Shown here: positions 1 through 64,000 of the stretch, piece by piece
How the letters are laid out: the number at the start of each line of letters is the position of its first letter
Position numbering within the stretch: position 1 is the first letter of the stretch
Assembly: GCA_036172245.1 (NCBI GenBank)
Contig: JAYWIR010000010.1
Span: forward strand, 3,286,001 to 3,350,000
Length of the DNA: 64,000 bases
Reading direction: 5' to 3'
Origin: Raillietiella orientalis
Taxonomy: Eukaryota
Made by a program: the position numbers and the translations under genes
The notes under the pieces: model-generated
Told to the model about the DNA's origin: nothing
Databases searched by the model: none
The model's input: only the letters and a program-made list of their open reading frames with translations

Positions 1-720
1 CTTGGAATTCCTGGAGGAAACTTTGAGATCCTGGGATTCCTGATAGGCACCTCCGTACTTACTCTGTGCTGCCAGTACCGAGGTCTCCCTCTACAAGAAG
101 AAGGAACGTCAGCACACATCCACAGGGAACATCCCTGGGAAATTCATTACTCATTGCAGAACAGTTAAAAACCCTTCTGCTGGCGCTTCAAGAATGCTCC
201 AGAGGATGCAGCAGGGCTGAAAGTGTCACACAGACCTTCCACATTCCAGATGGTATTTCCTTGGATCTTCTTGGAAGGTTCATCTTATTTGGCTTATCAA
301 TTGTGTCTTCGCTGGATCTCCGCTACATGAGAACGAAAGTAACAGGCGAAATAGAAGAGTTGCCATGCAAAGTAGCCATTTACAGCCGCCATTGCTCCAT
401 CAGGAGGGAAATGAAATGAAATAAACTGAAAGATAGGATTAAAAGGGAGCATCCGGATGATTGTGGCTGCACCACCTGCAAACCGGTGATAACCTCCCAT
501 TTTCTGACCTCCTACTCCGTATGACTCACGCCTTTGGGGATCGTTCACTATAATGAAACCGGTTCCTTCCACCCTCCACTTATTTCCTTTTTTGTATATT
601 GAACCCCTCATTCCTTCTGCCGTGCACTCTTCCCTTAGTGATCTTCCAGTGAAGCTGAGCTCTTTCTTTCGGGCCCACACACGCCTTGCCCTTTCCGTGT
701 TTTTATTTCATTTATCTATT
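1..720 (+). repeat. Degenerate repeat fragment, related to ~25600-26200 (possibly a non-LTR 3' part)
   Basis: GAGATCCTGGGATTCCTGATAGGCACCTCCGT (25-56) resembles GAATCCCAGGATTCTTGATTGATGCCTCCGT (~25617-25647); both are followed by pyrimidine-rich tails. Confidence 0.3.
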
Positions 721-2368
721 TTAATTATGAACTACCACGTTCTCATGATTTGTATCTTCGGTTCCTTACGACATCCCCATCAACCAGCAACAGTGTCAGC
801 TTTCGGGTCCACATCATCACAGTTGTTTTAAGAACTTCCCCTCTGGAAGACCTTCCAAAGGCGGTAGAGAACGTTCTAATAGCTCCAGCGGCATCCTGTG
901 AAGGATTCAGAAGCGTAAATGGGCAAAAATTTGGAATCACGAGTGCCATGTTTTAGAGTGCCATGTTTTTATTTGCCTCGTTGTGAGTTCTTCCAAGCCG
1001 ATGCCTCAGCAGATACAGTGATTACCCGTTGGCATCCTATAAATGACGAGATGCTCCAAAGATATTTGTTATCACGACGTTCTTTTGGACGAATCACCTG
1101 CGAAAACTGACGTAAAAGAACCGATGCCATGGCCATCGTAAATACAAACTCAGTCATGTCCAAATAGAGCTGCATGAATATATTCGCGGCTGCGCATGCA
1201 GGAAGGAACACTTACGTGTTTGTGTGCATGCATGATTTGGATATTTTCCTCATCACGTGGTGCTTTTGATGAGGCGAGGCATCGGTGTCTGCAGTGTGAG
1301 TACAGCTTTAAATGCTATCAGTGCCATTACAAGTATGCACTGAACTGAAAATTCAGTTCACTTTCACATACGCAGCCTTCGAAATTTGCAACCCTCATTT
1401 CTACGAGAAGAGAACCCCATCTGGACTCACTCCTTGGTTATTTTTCTCGCTCGTGTCTTTCGGACTCTCTTCGATGACGAAGAGGTTTCCATCCTACGGG
1501 ACTGGGCACCTCTCAAACCCAAAAGTCCAATTTTCCGTTGCCATAGCAGGACGGGGGTCATTCAAGACTGCACATCTCTGAAAGAGAGTGTAAATTATAC
1601 CTCGCAAGAATAAGGACGTAGAGAGGAGTGCAAAGGATAATTTCTCCAGCGTGAGAAGCAGGGAATCTATGAGAACAGAAAAAATGCAAAAGGAAACTTC
1701 CTCTGAAGGTAATTAGATGAGCCAGTGAGGAGCATAAAACTCCGAAAATTGCTCTGTATCAACACGCGTGCTTCTCAAGTGAGCGTTTCACTAGCACTCA
1801 TGTCCTCTTCATAGGAAAGTGTTGGCGTTTCTCCTAAAATAGGATCGACAAGAACGAAAGAAAGATTAAAAAAGTGCGGCAAGAGATGACATTTCTGCAA
1901 AGATCCATCCCATTGTTCATCTGAGCAATTTCGAGTATTCCAATTTGCGTACATTTTGTACGTGTAAGTCCTAAATACAGAAATAGGCAAGGATTCACAA
2001 GTGAATTTTTAGAGATTAATTAGGTTATAAGGAAAAGTTATTCAGATCGTTGTTACAGGGAAGCACAGAAACTGTGCTTAAATATTCTTTTGCCCTCACT
2101 CTGAATGCATAGAAACCCGAAAGAAATGTGAGGAAAAGTTCTGTCAAAAGTGATCTTGATGTGAGATTAAAATCATAGCGGGAGGTGTTCGTCTCGTTGC
2201 TTGAATGCTGCTGCCTATGAGAAGCAAATGGGTCACGATAGGGAATAATGGATCGTGACAGTGAGGGTAGGGTTAAGATAGGATGGATTCTGGATAATCG
2301 TTTGTTTTTACTTCTTCGGTGTGACAAAGAGAGGTTTCAAACTATGAAAATCATAGCACTGCGGTCCA

Positions 2369-2394
2369 ATATATATATATATATATATATATAT
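2369..2394. repeat. (AT)13 microsatellite
   Basis: Directly visible. Confidence 0.95.
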
Positions 2395-3599
2395 TCAGAT
2401 TCTCTGGCAATTTCTTTTTAAACTTTCAAACGGGATCAGCGGAAAATGCAGAGACGCAGCGTCACAGTAATTGCCAAAGAGGAGAAACCCGCATGTTTTT
2501 TGTGCAATGTTTTAATCACTTTATTGTGGTTCCGAATTCAATGAAAACTGATTTACCGTAAACTGATCTTCCGAAGAGCTGAGACCTGAGATTAGTTTTC
2601 TTGGGGGGAAGGAACAAATATATGGGACATATATGTTACTTCGACAACTTGTGCTCTCTTTTTGCGCTCATGTAAAACAGGCGGAGTGTCTGAAGAAACT
2701 AATATCAAAAGATTGAAAGAGAAGATATGACACACATATGAAGCCCATAAAGCATAAACAGTGTACGTGATCCATAATAATTAGTAACGATAAAGCTGGA
2801 TGATGACTGCAACTGTCATATAACTTTTGGGGTTGCTTCGTATGATGCAAATCGCTTCACTCTTAGCTCCTCAAATGGATTTCGGGTGCAAAAGCAAATT
2901 TAGAGTTTAAGGGAGACGCAAAGGATGAAGAAATGAACCGGAAACACAAGCATCATCGCTTTCAACTATTTGGAGGAAGATCATCGGATTTTGAGGAGGA
3001 GGACACGGTTCAGGAACTCATACGAGTAGCTCATGGACTCATGCTGACGCATGGAGTAAACTGAGCTGCTGATGCGCTACGTTCGTCAATTATCTAACAC
3101 CAAAGGCGAAGCGTTAGTGAAAAAAAGATGAGAGAAGTCTGCGAGACTGAAGTAAACAAGTCTGCCAAGCTGCAAAATTGAGGCTTTACAGCTAGACTAG
3201 TCCAGGGTAGTACGGAGATTGATGCAAATTATCTGATTAAGTCCAGCACTCATGCGAGATGAAGATGACTCCCTCGTTGCCTTCATTACTTGATCCAAAT
3301 GAAACAAACTTCAACCAAGCTGTCCAGTGCCACATCCGTGTACGCTGGTACCGTGGCAACACGCATGTGCACTGCAGAAGAACGGCGAGTGCACCAGGAG
3401 TGAGTGACAACGGTGTTTCAAAGGGTTTGGATGCATCACAAGTAGCCGAGGCAGTCGGAGTTTTAAATTATGAACGATGAACCACGAATCACATGCACGG
3501 CATTCACATGTCGTACTTCTGTAACTGGAAAACTACTACCTTTTTTTTCAAATTGTACAGCAAGATTCAAAAATCAACCACAACGGAGTGGAAGTCAGA

Positions 3600-5100
3600 A
3601 CCCTCCGGTCCAACTGCAGACTGGCAAGGAAGAATTGCGTTGCTGAACTAAATATACGCTCATAAAAGGCATCAGCAGAAAATAACCGTATGAGAACATT
3701 GGAGTAACAGAGCTCGAAAATCAGGTTATCTCGATACAAAAGAGCAGCCGAAGTATCACAAAGGCGGCTAACACCATCCCCAAAGGGAACATTTGCTACC
3801 AAAAACTGAAAAATGCGTCCAGTAGTTTATGGGACCTGAAAATTCAGGAAATCAGGCTTGCTTATTCGGCGAACACGTTCCACTGGAGCCCCTGAGTAAT
3901 TAGTTCGTTCCTCTTTTGCGAGAAGAATGATAGTCTGAAGAGCATATTTGGGAACATGATTCCACGATGTGGGAGAGGAAAATGACTGATGAATTTAGAT
4001 GGTTAGGTTGGTTCCGTATTGCACGTGCTCGCTGTTGCAGCCATGGATGCGTTTCAGAGATTTTTCCATGTTGGTCGGAGACGGAAAGCAAAACTGCGAT
4101 CGAGGAATAAAAGGAAAAAAAACGAACAGTATTGCAGTTAGGAGTTACGAATGATATGATGAATCTCTCCAATGGAATTCCACGTAAGCTTCCCTGGAAA
4201 TGGGCTTTTAGACGTAGGTTCGGATAGGATGCTTTGCTACTGATTCTTCCTACGCGTGTCTCGTCAGTAAGTGTAAATAACATGCAAATACTATGGGACG
4301 AGGATTTTTCTACACAAGCTCTAATCACATTGGAACGCAAAGGCTGCAATTTTTGTCGAGAACACAAACAGAACCCTGAAGGAGGAAAAGATGAGCGTGG
4401 ACGCTTAATAAAGATTTCTCAGTAAAGTTGCACGGACACTAATTACATTAGCGTTCCTGAAACAGGAAGCAACATGAAATGTACCCAAGGATATGAGTCA
4501 ACATTCAGACGAGAGAAAAGATGGAAATTGTGCTTAGCAAATCATTTGATGGAACTGCATTGAAGGACCTCTCATGATGCTTCTTTGTTACATCAGGACG
4601 TTTGCAAAAGAAAGGTGCAGTAAAGATTGAAACTCCTTATTAATTTCTGTTCTAAATAAGGAAATCGGTTCGCTAGTTAATTCACGTATTCGATGTTTTA
4701 AACCTGATAGTTCAAATTTGTAGAGATCTCTCCTACTTGAATATCAAGTTTTGATGGTGGATGCCAGTAAATCAAGAGTTTGTCTCCATAATGGTCATCG
4801 ATGAATTTCAACATTTATTTCATTGATTAGACCTGCTTCCCACTGAGGAATCAGCTGAAGAGAACTTTTCGACTCCTGAGACCTTTTGCTGAACTCGAGT
4901 TAGCAGAAGGAATGCATCCCGGAAATGTGCAGAGTGAAAGCCATTTCTAAAATCATTTGGTTCACGCGATCTCTTCCAGAAAGGAGTAAGCTTCTCATCA
5001 GGCAGTTTCGGATAAATCTTTGGAAACCAGCACCTCCTTCCTGAATTTTGTATAACATGCACTGCATGTGTTCCGTGGCTTTCGTCTCTGCAAAGTATTT
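3600..5100 (-). pseudogene. Probable degenerate hAT transposase
   Basis: Collinear remnants: QEGGAGFQRFIRNC...LLSGRDRV (cf. VE..GF..L...LPSR), FTGIHH (cf. LGITAH), and LIRLFSADAFYERIFSSA (cf. hAT dimerisation SER.FS.A). Many stops and frameshifts. Confidence 0.45.
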
Positions 5101-7562
5101 TCCGAACACAGGGATCCTTTTGCATGCGGAAAATGGCGCCTTAATTAGTGGAAAGAAAAAAACACACACACACACATGCAAAACTCGATCTCGTAAATAT
5201 TTCGTGTGGTATTAGACCTCATTAGAAGCTGGCATTATATACTGAATTTGCATTGAAATATTTAATAGCTAATCCTCGACATGTTCTATAAGAAAAAGGA
5301 ATGGATGACTCGAACATCAACATCTCAGACAGTCCCCAAATCAGCAGATTTGCAAACCATTTGCTTCTTGTTGCGCATTTTGTGAAAACACCGTGTGGAA
5401 AATCGATGCCTAAAAATCCCAAAGTGATCAAAAAACAAAAGAAGGGAATGCTGAAAAGCAAAATTCATTATCGTTAATGATTTTGTACATAGCATTCATG
5501 ATTTTCTGACTGAACGCCTTCAATTTTTAGCATTACAAACTTCATCCTGGAAGAGAGTAAACGGAATTCCCAATGCCTGTCTTCCCAGGCAGTCATGCAA
5601 CTTCATTATCTAAAAGCAACATATATTAAAAAAAAAAACTTTCAATTTAGACGTGAAGTGATACATTTTAAAACCTAGTTGGGTGCGAAACTTGTATGAG
5701 ATTCAGGGTATCACGGGAATCGCGTCACAAACCTTAGTTTTACACGGTCGCATGCATCTCCACTTTCAGCTCCAAAACATATCCCACATGCTCACTTCAT
5801 TACTTCTTGTAAGGCGATCTCCGGAGTCTTGTTCTTTCGGTTCAAAGATTTCACGTGCTTATCAGCACCGTGCTTCCTTTCGTGATGCTGGATGCAAGCA
5901 AGCGCTCTACAAGATGCCATGCTTGATGTACACTTGCATCGGTTTCCAACATGGAAAGCAAAGGAAAATGCTGTGTGCTATACAATCCTTAAATGACTAT
6001 TGGAGAGAAATTTCCAATTGCAAATCTTCACATCGATCTCTGGATTCCTGTAGCCGTTCTTTCACACCATTCCATTCCAGGTGATGTGACTGTTAATGCG
6101 TAGAAGCGCGCTGGAAAGCGAAATTAACCAACTAGAATCTCCGCGAATGCAGATTAATGGATGAAGTACCCTGAGGCGCAACCTTGGATTTCATGACGAA
6201 GAGAACTTCATCTTTCCAAAATGTTTTAGGAAGCCATGATCGAGACTTTTGGAGAATGTTGGAGCACTCTTAGAACACCTGCGTTAGAACGAAAACGGCA
6301 GACTTCCCCATCTCAGAAAATCGCTGCTCGTGATGTCGACTGCCAATCTCGTTCTTATTATCCTCCAAGCGCTGCATGATATGTGGATGAAAAAAGATGA
6401 ACATTTCGACACTGCCGTTGCATCCAGGTTCCACTGTTTTCCAAAGGGAAGCAAAATGTCCCTGTGAAAAAACAACGATCTAGTACTGGTGGTCCTTTCC
6501 TGGGACACACGTCGAAAGCTAAAATTTTTGCAAATGTGAGCCTCTCCGATTCTCTCCAGCGAGAAGATGCCGACACGACAGCCAGAAACAAAGCAAGAGA
6601 ATTCCACACTTCACCCATCACTTGAGGCATCTTGCTGTATGCGTAAAACCAGCAGATGGACCCGCAGTCCTCAAACAAGGCGAGAACATGAGAACTACAC
6701 GCAAGCTGAGTTTGCTATCCGAAAATTCGGCACGCCAAAATCTGAAACCTAGCAATTAATAACGGATTATTAATATTTGTCGAGAACAGCGTTGGAAACT
6801 CCTCTCGGTTTGATGAAGTGACTGCTCTCATTTCGGTCGAACGTGATTTGCATCTTGTTGCATGCACTCGGTACTAGCGATGCAAAACAAATGAGGTTCC
6901 TCCCATCCAGATGTTGCCTCTGGAAAGGCAGCGTAAAAATTATCCAGCTACTGAGTTTCGTATTTGCAGCTGCTCTAACATGCTTCCGAGATGCCATCAT
7001 TTTTCATTAAGGGATTATTTTTGTTTTTGCACATAAGGCTTATTTTGCATGCTAGAAAGGCTTCCAGTTCACCGTCTAAGGGGAAAAACCTGAAGAGGTC
7101 CTGTTCTTTCCAAAGCAACAGGGAAGAAGGTCAGCATGCAAGCCACTGCACCTGCGACAAATGCCAAATTTCTTATTCCCAAGAGGGAGTTCCAGATAGT
7201 GCAAATTGTTCCCGACCAGTATTTGGATGTTTTCACCAGTCTCCGGGTATCTGATGTCCGGGACAATCAAGAAGAAAAGCATTTAGCAGTGTGCATCGCA
7301 TCGAATAGAGGGAAGGGGTAAAAACAGAGGGATCAGTGACCATTAATATTTGAATGCTGAAATGGGAGGTGAGCCACTGATCCGCATACGAAACAAAACT
7401 TCATATAATAAACGTGTTTGGGAACAGTGGCACTGTAATCATGGATGTGCTCGGGTTCAGCATGGGATTGAAAAAAAAGAAAAGAACAAACCATTGTGGA
7501 AATCTGACCACTTTCCATGCGGTATTTAAAAAGAAAAGAAAAAACGAAAAAATGAAAAGGAT

Positions 7563-8383
7563 GGATTTAATCAGCTTCCACCGTCTCCTCGAGCTATCCA
7601 GCAAAGTCGCTGGAGCCTGAGGTACTGTCTACAAGAAAGTAGAGGATGCTCCTTGTTGAGGCGGGAGCTTTTTCTCGGACGGACACTCAACCAGGATCAA
7701 CATCTGCAACCCATCTTTCTGTACCAGAGGACTTTCCAATTGAGCCAAGCCTGCTTCCTTCAGTCGCGATGGCAAACCCACGGTCTCCCTTTTGGAGACT
7801 CGAAAGACCTCTCCGCTTCTCGGAGGGTGCATCTCGGGCGGTCCGCGTTTCATAGATGCCTCGGCCCTGTTGGACGCTGGACAACCACAGCAGCAACTAG
7901 TTGAGCTGGCTGCCGGTGTCTTTCTAGCTCTTGCAGACATCGCCGCTCTTTGGGGTCCAGCTACAAACGAGCTGACGACACTGAAGTGAACCGACGCTTG
8001 GGTCCCCGAGAGTGTAAGGAAGAGTGCGCGTTTCCAATGTTTTTCCTCTTTTCTTCGACGTCTCGAACGTTGCTGGCATGCTTTCGGACGGTCGATAGGC
8101 GTCCAGCATTATAGCCCGGTTCGCTCTCTTCGGTCAAGAGGTTGGGTCTCAAAGATGACTCCAGGCCGCGTGGTTTCTGTCGACAGGATCTCCTCCATCG
8201 TCCGTGCGCGGCCTTCTCGATGTGGTCCATCAAGTGGCGATTGCTCTCGGTGCCGAGTCGGAGGTGCCGCGCGCGATCATCTGAGATACGCCGAAGCGTT
8301 TCATCCCATTTCGGGAAGAGACGGCAAGATCGATCCCCCATCCGTTCCCTAGATGTCTCGGATATACAGGGGATCCAGACGTG
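7563..8383. repeat. Left arm of ~820-bp inverted duplication
   Basis: Reverse complement of 9857-10679; the ORF track shows identical translations on opposite strands (e.g. 7629-7940 - and 10302-10613 +). Confidence 0.95.
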
Positions 8384-9856
8384 AGTCAGTTTGCACTGCT
8401 CCAAGAGTAGGTGTCGCGCACTGTTGACGAAGCAGCTGGAGAACAGGTCTCTCTCTGATGAGAAAAATCCTCGATGCCCAGATCGAGAAACGTAGCGCAT
8501 CGTCCGATGCTGCGAGAGTTGAATCGAACTGCCGTCTCATGCTGCGATCGAAAGAGATATCTTCTGTGGTTCTCGTAGGTTTGTCCATCTGAAGATGCAA
8601 GAGTTCACGCGCCCGAGAGAGTGCCTTCCTTCCGGGAGATCGAAGGCTTTGAACGCCGTTGGTCCTCCGTCCAAATTTTTGATGGTGTGATTGGGCGTGC
8701 ATTCTCCAGAAGCGCATCTGCAGGGAGTTAGTGGTATTTTTTTGAGCATCGTCGTACGTTGGGTTTTTCAAGAAAGCCCGGTTTCCGGAGTGAGAACGTT
8801 GAAGCTATCCTCAGGAAATACGCCTGCCTTCTCTGATGGACCCATGAAGGCGAGGGATTCTTATGCTCGTTTTTTATTTATTTGTCCTCTCGCCGCACTG
8901 TTGGGAAGTCGAAGATGCGCTTCCAGTAGATTCCGGATCAATTTGTTGAAAGTATGCCATTACAGAGTTCCAACGCGGATGCAAAGGATGTCTTTACCCA
9001 ACTGAAGATTTGGAAACTCAATCGTCCTCATAATTGCCATTTTAGGCATTATTCGGGATGGGACGAGTGAGTACGTGTTGACGCTCTGACAGCATGGATC
9101 TTGGATCCAGGATCTCTGGGAAGACAAGGACTTCCCGGGAGCAGCTAGCAGATTATGCGGATACCGCATTAACTGCTAGCTCGAATAGGAAACCCACAGT
9201 TTCTCCTGCATCGTGCTCTCTGTGTTATTTGAAGAATGTAACTCTTTGAGAGCTACTGATTCGGCGTGTAGCTAGATGCATGCCGATTCAGTAAGAAGTC
9301 CATCCCGAAATCTCATTTTGCAGGATTATAGTCCGAGAAATGATCCTGACTTGTTTTTTCATTCATTATCTGATTGTAATTCGCTTGAATATTTCCTAGG
9401 AAATAACTCTCTAATCTCTGTTTTGTTTTGGTTTTTCATTTTCCTGCTAATGTTACTATCATGATATCATCATACTTAGACTGTAACAAATATTTGTGAA
9501 CTGATCTCGTCACTGAGAACGTTATCCGATGAGAAATTTTCTTCTATGTCTCCTTCCTTTTCGACGGGTTCATGGAAACCAGGGGCTTTAAAAACCAATT
9601 ATCTATCCGCCTTGTATATTTTTCTTTCAACTGGAAATTTTCCTCCCAACTTTAGTCTGAAGTTTCAGGATATATTTTCAAAAGCTTATCTAAAAGTCGC
9701 TGAACCAGCAGGGGGTTGCCAACTCTCAGCATGCATAATATGACATAATTTAACAGTATTGCGTTGCTACCATAGTGAGCTACTAATCGGTAAGGGTGCC
9801 ACCAAACTTTAGAGAAAATATATCTGCTCCTTGCAGACTAAAAGCTCAATCATGCC

Positions 9857-10679
9857 CACGTCTTGATCCCCTGTATATTCATGAGCCATCTAGGGAACGG
9901 ATGGGAGATCGATCTTGCCGTCGCTTCCCGAAATGGGATGAAACGCTTCGGCATATCTCAGATGATCGCGCGCGGCACCTCCGACTCGGCACCGAGAGCA
10001 ATCGCCACTTGATGGACCACATCGAGAAGGCCGCGCACGGACGATGGAGGAGATCCTGTCGACAGAAACCACGCGGCCTGGAGTCATCTCTGAGACCCAA
10101 CCTCTTGACCGAAGAGAGCGAACCGGGCTATAATGCTGGACGCCTATCGACCGTCCGAAAGCATGCCAGCAACGTTCGAGACGTCGAAGAAAAGAGGAAA
10201 AACATTGGAAACGCGCACTCTTCCTTACACTCTCGGGGACCCAAGCGTCGGTTCACTTCAGTGTCGTCAGCTCGTTTGTAGCTGGACCCCAAAGAGCGGC
10301 GATGTCTGCAAGAGCTAGAAAGACACCGGCAGCCAGCTCAACTAGTTGCTGCTGTGGTTGTCCAGCGTCCAACAGGGCCGAGGCATCTATGAAACGCGGA
10401 CCGCCCGAGATGCACCCTCCGAGAAGCGGAGAGGTCTTTCGAGTCTCCAAAAGGGAGACCGTGGGTTTGCCATCGCGACTGAAGGAAGCAGGCTTGGCTC
10501 AATTGGAAAGTCCTCTGGTACAGAAAGATGGGTTGCAGATGTTGATCCTGGTTGAGTGTCCGTCCGAGAAAAAGCTCCCGCCTCAACAAGGAGCATCCTC
10601 TACTTTCTTGTAGACAGTACCTCAGGCTCCAGCGACTTTGCTGGATAGCTCGAGGAGACGGTGAAAGCTGATTAAATCC
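9857..10679. repeat. Right arm of ~820-bp inverted duplication
   Basis: Reverse complement of 7563-8383 with only a handful of substitutions noticed, mostly near the inner end. Confidence 0.95.
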
Positions 10680-13600
10680 TCATCACGCAATTTTACATAT
10701 GATTCCAATTTTTTTCTAGCAAAATTCAAATGTTTGCTTCTCTTCAGAATGAGCATGGCTCGGTCCCTGTTCGATGCAATTCATATTCTTTGTTTGAGAT
10801 ATTCTCACTGGAGAAGACCTGCTTCACAACAGCATGTGATGAGATGGCTCTTTACGGCACCAAATGATACATTTTGGGTCTTTGATCAGTGTATTTGATC
10901 TTTCTCATGCATTTTTGGACTCGTTGATTAGCAAGCAGGGCTTCCTAGAAATACAATAAGATCCTTATGAATGAAGGAATAGTAGTAGATCTCAGCTCTG
11001 TTTGGAAGGAAGGAAGGAACGTGCGATTTATTTTTAGGTACGTCAATTATTAATGATTCTTGAAATATAAGAACGTGATCGACACAAGGATGATTGCGAG
11101 CTCGAAAGTTTCCTGAGTAACCTCGATTTTAAGTGGAAGGCATATGAGGCATTGAGGTATCTTTTCTTTGTTCTTGAAGAAAGGTTTGAAAAGGAGATGA
11201 ACCGCAGGTCATTCATCTAGTTGCAGAAGTTTGATCTGCATAGAGAACTATCCTGTGAATCTTGCAATTCGTAAGAAGGGCGAAAGCAAAGCCAACTAAG
11301 AAAGCTGGATTTCCATTGGGCGGCTGTTTGCAGATGGAAGCATTTCTCTCGTTCGTGACAAACTCGCGGCTGTGCTCAAAGAATGGTTTTTAAAGTCTGT
11401 TGGATATACATCCTCAGAATCGCCTCCATGACTTGAATGAGAAGAGGTAAAGAAGGAATGGAAACGGCGTTGGAATTCTGTTCTTTGTTAGAAGAAGCAA
11501 GCAGACACATTCTCGCTTCTGCTAGACTCGACTGTACCAGTCCGCTGGACTAAGAGCTGATCTTTTAGATAGTAAGCTCCAAAAGCCTTTCTCAATGCCA
11601 AAAAAGATTCTGGTTTGCATCGCCCAGACCATCTGCTTTATTCAAACTTCCCCACAGCGAGGATCTCTCATGAAGCTGAATCAGTGAAAATTTAAAGCAA
11701 TAACCATCTATCAAGAAAAAGTATTCCTTTTCCTTTCTTCAGACGAGTGAACAGATGATAGGGAGGGGCTCAATGTCTGATCATCCGTGTCTTCTGTGAG
11801 GTATCTGCTTCTTGCTGTGAAAAGTTCCTCCGATTCATGGAGAAGTGAAAAAGCAAAAGCAGACGGTTTCAAAGAATTTGGAAAGTGTAGGGAAGGTGAA
11901 TTTAGTGCCGCATTCCATTCAAATAACAAAATCTGATGAACACCAAGAACACAATTTAATTTCGTCCAAGATCTGTGCATCCAGCTGGAAGATCTCTTCC
12001 AGCCGGATGCACCGATAGGGAAGCTCACCCGATCTTTCACCGCTTCGTGCCCTGGACATTAGCAAAGCGAGACACGTGTCAGATCCTTGTCTTCAAGATG
12101 TAAATGTAGCAGGAAGCCTTAGAAGCAAGTGGTTCCATTGTCTCTAAAGGGCGATGCCATGGTGGATGGAGTAGCGTGATAACAAGCGTGAGTGCCTGCA
12201 GAGCATCTTGCCAGGGAAACCTACCTGATGTTTCCGATTCGAAAACAGTCCTTCCGAGAACGAAGAGGAGGCGTGAAATATTTTACGTTCTAGAAGATCT
12301 CTTGTTTCAGAAACTTCCTTGCGTTTCGTCTTTCGTCTGTTTATTGGATGGGACAGCGAAAACGAGATCAGGCGAAAGCACAGTGTGAAAAATTCCTGCA
12401 TCTGAATCCTTGGAAACAGAGGTTGATTTCTTCTCTTTCTTGCACGAACCACGTCGCATTGAAGAATTGCACTGAAGAATTGAAAAAATGTTGATAGATG
12501 GATCTCAGGAATGCTACTTTTTGCGTCTTCTACTAGTTCTGAGGATTCCTACGAAAATTTCGAGTACCAGAATTTAAAGAAGGATCCACCGACTCCTGAA
12601 TAGATGGAAAATCACAAGCTCTGGTGCTTGTTGCATGAACGCTTTCCCGGCTTCTAGCCTTGGGGATCCTTACTCTGTCTCTTCTGCTCACTTCGGCTGA
12701 GGCTACAACACAGTGCCTTTCCGAAAGATCAGAGCAGCAGATGCCACTCGCTTGAATTTCAAAAGAATGAGCTTGCAAATCTCATCTCCGTAGCTGGAGG
12801 AACACCGACGGTTTGATCTGAAACAGCGTGAGCTTGAAGATAGCAGGAATGATCCGCAGCCACCTTTCGTTCTCTTCAGAGATTGCTCTTCAGATCACTG
12901 CTTACTGCTGCAACTTCCTAAGAGCAGCATGAAGGCCACATGCCCACCTAATGAAATTGGGAAAAAGAAAAGAAAAAAAAAATGGAAAAATCAATGACGG
13001 ATGCTGAACGTTCACCGCGTTTTCTTTTTGTTTTTTTCATTTTTTTTGGCGAGAAAAAATAAAAGTTCCAAGAGATCGATCGGAGCTGCCAGCTGACCGG
13101 TAATTCGGTTTCCCGATCAAGGGGGTAGGAAGAGTCCAGGGAGGTTTCTCCACCGCCTTTCTGGGGCTCTCTGAGGGGCATCTTCAAGAAGCGACCCATT
13201 GGTCCCACGATTCCTAGGATTCCGCGAACGCTCCCTGCAGCTCTCCCCGACGACATCGCGCACGAAACCGCCAGGAATGCTTTCCCTCATAAAACAGTGA
13301 AACGAAGGAGGAATCGCGTTGCTTCGCAACCACGGGAGGCGGCGACCGATTCGGATCCCATCGCCTGCCAGTGGCTCCTCCAGATGAAGACTGAACCGAA
13401 TCGGTGCAGTCCGCATGCGTGAAGGAGGCTGAGGTTGAAAGGGATGAATCAGTCACGAAAGTCTCACTGCGCGACGACATGAGACTGCTTAGGAATAGTG
13501 GTAAGGGGGTGGGTTAATGGAAATGGAGACGCTCGCAGATGCTTTCAGAGAATGGGAAACGGAGCAGAATCGACCGCTGTCACGCCGCCATCGTGCGCCC

Positions 13601-13812
13601 GTGAGAATAGGCAGCCTGCACACCGAAGGCTCGCGCAGGTGTCACGTGGGATGGAGTTCCACCCTTTCGAACCTCAAAGGAGGATCTTCATATCGGTTCT
13701 TTCTCAAACTCTACCTCGAACACGGACCTAAGAGACCAAGAGAGATGGGGGGAAAGATTTTTCCTCTCTCTCTCTCTCTCTCGAAGTTGTAGGGCATCTC
13801 CCATTAATACCA

Positions 13813-15240
13813 TTTTTTTTTTTTGTGTGTGTGTGGGGGGGGGGGAAGGGAGTCACTAAGTACCCAAGAACCGTTCGCCTATGGGCTTACGAAGCTCCTT
13901 GATACTGTTCATGCCACCCAAGGGTGCGCATTTGTCAACTCTTCAAGTTAGGGGGTACCCCGGGAGGGCACCACCTTATGAATCCAGGAAGGCTCTGCAG
14001 AGAGGAGTCCGTTTCTCTCACGCCTATGGAGGGATCCCCGAAGGGAGACTCCGCCCTGGTTGTCTCCGAAGGGAACCTCTTCCTTATTCTCTCCGGAAGT
14101 ATCCCCCGGAGGGAACCGCTCCCCATTTCTCCACTAAAGGGAACCCGGAAGGGATCTGCTCATGGAATTTCTTCTCCGGAGGGAACCCGCAAGGGAATCC
14201 TCCTTTGTTTACTCCTCCGAAAGGGAACCCCGAAGGGACGCTCCCGAATTTTCTCTGAAGGGCGCTTCCCGAAGGGAGCGGCGCGCTTCTCACACTCTGG
14301 AGAGGTATCAACCAACCACCTCCATGGCACGCGATAAGGGTCTTCCAAGAAGGGGAGGACGGCTCCCTTTCCGCAACCGGAGGGGAAGCCCGTAGGAAAC
14401 CATCTCCTTCCGATCGCTCCCAGTCAACGGGGTTTTCGGATTCCATCAGTGCCTTACCCGAAACCAACCAGCGTGACCCTGAGTGGGGACTCGAAGCCCA
14501 CGACGCATCCATTTGTCGGAGTCGATCCTCCACATGGGGATTGATACCCGCAATTCTTGGTACCACGCTCGGAGACCGTAGCCACATCGCCGGCCATTCC
14601 CCATTAAAAAGGCGAGACATTCCACTATCTTCTCCATGTTTATTGGCATAGTCTTAGATTGCCCTGGTTGTGGGAGCCAAACCAAGGTCTGTTCTTCCAA
14701 ACGGACGATTTTTGACAGCTGGTGTACAGAAGGTTGCGAGAAGTATTTTTTTAACTTACGAAATAAAAGCTGCATATCCTTCTTGAAACACGCGGTTCTT
14801 TTGGAACACCACTTCTTTCGCAACACATTACCGGGAGAGCATCGGCGATTGTGCGGCGTCATCTTCACTCTTCAGGATCAGCAGCCCTTCATTTGGAGTA
14901 AAGCAAGAGCCGCTCGACGAGAAAATTGCCGCCTGTTTCAAGGAGCCGCGCGGAGGTGAGCATCAGCACTGCCCGCTGATACCAGAAGGTGGCGCCTTGG
15001 AAACAAAGTACCTCTTCGAATACTGCATTCAAAGAGTGCTTTGCGCTCTGGCCTGCTTCCGGATTGTAGATCTTCCTATTGCCTCCCGCCTCCCTTTCTT
15101 GAATCTTTATGTAAAGCAGCAGTGGTGTCGCCACATCCTTCCTGTTCGAACGCTGGCGGCATTGAGAGGTTTTGTTTGAAATCAGCTACAGACTACCACC
15201 GCTCGCTTCTTCTAGTGATGAAGTTCAAGCCCTCAACCTA
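13813..15240 (-). mobile_element. Interspersed repeat copy 1: probable non-LTR 3' fragment with hairpin-rich repeat tail
   Basis: Homologous to 29930-30600 and 39200-39930. Minus-strand remnants LLYIKIQEREAGG and LRAWYQELRVSIPMWRID. A T12 run at 13813-13824 could be a poly(A) tail. Confidence 0.6.
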
Positions 15241-18200
15241 GCGGGTAGAACAGAATAGAATCAAGGATGGGATTTTAAATTTTTCCGTCATTCCACGGTA
15301 AACACCAGAAAGAAGTTTTGGAAGGCAACATTTCAAGGATGCCGCTGGCTGTGGAAAGGAGAAGATGCAAACCATGGCAACGGAACCGAAATTCGGGATG
15401 GATCACCACATTCGCGTTGCCACTTGCAGATTTAAAAACGTCTTAGCCTGGAATTACGCGAAGAGCGCATCGCTCAGTCGAATGCACCAGGATTTTCGCG
15501 CTTTTTTTTTTTTTTGGAACCCTTTACAAAAATTATTAATGTTTCCATTACGGGAAAAAGGAATTCTTCCTTCTTTCCGGTTTGAAAAAAAATGTTTTAT
15601 TAAAGGCGAACTGTTTGCAAGATGAACTTACCGAGACAAATTGCACCGCATCTCTCGGAGTGCATGGATACAGATTCGGGAGTACGTCTTGTCCTGCAAT
15701 TCGGCTTATTTATTCTGAATTAGAACGTTCCACCCCGTCTTGATACCATGGAGAATACTACGATGATTCCCTCTAATTAAGAAGGAAAGAAATGCTCAGT
15801 GACAGTGGAAACCATCTCTGCAGCTTGTTATTCCACAGAGAGCTACACTCGCGCTTTTAAGGGAATGGGGTCAGGTTCGAGTTTTCCGGTAGAAGGCGGC
15901 CACGGGAACCAGGGAGCGATTGAATTTTCGGAAACAGCAAGGTTGATCCGGGCTATAGTAACTAATTTGCGTGGAAGCTGAATGATTAATGGCCACACTA
16001 CACAGGTGAGATGCAGGCGCGACTGCATTCTCAACGAAGACACTCCTGGCAACGATAGCACATCCTTCACTGAGCTGTCGAGGAAGAGCTTGCATCTTCC
16101 AGAACCGGCTCTATGAACGCAATTTGTCCTGGACTTTAAATAACGGAAATTGGGAATGCAGGATTCTAAAATTTCAGTGTTAGTCACGGTGTTCATCCCG
16201 TGTGCAGATTGCCTGGGGTACCTTCATGGGGATTAAAAAGAACTGTTTAGGCACATCCAGTAATCTCTTGTTTCTGCTCCATAACTGCGGCTTGGCTGCG
16301 TTTGTTGCAACTTGACGGCAGGGATTTCTCGCCTCCTGAACACAATGTACACAAAACTTTCCCGACAGGGGATTTCGAAAGGAAAAGTCAAGATTGGGGA
16401 ACACACTCGCGCCTCCTACGACGGGGATGATCGATTGTCTATCCGAGTGATTGAACCATCCTAGTGGTCCTGTGTCGGGAGCGCTGATCTGCGAAACGAA
16501 ACCCGGAACTTTGAAGAGGGCGGTTCTCCCGCAGCTAAAATGCACGGATTCCTACCACTTAATAGAGATTGTCAGATGAGTGCCTGACCATTCCTTCACG
16601 ACCTCATACTCACACGGCGGCATGCATCCGTTTTCACCGCCTCCTCCGGCTGTCATTCCACTGTTTAATGACAGTTGTGATTGCATGAACAAATTCACAT
16701 AGCCAGATTACGGATCACGTCAGTACAGTAGGTATCACAAGATTTCAATTTTATGATCCACTTTTCGGAATTAAGAGTTCCAGCCCAACTGCTCATACAA
16801 ATCCTGTAAACGGTTATATCGACGAGTTCCGGGCAAGGAGCGTTGCTATGATATTTCGGGAAGTTGAGCCTCTGCAAGCCAGATAAGATCGCAGGAATCG
16901 TTGTCCTACCATTCCCAAGGAAAAAGAGAATTCGAGAAAAGCAGAGGTGAAAGAGAATGCTGAAGAGTGGTTTGAATCCAATTCAAAGAAGAAAAGCAGA
17001 AGAGACTTTCCTCAGATGAATTGTGAAGGTTAGAAAGTTTTCAGAGCGACTGTAAATAGATCTATCCGTAATCTTTTTTTTTTTCCCCGCTGCTGAGCAA
17101 AGTTAAGGGAACGGATTTCGCAACTTCAGGAGGGTGTTTGCGTAGTGCACAGGAGCAAATACCGAAATGCTCAGGAAGAATACACGATGGAAAGAATTAT
17201 GCTCTAATTCTGACCCTCGATTTGAGGGCATTTATCAAAGACATTCCTTTTCTGGCTATTGAGCTATTCTCACCGTGGAAGTGAGATCGGACTCATCCGC
17301 AGATTCTTGTGTTGTTAGAGAATGATTTCGAAAGCAACGCGACTTTACCGGAGTGAAAGTGACCTTACTGTGAAGAGATTAAAGATATCCTTTGCTCCCC
17401 TGAACCAAGAGGCTTTCATGGGATTCTCTGCACACGGAAAACGCCTTGCAATCGGATTACAGCTGGCATTTCAGCAGCTGAATCTGCAGGATAGAGCCAT
17501 TCTGTCTGTTAGACTTACGCACAGTTCACTTCAGAGGCAGCGTGTGGAAAGTAAGGAAGCAGCTTTGGCTTTTGTTAACACCTCCCAAGTTGCCGTTAGT
17601 TGAATCTGAAAAATTTAAGGCGAAACATTTGACGCATTACACAGCAGGTTGCGAAAGAGTCAACTTGTGTCAAGAAATCATGCTGGATAGAAAGTCAATC
17701 CTGCGCTATCAGGTCCATCAGGTGGAGGCAACACAAATGGTTACTGAAGCTGTAAAGAAACCAAGTCGCCTTTGAAAATTCGAAACCACTACTCAGTGAT
17801 CATCGTATCGCAGAGATAGGGCACTGAGAAGAAGGGCTTGAAAGGGCATCAGTGTGGCAAATTAACGACACTGGTCGGGACCAAATAGTCGAAAAAAATG
17901 ATGGAGAGATCGGGATGATGAAAAAGCTGATTGCACTCCGAACATCAAAGGAAATGCACGCACTGCCACCCGCAGGACAATTCGAAAAGACGGAAACTCG
18001 CAGTCTCATTAACAACTGTTTTAAAATCATCAAGAAAATAATTGGAAGCTCATCAATCAGTTCACGGTGTTTCCCGAACACGAAGTAGTAGTCATGGTTG
18101 AGCATTTGTATTAGCTCCGGCTTCGTAGTTTTGCATCAGTCCTCTCTTCTCATGAGGCTGATGAGGTTTGATGCAAACAAACGCACGAGGATGGATTCCT

Positions 18201-20319
18201 TTTTTTCTCCATTTCTTGTTTCTAATGGCTTTTTTCCTAGCACGTCATGCTGAAAGCCGGTGATGAGCACAACCTAAGATCTGAGACTTCAGATTCTCCA
18301 TCATTTTGCAGATACACGGTGAGCGGAAATTCCAAATATCAGTGTCAGGATGGAAGTTTCCTTAAATACCTGAATCTTCCGCATTGCATGTCTTCTATGC
18401 AGCCCCCATTTCCCAAATGGGCGCGAATCCCTAATGATTCGCGTGAAAGCAGGAATTTCCTGCTGTTTTCCGTAATACGAAGAGAGTTAGGCATGGCTAA
18501 TTGCAGGTGGATAAACACTTTCTCCTCATAGGCAGGGGATGTTCGACGAAACACCGCAGAACTATCATGCAGTTCGAACCCTGGCACCTGGTGTTCCTCT
18601 CCCGTGGACCAGTCCAAATGATGACGAGTGCTGCTTTAAAAAACTAAGGCGATGATCATTTTTTCATTCGAAATCACAGTTAATTACTTGAAGAACAGGC
18701 AAAGACGAGCTGAACTTCCTAATTCATTTTCAGCCGCAGTGTAAACTCCTAGCAGCAAAATTGGTGTCTGCGCACACACATACACTTAATACGAAAAATG
18801 AACACGAAATCGTCTTCAAGAGAAAATATTCGACTGATTTCTGTAGGCAGCGTGCACGAGATTAAGGGGCTTTAAGATGAACACTTGGAAGCATAGCAAA
18901 TCATTCGCGCCATAAACGTTTTGGTCGCAAGCATCCACTTGAAAGAATCCTTTGACTGAGATTTTAAGTAAGAATTTCGGAACGATCTCTGAATTTTCAT
19001 ACTCTTCGGAGAATTTCAAGCAGCGTTTTCCACGATTCCAAACACTCAAACATTAGAGTACTGAGGGATGCAAGTTCCTGCAACACATCCGCGTAGCAAC
19101 CTGTCAAACCATCAGGAACTTTTGGAATTCCCCTTAATTGTTTTCGCCGTCCAATTTAACTTCCAGCACTTTTCTTGCAGATTTTTGTCCACCTCGGAGA
19201 AGTTACATAGTATTAGGCAGCTTTTTGCTGTACAGAAGAAGTTATTCTCATTGAGGGAGCAGCTTGCCTGCAACATTGAATGGAGGCTCCATTGCCTTGC
19301 ACGTGGTGGCTTATTGTCATTCCATTCTTCTCAAATCAATGGAGGATCGAGAATAATCAAAAAAATTCAGTTTTAATGGGCGTGATTTAATGCGTCAGCG
19401 ATCATGATGAGCTTGGAATCCTATCAACGGAGGCAAAAAAGTAATCCGAACTAAATGGAGAATTCTCATTTTAATTTCGTTCCGATGTGCATCATGATAA
19501 TGCAGCACATCTTAAGATCTGGAAAATTTTTCCATCCTGAGTGACCATGCCTCCTCCTTCCAGTCGGTTTTTCAGAATCCAGCGAGCCTCTTTTACGTTT
19601 TCCATGCAATCGGGAAAGGCAAAAGGAAAATTCTAAATCCTTCCTTACATATCAATGTTTGGGGGAGGGGAGGGGGGGAATCGGGCTAGTCAAGGAACGA
19701 GAAGAGTAATTTTGGGGAGCCAGCGGCGTTACTTTCGGTTTCGTGTCGTGGAGTGCTGACGTCAGAGGGACGTACGGAAACTAACGACTTCCAAGGGGCA
19801 ACTATTTTAAAAGGTTTTTTCCAGCTCCCCTTTGAGTTTAGCAGTCCATTCACACGCAGCTGCATTCTGCAATATCTGAATGAAAGCAGAAATTTTCAAC
19901 TCTGGAGCCTTACTCACTGTTCAAGGCTCCCTGTTTCGAGCCTCTGCCTGGAAAAGTACAAAGCACTGAACCCTACTATCATTTCGCCCCTCTTGTCGAA
20001 AAGGAAATACTACTATGTATTCTCATCGATGCTCGGGATTCTCCCAGAAATCAATAGAAAGAATCGATCAATCTCATTTATTAAATGCAAAAACCGGATT
20101 CATTCATGAGCAGCCGTCCACGTCAAAATTGCTGCTGTTGACAAGAAATGAACAGCAGCGAAAATGGGGCTTCGTCCGGTGCGATGGCTCAAGAATCTCG
20201 CCCAGAGTTCAGAAATGTTTCTTTCGGCTCCAGGACCAACAAACTTTCCTCATTCTTCATGAGTTATTGATCACTTCTGACCCATAGAGCAAATCATCCC
20301 AATAGTTTGTTATTGCCCT

Positions 20320-20700
20320 ATGAGGGTAACAAAATTGGTGGTGATTATAGCAATAGCGAACAGCGACTTTCATGGTTCAAAAAAGAACAAAGTGCTCCGG
20401 AACGTAAAGACAAAAAGTCTAAGTGATTCGAAATCTGAGAATGCCTTCTTGAGAATGGAGAGAAAAGTTCGATGCTTGGGAGTTGTCTTGAGCGAAATCT
20501 GGTTGCATGAGAGGATCCAGGGAAACCTCGCGCGCTTGTTATTCCTGCGTGCTGAAAGATCAGCAGGATGCCTCGGTTCGCCTAACCTACCCGATAAGGC
20601 CGATGCATTCATTGCAGGCAGAATTTTTCGAACTGTTGGCACCTCTGGATCCTGAAATGTAGGATTTATTCCAAGGTGCGTTGAATTTGATGATGAAAAG
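20320..20700 (+). mobile_element. Possible old L1-like ORF2 fragment
   Basis: LLFLRAERSAGCLGSPNLPDKADAF resembles the post-RT LYLP...GGLGLPNL motif. Confidence 0.3.
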
Positions 20701-20980
20701 GAGCCCACGGGAGCCTTCGACCTATCAAGATTTAGATGCGTTCCCTGTGCGATATTCGGTAGCAACACACCGGAAACCTTTCGACAGACTCTAACGACCG
20801 AGCCTCTAGCCAAACAAAGGCAAGGTGGACATCCGAAAAAGTATTGCCGAATTTTATGTTTTAAAGGCACCGATTCTTATACAAATGTAAGAAAGAAAAT
20901 CACTTTCAGCACGCTCACGACTCAAGGCAAGTCAGCATGAAAAAGAGTCTTGATCATGGGATGACTATCCACGGTCTGGA

Positions 20981-23900
20981 TTTTTAACCCGGGTGAGCCG
21001 GGGCTTTTATTACTAAAAATTTTATAACAAAATTTCATAATAAAGTCTTCTTTTGATCAAGTGAAGTTGTCTTTGAATTGCTTTGTTTTTTTCAGTCGGA
21101 ACACACGATCCGACTGTCTTGAGGCACTTGTCCTTACCAACCCGCAGGCCGATAAGGTCCTCCACACTGGCGCGGGGGCGGGAAAAACAAAAACAAAACA
21201 AAAATAAAGAAAACGCCTGGAGGGTAATGTTCTTTGGGCGGGGAGAGGGGAAGGAGGGAATCACGGTACGCCGTGAGGAGGCCTCTGCATCCGGTTTCGG
21301 ATCCGAACAAGTGCCGGTAAATGGTGTCGAAGTCGTGGCCAACGGCAGGCCTTCTCCAAGGAGATGGCTGCCCAGTGAATGGCACTCCGACTGGTGCGTC
21401 CTCTCCTTGACGCGGTCCATTTGTCCAGGATTCCGTGTATACAACAGAGCACTGCTACACACCCGGAAGCTGGCAAGGCGTCCCGCATCAGGAGGCGTCT
21501 GAATAAGTTTTTCAGGTCGCCGACCGGAATGTTCAGGATCGACGAGAGTCGGTCCCACATCTCCCGGAGGGCGACACACTCCAGAATCAGGTGGGGGAAG
21601 ACCTCCCGCTCCCCGCACTCTGTGCAGTTGGCATCCACACTCCCCGATGTCCAGTGAGACAGGCGTGCTCTGCTTAAAAGTCCCCAATGGAGAAGAAGCA
21701 GCACCGTCTCCTGCCACTGCAGGGGAAGGGTGCCGTTGTCCCAAGACGCTGGGGGCCACTTCACCTCCTCCGGAATTATGTCGAGCAGCGCGCCCCAGCG
21801 TAAAAAAGTCCGTTCGGCGGAACAGGGGGTGTACTAGCGTCCGCTAGTTCCCTTGACGTCCACGCCTTCAATAGTTTTTTCCTGCCTCCGATGAGGCAGG
21901 ACACTTCCCACGATGCCTTTCTGCTGGCTGTCCCGAACTTCCCTGAGGGAGGGCAGCACGGGGGCAAGGGGAGTGAAGGACTCCCACAGAAGTTTCCGTG
22001 GGTTGCATATGATCTCCTGCAGTGACTGACCAGCGTGCCTGCCTCTACGGAGGCAGGAGAAGTCCTCATCGCTGGAGCCGTTGACTTTCGCCCATGCGGA
22101 AACGGACTCCTGGAGCCAGGTAGTCCAGTCCGCAGGGATGCAGGAGATCCACGGATTGTCTCTCAACAGGGCAACCAAATCCCGCAGCTGAAACCCACAG
22201 TGGTTTAGGCTGCGGTCGTTGGCTACTAGGATTGAGGTCAATCCTTGGCAGCCGGTTGCCCTGTGAGCAAGGAGTCTTGATGGTGCACAGCAGGGTGCGG
22301 TCCAATACTTTGCCACAAGGGCAAGTTTTCGGAATTGGAGCTGTCGCTCCATGCGCTCCAGCGTCAGGAGACCAAGTCCACCGTCCCTGCGTGGAGAGCA
22401 CATGTCTTTAAGTCGGACGCGGGGCCTCCGGTTGCCCCAGAGGGCTTTCCGTATGAGACTCCTTGTCCTTTTCCGAATTTGGGGAGGGGTGGGGCACACA
22501 AAAAGTAGGGGGCGAAGGAGGGGGGCCGCGAAAGCGTTCCACACCGTGGCCCGTTCCTGTAAGTAAAACTTGCCGTCCCGGAACGGGCCGATCGCCAACT
22601 CCACCTTTTGAAGACGGTCGGACCAGGCTTCTGCAGCGCAGAAGTCCCCCAACGGAACGCCAAGGTACTTGATGCACCTGCCCGTGGGGATCCCCAAGCG
22701 GATCCAATCCGACCGTCCGGCCCGCGACGAGTCCGTGAAGAGCAACGACGACTTCGCCCTGTTTACCTCGAGTCCGGTCTCACGGTGCAGCAGCTCGAAG
22801 AAATCCTCGAGCGCCGATGCCGGGGTGGACCCGGGAAGCAGGAGCAGAAGGTCGTCGGCATAGGCCGACACGGCAGGCGTACCGGGACACGAGCTCGGCA
22901 GGGTTGCCAAAGTCTCCCTGTATGCTCTCAGCACCAACTCAAAGTAGATGCTGAAGAGCAGGGGGCTGAGGCTGTCACCCTGCCGGATGCCGCGACGAAC
23001 CGGCACGCCGTACACGTGCCGGCCTCTGAAACAAATATTAATGATCGCGAAGCGCCAGCAGGAGCGCAGGTAGGCCAGGAAGACGGCCGGAGATCCCATG
23101 CGTTCCAGGAGCTCCAGGAGGAGATCCTGGTCGACGCAGTCGAAAGCTTTACGCAAATCGACTGCGACCGCAAGGGCTCCGGGCGCCTCATCTTATTCCC
23201 GGCTTCTCTCCCCCCAGTCACTGGAGAATCCAGGACTCTCCCGACTTAGCTGGGCCTCGCGTTGTTGCAACTGCCAAAAGGTGCTGGCGAGGAACAGGTT
23301 GGCCTCCATGGTTCGTCCTGGAACAGCGTATGTCTGTTTCGGACTGACCACGGGTTCCGCTACCCGTCCCAGCCGCTCAGCCCAAAGTTTGGCGAGCAAC
23401 TTTGCGTCCGCATTCACCACAGTGATGGGACGCCAGTTGCCAACGTTGCGCAAGTCTCCTCCCTTAGGGGGGAGACGTACTCTAGATGACCGGAACGAGT
23501 TGGGGACATGCCCACGTTCACGGATCAGCATACACAATTTGAGCACCAGAGGGACCAACTCTGCCGCGAAGTGTTGGTAGAATTCAGCTGGCAGGCCGTC
23601 TTCCCATGGTGCTTTATTTTTTTTTAATTGTTTGATGGCGGAGACAACCTCCGCCATCGTAAATTCTTCTTCAACGGTGTGACGTTGCTCCTCCCTTAAC
23701 GCGGGAGCACCCTCGGGCAGCAGACGCTGCGCAAAGGAGCGCTCTGGTGTTCTCCTCGCGTATAGGGAGGAGTAGATTTCCCGCAAAATGCGGCAAACCT
23801 GCGCTGGAGATGAGTGCTCCTGGCCTTCTTCGTCCAGTAAGCAGGCAGACCCGGATTGCCAGGCCTGCCTCTCAGCTCCAGCCTTGAACTCCGCCAGGCG

Positions 23901-24260
23901 ACGGACGTCGGGCTTGTTGGAGAAACGACGGGCCTGGAGATAGTTGCGGTCCTTTCTCACGCCTTCGCCGAAACCTGGAGGAAGTTGATGGAGGGGAAAC
24001 TGGTCGCAGAACTCTCGGACTGAGCGTTTTATTTTATCCCAGTCAGCGAGAGTCTGCAGTTCGCAACTTCGCAGGAATGCACGCAGATGTTTGCGCGCTC
24101 CTGCGAGTCGCAACCAGTCTCCCGGCAGGCGCCACGCTTCGGAGGGTGGACCTCTGTCGCGCGGATGGATGGTGAACACTAGCCGAGGGTGATCGGACAG
24201 CTCCGACGCGAGTGCCCCTCGAGTCCCCACCCGCGTGCACAGGTGGTTATCGAGGAACAC
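20981..24260 (-). mobile_element. 5'-truncated L1/Tx1-like non-LTR retrotransposon (ORF2: end of APE endonuclease, RT, C-terminal CCHC)
   Basis: Motifs seen: ELSDH, WRL, KAPWEDGLPAEFYQ, NWRPITVVNADAKLLAK, DLRKAFDCVD, GIRQGDSLSPLLF, AYADD, IKYLGVPL, GGLGL, CTECGEREVFPHLILEC. Frameshifts near 23190 and 21800-21900. AATAAA and a short A-run at the 3' end (~21010, 20981-20985); possible GTCTGG target-site duplication (20974-20979 / 24261-24266). Confidence 0.92.
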
Positions 24261-26799
24261 GTCTGGGTGGCGCTGCGCTTCAGGGTGTTTCCCATTTCAG
24301 GGCAAACACATTTGGTTTCCAGATCATACAATCATGGATGGTGGACTCATCAACAGACTTGACTTTCTGCCTGTGCAGGAGGTACTGATCAGAGTGGTCT
24401 CTCATCGCCTGTGCAGAAGATGCATAAAATTAAAGATCACACCCTCAACAGGTACGCTAGCTTCATACGACGTTTACAGGAAGGTGTGAAGTATTGGTAA
24501 AGAGAGAACTGAAGAGAGCTGCCACAAAATGTAGAGAATTGATGTTTTCTAATCGAGCTATTGCATGAACGGACACAGAGCTGATTCCAGAACTAAGTGC
24601 TCCGATGCTAACCATTGTGGACTCCATGTGACCTCTTAAGTGTTCGGAAGTGGAGCTTAAAGAGGCAAGACAAAAGAAGGAGAGCAAGAGTCACGTCCAG
24701 AATAGTGCTCACAACATCATAAAAGTTTTCTTCGATATCCATGGGATGGTGGGATCCTGAGGAGCGATGAAACACCAAGTATCCGAAGAGACAGACCAAG
24801 AACATTAAAAACAAAAATGGTGTGCTCGAGAACCCAGTGTTCTTGATAAGAGCACCTGATGGGTCTCCGCCCATACTGGAAGCATCTTCAAGATTGGCGT
24901 CTTTTTCCACGGTGAACGAAACCATGGAGATGACGGATCAGCTGAAATGATCCTGCTTGCGTTTCAAACGCTGCAAGCCCAAGCGGTGGAGGAATCCCGG
25001 AGGGCAGAAATATTCCGGCTCAGAGGCACTGATGAGAAAAAGATGTGCCTCTGATCCAAGATGAAATCCGGGCTAGCTTCCTCCGCTTGATGCTTTCCTT
25101 CGATAAAGAAACTGGTCGAGTTCCATTGTGGAGACGCTTTCCTCGAGTGACCTTTCAAATTCTCACCGTGAGAGAGATGGAGTTGGATGCATCTTTCTGC
25201 TGAGGATGGAAACAGCAAGTATTCTTGTCCGATAGCTGACTCCAGTTCCCTCCGGATGGTCTTCAGAGTTCCATCTGCCCCCTGAAATTCCAGTGTCGAC
25301 CATTGTCCCTTTCCTACAACCATTCAGGTTCTTAGCTGAATTCATTTTGTGGAGTTGCATTGGGATGGGAGCGAATGAAAATGGAAGAACTTGCATTCCT
25401 AAAGGACGGTGGAGATTTGTCCGGAGGTGGAGGTTTGTGTGAGTCTTAAGGAGTTGACCGCGACGGAGACTCTTCCAGAGCTATCAAAGTTAGACAAATC
25501 TAAATGCCTTCAAGACATCCTTAATTATGCTGCACCAAATAAATCCTCAGGAAGGGAAAAGAACTATTCTCTGCGACTTTCCACCGGTCAATCAGAAGTC
25601 TTTGGAAAGAATCCCAGAATCCCAGGATTCTTGATTGATGCCTCCGTCCTTTCCTCCCCCAACATACTGCCGTCTTCGTGGTGTATGTTCGTTCGACTTC
25701 CTGGTAATGAGGATCCCTGCCACACTTCAGCAGGCAGGTCTCAAGAAATCTGCCTCACTGCCGGAAGGCGCCAGACGCTGTAGCATCGCTGCAATTGCAT
25801 CGCAAGGACTCTTAGATTCCCGAACGCTGCTTCACATGAGCTCTGTCCCAAGTGTTCACCTACTCGGACTCACCAACCGCCTCTTCTCTTGAGATCCTTT
25901 GTCAGTGAGAGTAACGATGATCACGAGAATGCAAGGGTCTGGCTGGCATCCTAGGGAGGCGTTTGAGATCGTCCGCATGAGAAGAGCAAGGGAACCGTCG
26001 AATCCAGGATGCGAGATGCGAAGGAGTTCAGATGAAGCATTGAGACACTATCCCGAGACCGGTGGACACACTCGCCTTTTCTTCCCAGCCCTCCCTTCCT
26101 GATGTAGGACCTCGGTAATCAGTTCAGTGCCCCGAGAGCTGGGCCCAATTTTATCCTTCAGTTATTTATGGACCTTCTTTCTTCTTGCTTCACTACTTAT
26201 TGGTTCTGTGCGCCACGAGGGTTATTCCTTTCGTTTCGAGAAGAAAGATGCTGATCCTCTCATAATGGGGGAATTTCATTGTTGGAATCGTCCCCTTGCT
26301 TCAGAGCTGTCCTCTCAGCCGGAGAAGAACGACAGTGGTCAACTGACAAGATGTGAAAAAGTCACCTGCGAAATCGCAAGAAAAGAAAGCACCTATGTGG
26401 ATGACCACGCGTCCACTTCTCAAGGCAACCACTACACAAGTTCTCCCCGCAGAACTTCACCGATGGAAGGGTCTCCTAAGATTCTCCATGGAAGACCTCA
26501 ACATCCTCGCGGTGCCGTTAAGCAGCTCCGTGCTGCCCCTGAAGTAGCAAAATCTGGCAATGCTGGAACTAACTTGTAGGTCTTCCTCGCGAATGACGCT
26601 AACATCATTGCAATCCACTGACGCCAAGGATACCACGGATCAAGGAAGGAGGAACAAACCTCCAACTCTCAGGCAGGCTAGAAGCGGATTGAAAGGAGCG
26701 GACGAGAGGCTTCCTGCAGGGAGACAGAGGTACCACCGGTTGAACCCACCGCTTCTTCCCCAGCCTCCGGACGATGACGGCATCAGGGCTCGTTCTTCC

Positions 26800-29515
26800 A
26801 GATGAGGCGATTTCGCAACATCCCTCATACTTGCACATGCGAGACCTTCCACCCTTCCTGCGCGCACTCTTATGCCATGATCCTCGCGACGCAGTACGGG
26901 ATGGCGGTGGGGAATGCAGACGGAAGCCCGTCACGCGCGAAGCAAGAGGTTCCTCGGAGGTGTCCTTAAGACGAGGCAGGGTAGCTCCGAGGCACTTCCA
27001 AACTCACCGAAGAGCACTCCGGTCCAGAAGCAGGTAAGGCATTCTTTCCACTACCCTGCACGTGACGCAGTTCGAGGAGACGCTTTCCTCATCCAGCGAT
27101 GCCATCACTAGCCGCACGGATAGCTCCAGAGCACGAAGGGAAGAGCCGCGTTACGCCACCTGAGGAGCAGCACGGGAACGCTCACAAGCATCCCACCCGG
27201 CGGAGCAGACTTTTTGCGCGAGCACTGGCTACTTGCCGCGAGGGACACTCGCCTAGGAGTTTGTCCCTTCCTGCCATGGAGCGCGAGGTCGCCCGCCTTC
27301 CCGGCCGGTTGCTGCAGTCGCTCTTCCTGGTTGCGAGTGGGAGGAATCACGGACACGTCGGGTAGACTCCTGACGCGCGTCCAGGTGCCCGCTTCCTCCT
27401 ATCGTTATGCGCTGTGGTTTGCTGGGCAGCAGGAGATCCACTGATCTCCATTCCACAGGGAGTGAATCTGCTTCGGTGGCGATCCATGCGGTCTCGGTTG
27501 GTGGGTATCAGAGATGCTGCGACTCCCTCGCAACCGACCGCGCGCCTTGCGATCTCGCGCTCAGGCAGGCACGAATGTTGGCATCCGATTCCCGGCCATC
27601 AAGGTCGGAATTCTCGAGCGGACCTGCAGCTCCATTTTCTCTATGGTGAGGATGCCGCGTGTTCTTGGGGCAACGCGGTCTTTGAGGGGAGAAACCCTCG
27701 ACCTCGCGGTGCCCTGCAGTGCTCTCCGGGATGCAGGGCACCGCAGCTCCTTCGTCTTGCGCTTCGCCTCGTGTGGCTGGATGAAAGCAGAAAGAAGGGA
27801 ACTGAGAAGAGGCTCTCAGCGAGGAAATTGCCCATGGAGACCTGTTGCGGCTAGCCAAACTTGTCTTTCGAACGAAGCGAGCGCCTCCACTGTCTTCCGG
27901 AGGCAACGGGACCAGACTTCCGTGGGACAGAAATCTCCCGAGTGAGCGCCGAGGTATTTCGCCGTGCCGCTCACCGAGGAACCACAAGCGGATCCGAACC
28001 TGCCCACGCCGCGCCGACAGGAACGGTCTTCGTCTCCGTCCTGCTCGCGCTCGTGCGCGCTGGCCCCAAGAACTGTTCGGCACTCGGAGCAGGAACTTGT
28101 CGGCGTGCTGGAGAACGAGAGCGGCAGCGTCTCCGGGGTTCTTCTGCGTGCACTGCGCACTTACTCGAAGATGGACTCGAGCTGTCGCCTTTCCTGATCC
28201 CCATGCGCGCCGACGCGCCGCACGCGCGTCGACCGCTGCGGGCAACATTTCTGAGAGCTCCGCACCAAAGCGAGCGCAGGTACAGCAGAAGGATTCGCGG
28301 GAGATTCGAGAGCTCCGGGATCGTCAGCAGGAGTTCCTGGCTCACGTAGTCGAGCGCTTTTTGGATGGCGACTGCGACGGCCTTGCACCTTTCGGGACCT
28401 CGATGGTCCTGGGGCACTTGTTATTGAACGGCTTCCACAGCGGAAACGAGGTCTGAGCAAAGAATTGCTTGTGCCCGGTGTTCCTCTTGGAAGCGGCGTT
28501 CCCGGTTCCGGACTGATGACGGAGTTATCAGCCTGCCACAGGTGCATGGTCAGCAGGTTGGAAAGCAGCTTGAGCTGCTGAACTGTGAAAGTGAGCGATT
28601 GCTAATTGCTGAAAGTGCGTATGTGTCCCATTCTATCGGTAGGAGAACTCTGGATGACCGGAAGGAGTCAGGCACCTCACCCCTCTTCCGGATCAGCATG
28701 TAGAAAGACTTGGTGGCGCCGCGCCAGTATGCTGGCTTGGGCATACTGACCATCGAGATGATAGGACTGCAGATGAATTCCCGAAAGAATTCCTCGAATG
28801 AGTCTGCAGGGGTAGACATAGGGGGCAACAGCAAGAGGTCATCTGCATAGGCTGACACGGCCGACATACCGTGGCACGAGCTCGGCAGGGAAGCCAGAGT
28901 ATCCCTGTACTCAGCACCAACTCGAAGTAGGTGCTGAAAAGTAAGGGGCTCAGGGTGTTTCCCTGTCTCATGCTGCGCCGCACCGGAATGTCGTAGACAT
29001 GCCAGCCGTTGAAAAAAACATTCATGGCGGAGCTATGGCGGGGACTTGCTTCGACACTTCGTCTTCCCCAGAACACTATTACCAGTTTGCTGCGGCACTT
29101 CACCCAAGACGGATTGAAGAAAGGCGCTGTTGCATCTGCACCATAGTGACAGTCCACCACGTATTGGAGTTAGGTTCGCGGGGAATAGAGGCCACCAGAA
29201 TGGTAAAAGCCCTCATGTGGACACCAGAGAGGTGTCCTCATCTGCTAGAAGTTTCCAGAGAGATGGTCACCACCCAGAGCAGCTTCCAGAAGGAAAGGAA
29301 AGATCAACCAAAGATCCCTGTCTTCATTCTCCCATCATCTTTATTGCCCCTTCCCTCCGTTCCTTTTGGAAACCGGCCAGTCTGCCGAATGAACTTCCTT
29401 TTTTTGGGGCATTTCTTGTTTTTCAGGGTTTCTTTTACCCTTTTCATTTCCCCATTCTAACCCATAATTCTTTTCCCTTGTAACTTGTAGTTTGTTTTGT
29501 TTTCAAAATAAATGT
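26800..29515. mobile_element. Degenerate, rearranged copy or copies of a related L1/Tx1-like element
   Basis: Minus strand: MLIRKRGEVPDSFRSSRVLLP, AVAVAIQKALDYVSQELLL, MGIRKGDSSSP, plus a second RT piece RRSMRQGNTLSPLLFSTYFELVL / AYADDLLLL at 28800-29020. Plus strand: PEHYYQFAAAL (~29070), then a pyrimidine-rich tail ending in AATAAA (~29510). Confidence 0.75.
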
Positions 29516-29929
29516 TTCTGTGTGAACAGGTAAGAATCGGAACAGTATGTATCAGCTCATGCATCAGGGGGCAGAGTTCTACGTAGGGGAGTTGGAAAAA
29601 TTCCGCCTGCGGCTGGTTCTTCCCTGGTACTTGAAGCGTCTTGAGCTCTCCGATGGCTCAGAGCATCTCCTGCAGAGAGAAATTCACAATGCACTCCTCG
29701 TTCCCTATCATAGGAACCTCTCTCCTGCAGCAGCTGCCGCGAAAAGTCGCTTTCCACGGGTGCACTCGCGTAGATGGAGGAGGAGAACGGCAGCGTACCA
29801 ATTCTATGGTTCGCTAAGGTAAGTACCTCAGAGCCGGTCGCGTGCCTCGCGGCGCACGTGGCTCTTTTAAACACACTATTTTGCTTCCACGCCCCTCCGC
29901 CCGCCGCAACCCGCAGGGATGTGTGTACT

Positions 29930-30600
29930 TCTTCAGTGTAATATTCTTCAGGATAGGGGGCACCCCGGGATGGGGGTCCACCCTATGAATCCAGGAAGGG
30001 CTAGGAGTCCGTTCCTCTCACGCTTGGGGAGGGATCCCCCCGGAAGGGGGGGGGGGATCGCACCTCCCACCCTGGTTGTCTCCGAAGGGGAACTCCGAAG
30101 GGAATCGCCTTCCTCATTCTCTCCGGAGGGACACCCCCCAATGGGAGATTGTGGGGGGTGTCCCCACCAATCTCCCCCACTTTCTTTTTCAATGCTGTCC
30201 CCCACCCTCACCACCTCCTTCCTTTCCTTCTGGAAATAGGGAGGGGCTGTCCTCATCATTTCAACTTCTTCGAAAGGAACCTGGAAAGGATCCGCTAGTA
30301 GGAACTTCTCCGGAGGGAACCCGCAAGGAAACCGCTCCTGTTCACTCCTCTGAGGAGAACCCCGAAGGGACGCTTCCGAAACTCAGAAGGGGCGCTGCAG
30401 CTTCCCGCAGGGAACCGCCCTCGCTTGCTTCCTTGCACTCTGTGAAGATGCGAAACCGGAGGGGTCCCCTGGTGAGGGGGGTCCGCTCTCCATCGCACGA
30501 CAGGAGGGGGAACTCCCACTCCTTTATTCCCGGGGAGACCCGAAGGTCAACTTCCCATTGTTCCAGCCTTCATCGGGGTCTCCAGCTTAATCCACCGCCG
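29930..30600 (-). repeat. Interspersed repeat copy 2 (hairpin-rich tail)
   Basis: Shares ATGAATCCAGGAAGG...GAGTCCGTT.CTCTCACGC...TCCGAAGGG...GGAGGGAACCCGCAAGG...AACCCCGAAGGGACGCT with 13940-14300. Confidence 0.75.
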
Positions 30601-32899
30601 GTGCTACGCCCGAATGATTAGGCCAACGCAGAAGTCTTAACCACAAAGCCTCCGACGCGGGCCTGCTAAGTCTATGCTACTTCAACATCACTACTTCAAT
30701 TTCAAGGCCATAATTCTGCAGTGGCTGCTATTCCAGTTTCTCCTCTGAAATCTTCTGGGCAAACTGGAAAAATTTCTGTTAACAGGATATTAGGAGAATG
30801 AAGCAATAAAGTGTGGCTTTTACTGCATTATTTCCGATTCCCAGTGCAGGTGCAGGTGCAGGTGAATTTTGAAGAACACGATTGTAGGTTGGTGGATGGC
30901 GTGAACGTCCGAGAACAGTCAGTATCAATTTGGTAGTGCCTTGATGCAAAGGCTCTAACAGCCTATTAGTTCCCCCCTTGACTGACAACTAGCCTGAACA
31001 GTCTGACAGCGTTTTTCAATTCTGGACCGCAGCTTCTGGAAAGCATCATCAATGACATGCATCCCCCAAGTGAGGAGAATTATGATCCCCATCCCTTGAA
31101 TTTTCTTCACGCAGGGCATCCGGAAGTATCCGGAGGTCACAACTTTGCTCGTGTGAACCAAGGGAACATAGTGCATCCAGTTTGGAAAACGCCATTTCGG
31201 TGTGGCTCTTTCTGGTTCCATCGATGACTCCGTCTCCTTGGGTATGCCTTACCTAGGTGACTCGTTGCATTGCAGTGACTGCAAACCTCGAGTTTCCCCA
31301 CAAACAAATCGTCCACCTACTCTTCGTCTAATTGTATTTTGTGAGAATTTTTCCTTCACCCTTCACAGCAACGTGCACTGCAGCTGAACTGTCAAACATT
31401 CCCTCAGAACCGAGGAGGTGGTTTGCCTTATACCACACCACATGCATGATAACAAACCGGAACAGTTCCCGGATGACTTTCTGTTTTGCCATCCAGAGCA
31501 CGATACTCATAAGAAGGACCATAAATGAGCAGCTTTCCGTTTTAGAAAAGAGGTTGTGGCCCTCGATTACTAGAGAGGAATTTAGGATTCTCTGAGACAC
31601 TTCCGTGTTTGTGCAGAAGAGCTTGACGGAGATATCATTGCTGAACACTAGGAGCCCTTCCAGCTCCCTCTCAAACACGCTGAACTTTTGAAATTGGCGG
31701 CAAGCACAGCGCAGATCCACTTTTCCTCAGTCTTCATAGACTGTGGACGAGATCGTAGCTGTAGGCATTCCCCTCCGAGTTCCTGGAAGTGAAGGGTTGC
31801 TGCCGTAGCCACGTCGCTCCAGGTTCTCGCGATCGTCGTGACTGCACCCAAGGAACTGGAATCTGTTCCGACTAGAAGAGCCCCTTCTCCTTCCCTTTTG
31901 TAGTGGTGGGTGCACATTCATGGGAGACTGGGAACTCCAGGAAGGGAACCGCATTAACCATCGCCAAAGCAAACTGTCCCTTGGGACTTCAAACGAAGAG
32001 AAACGAACTCGCGAGTCGGAGACCTTTTGGAAGCTACATCTTGCGGTCCAGTGACTTCAGAAGAAAGCCTTTCTAAGAAGCTGTAGCTACATAAAAACGC
32101 GTCTGCTTGTGGCTTGAGCCGGACGGGATGGGAGGTCAGAAAATGGGTGTTACCACTGGTTTCTAGGCTGTTAGATCACAATCGTCTTGAAAGACTTTTT
32201 TATTCCACCTTCCAGTTCAATCCACTTCCCTGCCCTCATCATGGGGCGATAGCGGTTGCAAACGGCTCCCTTGCATGATGACAGCACTCTCCTTCCATTC
32301 CGGAGATTAAGGTTTGCCCGCACGTGACAGAAGATCGCCAAAGAGGAGACAATCGATAAGTTCGAGGAGGGGATGCTTTTCTCGAAAAGATCTTGTGAAG
32401 GAAGAGGAGGGAAGAAGAGGTGAGGTATCACAATCAGTGCCCGTAATATGAGCCTGTAGCCCTATTGTAGCCTTTTGAGTCCAAAAGCGCTAATTGGTGC
32501 ATCCCTTCAACTCTGTAGCACGCACATTCTATAAGGATGTCCTCGGAGGAGGGGCAGTAAGAAGCCTCGTTACGGAAAGGGCTACAGGTTATCGGCAAGA
32601 TGATGGTGTGGTGGCAGAGAAAAGGAAGGATGGTCAGAAGGTTCAGGATCTCGGAATTATTTTCATGAGTTTTAAGAAAACTCCTTCATCTCTGTGGATC
32701 CTTGCATGGAGTCTTTGGGCGTTGAGCTTCTGGGCGTGAGTTCCATTACAGCTTCAGCGTTTTGAAGGATGGGGTTAGCAGCTCACACAGTCTGGCAAGT
32801 TGGCTCCCTCTTTGAAAGGGATCTCATCTCCTCCATTCCCACCGAGATAGGCGGGGTTGCATACCCATAGGTCTGTGCAATTCATAAACAGAGAAATAT

Positions 32900-34200
32900 G
32901 CAAGGCCTTGTTCGTTTCCTTACGAGGAGTTTTTAAATGAACGGCGACCTTTGGTATCCAGGTTACAGGAATGAAATCCTTCAGAAAGGATAAAAGCAGC
33001 TACGTTGCTCGGGATGCTCAGGGCAGTTGGTTTCGGTGAGCCGACTGAATGGAAAACCGTCGAGTGAGAACGCATCGAGTTTGGTGCATCACGCAAGCTC
33101 GCGTTTCTAAACCTTGCGAGCGGTGTTAATGATGACATTGCCATTTCTCCCTTCTTTGATTTATTTGCTTCCTCTGCTATTCTGCTACGTTTGTCATCTG
33201 AACATACAATAGTCCATCGTTTGCACGCCGGAAGCACAGCATCCTCTGACGTGTCCAAATAGTATCTTTGACAGGCATCTGATCGCAAACAAAGAGCCAT
33301 TGACCAATCGTTCTCCTCATCCTATCTGTGAAATCAAGGAGTGTATCCCCTAGCTCAGCAGCGATTAGGTTCGATGATCTTTCAGATTTGCACACAGCAC
33401 CAAAAAGTTCTCATGAAAAACTCACATCTCAGAGGATAATCATTAAATCTGCGTTCAGCTGGAAGGCTTTTTTTTTTCTTATAGAGGCAGTCAAGCATCC
33501 CTTCAATGTAGATGGAGCATGCACTGATTTTTTTTCTGAAGAACTTTTCTACTGCCTTCATCGAATCATGTCACGTCAGCTCAGAACAATTCTCATCTCA
33601 ATCCCTCTTCTTAACACAATTATTTTTCGTGAATTGTAGTTTATCTTTTCCAGATGATGAGGGACACAAGTTTTACAGCATAAGCTAAAACTGTCGGTAT
33701 CAACGTTACTCCTGACTTCCTACTTCCAGCAGAAATTTACTGCCTTGGGCTTTCCTCTTTATTGCAAGCTGTAAGGTATGAAGCACTTCGGAGCACAGAG
33801 ATTAGTCTGCGTTGACAAGGAAACTAGTTTCTCCTCGAACTGGAGACAGAATGTGGAAACGAAAGAAGTTTCTCGAGGCGCTCTTGTGCGGAACTTTGCA
33901 CCAGACTCGTCCATGCTTCAGAATCACTACCACTTCCTAGAACCATTTTCCCACGTTATCCTGAGCGTGGTTTTTGGCTATTTCCTATCTGAGTTTTCAA
34001 CTTCTTAAAGCCTTTCAGGTCATACGACAGAAAATCATTTTTCGGGCTTCTCTCATCGGGGCAGAGGGTCGCGATGCCGATAATGATTGACTGGCTGGTC
34101 AGTCATCTTCTGCAAGGCAACTCTGTAAACGAAAAAATCCTTCCCATGTTGTTATGTACTTTGAAGTTTCTTCCCCGCACTCATCGTCTCCACCATCATT
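32900..34200 (-). pseudogene. Probable degenerate hAT transposase next to the viral insertion
   Basis: Collinear remnants: DN...MV (~33950), HTLQLAIK (~33757-33780; cf. C.AHTLQLA), and ALSIPSNVAAFILSEGFHSCNLDTKGRRS (cf. LSIPATS..SER.FS...TKRR). Confidence 0.45.
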
Positions 34201-34829
34201 CAGCTGAACCAGTCTTTCATCTGTCCTCATTTTCAATGTTTTTTATTATTTCAAAATTGACAGCCTTGCCAGCACGTTGTAAACTGGATCCTACGCGTGC
34301 GCCCAGCTCGAGCAAGACTATGGAATGGACAACATGAGTCCAGTTACAGTGGCAAATACACTTGGGAATGCATGTCATCAAGGAAGCTGCAAAAGGAATA
34401 TTGAGAAAGGGAAAGAAGGACAATTACAAATTACAAGGATACCACTGAGCACACCGGAACAGTTGAAGGGCTGACCACGGCATTCGTAAGCAATCCTAAG
34501 TATGACAGACGAGATCTTAGTTATGAGGATAAGAGGCCTGATTAGATGTCGGAACTGATAAGATGGAACTGATTTTGGCGGATTCAGCCTGCAGTCGGGC
34601 AAAGGCTGTACACTGTTGAAGTTGGTTCAGTGCAAAGTTGGCGTCCAGTTGTCCACAACAGAGAAAAAAGTTGGTCATCTTGTAGTTAGCTTTCGAACAG
34701 TATCAGCAGCAAGTAAAGCATAGATGAGTTATTGTATTCTGCTTTGGTAGAATCTGAATCGGATGGAAGAAACAAACATTCTTATTCCGAATGCTACTAT
34801 TTCGGTCTTTTACATCGACAAATTTTACA

Positions 34830-35549
34830 TCAAAATGTTTTCTTCTTTAGGAAATGGAATGATGTATCAATTACAAGGATTGTAGAATTAGATACCTCTT
34901 TAAGATGATCTAAATGTCTACGATAAGTGTTGGAGTAAAACCTCAATCCACGTACACCAAAATATCGCTCGAAACAACCAGACGTTTCCACATGACCAGC
35001 TATTACATCTTCCACTCTACTATAAGGCATTCCAGTTAAGGCTCCAAAGGTCTCTCCCTGCTTTGGACTTTGATACAGCAACATATTTCGATACGACACC
35101 TTCATTCCGAATTCTTCACCCATGTTTCCAATTGTTAAGCCCAAAGACAAAGGCTCTATCTTCACAGACAGACCTTTAACCCTCATATACCTATAATATC
35201 TTGAAAATTGCTCCAGATTACAGATACGCAACAAATCCTTAACAGTAGGCGCGTCTTCCAAATAAGTATACATCCAGGCACAATTAACAGCATCACCATC
35301 GGCTGTCCTCAAAGACGAGTAATGCGTTGCGCCCTGCGTTTGGTCCCTTACAACTACACGCGTTGTTCTTAATAAACGGTAACGCGAACCACGCATACGC
35401 CTCCATTTACGACGACGAACATTCCAACGACGGCGACGTTTAAACGTACTATATCCACTACGCCGACGTGACACACGACGACGCTTTACATAACCAGAAG
35501 ATACTGCACGCTTTCGTTTTCTAGAACGAACAGCGCGAGGCAACGCCAT
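34830..35549 (-). CDS. cap: Putative CRESS-virus capsid protein (239 aa, open)
   Basis: Very Arg/Lys-rich N-terminus (MALPRAVRSRKRKR...RRRRWNVRRRKWRRMRGSRYR) and FSRYYRYMRVKGLSVKIEP resembling the circovirus-type capsid YYRI.KVKV motif. Lies divergent from Rep across the origin. The last ~20 aa may be read-through into host DNA. Confidence 0.8.
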   Translation of the reverse strand: MALPRAVRSRKRKRAVSSGYVKRRRVSRRRSGYSTFKRRRRWNVRRRKWRRMRGSRYRLLRTTRVVVRDQTQGATHYSSLRTADGDAVNCAWMYTYLEDAPTVKDLLRICNLEQFSRYYRYMRVKGLSVKIEPLSLGLTIGNMGEEFGMKVSYRNMLLYQSPKQGETFGALTGMPYSRVEDVIAGHVETSGCFERYFGVRGLRFYSNTYRRHLDHLKEVSNSTILVIDTSFHFLKKKTF

Positions 35550-35783
35550 TCCGCTGATTGACAGCGTACTGGCGACCTAACGTAACCCCCCTCTCTTTTT
35601 AAGTCTGGCTGGTGGGCACGCCCATCCGACTTTATTAGCCTTCCACGAGGTCGGATCACGCCCACGCGCTTCCCACGTGCACAGCAACAGCTTGTTCCGC
35701 ATTCCATAGCCTTCCACGATTGCGGCACCTTCTATATCTATTTTAACATACGGAATTTCCCAAGGTTTTGCGTTGTCAGCTAC

Positions 35784-35818
35784 ATGCAATCTGGGTAATA
35801 CTATTGACCAGATTGCAT
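35784..35818 (-). promoter_or_regulatory. Rolling-circle replication origin stem-loop with nonanucleotide TAGTATTAC
   Basis: Perfect 11-bp arms ATGCAATCTGG (35784-35794) and CCAGATTGCAT (35808-35818). The 13-nt loop reads TCAATAGTATTAC on the minus strand; nonamer at 35795-35803. Confidence 0.93.
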
Positions 35819-35823
35819 TCCTG

Positions 35824-35843
35824 CGCAGTTACGCAGTATAAAT
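35824..35843 (+). promoter_or_regulatory. Candidate iteron pair (CGCAGT x2) and Rep TATA box
   Basis: CGCAGT repeated directly beside the stem-loop, overlapping TATAAAT at 35837-35843, about 50 nt upstream of the Rep ATG (35894). Confidence 0.5.
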
Positions 35844-35893
35844 ACAACTACACGGACAACCAAACCCAAGTCTTACTTACCGAGAATTTCGAG

Positions 35894-36840
35894 ATGCCGT
35901 ACGCACTATTTTTTAATTGGTGTTTCACCTTGTGCAATTTCACAGAGGAAGACCTGAAGGAGATCGAGACATGGTGCCGAGCAAACTGCTTCTTCGCCTG
36001 CATCGGGAAAGAAACAGCCAAGACAGGGACGCCACAACTTCAAGGCTACTTTCAGTTAAAAGAACCTAGAACTATGCCAGGCTTGAAAGGGAAAACATTT
36101 CGAAAATGTCAACTAGAAAAAGCAAGAGGCAGTCCACGGAGCAACTTGAGGTACTGCACCAAGGAAGACAAAGAAGCTTGGACATACGGCAAAATCAACG
36201 AGGCCAACGAACCACAGGATTACCAAGATCTCGTAAGCATAATAACTACCTAACAAACCTAAAACAATTCTCTTACAGATACTACAACTCATAGAAGATG
36301 GAGCTGATGAACACTTCATCCTCAAGAACCACACAAAATTTTATTCTAAAAACATCAACTTCGTCGAAGAGTGCTTCCGATTGACAGGAAGCAGAGCGCA
36401 CCCTAATCCATTAGCAAACCTACAACTTCGATCCTGGCAATTGGACATCATCAAGCATATTCGCCACACGCCAGACAACAGGAAAATACATTGGTTCTAT
36501 GATCCCGTCGGAGGAATTGGCTAAACCACAATGGCCAAATTCCTGTACCTTAAAAAGGGTGCTATCTACATGCACTCCTGCAAAAAGGCCGACGCTGCCC
36601 ATATCTAAAATGGAGAACGAATCATAGTTGTGGATCTTACAAGAGATAATATGGAACATGTGCAATATGGATTTATTGAGAGCCTTAAAAATGGAATTAT
36701 TTTCGATTCCAAATATCAAGGCTCTATAAAATATTTTCAACCACCTCACATTATTGTCTTTAGTAATTGTGAGCCTAATTACGACAAGATGAGTTCTGAT
36801 AGGTGGGTTGTTCGTGATGTTTCTGTACAATGGTGTGAGA
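35894..36840 (+). pseudogene. rep: CRESS Rep (HUH endonuclease + SF3 helicase), spliced, two premature stops
   Basis: Exon 1 (35894-36232) has motif I FTLCN, motif II PQLQGY (H>Q) and motif III YCTKE. Exon 2 (from 36279) reads LRSWQ...RKIHWFYDPVGGIG*TT (Walker A, TAA 36522-36524), HI*NGERIIVVDL (TAA 36606-36608, Walker B), YGFIESLKNG..FDSKY, PHIIVFSN (motif C), KMSSDRW. The frame stays open to 36941, likely into host sequence. Confidence 0.92.
36233..36278 (+). other. Predicted 46-nt phase-0 intron in viral Rep
   Basis: GTAAGC donor, CTAAC branch-like motif, TTCTCTTACAG acceptor. Removing it joins ...YQDL|ILQLIEDG... in frame with the helicase and eliminates the TAA at 36251. Confidence 0.8.
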
Positions 36841-39199
36841 GGACTAATTTTTTCTTCCAAAAAAGTCTTCCCTCTAATATGTTCTCTCTTTTGTCAGCAT
36901 TTGCATTTTGTTCCTTGTTTTCTTCTAGATTTTCTTCCTAGTTAGCCAATCTAACCTACGGATTCAGCATCTCGTCAGATCTTTAGCGACAGAACATGAT
37001 CTCAGTGATCATTGTGATGGTGATTCCCATGACATGAAGTAATTCAATATCGGCTATCACCTACAAGGTCCACAGATCCCTTCAACTGCATCAACGGCCT
37101 TCGTGAGACATTCCCAAATGATCTCAAAGAAAAAAAAAAAGGTGTTCACGGCATCCTCTCTGTGTCAATATCAATTTTATGAATGAAATTTTCATTTTTA
37201 TGCATCATAAATTTTAACTCTTCCTCCCGGTTCTAATGAAAGAGTGGAGTAAGTTTGGAGTGAACATCATGTGGGCATTTCAATTTCCATTGAGAAAATC
37301 CTCCATAATGCAAAAGTCCAAGCTTTTAAAATGTTTCTGGTCCTCCTTGCTTGGTAGCGTATCCGCTGTCGTGATAGCTGCAGCATCGTTGGTCCTACCA
37401 GAACGAAACTGAAGACGCCACCATGGTTACGTGGCATCGTCGAATCAAAACTGTCCTCCCCCACCTTTACTCGGGACGTCGCATAGATTTACTCGTCTTT
37501 CTGAGACCCATAGATGACAGTGTTGATCCGTTCCACCGCAACCACGAAAATTCATCCACCTGACTTTCATCTTTTCCGTTGGGCTATTCAGAAAAAAATT
37601 CAGAATGTAAGGTTTCTGCATCAGCAGATGCATACAGTGGATGATTGTCGGCGTTCTCCAAGGATTACTTCTTCGAATTCATACTCTTCTGCTATTGATG
37701 CATTAGAAGTAATCCAAGTCATCTGACTTCGTGTGGTTCTAAGAATTTGGCTGTTGGCTCTTTGCTACTCTCATTGGATTCCCTCCGTGTCAGGCAGCTG
37801 TCAAGAATTTTTCAAATCCCGAAGAGCAACCCAATAGATGATGTTACACTCAACACTACTGCAGATTCGTTGATTTAAGGACCAGACAGTGACGGATTCC
37901 AGCCCGTAACTTATGTGTGAGCTATAATTAGGATCCTTGAAAGTTCCTCGAAGTTCTTGTGTTCTGATTTGCCCATTTTGTGCCTCGGAGATTCCCTACG
38001 AGTTGCGAAACCGAAAGAACGTTCTTGCTTCCTGTCTCCAATTGGGCGACTGAAATTTTCCCCGTTTTGACAATGAAATAGAAGGCAGTGGAAAATAAAC
38101 ATGAAAGCCATGAGTCACTGCGAAAAATATATCTCGTGGGCATATGGAAGATTCTGCCTGAAAGGCAATGCAGGACAGAAACAGCAAACATAATTTCCTA
38201 ACAGAAATGGCGGATTTCAGAGTTCGCCGTGAGGGGCAGATTTATCTGGAGCGAGGTTTAAAGGGAGCAGCTTCCTTATTTATTGAAGATTTGTCTCTAT
38301 AAGTTACTACGATTAGAGAACCCAAGCTGTACTTCATTTAGATGACTGAATAAGGAGAAGAGTGAATGACGAAGACTGCGCTAACTACGTCCAAAAAACC
38401 ATCAGTCCTCATTCAGTATAAAGTGGCTTGCAGATGTTCTGGAGGGCCCAAACAAAAACAAAGGCGCTTCCAGGAAAAGCGATGCATTTATAAATTGGAA
38501 TAACGCAATTTTCCAAGAGATCAGGAAGAGGAACATCGTTTCTCGGTTCTCGGTATGCTCTTCGCTTCACCCCACCTGCAGCATCTGGAATACTCCTTCA
38601 TTTTTTGTATGTGTGTCCACTGGTGGTGCTTCGTGTGTGGAGAGAATTCAGTCGAAGTGTTCCACTGGATATCGGTCATCCCCCGTAGCGGTTTTTTGCA
38701 AATGCGACTCCAATTGCGAGGAACTTCCACTGGAACTTCAAGAGATTTGCATTATACGGATTCTGGAGCAGTTAGCGGTCTGGAAGCGAATTTGCAGCAA
38801 GCAAACGAGCCACATAGCACTGCTCGTATTCCAGATCTTCCAGACGATAGACACCTCCTCAGCCGTGGGGTCGCCTCATCCACACGCTCGGGTGGACCAA
38901 GTGCTGGTGTGGAAGTGCATTGTGGCTACTGTCCTACTTGGAAGTGCCGTGTGGTTGCTCCCAGCAGGTTACGCTAAGCGTCCACCGAGTGCTTCGACCA
39001 GTATGAGACGAGGTACGTATGCTGAAGATGAACCTGCATCCTGAGAACTCTAGTGAAACCATGCTGAGGGAAATTCTTCTGGGTTCTTCTGTTCCCGCTG
39101 CTTTCCTCCCAGGCTTTGGGTGAGACCTTGATGGAAACCAAATGCTCCCGCTCTGATGCCACATGCCCAGCTTCCAGCTTTTATTTCTTCTTGATTCTC

Positions 39200-39930
39200 A
39201 AGGGGTGCTGAAGAACTATTCACCCCCTAAAGGGAAGCTTACGAACCTCTTCAAACCCGTGGGTGAGTACAGCCCTTCAAGTTGGGAGGTCACCCAAGAG
39301 GGACCACCTCATGAATACAGGAAGGCTCCGCAAAAAGTAGTTCATTCCTCTTACGCTTGCGAGGGAACCTCGAAGGGAATCTCCTTCCTTATTCTCTCCG
39401 GAAGGAACTCAGGGAGGAAGCCACTCCTCATTTTCCTCCGAGGGGAACCCGGAGAGAATCCGCTCCTGGAATTTCTTCTCAGGATTCTCTGAAACCCGCA
39501 AGGGAACCGCTCCCTGTTTACTCCTCCGAAGAGTACCCCGAAGGGATGATTCCGACTTTTCTCTGAAGGGCGCTCCCGAAGGGAGCAGCGCGTTTCTCAA
39601 CACCCTGGAGAGGCAGCCCCTCCAGGGGGGGTATCAACCATCTCCATGATACGCGATGGAATATTCCCTCGAGGGGAAGGGGGGCTGCTCCAAAAGGGGA
39701 AACCTGAAGGAAGCTTCTGCTTGGTTCCTGAAAGGAACACTGCCAATCAACGGGGGCATCTGGTTCCTACCAGTGCCGCACCCGGAGCATGTAAGTCAAC
39801 CAGCGTCATCCTATGGGGAGATGGGGACTCGTCCATTTCTCTGGGTCCAGCCTCCATGTGGAGATTCAAACCTGCAATGCTTGGTACCACGCACGGAAAC
39901 AGTGGTCACACGACCACCAACGTGGTCCAT
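39200..39930 (-). repeat. Interspersed repeat copy 3 (hairpin-rich tail plus coding remnant)
   Basis: Shares CCTTATTCTCTCCGGAAG, GTTTACTCCTCCGAA, CTCTGAAGGGCGCT.CCGAAGGGAGC and CTTGGTACCACGC with copy 1. Minus strand reads FRAWYQALQV*ISTWRLD, versus LRAWYQELRVSIPMWRID in copy 1. Confidence 0.75.
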
Positions 39931-41999
39931 AACACGACTCTTTCTCATCCAGGAAACATTGCGCAGCCTGGAAACGTGGATTCAGCAGCAAACCCCTTTC
40001 TCAGAATTGAGCTCTGGAGCGGTAAGATCCATGCCGCTTACCAATTTGCGGAGCGGTATTCTCAAGATTTTCTGAAATCGGAGCCTCAAGAAAGACTCGA
40101 GAAAAAGTGCTTTCTCATCTTTTGGAAGAGGTAAACGGCCTGGAATGAAGAATGGGATCCCTAGAAAGGCAACTGTCTTTCTAAGGAAGTAGAAAGGGCA
40201 GTTCACATTGCCAACAGTGACTAACTTCAAAAAAGAGTAATTTTTACCAGGCGGAAGAAACTTGGGCGGGTGTATCGAATAGCGATAAAGATTTCGTGCT
40301 CAGATGTACAGATGCATTAATTGAAGTTAGCTTGTAAGTGAAGGTGAGGGATACAGTCAAGGTGTTAATTTTTCTAGAGATGTATGAGATCGTTCGAATG
40401 ATGTTTCCAATATGTTGCTCTGGGCTGTTCCGTTGATACCCAAAACCAAGGATGGGAAAGAAAGCAAACATCAAGGTGAGAGAATTTCCAAGCTTCCTGA
40501 TCATAGGCGAGGAAAGTGGACAGGAAGAACCATTCCTCAGGCTGGTTTTTCTGCTTGAAGATTCCCTCATATGCGCTGCGCCACAAGGAAACGCCTGGAA
40601 CACGCAGATGTTTCTTTGGGCGCCGTGCATGCTACAGAGTCGCACACATTTCAGAATTTGGGGGCCAAACGTAAAAATGGAATTTCACAAAGTTTTTCCG
40701 GGGAAGAAGCTTTCCTTTCATCCCTTCTCCCCTCTGCTTGACTTCTGCTGTCCCTCAGTGAGAAAGGACAACACGGAAGAAAATCTCAGACTGCTGCAAC
40801 TGCATTTGTGGATAAGTCTCTCGGGTAAAGGTGAGGGATGCAGGTGGAGGTGCTGATTTTCGCTGCTTAGCAGGAATATCCCAGAATTGGGCTTCGGAGC
40901 AAACAGAATTTTCGATTCCATTTCAGATTATCTTAGTGAAAGACCAGCCCAAGGAGATAATTGATCAAACATGAGGTGCGACGTAATTCTTTTCCGTTTT
41001 CCGTCTTAGAGGACTCATGCCCAGGAAGCTCAGCACTCTTGGGAAAATAATCTTTCGCAAGTAGGATAGCTGTTATTTGAGTATTTGATGCAAAGGCACA
41101 GCTGGCACATGGAAAGACGGATTTGGAATTTTCGGTACCTTCCCTCAACGTGGCCTCATGCTGGGGAAGGAAGCGTCGTCATTTTCATTCAGTTTTCGGC
41201 AACTTTTAACGGATGATGATGGCGCCTTCCCCCGTGTTCCAATCTTCTTCCAGCGCATGCTCTTTGTAAGCAATGAAGTGCTTTTTTAATGTGCTAAACA
41301 GTCACGTTATTCAAAAATCAAAATACAGCTTCAACCCCTCCCTAAGATAATGTTATCAATATTATATTACATAGCGAATTTCACGTATTGAGCATCATCA
41401 TCTCAAAAAAAACAGATTTGGTTGGTTGAATATTTTAAGCAAAACGATCTCCTTGAGAAGCAACGATTCATTGAACCAACCGGTTGTTAGGGACCGTAAC
41501 TCCGGTTTGCAGTCAACGAAACGCAAACTGCCAGTTGGTCAGGTAATCCGTGTTTGAGAATACTGATACAGGACACACTAAGGAACCAGAAACATCTCAG
41601 TCGCTTCCCATCTTTGCAGAGAAATCGCTTCTGCTGAGGGCTGGTGGCTACCCATACCACACACGGTCTGCTTCTGGTGATTGCATCGTATCAGCGTGTG
41701 GCAAACCCCCAGGCGATGCAAGGAACACAACGATTTGCAAGGGAAGCCCTGAGGGATGCGATCCAGACCTTCCCAGTCGCCATCTCGATCTAAGAAGCTT
41801 AGCACAAGCATCCAGCCACGAGCGATTCCAATCTTCGTGCTTCTACTTCTTTCGTGATATTCGTGATAAACGGTTGTAGAGGTGTTCCAGGACTCGGCAT
41901 TCTATTTGCGCCAGCTACCGCCACAGCCATTACCACAAAGCCCTCGCACTCAGCCGCTATCTCCCTGCAAATCATGGGCGTTGCTCGGAGAAATCGTGG

Positions 42000-44900
42000 A
42001 ACCCGGATGTTATTGCAGATCCGCCGCTACCATTACGTCGCAGCGCTTGGGCGACGACACGAACCCGGCTGTCCTCCAAGATCGACATCCCATCTCCGGA
42101 AGAAATGGCTCAGAAAAGCATTGCCAATAGTGTTTGACTTCTCAACGTAGAGACCTTCGCTGGAGGTGCTCCTTCCTGTGCAGATTTTTTGCCAACGTCT
42201 GCGTCTTTGCGTCGGTGGGAGACACCGCTGGGTTTGTTCGGCCTCACCTCTCGCGCCTTCCATCCCGAGGGTTCGTTCTTGCCGCGCGGTAGGACGGTAC
42301 CGGCTGCGGGGGGGACCGACGGTGGAGTTGAGGATACAGGCCAAAGTTTCTTTCTTTTCCTTTCCTGTTTGCATGCCATTCCTTGCCCGGAGCGGAGGAA
42401 CCGGGAGAAATCTGCACCCTGACCTCCCACTCCCTGCCCTCTTTTCCACCGGAAGCGCCGGCTTCTGGAACACTCCAGCGTGAGGGCTCGGTGGGTGGCC
42501 GGAGGCGGCGGATCCCGGAGGAAGCTTCGCAGATACTCGGAAAATGACGCCGGAATTTCAGGAGCGAAGAGAAGGAGATGACCTTCGTCAGTGGCAATCC
42601 GCATCCTATCGGCAAGCGCTAAAGGTTGCCAGGAGTACTGGCGGGAAGCAAGGGCTCTCTAAGAGGTACCGAGTCCGAAAACTAGGAAATTTCCTACCGA
42701 ATGGAAGGAGGGGGAAAGAGGATATGCCTGATCTCGTCCGCTAGCTAGGAACGTCGAGCTTTCTTCTCTCCAAAGCAAGGAGGCGGGCGCGTCAGATTCC
42801 TCGACTGCGCTCTTGAACGCCCGGACTTTCCCGAGCGTCCATCCTGAGTCAGGAAAAGCGGAGAGGGAACGGATCTTCTGGACATTGGCCACGTGGTTGA
42901 GCCACGCGGTGTCATCGCGTGTACGCCGCTCAGGACGAGGGATGAGGTAGGGAGGACGACCGTAGAGGATTTCTACTGTTTTTCTGTGACCCGCAGGTGC
43001 GTCCTGACGTCCTGGATGCTAGGGGTAGGGGTCACGAGAGTTCTTCCTGAACAATCGTATCCATGTGCAAGCTCCCTGCCCTCTCCTTCCGGCTACGTGT
43101 TGCCTTCTTCTCCCTTCCCATCTCTGAGGTAGACGTCACTCTCACTCCCTTGGGTCACGGCTGCCCTCGACGACAGACTCTTAACCAAGAGGAGCTTCCC
43201 CGGGAACGACCGGAGCTCCTCTTGATGCAGAATGATCGCAGCGCATTCACAAGGAAAGTCAGGAAGGTCACAAGTGGCTGCCTCACGACTACTGCCGTTA
43301 ATAGACTTCCCTGCCGGTCACCCTGGATATCTGCACCGGAGACGGAGGTCTCCCTGAAGTCAAGAGAAGTCTCCTCCCCTTCCCCTCCGAGAAGCAGCCC
43401 TGTGTCCTCTTTTTTTAAATGGCAAGAACGCATCCGCGGTGCTTTCTGCTTGTCGCAGTCACCCTCGCAGCTCCTACGCAGAACGCGCGTCCGTCCACCG
43501 GCGCCCCAGTGAATGCCGGAGGGTTTCTCTCCGCATGCCTCTCGAGAGAAGGTGTGGCCTTGCTGCGTCCCCTCAGCAGAAGGGTATGCTTTCCGCCAGT
43601 AGCAATTTTTTTTCCCAGCTTTCCGGGGACTCCAGTCAAGAGCCGCCTGCAGGCCGGAAGAGACTTCCTATCCCTGACCGGAGAGCGTTCCTTCCTACTT
43701 CCCTGGATTGCCATCTAAGGGCGTTGCCCCAAAACCGTTTCCGCGAAGGAGTCTGGAACCTCTAAGGATGTGTCCGCGGCGGCGACAGGGGGAGAGACGC
43801 CGAGAACACATCTTTCCGTACCATCCACCAGGAAAATCGCCCCTTCCCACCTTCGCGCTCCTCAGACGAGGACCCGCTCCCTGAGACGGATGTGCAAGCG
43901 CGCGCTACTCCTCCTGGGTCTCTTGACCGTCTTTTCTCTTGTTTCCACTCTGTTTCCTTGACAGAGAAGACGAAAAGAATCTTCGCCCCGAATCCTCCTC
44001 CCCTCCTCTCCGCGTTCATTCGGCTGTTTTACTCCCCTCCCGGTAGCCCTTTCACGCGAGAAGTACCCACACAGAGCTCCTTCTTCAGTGGCAGCAGCAG
44101 TTCTTCCTCAGGTACTCTTCCTTCCTTTATTTGCTTAAGCACCCTTTGGTGACGTTCCTCCCGTCCGAGGTCTTTCCGAACTGGTTTCCTGGGAGTGATC
44201 GCTCAAAAATCCGAGAGCTGCCCAAGGACCGACTCCTCGCCTCCGGGGCCGTCTGGGAGAGGATCCGAAGACGCGTCTGCAAGGCACGCGACGGCGGAGG
44301 CAGTGGCAGCAGCAGCAGCAGCGAAAGGAAGCAGGAGGAGCCGCCCCTCTAGCGACCAGCAGGCCGCTATCGTCTCCAGGCAACCACCTTCTGCAGGAAA
44401 GCAGCCATCCTTTTTTTTTTTTCCTTTGTTTTTGTTCTTCTCTTGTGGACGGGAGGAGGATGGGGAAAAACCACAGCATCCAGGGATCAGTGGGTGCCTG
44501 CAGGTCACGGGTCCTTGCGTGTACCCGGAAACCGAACCTCTGTGGGCCTTTCGTGTGCGAAAGCGAATGGGCGCGGGGAAATGGAGATTGCGCCCTCCCA
44601 ACTCCCTCATCTCCGCAACAACAGAGGCAGCACTGTGGTCAAGGTCGCCTGGAAGATCGGCTGCGCCTTCGGGAACTCAGGGCCACAGGGCGCTCTCCCG
44701 CGAGACTTACGGCGCTGGATGGCGGCCATCTTGTCTCCTGAAAAAAGAGGAAGGGCAGGTCAGGGTTCAAAGGAGGCAGTTTTTTTCACCTCGCGACCTT
44801 GGCGCCCGCATCGCTCCGCCCCTAACGCTTGCATCGCAGCGTAGGGAAAAAGATACTTCCGGGAAGAAAGCATGGAAGAGAACGGAGGCATCGTCCCCAT

Positions 44901-45480
44901 CGCCCGAAGGACGGGTGAGCCGGCGAAATAGCAGCTCTTCCCGGTCCCGACTGACTCAAGACGCTGGAAGGAGGAATGACAGACAGGTCCCTTGCGGCCC
45001 GCGATCTTCCTAGCGGAGTTTTTCGGGAGTGATCCTCTACCGAAGAACCTCTCATGGGAAATACGGCCCCTCCTGACGCTGGCGCGCGTATCCTTCTGAC
45101 TTCGACCGGCCCTGCATGCTGCCGGAAAACGAAGGTCGGGTAGAGGGATAAAGGCCGGGCGGATGGCTCTCTCTATTCGCGCCGTTTCCGACCGCAAGCA
45201 CCTCCCGCGGCTGGACGCCAGAAGCAGTTTCCTGGAAAGTCTCCCGACAAGACGCTCTGGAAGCGACTGCTCGAAAGGCATCGCTCTGAGAACTGAAACC
45301 AGCCGCGGAGCCATCGGTGCTGCCTTCGGGACAGTGGGCTGAGGGCACCGTGCTCGGGAGCTCACTTCCTGCTTTGCGGACCGTCCTCGAAAGCACCCTC
45401 GAAAAACAGCCGTCACATTCCGTGTAAGAGGAACACGAAACCATAGAAACTCTTCTCGTGTAAGAGGAGTATTCAAGCAC
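42000..45480 (-). mobile_element. Degenerate L1/Tx1-like element, 5' portion (ORF1 + APE + RT N-half)
   Basis: Collinear remnants: FPAPIRF...RGSVSGYTQGPVTCRH (Tx1 ORF1-like, ~44500-44600); KILFVFSVKETEW...GGVA (APE start, ~43900-44000); LLGGEGEETS (cf. LLDEEGQEHS); SDAPASLLWREE...QAYP (cf. ADAKLLAKLWAER...QTYA); LLLFAPEIPASFSEYLRSFL; GVGGQGADFS. Confidence 0.6.
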
Positions 45481-46371
45481 GGCTGCAGGATTGGAGACCC
45501 TGTCGTCCATTGGTTCCGGAATTCCTGAGCATGAAGAGGGTACGCAGATTCGTTTCATACACTTGTTTGTTTGAGAGGAAGAAGCTGGAAGCAACCATCA
45601 GCCGCCATGCCAGCTCTACAGCCCGCACGGTTCATCATGAGAGTTTGAATTCTTGACCAGCCGAATGCCAGTGTCTTTGAAGTGGTTTCCCTTGTGCCCA
45701 GTCGGAGATTCGTTCTTCCTGACGAAACAAAGATACCTTGAGGGAACTATAGTCTAAATCTAAGTAGGAAGTTCCCTACTGTAGTCTGATTGCTTTCAGC
45801 TCTCACTGAAGCCGTCATATTGAGCTTTCCTTTATTTTTACCTTTTGCCTCTTTCAGAGACGAAGACTTTTCTTGGTAAAGGGTGCAGATCTACACTGAT
45901 GATGCAGCCTGTGCGACAGACCAGAACGAATCAGCAGTAGCTGATTTTTCATAGTTAAGAAACCATCTGCACGTCGAGGAGGGATTCGTTTTGAGGATTT
46001 ATTCGATCTGCATCCACTTATCGCCTAGTGATGGAGAGATCACGAGATTGAAAACCCGAAAAATTCGGAGAATAATTCGGAAATTTTCAGGAGGAGATGT
46101 TCCTCCTGAAAATTTCAGGAGGAACATCAGAGAGCGAGAGAGCTGTTTTAGATAACTCGCTGCTGCGCCAGAAGTTTATTCAGCCAACCTGGGCAGCTTA
46201 CATTCTCATTCAGGGTTACGCGCGACGCCTACAAAACATCGCAAGATCATTTCAGGAATGGTCTTGGGGACAGTCAAGAAAAACGAGAGAGAGATCGAAT
46301 GTCCTTGAATTTGAATCCAAGACGAGACCTCGGCCACACTTCTCTTCCTTCCACACAACCGCTGATCTTAC

Positions 46372-46585
46372 CTTCTGATATGAATATGCTGATGGTGTCA
46401 GGTTTCGTGTGAGGAGCAGTGCAGGTGTAGTTGCCAGAGTCCTGGATGCCAGCTCTGTGGATCTTCAGATGGCTTTGAGTTTTCGGATACTGAGTTGTCT
46501 CGATTCGGACACGCTCCTTTTCCGACCCGTAGTGGATGATGTTTCCGTTGTGGTACCAGAACACGTGTTGCAATGGATGCAAGGA
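46372..46585 (-). CDS. Dpr/zig-8-like protein, internal exon (rest of Ig2)
   Basis: Encodes SLHPLQHVFWYHNGNIIHYGSEKERVRIETTQYPKTQSHLKIHRAGIQDSGNYTCTAPHTKPDTISIFISE(G), with Ig motifs VFWYHN and DSGNYTC. Acceptor ttttcctttcag|, donor |gtaaga; 214 nt, phase 0-1. Confidence 0.92.
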
Positions 46586-49500
46586 CTGAAAGGAAAACCC
46601 CTGGCATTCTCTTCCGGAATGAGGAGGATGGGCATCCGTCAGAAAATAGGGATCATGAAAACTTTGGCAAACATTTCTGAGGGAAAGCCTCTAAGGTGTT
46701 CATTTCTGTTTCAAACTTTGCGGCAACTTCCAGGCGAGAGAGAGACCGAGAGAATCGCACGGCACTCCTGGATGCGAAGTCTTCGCAGGTTTGTGAATTG
46801 GCAGAGCAAGAGATGGGAAAAGCAAGAGAAAATGAAGTCACAGAGGTTTCGACGAGATGGAACTTTCGCAGGAAGCAATCCCGACCGTCTCGCGCCGAAA
46901 TAACGGGAAGGATGCGATCCAACGTAAATTTGGAAATCTTTTCGTAATCGGTCGAGCAAAATGAAACTGTGGGAGCAGGAAAAGGCGTCACACAATATGG
47001 GAACAGCGTTGGAATTCTACGCAAGGAGCGTGGATGGAGGCTTCCTTGACAAAGCAATAAGAGCCAAAGCCTTAAAACTTGTGCCGTTCTTGAAAAAAGT
47101 CTCCCGATCTCCGGATTGGGGGCCGAGAATGACTTCTAATGGGTGAAGGACCAGAATAAAACTTTGTATTGCAATGCGTTCCATTATAGTAATCCAGATA
47201 TTAGTGTTCAAACAACTGTAAGCAAAAGGTCCATTATCTTTATTCTAATGTCGAAGTTATCTGACACATATGAACTCTTTTTTTTTCAAGATTCGACTCT
47301 CCGTATTCAAGCATGCAGAGTCTGAAGAGGTAGCTGGGCACCAATTCATAGATTACCCGTGACCTTCTCTGAGATCCTTCGAAGACGTCCATGGCACTTT
47401 TCCCATCAGCGAAAATTTCCCAGATAATTCGATCATTCCATTCCCCATATGACAGGGTTCGTGGTACAAGCATTGAATTTGAGCTCATGTTAAGGTCATT
47501 TGAACCTCAGGCAGTGGATTTCGAGGACAGACGAAAGTTGCAGCGTCACATTTGAAAAGATTCCTTATCTCTCCTTTTCCCAGAAGTGCGGGAATGAGGA
47601 AATATCTACAACACTGCAGATTGTACTCCGCTTTTGCGTTCGCAATGGCTTCTTCCGCATTCACACATGAACACTGTGTGATCCGTGCTCAATCTCTGCC
47701 GCAATGGCAGTTGCAGATTTTCACACTCGAGATTTCGTCTTCGTATGTCTGCTGTCGAACTCTGACACCTCACAAGGATGAGGTCCGGCATAGAACAAGG
47801 TGTCGAGATCGTGCGGCTGCTGGCAGACACTTTGGACGTAATCGAGTTTTTCCACGAACATTGGCTTTCAAAAAAAGTAGTTCGTCTCGTTCGTGCACCT
47901 GAAGCGAACTTGATGACCGGCACGGAATGGCTAAGGAACATGGAAATTTCACGTTTCTCAAGCTTTGCCTTTGTCCTCACTTCTGAGAGAACTCCTTTTG
48001 GAAACCAATCCTGCTTCAGGATCTTTTCCTGAACAATTGGAAAACTGTTGAGTTTCCCAAGGAAAAAAAGTCGGTCGAAGGAGAAGACCTGAGAAATTTC
48101 ATTACTCTGGACTCCCCCGATACCGCCTTGCCAGTGGACAAAGAGTGCACGGTCGGCACTTGAGCTACCCTGAGACCTGTGGACTTCCGTATAGGAAGCA
48201 AAATGTCCGAGGTTTACAAAATTACTGAACCAAAGATTTTCCTTCCGGAACCTGGTAGTTCTGGAGTTTCTTTTCCTTTTTTTTCTGTGTGTGTTTTAAA
48301 ATAGTATTTTCTCAGATGGCGTGTCGAAAAAACGGGAAAATGATCTTTAACCAAACAGGAGCTCCAATGGGAAAGCATTTCGATGTTATGAAAGAGGATA
48401 AAAGAGCAGTTTTTCAGAACCATGCACTCTTTGTTTCCTTCATTTCCAACTCTCGGCATCCTCTGAGAATTTTATCAAAATGAATGGGAAAGGCTTGTGG
48501 AAACAGCAAAGTACCCGACTAGTCCAGGTTTTATGAGGCATAGAAAGCACGAATTCTTTCGTATTTGTTCCGTGAGAAGACATACCGCAGCGTGCAGCAG
48601 TTTCCTGCAGAAACCAATATGGCGGACCGATATGAGATGGAGAGTTCTGTGAATTCATTCCGAAGTTTTCGGTAAAGATTATTTTTCATAAGTAAAGCCG
48701 GATAGCGAACCGGACTTCTTAAATGACCGCCATTTTGCTTCCGCGCCCTGCGGGGTATCAAGAAGTGTTTGAGTTCAGGAATTTCTAGATTAATTTTGGG
48801 TCTAAAACTTCACAATGACAGTTCCTGGATGAGGCCTCGTCGGATAGAGCTATTCGTTTGAGAGAATTTTTTTTGAGATTGTCTCTCTCTTTATCTCTGT
48901 CTATCTCTCTAGGAAACATGATTATTGTTTTAATTGAGTTGAAGTTCTCTCCGGGCACTCCACGATGAGAAGAGAAGGACTCCCCCACAAATACGAGACT
49001 TTGTATTGCTTTCCGAATTCAGCTTAGGTAGCGGATAAAAACTCCAGAGGTAGCTGTAAGCTTCCTCGAGGATACTGCAAGTGTACTTTCGGTATTTCTG
49101 GAGACAGAGGAAGCCACTTTTCACGTAAAAGAAATGAAAGAAAAAGAATGAAAAGATGGATGTTTCTAATAAGATAGACCTTTGCCTCCAGCCATCCCTC
49201 TTGTCCGGAAGCAAAAATCTCTCGAAGGATGCGAACGACCCATAAGCCAAACGTTCTCTGTTTCAAACTCGAGATGTCGATTCCAGAGATCAATATCGAT
49301 AGTTGTTTCGCTTCTTGGCTTCCGTAACAGAATTGATAGATAGTAGATAGTAGTTTCGACTGGTCTTTAATTCCTGGTTAGTGTTTCTATGGAAACACAG
49401 ACATACCAAGCTCGACGACGGTGGTGCATCACGACTTCTCACTACATATATGTATGAATAAAAAAGGTATTTCTGAAGACCACAGGATTCTTCTGGTTTT

Positions 49501-50584
49501 TTAGATGTAGTTCCGTGTGTTTTGCTGTCGGCGAATGAAAATTTACTTTTCCATTCTTCATCGTTCCCCAGGGTGATCTGGCATTAAGGTACTTTTGGTG
49601 TGGATCAGTCAGAAGAAGAGCCGCTGAAACTGATGTGGCATAAAATAAGAAGGAAACAGTAAAGGCACGTTCGCCGTCTGAGCCCATGTCCACACGAATC
49701 AATTTAGAAGATCCAACGCAGTAGTGATTTTAGAAAGAAACCAATGAGTCAAGAGAGGAAGGAATCTGTGAGAGCTTCTCTTCACTTTCAGCGCTACACA
49801 CAGTGCTGAATGAACAGCATTTCTGATTAGAACACCAAGGCCATTCCCTTGTCTTGGTATACGAAAATCATACTGGGATAATGCTGATGAAAAACCATGG
49901 GAAAATCGATCTTTACTTCATTTTTCGCCAATATTGAAGACTTTAGAGAAAACCTCTATCCACTTCCAAAATCAATTGTCCTCTGTTAGAACAAAGAATA
50001 CTTTTCTTGAGTCAGCGCTTCCGTGAATAGAGCGTGAAGCTTTCTTTATGCTCTTGTCAAGTTTATCTTGTTTTCAGCACCGGATCTAAACAGAGGGATA
50101 ATCTTCCGTTGACCGGACTGGTAGTTCGACTCCTTGTTTGCAAGGACCTGCAAACAAGAGTTTAGTGGGAAACACGGGGCTCTGTGTGAATGACGGATCC
50201 AGTACAGAGCATACAAGTGTATGAGTTTATATCAACGTCCCGAACTTTTTTCTAAATGGGATGGGTTCCCGCTGTCTTAGACCGTAAAAAAGGAGTTTCG
50301 AGGAGTTCCTTGCTTCAAAGAGTATGTGATCGAGGTTATCGAGGTCATCTTCGTTAAGAGTAAGGTAGGTCACAAACGCTGTAACGCTAAGATGAACTTC
50401 CTTAATCCTGTCCAAGCATAAGAATAATGATTACAAATGGTGGAATTTTCAACCATGTGGTCATTGGGGAAGCATGATTTTGAGCACAACTTCACCACCG
50501 AATGGACGCTGGACTCAACTGATGCAGGCCGAATCAAATTACCACGCTACTGCCTCCACAATTTAAAAAAGATAATTTGCTTAC

Positions 50585-50719
50585 GTTTTCTATTGAGCAG
50601 ACTAGTCCAATGCTGGATCCAATGTCCATGTAGTACAGCCGGCTACCAAGAATCGATGCCTCAGGAACAAGTACATAAAGATATACGAAGGAAGACGAGA
50701 TTCCGTTTCCAACTGACAC
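50585..50719 (-). CDS. Dpr/zig-8-like protein, internal exon (end of Ig1, start of Ig2)
   Basis: Encodes VSVGNGISSSFVYLYVLVPEASILGSRLYYMDIGSSIGLVCSIEN, continuing YECQ|VS and giving the VP.A.ILG...GS.I.L.C motif. Acceptor ctctttcacag|, donor |gtaagc; 135 nt, phase 0-0, in frame with both neighbouring exons. Confidence 0.9.
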
Positions 50720-53700
50720 CTGTGAAAGAGATGTACTCTTGCGGGAGTAATGGATAAAAGATTCACTAAAAGTATCCCCACCCGAAGTCTTAGAACGTGG
50801 CTTTCGCATTCGGACAACGCATCTCTCGTGTAGGAAAAAACTTCATTTGTACCAGAATGCGCGGAATCTTTTCTCCCGAAGCACACGGTGGCAAGCGCAT
50901 TCGAGTCAGGTGCTTAGTGGTGGGATGCTGGGAGAAAATGCTTTCACTCTATCCATCAAATGGTGAGTATTCGGTTAGCCCCGTGTGTACGATCTCAGAC
51001 TGTTTCGAACTTTTAGAATTCTCCGGAACGAGATCTCCAGCGAAACAGACCAGCGTGGGCTCTTCTTCCATTCATGCCAAGAAGAAAAAACGCCAAGCAA
51101 GATGCATGACGTTTGTGAGCGAAGGAAGCTCAAAAAGGCGTCTAGAAAAGGGACGAAAATAAATGAGCGGTGACGCTGAAAGGAACAGATGCACCTGCGA
51201 TTAATAACAGCCTGGAATGAATAATATGACTGATTATTATGCTGCGATGGAATGATCAGTATTTCGAAACACTGTTACGGATTGTCTCGAAATATCGTGG
51301 TGAAAAAAGAGCGAGCTACGAAATTATCCCGGAGAAGCTGGATAGTTCCAGGTTGTGTGAGCTAGTGGGAGCGCCAGAGTTTCGATTTTGAGGAAGTTTT
51401 AAAAAAGCGAGAGATGCAGCCTGGTTTAGAGAGGCTTCTATTGGTTTCACTTTTCTTAAGAGATCTCAGGTCCTCTTGGAAATCACTTTGAGACTGGAAA
51501 TAAAGGCTCACGTAATTAAAAAGCCTTGGCTCTGAGCAGATTATGAAACAGGGATAATGTGTAGCTCATTCGCAAAAAATGAAGCAAGAAATGGACGCGT
51601 TTCTTGTTGTCATGCCTTCTTCCTGCCGCGCTGACTTTCAGCATGCTGGTGAATGCAAAGCATTTAAGCAGTGCGGCAGAAACGAAGAGTTCCTTCTGCA
51701 AAAGCTCCTCAAGACCGCTCCAAGAGATACGATGCCCAAGAGTTGAAATCCAAAAATCCTTGTTGCTGAATTAGCAATTTCCCTGGGTGGTCCTTCTCCC
51801 TGTTCCGCAGTGGTTTCGAAAACATGAGTCCTCCATGTTTCATGCGCGCCTTTTGAGGCTGCCAAAGTTGAAACAACCGACTGCCAGTTCAACGCTGGTG
51901 GATCAGAAAAATTCTTCATCTCCTTCAACACTTTTTGGAAGCCCAAGATGGGCCGAAGCGGAACACTAAATTCATTGAGGTACAAGGTTCACAGAGAGAC
52001 AGTGAGAAACAACGAGGATTTTCGAGATGAAAAATGGAAGAGTCAGTGGTTTGGGCATTTGTTTCCTCTGTTGAAATTAGAAGCTACTTCCAGGAATGTC
52101 GACAGGCTTCTGAGAAATCAAATGGAGAATTTTTTTTCAGTCACAGCTTCCTCTGAGAAGCATCGAGACATAGCCTGCTTTTATGAGATACAGCAAGGCA
52201 GTTTCCTCTTTTATGAACCTCTATGTGAGATCGCGCATAGAACTGCGAACAAATTAAAGAAAAGAATGTCTTTCAATCTGAGATGCAACATACAAGAATC
52301 GGCACTGAGGGCTGTTCCATATCTGAGTTTCAGATGTGAGGAAGTCTTTGTTTTTGTTTTTCATTTGCTCTTATTTCGATTTTATCGTTTTGATGAAATT
52401 TCTTGCCCCGTGAAAGGGAAGCAGCACGATGGGTTAAGCACCCAACATTCACGCTAAATGCGATTGGATTTTCTTCACGTCTGTTATACATCTTAAATGC
52501 ACTACTATCTGGTGTTAGCAGCCTAGCCCTGAAGCAAAATCCAGGAAATCCTGCACGTCCAACTCGAGCTCCCCAGATGAACTAACATCACACTCCCAAT
52601 CGGACTGCTTGGTCCTTCACTGGGCTACTCATATCGCCCATAAGACTGCATACCCCATAGGATCTGCCCAGAGATCTGCAACGTCCCTCATTCCCATGTA
52701 GAAGAGAGCAAACTTTCCATTTAAACGGAATCGGACGTGGTTTTTAATCTGCGGCTATCGCTAACAAGAGGGCTTGGGTATTGGGGAGTCCGCTGTGGGA
52801 TAGGGAAGCAACCATCCTAAATACTCCTTGTTTGAAACTGACCGCAAAGTACTCAGATTAGGGATCTTGCCGAAAATCTTTGAATTCTTGAAAACTAGAA
52901 AACGAATATTTCTGGAAATTGCGTATCGGGCCTTTCAAAAGCCAGGAGCGGAGCAAGCTCCCAAGACGTTGACTCATTTGGTAGTCATTGTCCGTTACTG
53001 ACTTTCGACCATTGATGATTTCGACCGTTGAAGATTTTCGTGATCAGCTCTACCAAAATGCTTGAGCGGAAACATCAGATCAAAAAATCGTTTGCTACCC
53101 TAACCTCACATGTATTACCTGCCATCACAAATTTTGGGGGTCAACTCGAAACCGGTCCCTTGAATCATCCTTTAGAGCTTACGAAAGTTCAGGAAAGTGC
53201 AAATTTCTATACAAGTGGGTCCAAACTCTCTGAAACTGAAAAAAAGACAGTATGCGTTGCTTTCCGCGGCAATTGAATCAAGTTTCAGCGTTCAACTCTT
53301 TCTCGAAGATCAGATTAAGACTTCTTCTTGGAAAGAAGACACATAAAGAATATCAGGAAGAAATTCAAAAAAGGTTTCTCTCTAGAATTAAAATCAGGCT
53401 AATGTTGTACCAGCAAAACAGCAAACCCATCACAAATGGGAATGAGGCCTACATGCAATGCTAAAGAAATGAGAGAGCAGCAAGCAGCGTGCCGAAGCTT
53501 AAACTGACGTCCAGCTGCACGAAGCTGCAAATCTGGGATGAAAGAAGGATCGTTACGAATTTCTATCTGAAAGCCAAACTTGAAAGGCCCATCCTTAGAT
53601 CCTTCACCAAACACTGGAGTCACCAGCGCTTCAGTTGCCTGACCTGCGCATTCGAACTTTTCCCGGTATGGTAGTCGCGGAATTAAATCGGGAATGCTTT

Positions 53701-56700
53701 GGAAACCCATCATCGGAAAGCCATCGAAGAAAACGGATTCTTACATGTCAGCCGTAAAGGAACAAGTGGCTCTCACATACCTTGAGTACGAATGCGCATT
53801 GTATGCAAAGAGCGAGGCTTAAGGACATGCAGACGCGTTTGGGCGAACAGGGGACTGCTGCTACAGCGTGCCAGCATCCGCCGGTGGGTGTTTCTGAGAG
53901 CGGCAAGTCTAATACGGATCGCTCTTCCGCAGGGTCCGCGAGGAATCGAATGAAGTTGCCGTCATTCACATGATGAAGCCGCATCCGCCAAACTTTTTCT
54001 CATCAACGTTCGTTTGTCTCGCGTTCCTTCAGTTTCGAATTCCGGATGCACTTTTTTCGGAGTGCTGCTTGGCTTGCTTGTTTCCGCCACTTTTACCGCC
54101 ATGAGATCTTATTGAAATCAAGGAAGCGTTAACCGCGATACATCGAATGTAAAGCAACACCGCGGAACTCGAGTTTCAGAAAACTGCTAGAAAAGAAAAG
54201 GAAGCCCCAAGGAAACGAGTCAAGTGACCACCATCTGTGTGAGCTCAGCATTTCGCTCGAGTGGCTATTCCGTTCTGGTTTTAGAAATACAAGAACAAAG
54301 AGAAAGAAATTTCGCAGCCTCTCTGCGCAATGAAGGAAGGAAGGATTAACACCGAAGACATCCTCGGAATCATAGAAAGATGGAGGAAACCAAAGAACCT
54401 CAATTTCAAGGCAGGAACACAGGCTGAGCAGCTTAGAGAAGGAATAGAAAGACCGTGTGCCTGTTTAAATTTGCATATCTAGAAGATGAAGAGGCAGCGC
54501 TGATCACTATAATGAAATAATGATGATCAGAATAATAATTGTAATTGAAGTAAGCATAAAACTTCAGAATGCCTTCAGGGACCAAGTCATGAGGAAGGCC
54601 TTGAGGCCATAAAGTTCAATAAGAGAATCAAACTCAACGAAAAAAATTTGACGAAGGGCAAGAAGGATTAGCTTCCACAAAAATTCAAAATCAAAAACAC
54701 TTAGAGTGCGTCACATAGAACCTCAAATTAAAGAGCATAGAAGATAAGCAGAAACAGCGTGCTCAGCGTTTCTTTCATTAACTCGAGAATGATCTCTGAG
54801 GAGCCGATACAACGGGAGGACTCTGCACTGCTTGTAGCCCACCAACTTGTATCAAGCTTCTTAATAAAAAAAATTTCTAGCTCCTCCTAAAGTGAAACGT
54901 TTGCAGAGGTGGAATCATAAAGTATTTTCCTTTAAAAAGCAGCATCTCTGGAGAATAAGTGGGGATTAACCAGAGGCTTTCAGAATTTCAACAGTGCAAC
55001 CAAAGAGGCGTTCAACATAGAGCAGACTTAGGATCAAGAGGACGAAGAAAGATGAGAAAAATACATAGGAAATGGAACCCAATCTTAAAGTCTGGCGATG
55101 TCGTTTGTCAGGAACCACTAACTCACTTTTCGAGTGCTAAAGTAAGCAAAACTCGAAGACTCGAAAAATTCGTGCTTTTCTTCGACAGCATCTGTTGGAA
55201 GTTTGGCCAGAATGAATAGCCGCTTTTCAGTGGACGGAAAACATGGAAGATAAAATTCGCGACATGCCCTTTAGATTCTTCTTTGTCAACAAAAACGAAT
55301 TCTCCAGAGAGAAAAGGAAATGGAGCATGCGTCAACCCGCTATGTCATCAGATTCCATCGCTAGAAAGTATGGAAATTTCATGAAATTCCATCATATTTC
55401 AGAGGGAAGACCACTAGAGAAACTGTTGAAGACTACTTGGTTTCTTTTAATAGTAAATCAGGGCTGCTTTTAAAAATTTTGAGCGAATTGGTTATCGTTT
55501 CTCAAATAGTTAATTTCAAACAAAAGTAACGGACTTCTGACACAAACTGAAGGTTGCTTTTTGGAAGCCATAAGAAATCATCAAACACTTGGAGCTGTTC
55601 AAGCATCAGGAACACCATCTTGTTTCGAAACGAATTGGGCACTCTCGACCATGAGATAAGGAGCAGACCTGGTTGAAGAGTAAGAAGCGTGATTTGGAGA
55701 ACAGGAGACTCTTGAAAAGTCCTTTCTGTCCCATTTCTTTTTTATCGAAAAGAATGTGAGCGTCTTCATCCTTGACTGATAAAAACCGAGTAAAGAAAAG
55801 CAGGAACACATCCAGTTGAGGCTATGAGTAGCTCCTTGTCTAGAGGAAACCAAACCAGAGCTTTCCAAGGACAGAGTAGCCTGTACAGAGAATAGCATAG
55901 TAATTTGGATTCCCTAATCCTGCGATTGCTCTCCGTTGTGGGCGTAGTGATCATCCGAAGAGTTTCGAACGCCTTTGCGTAGGGAAGGTAAGTGTGCCGT
56001 GAACGACCTTGAATGTCATGCATACGTGTTGGATGAGAAGCGTAAACACTCCAAGGTGCTGCCCGACCATTTGGCCTAAGTCCTCTTCCGTAGAGCAGCA
56101 CTAGCTACTACACCCATCACACATTTGGACGTCAAGCAAAAACATGGCTGCCGCGTCACGAACCAGCGACATGGCTGGACAGCAGGGGTGCACTCGGCGC
56201 GAAGAAGCCTCTGGGGAAGTCGCTAGAAGTCGGGTAAGGATCGGAAATGTCGATCCAAACTGAACCGTTAGCCAAGAACTGAGTGCATGAATCGAGAATC
56301 AGGTTCGATTTGTCCCGCTCAAAGCATAAACCGGAAGGGCAAGAACTATGGAACTTTGATGTAGTACAGCACCGTGAGTGACCTTAGAAGCGTTGCCGGT
56401 GGATTTAGAGACATAAACTGCATAGCTTCTCGGTTCAGATGATTGCTTAGGAGGAATGAAGAGGCCTTTGGCAAGCTTTGGTACTCTGCTTGGAATGCAA
56501 CGAGGCAAAGCCGTTTGAAAACAGGAAAACATTTAAAAGAACTCACAGTCCTGCAAATGCTGACGAACGCACACGTTAGGATGTTTGTTCGTTTGGTTTT
56601 ACGAGTGAGAAAGAGAATCCGATCCGTGTTTACCAGGCCTCCGGCCTTTCATTCATATCTACTTCGAAACGACCTTGCTCCCAGGAAAACCAACCCTGGT

Positions 56701-57214
56701 TGAATAGGGAAACAAGTCGAAAGAAGAAGAAGCGAATCTGTAGTAATGAAAGAAGTGTCAATTTAGGATAGGAAGACTCCAGTCGCGTCTACGGAGATTC
56801 TTCAAACAACAACTGCTTATTCCATGGCTCTTATTATGGTTTAGAGCGGCTCGTTCCTTCTTTGTCTATCTTTCAAAACGCTCTTCCCTTCGTTTGCGTC
56901 CCAACTTTGGGGATTTGACAATTGCGAGAAGCGAAACCCGGAGCTGGTCTTTGGCCCGCGGCTGGCGAAACCACCGCGTAGTAGCGTCACGATTTTCAAA
57001 TCGGTTTATCCGGATCAGCCGCTGCCGCCACTCAGCAGCAGAATCTGGGATCCTTCTGAGAAAGGGGAAGGCTTCTCATTGATCCGCGTAACATGAAATG
57101 GAAAAACGAGAATTCCCTTTCCATTGCTACGCACATAGTTGTACGTTTGCGAAGGGATTTGAGCAAGAGTCACGGGGGAGATCCGGAGCAAGACACACGC
57201 GGGGGATTCCAGAG

Positions 57215-57236
57215 CTCTCTCTCTCTCTCTCTCTCT
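57215..57236. repeat. (CT)11 microsatellite
   Basis: Directly visible. Confidence 0.95.
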
Positions 57237-59049
57237 GCAAAATTCTCGAGAATCCTTTATTCCCCCTCTGGTACATGGAGGACGCCTCCGATCGAAGTGA
57301 TGATTCTACTTTGGAAATCAACACAACCGCTTTGTCGACTTCCCTGTGTTTGCTTCCGCGCCATGCGGGCCCGCCAGGTCTTCGTCACTGCAAACCGGCG
57401 TTATCACGGATGCGTTAATGAAAGCTCGGCTTTGCATCCCCCCCCCTTCCCCGGGTCTGCCTCTCTGACGGAGGAGCTGGCAGAAGTATCCCGTTCCGCA
57501 CGAACAAGTCGCTTCGCAGCCCCCCGACGGGAGTTCGCTCCAAGAATACCGCAGATGAACCATTTCCGTAGAAGAACCGTAGAAAACTACACGCTGGGAA
57601 TATTTTATCCACGCCATCTTGAATTCCTATTTCCCTTTCCTGAAGGGACAAATCCATTTTCGAGCTCCTCGTCGCGATTCCCGATCCCCGTTCCATTTCT
57701 GGAAGGACAAGTTCGTCGGGATTCGGGAGAGAAACCGGGGACTGCCGGGAGTGGTGCTGCTTTCGTGTCGGGAGAAACAGGAGCGACCGCGTTAAAAGGT
57801 TAAGAATTCGGCACAACGGAATATTCGAAAACGGAAGCGGAACTCCGTTTCTTCGCTCCACGCGCCGGGCCCACAAACAGGTGCGGGAAACTTGGACGTC
57901 CTCGTTTCTCCTTCGCCGTGATTTTAACATCCTGACGGGGTCCTGATGGATGCATTAGCGCACACTGTTTGCCTTTCGTGTGGCGGTTTGAGCACGGCAT
58001 GGGATGAACATCGTTCGGGACTGTCGAACCATTTTCATCTCGTGCCGCGCTCAAACTCGAAAAGAAAGGACCTTGTTCCTTTCTTTTTCAGCCCGGAGAA
58101 GAGGTCGGCTACCTCCGATGGAACTGGTGCCGCGCACCTCTGGTGCGAGCAGTGCTGTTGAGTGACTTCGTTACGATCACGGCTCATAGAACAGTGAATG
58201 AACAACCTCTGTACTGTTCCAAAGACTTTCCGAAGATCACCTGAAATTTGGGGAGGTGGAGGGAGAGGGTGCCGATCATGAATTTTCAAATAAAACTATT
58301 GTCACTTTCAGAAACTCCGTTCTTCGAGCACCTCTGGTCAACCACATTGAGTTTCTGCGAGGCAGCACTTCGCTTCTTCTCGAAGCAAGGCGTGATTTAT
58401 CTAGATTGCTCGAAGTCTTTGCTTCGTATTCCTCCTTTGTGCAATGGGAAAACTTTTTCGGAAACTTCCTGACCGTAAAGAAACTGGAAGGTGATAAATG
58501 AGCTAATGAGTGGAACTTATCCAGTAGCAGAATTGCACCGATGAGGCACTGCCAGTTTCATCGGCATCTCCGTCTGGTGATTTGACTGCTGATTCGTTGC
58601 TGCCCATCGTCGTTATGGCTAACTCTCAAAACAGATTGCACACATCCCTTCCGTATTTTTAGTGAGGAACAACTTTCGAGGGGGCCTGCTCGACGGTGAT
58701 GCATTCGTTCATGCATCCACACGTTCACCGTCGCGGTTCCTCCAGTTCCGTTCATTCAATAGCTGCCATATGAAGTAAAGGCAGTGGTCAATCCGATTCG
58801 GAGATTTGATGCAGTAAACGAGGACTTGGTATGACTTCACAGGCCAAGCGAGTGCACGCTTGGTCTATGGAGTCACACCAAGTCTTTCGAGTCCTGAGGT
58901 CTGGGACGATGTTTCGACAGCCATGCCAAATTCTGCAAGGATCAGCTACGCGCTTATAGAGCCGGATGCTGCGGAGTCCTTTTCATCATTCACGTGACCT
59001 GAAGAGAAGAGAGCTTCTGCTCACTTAAAAGCAAGATGAGCAAAGTAAT

Positions 59050-59960
59050 TTGGGCTTGGTAGGGGCATTTGTTTTCCCGAAATTGGACTTTCCGCCTATC
59101 GGTTAGGTAGGGTCTGATCAGCTGTGTTCACTCCAATTTGCTATGAATGGCCATTCGGCTAAAAGATCAGATCTGGGGTAGACTCCCGAAGCGACTTGAA
59201 ACCAATTCCTGGAGACTCCCAGGCAAATGCCTGCTGCACAGGGATTTGGCTGCTCCCTGGTCCAGAGAAAGATCTTTTCGTTTTATGCAAGCTACCACGC
59301 TCAATGAAACGTCTGACATGGCGAGAACCAATGGAATCTCAGCCCGAAGTATCTTTTCAGTTCCGTTACCGCGGCGGTTATGATGATTCCTCTGCCCATT
59401 ATTTTTGCTGAAGCTCAGCCTTAAAGGGTTTCTCCGGCCAAAGACTCCAGCTTGCGACCAGAAGCGACATGTCAAGCTAGCTGTTTCCAAGGGATGCAGA
59501 CTGACAAACTCTCGAAACATGCTGATCGAAGTGTAGAAAAGGAGTCCGAGCACCCAGATCTCTCATCCAAGCTCTGAGCAGTGGGATTTTTTGAAACTCA
59601 CGCTTAGCAGCACGTTCATAACATTCTTCCCAAATTGCTAAAATCATTTAACTGAGCTCGGAAGGCTTCATGAATTCCGTGACCAGGTTCTCGAGAAAAA
59701 ATCGCATTCCTTAATGGATGCCCAGTGACAGAGGCGCACCAAAATATATTCACTCATACAGCTCGCAAGTTGTGCGTCGGTTTCATTTATCTGCATTCAC
59801 TGGACTTTGCTCTTCTCAGGCTAGGCAAGCATGCTTTTGTGGATCGGAACAGCCGAGTCATCGATTTCCACGGCAACGATGCTTACTGGCAAACATATCC
59901 GGATTTCTGTTCCACAGCATCACCAAAACACCCTCAACGATTCGCTTCCTTAAGGTATCC
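59050..59960 (+). mobile_element. Possible old L1-like APE/linker fragment inside the Dpr-like intron
   Basis: PKLDF...GSDQL...NSWRLPGKCLL parallels SDH...AWRLPGDWL of the 23193-24260 ORF. Confidence 0.33.
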
Positions 59961-61987
59961 CACGATGTCGGCAGTCGATAGATGGAGAGTTCTTCATCTA
60001 AAGCGTGATGGTGCCTCCTTATTTCCTATAAATGATCGTTTAATTGCTTCTTAATAATGGCTTTCCATGGCTCCTCCACATTTGTTCTGTTCTCAGAAAA
60101 ACCTTTCTTTCCAGCTCAGGGATTTTTCCGAGTGCTAGGAAGTTCAAAAAAAAAAAAAGACACTTGAACGAGTAGCTCTCGCGGAAAATTCCTGTTTCCA
60201 TTTTCCACGGTAATCGTACGTATCCTGTGGGTGTTATTTTTTATTTTTTTTCTTTCCTTTCGTTTTGTCTCGTTAGAGGAGATGCAGTCACACCCACACA
60301 AAAAAAAAAAAAAAACATTAAGAGAAAACCAAAGTATCTGAATGCATCTGAGTACCTTTTTTTGGATTTTCATTTTCTACCGTACAAGAAAGCACGAAAG
60401 AAGCGCTGGTGCCCACAACAGGAGCACCAACGCTTCTTTCTTTCTTTTTCCCTTTCTTTCGTGCACCGGTCTTCCTTTTGGAAAGAGCTTTTCTTTCAGT
60501 TTGCTCTGCTGGACATTGTCTCTCAGAGGTGCAGAATCTCTGCATACGAAAGTCGGAGTAGGAAACACCGCTTATTTTTTGCATGTACAAGCATGGGTGG
60601 GAATCTTGGAATGGCTTGAACTCCGTTTAAACGACAAGCTGCACGCATGCCTTCTCACTTTTCATCTGGAACCGGGTTCCATGAGGGTAGCAGCAGATTT
60701 TCTCTCTTACCCACGGTGCTGAGATAGCTCTGACCCCTTGAATTCCTCTTAATTTACATGTGCTGATGCGATTTCCTCAAATATCCTGCCGTGACTCCTG
60801 AAGTGGCTCGCATTTTCGTCTGCTCATGACTCCGGCCGTGCATCAAAGACACCATTCTTCCAACTTTCCCTTTATGAATTTTTGACGAACGACCTACTGT
60901 GGTCTCTTCTCACGTCTAATGCAACCTTCTACTTTCAGTCTCGAACTTTCATTTTCTTCTCAGCATCCTCACATCCTTCTTCAAACACATTAGTCAGTTC
61001 TTATGTTTCCTCGGCACTTCCCTGTGTTGTCAATCCTGGACTTTAGGGAAGCACTCTTCAGATGAAGCCAGCTGCTTCCCTAACAGGGATACCAAAGTAT
61101 CGTGCTTCAACGCGAAGCACACAAACTTTTTCTATGAAGAAGAAGATCTCAAACACGCACGCTCACACACACACGGAAACACTCGCGATTTCTTGTGACA
61201 GTGATGTTGCTACGCTTGGTAGGAAGTGCATCCTTATTTCAACCCCTGACCTGTTCCGGTGCCATCTCTCTAGGCAAAGCAATTCTGTCTGTTGCTGGAG
61301 TGGCTTCCGATTCCTCATGCTGCATGTTCTTGTCTTTTTGGATGTCAAATTTTAATTCAATCTTCCGAATTTCCGTAGTCTCCTACCTGAAATATCAAAA
61401 GATCCTACATGCCTTCAGGCCCATATTTCTCCTTCCGTCTCCTTTACGAAATAATAAACTGCTGTATGCTCATTCCGAAAGCGGTTTCACTTGGCTCCAT
61501 ATAGTAAATCTCCATACGCACCGAGGAGATAATTAGCCTGTCACAGTAATAACTTCATGTGCTCTTCAGAAATCGTGAATCAAGAGTGCGTGTTCTCTCC
61601 TGATAGCACCAAAACCGAGCTGTGGAGGGCATGCTGCAAATCACGACCTTTCCGGCTAACGCTCCCACTTAAGAAGGAAACCTGATGGAAGAAAATCCAT
61701 CTTCCCTGAACATGAAGGCGCATCTCTTTCTACGAAACAAGCAGCTTGAAATCTGAAATTCGGACTCGGTTCGTGAGTAATTTGTTCTACGGATTTCCTC
61801 GTGCAGGGAGAGAAACGAAAAGAGAAGAAAGAGGTGGTTCTTTTCGACGAAACGACCGCACTCCTCGATCGTTCCGCATCCGATTGGGCTTCTAGGAGAA
61901 ACCATCCAGCAGCACCTTTTTCATCAAATTCTCTCCGAAAACCCAAGCACCTTGGAAACCGACATGGTTAGGTGGAAGTCTACTTAC

Positions 61988-62146
61988 TTGACACTCGTAC
62001 ATTCCTTGGTCAGATTTCCTGACGTTCTTGATCTGCAGAACCCAGTCGCCTGACTCTTCGCACAGAATTTGGAAACGTCCATCCTTAGTGTACGCAAGAT
62101 TTCCTGACGTCAGAATGTGGAAATCCGATCTTCGTATCCATGATAT
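61988..62146 (-). CDS. Dpr/zig-8-like Ig cell-surface protein, internal exon (most of Ig domain 1)
   Basis: Encodes ISWIRRSDFHILTSGNLAYTKDGRFQILCEESGDWVLQIKNVRKSDQGMYECQ, matching the Dpr Ig1 pattern SWIR..D.HILT.G...YT.D.RF...W.LQI..V...D.G.YECQ. Flanked by cag| acceptor and |gtaagta donor; 159 nt, phase 0-0. Confidence 0.92.
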
Positions 62147-64000
62147 CTGAGCCAATGAATCAGTAATCGTGCTGGAACTCAGTGACAAGTCCTTCTGGAC
62201 CGCTCTTTGACAAAAAGCGAAACGAAACGCGCTCGACCTCGCAGTGGTGCGCCATCACACCTTATGGATGATGGCACTGTACCGAAACTTGCGCAAGGCA
62301 CTTGATGTTTCGGGAACATGCTTTGTGTGGTTCAAGAAATCAAATGTTACTAAAGAACTCTGCACACACCGCGTCTCTGCAAGCAAGGTACGCTCTACAT
62401 CTCTGCATACGCGCACATTCACTACAGATGTATATACATGAGCAAACTGCACTGCTGCATGCATGGTATATTACATGCATGGTATATTACACTATTGATT
62501 ATCCGCATAGATATGTGAGCCTTAGTTGTAGTCATGATGATAGTAATATTACACAGGTAGCTTGAAGGCGTGCGAGTGAGTACATGTAGACATGTAAGCA
62601 AGTAGGCATTTAAGTTTTGCATACATTGTATATATTTCTACAAGAAGACCTATGCAGTTAACAAAAGAAAATGCGGATGGATTTATGATCTGTGGAATTT
62701 CGAAAAGTGAAGAAATGCAGCCTTTCGAGCAAGGGGAGTGAAAATCTACGGCTGCTGGATCTACCGCTGTCATTTCAAAGGCAGTTTCAGATATTGTTTA
62801 TTGGAAAAGATCAGATCTACTGTCTTGCATCAAAGCAGCCGCTTTACAATCTCCAAAATCAAAGGAGGGATTCATCTTAGAAAGCTCTCTGTTTTCAAGA
62901 GAGCTCTCTGAAGGGGTATCTAGAATGGTCTCTAGCAGCTAACTCTGGAAATGTTCCCACCAGCATGAGGAAAGTCATCCTGGACTAATCATCAGAGATC
63001 AACACAACCAGTCAGGAGAGCTGATACATAGACAGGTATGTGTAGCGTCTGACGATGTCCACGATGATGATGCAAATGATGGAAAATCCTATCCAACACA
63101 AGAATAGTGACCAGCGGAATCATCTTCATCTGCATCGTTTCCTTTTGGTTGTGGCGGCTACCATTATGGTCGAAGAAGGAAGTAAGGCGTCGTCACAAAG
63201 GAAGGATGCAGCAGCTGCTTGCTAACTTTACGCCATATCGAAACTTTTGCATTTGTGAAATCCTGTATTATGCCGTAAATTTCCTCTTTAGGAGATACGC
63301 TAGAAAATTTGGACTGTGGTGATCGCAAGCTGTAACAACATGCGAAGCCCGAATGATGATTATCCTTCTATGCATAATAAGAGTCTCAGCTGGACTGAGC
63401 TAAGTGTTTTTGTGAGTAGGAACAAAGCTGCTGCCTTCCATTCTTCCTTGATGAGCATAAGGGAACAAAAGTAAGAAGAGAAAGGTGCAAATCCCAACGC
63501 CGTCTACAGCATCTCCGATCTTGGGAGAATGCAGACTTCCCTCCTTACCTCTCAGAATACAGATAGGGAAACCCACTAGTAAACTCTGGACGAGATAAGC
63601 ATTCATTCTCGGTAAAAAATAGTAAGTGGCACCACTGCAGAGAGAATCATAATTCGTGATGCGTTATTCGAATGACTGTTTGCAACCCAATGAACGCTCC
63701 ACATTCTGTGGCAAAACAATAAAGAAATCAAGCATCAACAACCAAAAATCATTCATCAATTTCGCAGAAACCGAGAGTCATCGTAGGACTCTTCACGAGA
63801 GAGGAGGATTGCAGCCTGCTGTTGGCACTTCGATCTCACGGGATTTAAATGTTGTACTTCCGTCTTTTTCCGAGGACTTCTTTAGCATCGCCATCAGATT
63901 ATGAATGGATTACCTACTTCATTGATGATGCTTTCGTTTCCGTATTGCATCATCAGTTTTCTCAGTTGGTTACTATCATAACTGTTATTACTTGCAGCGA

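What the first reader, a model, noticed from the sequence alone, without database searches (positions are those of the whole stretch)
34830..36840. Near-complete endogenous CRESS-DNA virus with cap, rep and an intact origin in an animal chromosome
Seen: divergent cap and rep, a perfect 11-bp stem-loop with TAGTATTAC, and all three RCR motifs plus Walker A/B and motif C, embedded among host repeats ~9.5 kb downstream of Dpr-like exons. Established: CRESS endogenous elements are commonly rep-only fragments, and many CRESS lineages known from metagenomes have no confirmed host. Inference: this is a nearly whole-genome fossil tying an unclassified CRESS lineage to this animal host.
Basis: partly seen in the sequence, partly recalled or inferred. 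Interest (0 to 1): 0.9.

Follow-up and report, generated by a model that had tools for sequence, protein, structure and literature searches.

The report
Fossil circular DNA virus in arthropod-like genome
A roughly 2-kb, almost whole copy of a small circular DNA virus, with its coat gene, replication origin and a now-broken replication gene, sits in what looks like arthropod DNA, which links a poorly known virus lineage to an animal host.

Summary
Window 34830-36824 carries a complete ambisense CRESS-DNA virus layout.

- **Cap:** an intact 239-aa ORF on the minus strand, with 28 of its first 60 residues Arg or Lys.
- **Origin:** a 344-nt intergenic region with a perfect 11-bp stem and a 13-nt loop holding TAGTATTAC on the cap-sense strand.
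- **Rep:** Pfam Viral_Rep E 2e-13. The helicase part is 35-44% identical to 158 metagenomic CRESS loci.

Rep is dead. It has two in-frame stops, one at the Walker A lysine. The invariant motif II histidine is replaced, and no stop codon closes the gene. A 46-nt GT..AG interruption is probably a viral intron.

Cap has no detectable sequence relative anywhere I searched. Rep sits on a long, unplaced branch, so the lineage is unclassified. Its layout is cyclovirus-like, but the helicase shows no detectable similarity to solved circovirus Rep.

The flanks hold Ig-domain exons and a reverse transcriptase, so the context is animal, probably arthropod. No reads spanning the junctions could be obtained.

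One low-depth DNA run holds the left flank exactly. It also holds at least two other Rep-like sequences that differ from the window mostly at synonymous sites.

Verdict: a real, fairly young endogenous viral element, and a new member of a known kind.

The parts
34830..35549 (-). Putative capsid (Cap) ORF, 239 aa plus stop. It is intact and has an Arg-rich N-terminus.
   Evidence: ORF list. 28 of the first 60 residues are R/K, 23 of them R. Pfam Circo_capsid only E 0.04, 14.7 bits against a cut-off of 36.2. The nearest ESM Atlas clusters are Cressdnaviricota capsid clusters, score 0.96, which is a lead only. No sequence relative was found.
35550..35893 (.). Large intergenic region between the 5' ends of cap and rep.
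   Evidence: Read from the sequence. It contains the stem-loop, a 13-nt exact direct repeat and a TATA-like box.
35784..35818 (-). Origin-type stem-loop: perfect 11-bp stem and a 13-nt loop. The nonanucleotide TAGTATTAC is at 35795-35803 on the cap-sense strand and abuts the 3' arm.
   Evidence: (I5). The same geometry and strand relative to rep occur in 49 of 49 relatives with a detectable stem-loop.
35625..35719 (+). Two direct repeats (35625-35648 and 35696-35719) sharing an exact 13-nt 3' end, spaced 71 nt apart. They could be iterons or promoter elements. Their function was not tested.
   Evidence: the repeat finder family D1.
35837..35844 (+). TATA-like TATAAATA, 50 nt upstream of the rep ATG.
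   Evidence: Read from the sequence. Its role as a promoter is inferred.
35894..36232 (+). Rep part 1 (113 aa), the HUH-type endonuclease domain. Motif I is CFTLCNF (35921-35941). Motif II is TPQLQGY (36029-36049), with the invariant His replaced. Motif III is YCTKE (36152-36166).
   Evidence: Pfam Viral_Rep 2e-13. PDB Rep endonuclease domains score 6e-13 to 2e-8. Conserved-column count. Coordinates.
36233..36278 (+). 46-nt interruption that shifts the frame by +1. It has a GTAAGC donor, an internal CTAAC, a pyrimidine run and a CAG acceptor. It is a probable spliceosomal intron; the alternative is a post-integration insertion.
   Evidence: The continuous 329-aa Rep of L085 aligns to 35894-36220 in one frame and to 36276-36824 in the next, so the frame switch is bracketed exactly. 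None of 92 relatives with both domains adjacent has a frame change.
36279..36824 (+). Rep part 2: a long linker and an SF3-type helicase. Walker A is at 36501-36527, with a stop codon at the Lys position (36522-36524). A second in-frame stop is at 36606-36608. Walker B IIVVDL is at 36621-36638 and motif C IIVFSN at 36750-36767. Homology ends at 36824. The frame then runs on without a stop to 36941.
   Evidence: Pfam RNA_helicase scores only E 0.076.
46277..46690 (-). Host Ig-domain exon (context, not part of the element).
   Evidence: Pfam Ig_3 1.1e-6, I-set 5.6e-6.
61895..62254 (-). Host Ig V-set exon (context).
   Evidence: Pfam V-set 2.1e-8. The nearest Atlas clusters are mostly arthropod, score 0.92, a lead only.
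21025..24296 (-). Decayed retrotransposon reverse transcriptase, split over several frames (context).
   Evidence: RVT_1 9.6e-18 and 1.6e-4. zf-RVT 7.3e-5.

Best explanation
This is an endogenous viral element: one near-unit-length copy (about 2.0 kb) of an unclassified ambisense CRESS-DNA virus (phylum Cressdnaviricota) integrated into an animal genome, probably an arthropod's.

Shown:
- The gene order is cap (minus strand), a 344-nt intergenic region with the stem-loop origin, then rep (plus strand).
- Rep can no longer work. It has two premature stops, one at the ATP-binding lysine. The metal-binding histidine of motif II is replaced, and the stop codon is missing.

Inferred:
[quoted passage not shown] The nick site in the origin loop was not the break point, because the origin is internal and whole. 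Integration was therefore probably host-mediated, non-homologous joining of the double-stranded replicative form (or of a multimer later trimmed), not a Rep-catalysed event at the origin.
- The locus is now inert. The origin has no working Rep in cis. The open Cap frame is most simply explained by the insertion being young. A rough estimate is 0.05 substitutions per site since Rep was released from selection.
- The 46-nt interruption in rep is most likely a viral intron, which implies nuclear expression in a eukaryotic host.
For: Viral identity:
- Pfam Viral_Rep 2e-13.
- PDB Rep endonuclease domains 6e-13 to 2e-8.
- The helicase part matches 80 of 80 viral-contig loci and all 158 loci at 35-44% identity.
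- Stem-loop z -4.0, and the nonamer occurs once against 0.03 expected.
- The layout is shared with relatives: 49 of 49 nonamers lie on the strand opposite rep, and 32 of 32 Arg/Lys-rich ORFs are antisense to rep.

Decay:
- The window keeps 38 of 47 columns that are at least 80% conserved. The 74 relatives keep a minimum of 37 and a median of 45.
- Three columns invariant in 74 of 74 relatives are changed.
- There are two in-frame stops.
- Rep homology ends at 36824 with no stop until 36941.

Host context:
- The window is 64 kb with no N.
- It holds Ig exons and RT ORFs.
- The nearest Atlas clusters for the Ig exon are arthropod-like.

Same organism:
- Run X1 holds a 266-bp contig identical to the left flank, 34514-34779.
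- It also holds three short contigs about 82-84% identical to rep 36578-36745, representing at least two different sequences.
- All 9 differences listed for them fall on third codon positions. The 8 in sense codons are synonymous by my reading.
Against: No read or contig spans either junction, and the virus itself was not seen at full identity in the only run offered. That run covers only about 6% of the stretch at depth about 2, so it says nothing either way. No whole genome is held for this window, so copy number, an empty site and orthologues could not be checked.

Cap has no homologue, so calling it a capsid rests on position, size, the Arg-rich N-terminus, a sub-threshold Pfam hit and a language-model lead. 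The AlphaFold model was unusable at pLDDT 33.8.

Some of the 'decay' at conserved columns could be lineage-specific divergence of a long-branch virus. The stop at the Walker A lysine and the lost motif II histidine are hard to explain that way.
Confidence: 0.8

Rival explanations
1. Assembly artefact or contaminant. A free viral genome from the animal, its food or a parasite was wrongly joined into a host contig and is not in the germline.
For: No junction-spanning read was obtained. G+C of the element is 0.43 against 0.46-0.48 in the flanks. CRESS genomes are common contaminants of animal samples (Dennis 2018, PMC6069186, passages read).
Against: A replicating virus should not carry a stop at the Walker A lysine, a second stop, a replaced motif II histidine and no rep stop codon. 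The element lies 34.8 kb and 27 kb from the window ends, with no N.
Confidence: 0.07
2. Endogenous element whose cap gene has been co-opted by the host, kept open by selection for example as an antiviral or structural gene, while rep decays.
For: Cap is open over 239 codons while rep has two stops. Its upstream intergenic region is complete.
Against: Given two stops in rep, only 1.7 stops are expected in cap under equal neutral decay, so P(0) is about 0.18. The open frame is therefore not significant. There are no orthologues or paralogues with which to measure selection.
Confidence: 0.1
3. The 46-nt interruption in rep is a post-integration insertion or frameshift scar, not a viral intron.
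For: Among relatives with both Rep domains adjacent, 92 of 92 have one continuous frame, so no relative shares an intron here. An alternative single frameshift between 36246 and 36250 would also join the two frames.
Against: The boundaries are GT and AG, with a GTAAGC donor, an internal CTAAC and a pyrimidine run before CAG. Removing exactly these 46 nt leaves a product colinear with the uninterrupted Rep of L085/L097, whose alignment to part 2 starts 1-3 residues from the acceptor. Introns in rep are reported for several cycloviruses and for arthropod CRESS genomes (PMC5656780; PMC6186406).
Confidence: 0.3

Closest known systems
Genus Cyclovirus (family Circoviridae)
   Same: The genome is about 2 kb and ambisense with two major ORFs. 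The putative origin, with a (T/n)A(G/t)TATTAC nonamer at the top of a stem-loop, lies between the 5' ends of the genes and on the cp-coding strand. The 3' intergenic region is short or absent, and rep is interrupted in some members (ICTV profile PMC5656780, passages read; window features). The endonuclease domain is most like the solved Rep entries 7kii, 2hw0, 5xor and 7lar. I recall these as circovirus Reps; the tool gives only the molecule names.
   Different: The helicase part finds no solved Rep at E up to 1. A profile of 46 relatives hits the full-length entry 7lar on the endonuclease domain only. Pfam Circo_capsid is far below its cut-off. No named cyclovirus sequence was available, so the defining Rep phylogeny was not run.
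Unclassified metagenomic CRESS-DNA viruses (IMG/VR and metagenome contigs L001-L158)
   Same: The Rep helicase is 35-44% identical and the endonuclease up to 44%. The nonamer strand, its distance to rep and the antisense Arg-rich ORF are the same.
   Different: The window Rep has a 79-residue linker against 24-49 in 74 relatives. It has a 46-nt interruption that none of 92 relatives share, and it sits on an unplaced long branch. Its linker plus helicase resembles L085/L097, which are 3.6-kb same-strand genomes with a different endonuclease. That suggests a chimeric Rep. Cap is unrelated to any of 7 cap clusters from these loci; the best hhalign probability is 7%.
Endogenous circovirus/CRESS elements of invertebrates (Dennis et al. 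2018, PMC6069186; Rosario et al. 2018, PMC6186406)
   Same: These are CRESS Rep-derived DNA inside arthropod and other invertebrate assemblies, used to infer hosts (passages read).
   Different: Dennis et al. state that all their newly found elements were rep-derived, with no cap. This locus keeps cap, the whole intergenic region with the origin, and nearly all of rep. Rosario et al. describe a helminth scaffold with both Rep and capsid sequences, so the combination has a precedent.
Whole CRESS genomes integrated in Entamoeba and Giardia (Kinsella et al. 2020, PMC7493932)
   Same: A complete or near-complete virus genome with both Rep and Cap lies inside host contigs and is used to assign hosts to metagenomic families (passages read).
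   Different: Those hosts are protists with known exogenous counterparts at 73-84% nucleotide identity. Here the host is an animal and no exogenous counterpart closer than about 44% protein identity was found.

Membership tests
Cressdnaviricota (CRESS-DNA virus genome) | Rep with an N-terminal HUH-type rolling-circle endonuclease domain (motifs I-III) | tested here: met
   Pfam Viral_Rep 2e-13, above its cut-off. PDB Rep endonuclease domains score down to 6e-13. Motifs I and III are present. Motif II is recognisable but its invariant His is replaced.
Cressdnaviricota (CRESS-DNA virus genome) | C-terminal SF3 helicase domain (Walker A, Walker B, motif C) | tested here: met
   The domain is homologous to the Rep helicase part of 158 of 158 fetched CRESS loci and of P0001/P0002. 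Pfam RNA_helicase is below threshold for the window (E 0.076) and matches only 15 of 46 relatives. The Walker A Lys position is a stop.
Cressdnaviricota (CRESS-DNA virus genome) | Stem-loop origin with a conserved nonanucleotide in the loop | tested here: met
Cressdnaviricota (CRESS-DNA virus genome) | Capsid protein gene (single jelly-roll) | tested here: inconclusive
   The position, size and Arg-rich N-terminus fit, and the Atlas lead scores 0.96. Against that, Pfam is sub-threshold, no homologue was found and the fold was not predictable.
Circoviridae, genus Cyclovirus | Origin on the same strand as cp; ambisense genome of 1.7-2.1 kb | tested here: met
   The nonamer is on the minus (cap) strand and the element is about 2.0 kb. 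Criterion taken from PMC5656780.
Circoviridae, genus Cyclovirus | Rep groups with Circoviridae Reps in a phylogeny | not testable with these tools
   No named reference Reps could be fetched. Indirectly, the helicase shows no detectable similarity to the solved full-length Rep 7lar, which speaks against membership.
Circoviridae, genus Cyclovirus | Circovirus-type capsid (Pfam Circo_capsid) | tested here: not met
   14.7 bits against a cut-off of 36.2.
Endogenous viral element (germline integration) | Viral DNA contiguous with host DNA on both sides | tested here: met
   Met in the assembly only. There are 34.8 kb and 27 kb of non-viral sequence with Ig exons and RT, and no N.
Endogenous viral element (germline integration) | Independent reads spanning the junctions at host depth | tested here: inconclusive
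   The one run offered (share 0.05) gave a 266-bp exact contig of the left flank that stops 50 nt short of cap. Nothing crosses a junction.
Endogenous viral element (germline integration) | Loss-of-function changes incompatible with a replicating virus | tested here: met
   Two stops, a replaced motif II His and a missing rep stop codon.
Endogenous viral element (germline integration) | Orthologous filled or empty site in other individuals or species | not testable with these tools
   No genome is held for the window.

The most novel reading that the evidence does not exclude
The locus may be one of several recent, independent germline captures from a still-circulating, family-level-new CRESS virus lineage of this arthropod.

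That lineage would have a chimeric, spliced Rep: a circovirus-like endonuclease joined to a long linker and helicase shared with 3.6-kb same-strand CRESS genomes. It would also have a capsid with no detectable relative.

The other Rep-like sequences in the same organism's DNA differ from this copy almost only at synonymous sites. They would then be either that live virus or further captures from it. The open cap frame might even be used by the host.
Probability: 0.25. Interest if true: 0.6.

Novelty: new member of a known kind. Interest (0 to 1): 0.45.

Why it matters
Most CRESS-DNA viruses are known only from metagenomes and have no confirmed host. Published invertebrate elements are overwhelmingly rep fragments (PMC6069186, passages read).

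A copy that keeps cap, the whole origin region and nearly all of rep gives three things:
- a host anchor for a Rep clade otherwise seen only in environmental contigs;
- the sequence of a capsid that similarity searches cannot find, linked physically to its Rep;
- a probable viral intron, which points to nuclear expression in an animal.

The related copies seen in a second DNA data set suggest repeated contact between this lineage and the host. That makes a search for the living virus worthwhile.

The result is useful for paleovirology and host assignment. It is not surprising in kind.

Tried and rejected
- **Cap homologues.**
  - The word-seeded search scored 220 candidates and none reached E 0.001.
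  - The exhaustive HMMER search of 1.84 billion representatives gave 2 hits. Both are huge repetitive coiled-coil proteins matching 39 residues at about 25 bits per repeat, so I rejected them as repeat-inflated.
  - tblastn and phmmer against the ORFs of the 80, then 158, related loci gave nothing below E 0.08.
  - hhalign against 7 cap clusters from those loci gave a best probability of 7%.
- **Cap structure.** Single-sequence AlphaFold2 gave pLDDT 33.8 and pTM 0.16, which is unusable, so no fold search was run.
- **Close relatives in viral contigs.** Single-protein scans with Rep part 2, P0005 and P0002 found none. Only alignment-based scans worked.
- **Rep linker against solved structures.** 0 hits at E up to 10.
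- **Own genome.** None is held.
- **Expression.** No RNA holder was listed. Only one run was listed, with a word share of 0.05. Parts of the stretch without cover in that run are uninformative.
- **RNA families and tandem repeats.** Rfam found 0 families at gathering score in the window. No tandem repeats occur in 30-42 kb.
- **Target-site or terminal repeats.** No terminal redundancy or target-site duplication of 12 nt or more was seen between the two ends of the element.
- **Bacterial promoter/terminator scan.** At chance level and irrelevant here.
- **Earlier notes of this scan.** Nothing by place, sequence or words.
- **Helitron or other Rep-bearing transposon.** Rejected because of the antisense Arg-rich ORF, the nonamer stem-loop and the unit length shared with viral relatives.
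Full report
**1. What is at the coordinates**

The minus strand carries an uninterrupted 239-codon ORF at 34830-35549. Of its first 60 residues, 28 are Arg or Lys, 23 of them Arg.

A 344-nt intergenic region follows. In it, 35784-35794 and 35808-35818 form a perfect 11-bp stem around a 13-nt loop. Read on the minus strand, the loop ends in TAGTATTAC (35795-35803). As single-stranded DNA the hairpin folds at -14.9 kcal/mol, z -4.0, and 0 of 200 shuffles fold as well. The nonamer occurs once in the 64-kb window, against 0.03 expected.

From the ATG at 35894 the plus strand reads a Rep-like protein in two frames:
- The first 113 codons (35894-36232) are Pfam Viral_Rep at E 2e-13, 50.9 bits against a cut-off of 26.
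- They match solved Rep endonuclease domains at 6e-13 to 2e-8.
- After a 46-nt interruption (36233-36278) the next frame continues with the linker and an SF3-type helicase up to 36824.

The element occurs once in the window.

**2. State of the genes**

Cap is open. Rep is not:
- It has in-frame stops at 36522-36524 and at 36606-36608. The first is at the Walker A lysine position, which is Lys in 74 of 74 relatives.
- The motif II histidine is replaced, as is a glycine after Walker A. Both are invariant in 74 of 74 relatives.
- Overall the window keeps 38 of the 47 columns that are at least 80% conserved. The relatives keep a minimum of 37 and a median of 45.
- Homology to relatives ends at 36824. 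Their Reps stop a few codons later, whereas the window frame runs on to 36941.

The 3' end of rep and the short intergenic region were therefore clipped at integration or lost afterwards.

**3. The 46-nt interruption**

It begins with GTAAGC, holds a CTAAC, and ends in a pyrimidine run and CAG. Removing it joins the two frames.

The uninterrupted 329-aa Rep of metagenomic locus L085 aligns to 35894-36220 in one frame (25% identity). It aligns to 36276-36824 in the next frame (38%, E 1e-41 in the pairwise search). The frame change must therefore lie exactly where the GT..AG interval is, and the spliced product would be colinear with L085.

Against a conserved viral intron, 92 of 92 relatives with both domains adjacent read in a single frame. 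The ICTV profile and Rosario et al. report introns in rep of several cycloviruses and arthropod CRESS genomes (PMC5656780, passages read; PMC6186406, passages read). I put the intron reading at about 0.65-0.7 and a post-integration insertion or frameshift at about 0.3.

**4. Relatives and classification**

The word-seeded searches found only three relatives of Rep:
- P0001, 36% identity;
- P0002, 40%;
- P0005, 44% to the endonuclease part.

Alignment-based scans gave more. In viral contigs, 377 of 452 candidate stretches were confirmed as relatives and the best 80 were kept. In metagenome contigs, 238 of 362 were confirmed and 78 loci were kept. The helicase part matches all 158 loci at about 35-44% identity, and the endonuclease part matches 120 of them.

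I built a tree of 75 Rep rows with IQ-TREE (quick search, SH-aLRT support only). Six of the 78 loci with a Rep hit were left out because the extracted ORF was outside 220-400 aa. The window row was read through with X at each break. The window sits on the longest terminal branch (1.81), with no supported sister and a best identity of 39%.

Its linker between motif III and the helicase is 79 residues, against 24-49 in 74 relatives. Only L085 and L097 share that linker, and the one whose endonuclease I compared, L085, is only 25% identical there. The window Rep therefore looks chimeric.

A profile of 46 relatives hits the solved full-length Rep entry 7lar on the endonuclease domain only. The window's helicase part finds no solved Rep. 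I recall the matched PDB entries as circovirus and nanovirus Reps; the tool gives only the molecule names.

**5. Layout compared with relatives**

- My script found a stem-loop with an NANTATTAC nonamer in 49 of the 80 viral-contig loci.
- In 49 of those 49 the nonamer lies on the strand opposite rep. Its median distance from the start of the Rep ORF is 51 nt, against about 90 nt in the window.
- In 32 of 32 loci that have an Arg/Lys-rich ORF of 150 aa or more, that ORF is antisense to rep.

The window therefore has the architecture of its Rep relatives. This is also the cyclovirus-type arrangement defined by ICTV, with the origin on the cp strand. Membership of Circoviridae is not shown. The Circo_capsid score is far below its cut-off, the helicase evidence points away, and no named reference Reps were available for the defining phylogeny.

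**6. Cap**

No sequence relative was found by any route, and single-sequence AlphaFold failed.

The capsid call rests on position, orientation, size and the Arg-rich N-terminus. It is also supported by a sub-threshold Pfam hit (E 0.04). In addition, the ESM Atlas feature search puts Cressdnaviricota capsid clusters nearest (0.96, 204 of 256 features shared), which is a lead and not a test.

Cap's intact frame is not evidence of selection. Scaling from the two stops in rep, 1.7 stops are expected in cap, so P(0) is about 0.18. The implied divergence since release from constraint is about 0.05 per site, a very rough figure.

**7. Host context and integration**

The window has no N. It contains:
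- reverse-transcriptase ORFs at 21.0-24.3 kb;
- two Ig-domain exons of a minus-strand gene, at 61.9-62.25 kb and 46.3-46.7 kb.

The nearest Atlas clusters for the first Ig exon are mostly arthropod (a lead). I scanned 217 other ORFs of the window with Pfam in four calls, and apart from these they gave nothing. The immediate flanks are not repeated within the window.

No whole genome is held. The single sequencing run offered (X1, word share 0.05) gave an exact 266-bp contig at 34514-34779 and nothing across a junction. Integration therefore rests on the assembly and on changes that a replicating virus could not carry.

**8. Related copies in the same organism**

X1 also holds three contigs that are about 82-84% identical to 36578-36745 and belong to at least two sequences. 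All 9 differences that the tool lists lie on third codon positions. The 8 in sense codons are synonymous by my reading. The loose ends show a few conservative replacements.

Such a pattern arises while the gene is under selection. These sequences are therefore either a living relative or independent captures, not duplicates of this locus. That strengthens the host link.

**9. Mechanism (inferred)**

The origin loop is internal and whole, and the ends of the insert lie at the 3' ends of the two genes. The circle was therefore not opened at the Rep nick site. Host-mediated, non-homologous joining of the double-stranded replicative form, or of a multimer later trimmed, is the simplest account. 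The locus is now inert.

**10. Novelty**

CRESS-derived elements in invertebrate genomes are well documented and are mostly rep-only (PMC6069186). Elements with both Rep and capsid, or whole genomes, are reported from a helminth (PMC6186406) and from Entamoeba and Giardia (PMC7493932).

For these papers I read only search listings and the passages returned by term searches. Their supplements were not opened, and they may list further cap-bearing elements. I made three literature searches and do not claim that no similar arthropod locus is in print.

This is a new member of a known kind. It is notable for its completeness, its orphan capsid and its probably spliced, chimeric Rep.

Noticed in passing
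window 21025-24296 (-): A decayed retrotransposon. Reverse-transcriptase ORFs are split over several frames (RVT_1 9.6e-18 and 1.6e-4), with a zf-RVT domain at 21264-21833.
   Followed up: partly
window 61895-62254 (-) and 46277-46690 (-): Two Ig-domain exons of one minus-strand gene, about 15 kb apart. The element lies 9.4 kb beyond the second exon, either in a downstream intron or past the 3' end of that gene. The nearest Atlas clusters are mostly arthropod.
   Followed up: partly
run X1 on window 36578-36745: Three short DNA contigs (151-170 nt, depth 2.3-3.4) are about 82-84% identical to the rep helicase part and represent at least two different sequences. Differences are almost all synonymous. 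The contig covering the window's second stop does not share it. Depth is similar to the exact host-flank contig (2), a weak hint that these are further integrated copies.
   Followed up: partly
L085 1-3625 and L097: Metagenomic CRESS genomes of about 3.6 kb. L085 has terminal redundancy, so it is probably circular, and a 404-aa ORF on the same strand as rep. The Reps of L085 and L097 share the window's long linker and helicase (38% over 191 aa). L085's endonuclease domain is only 25% identical to the window's. This is consistent with domain shuffling among CRESS Reps.
   Followed up: partly
window 35625-35648 and 35696-35719: A direct repeat with an exact 13-nt core, spaced 71 nt apart in the intergenic region and 65 nt from the stem-loop. 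It could be a Rep-binding iteron or a cap promoter element.
   Followed up: no
window 39275-39484, 13941-14180, 30088-30131: A short dispersed repeat family, 77-89% identical, is the only repeat near the element within the window.
   Followed up: no
window 30000-30750: A local G+C peak of 0.56-0.60 against a window mean of 0.47. No Pfam hit was found in its ORFs.
   Followed up: no
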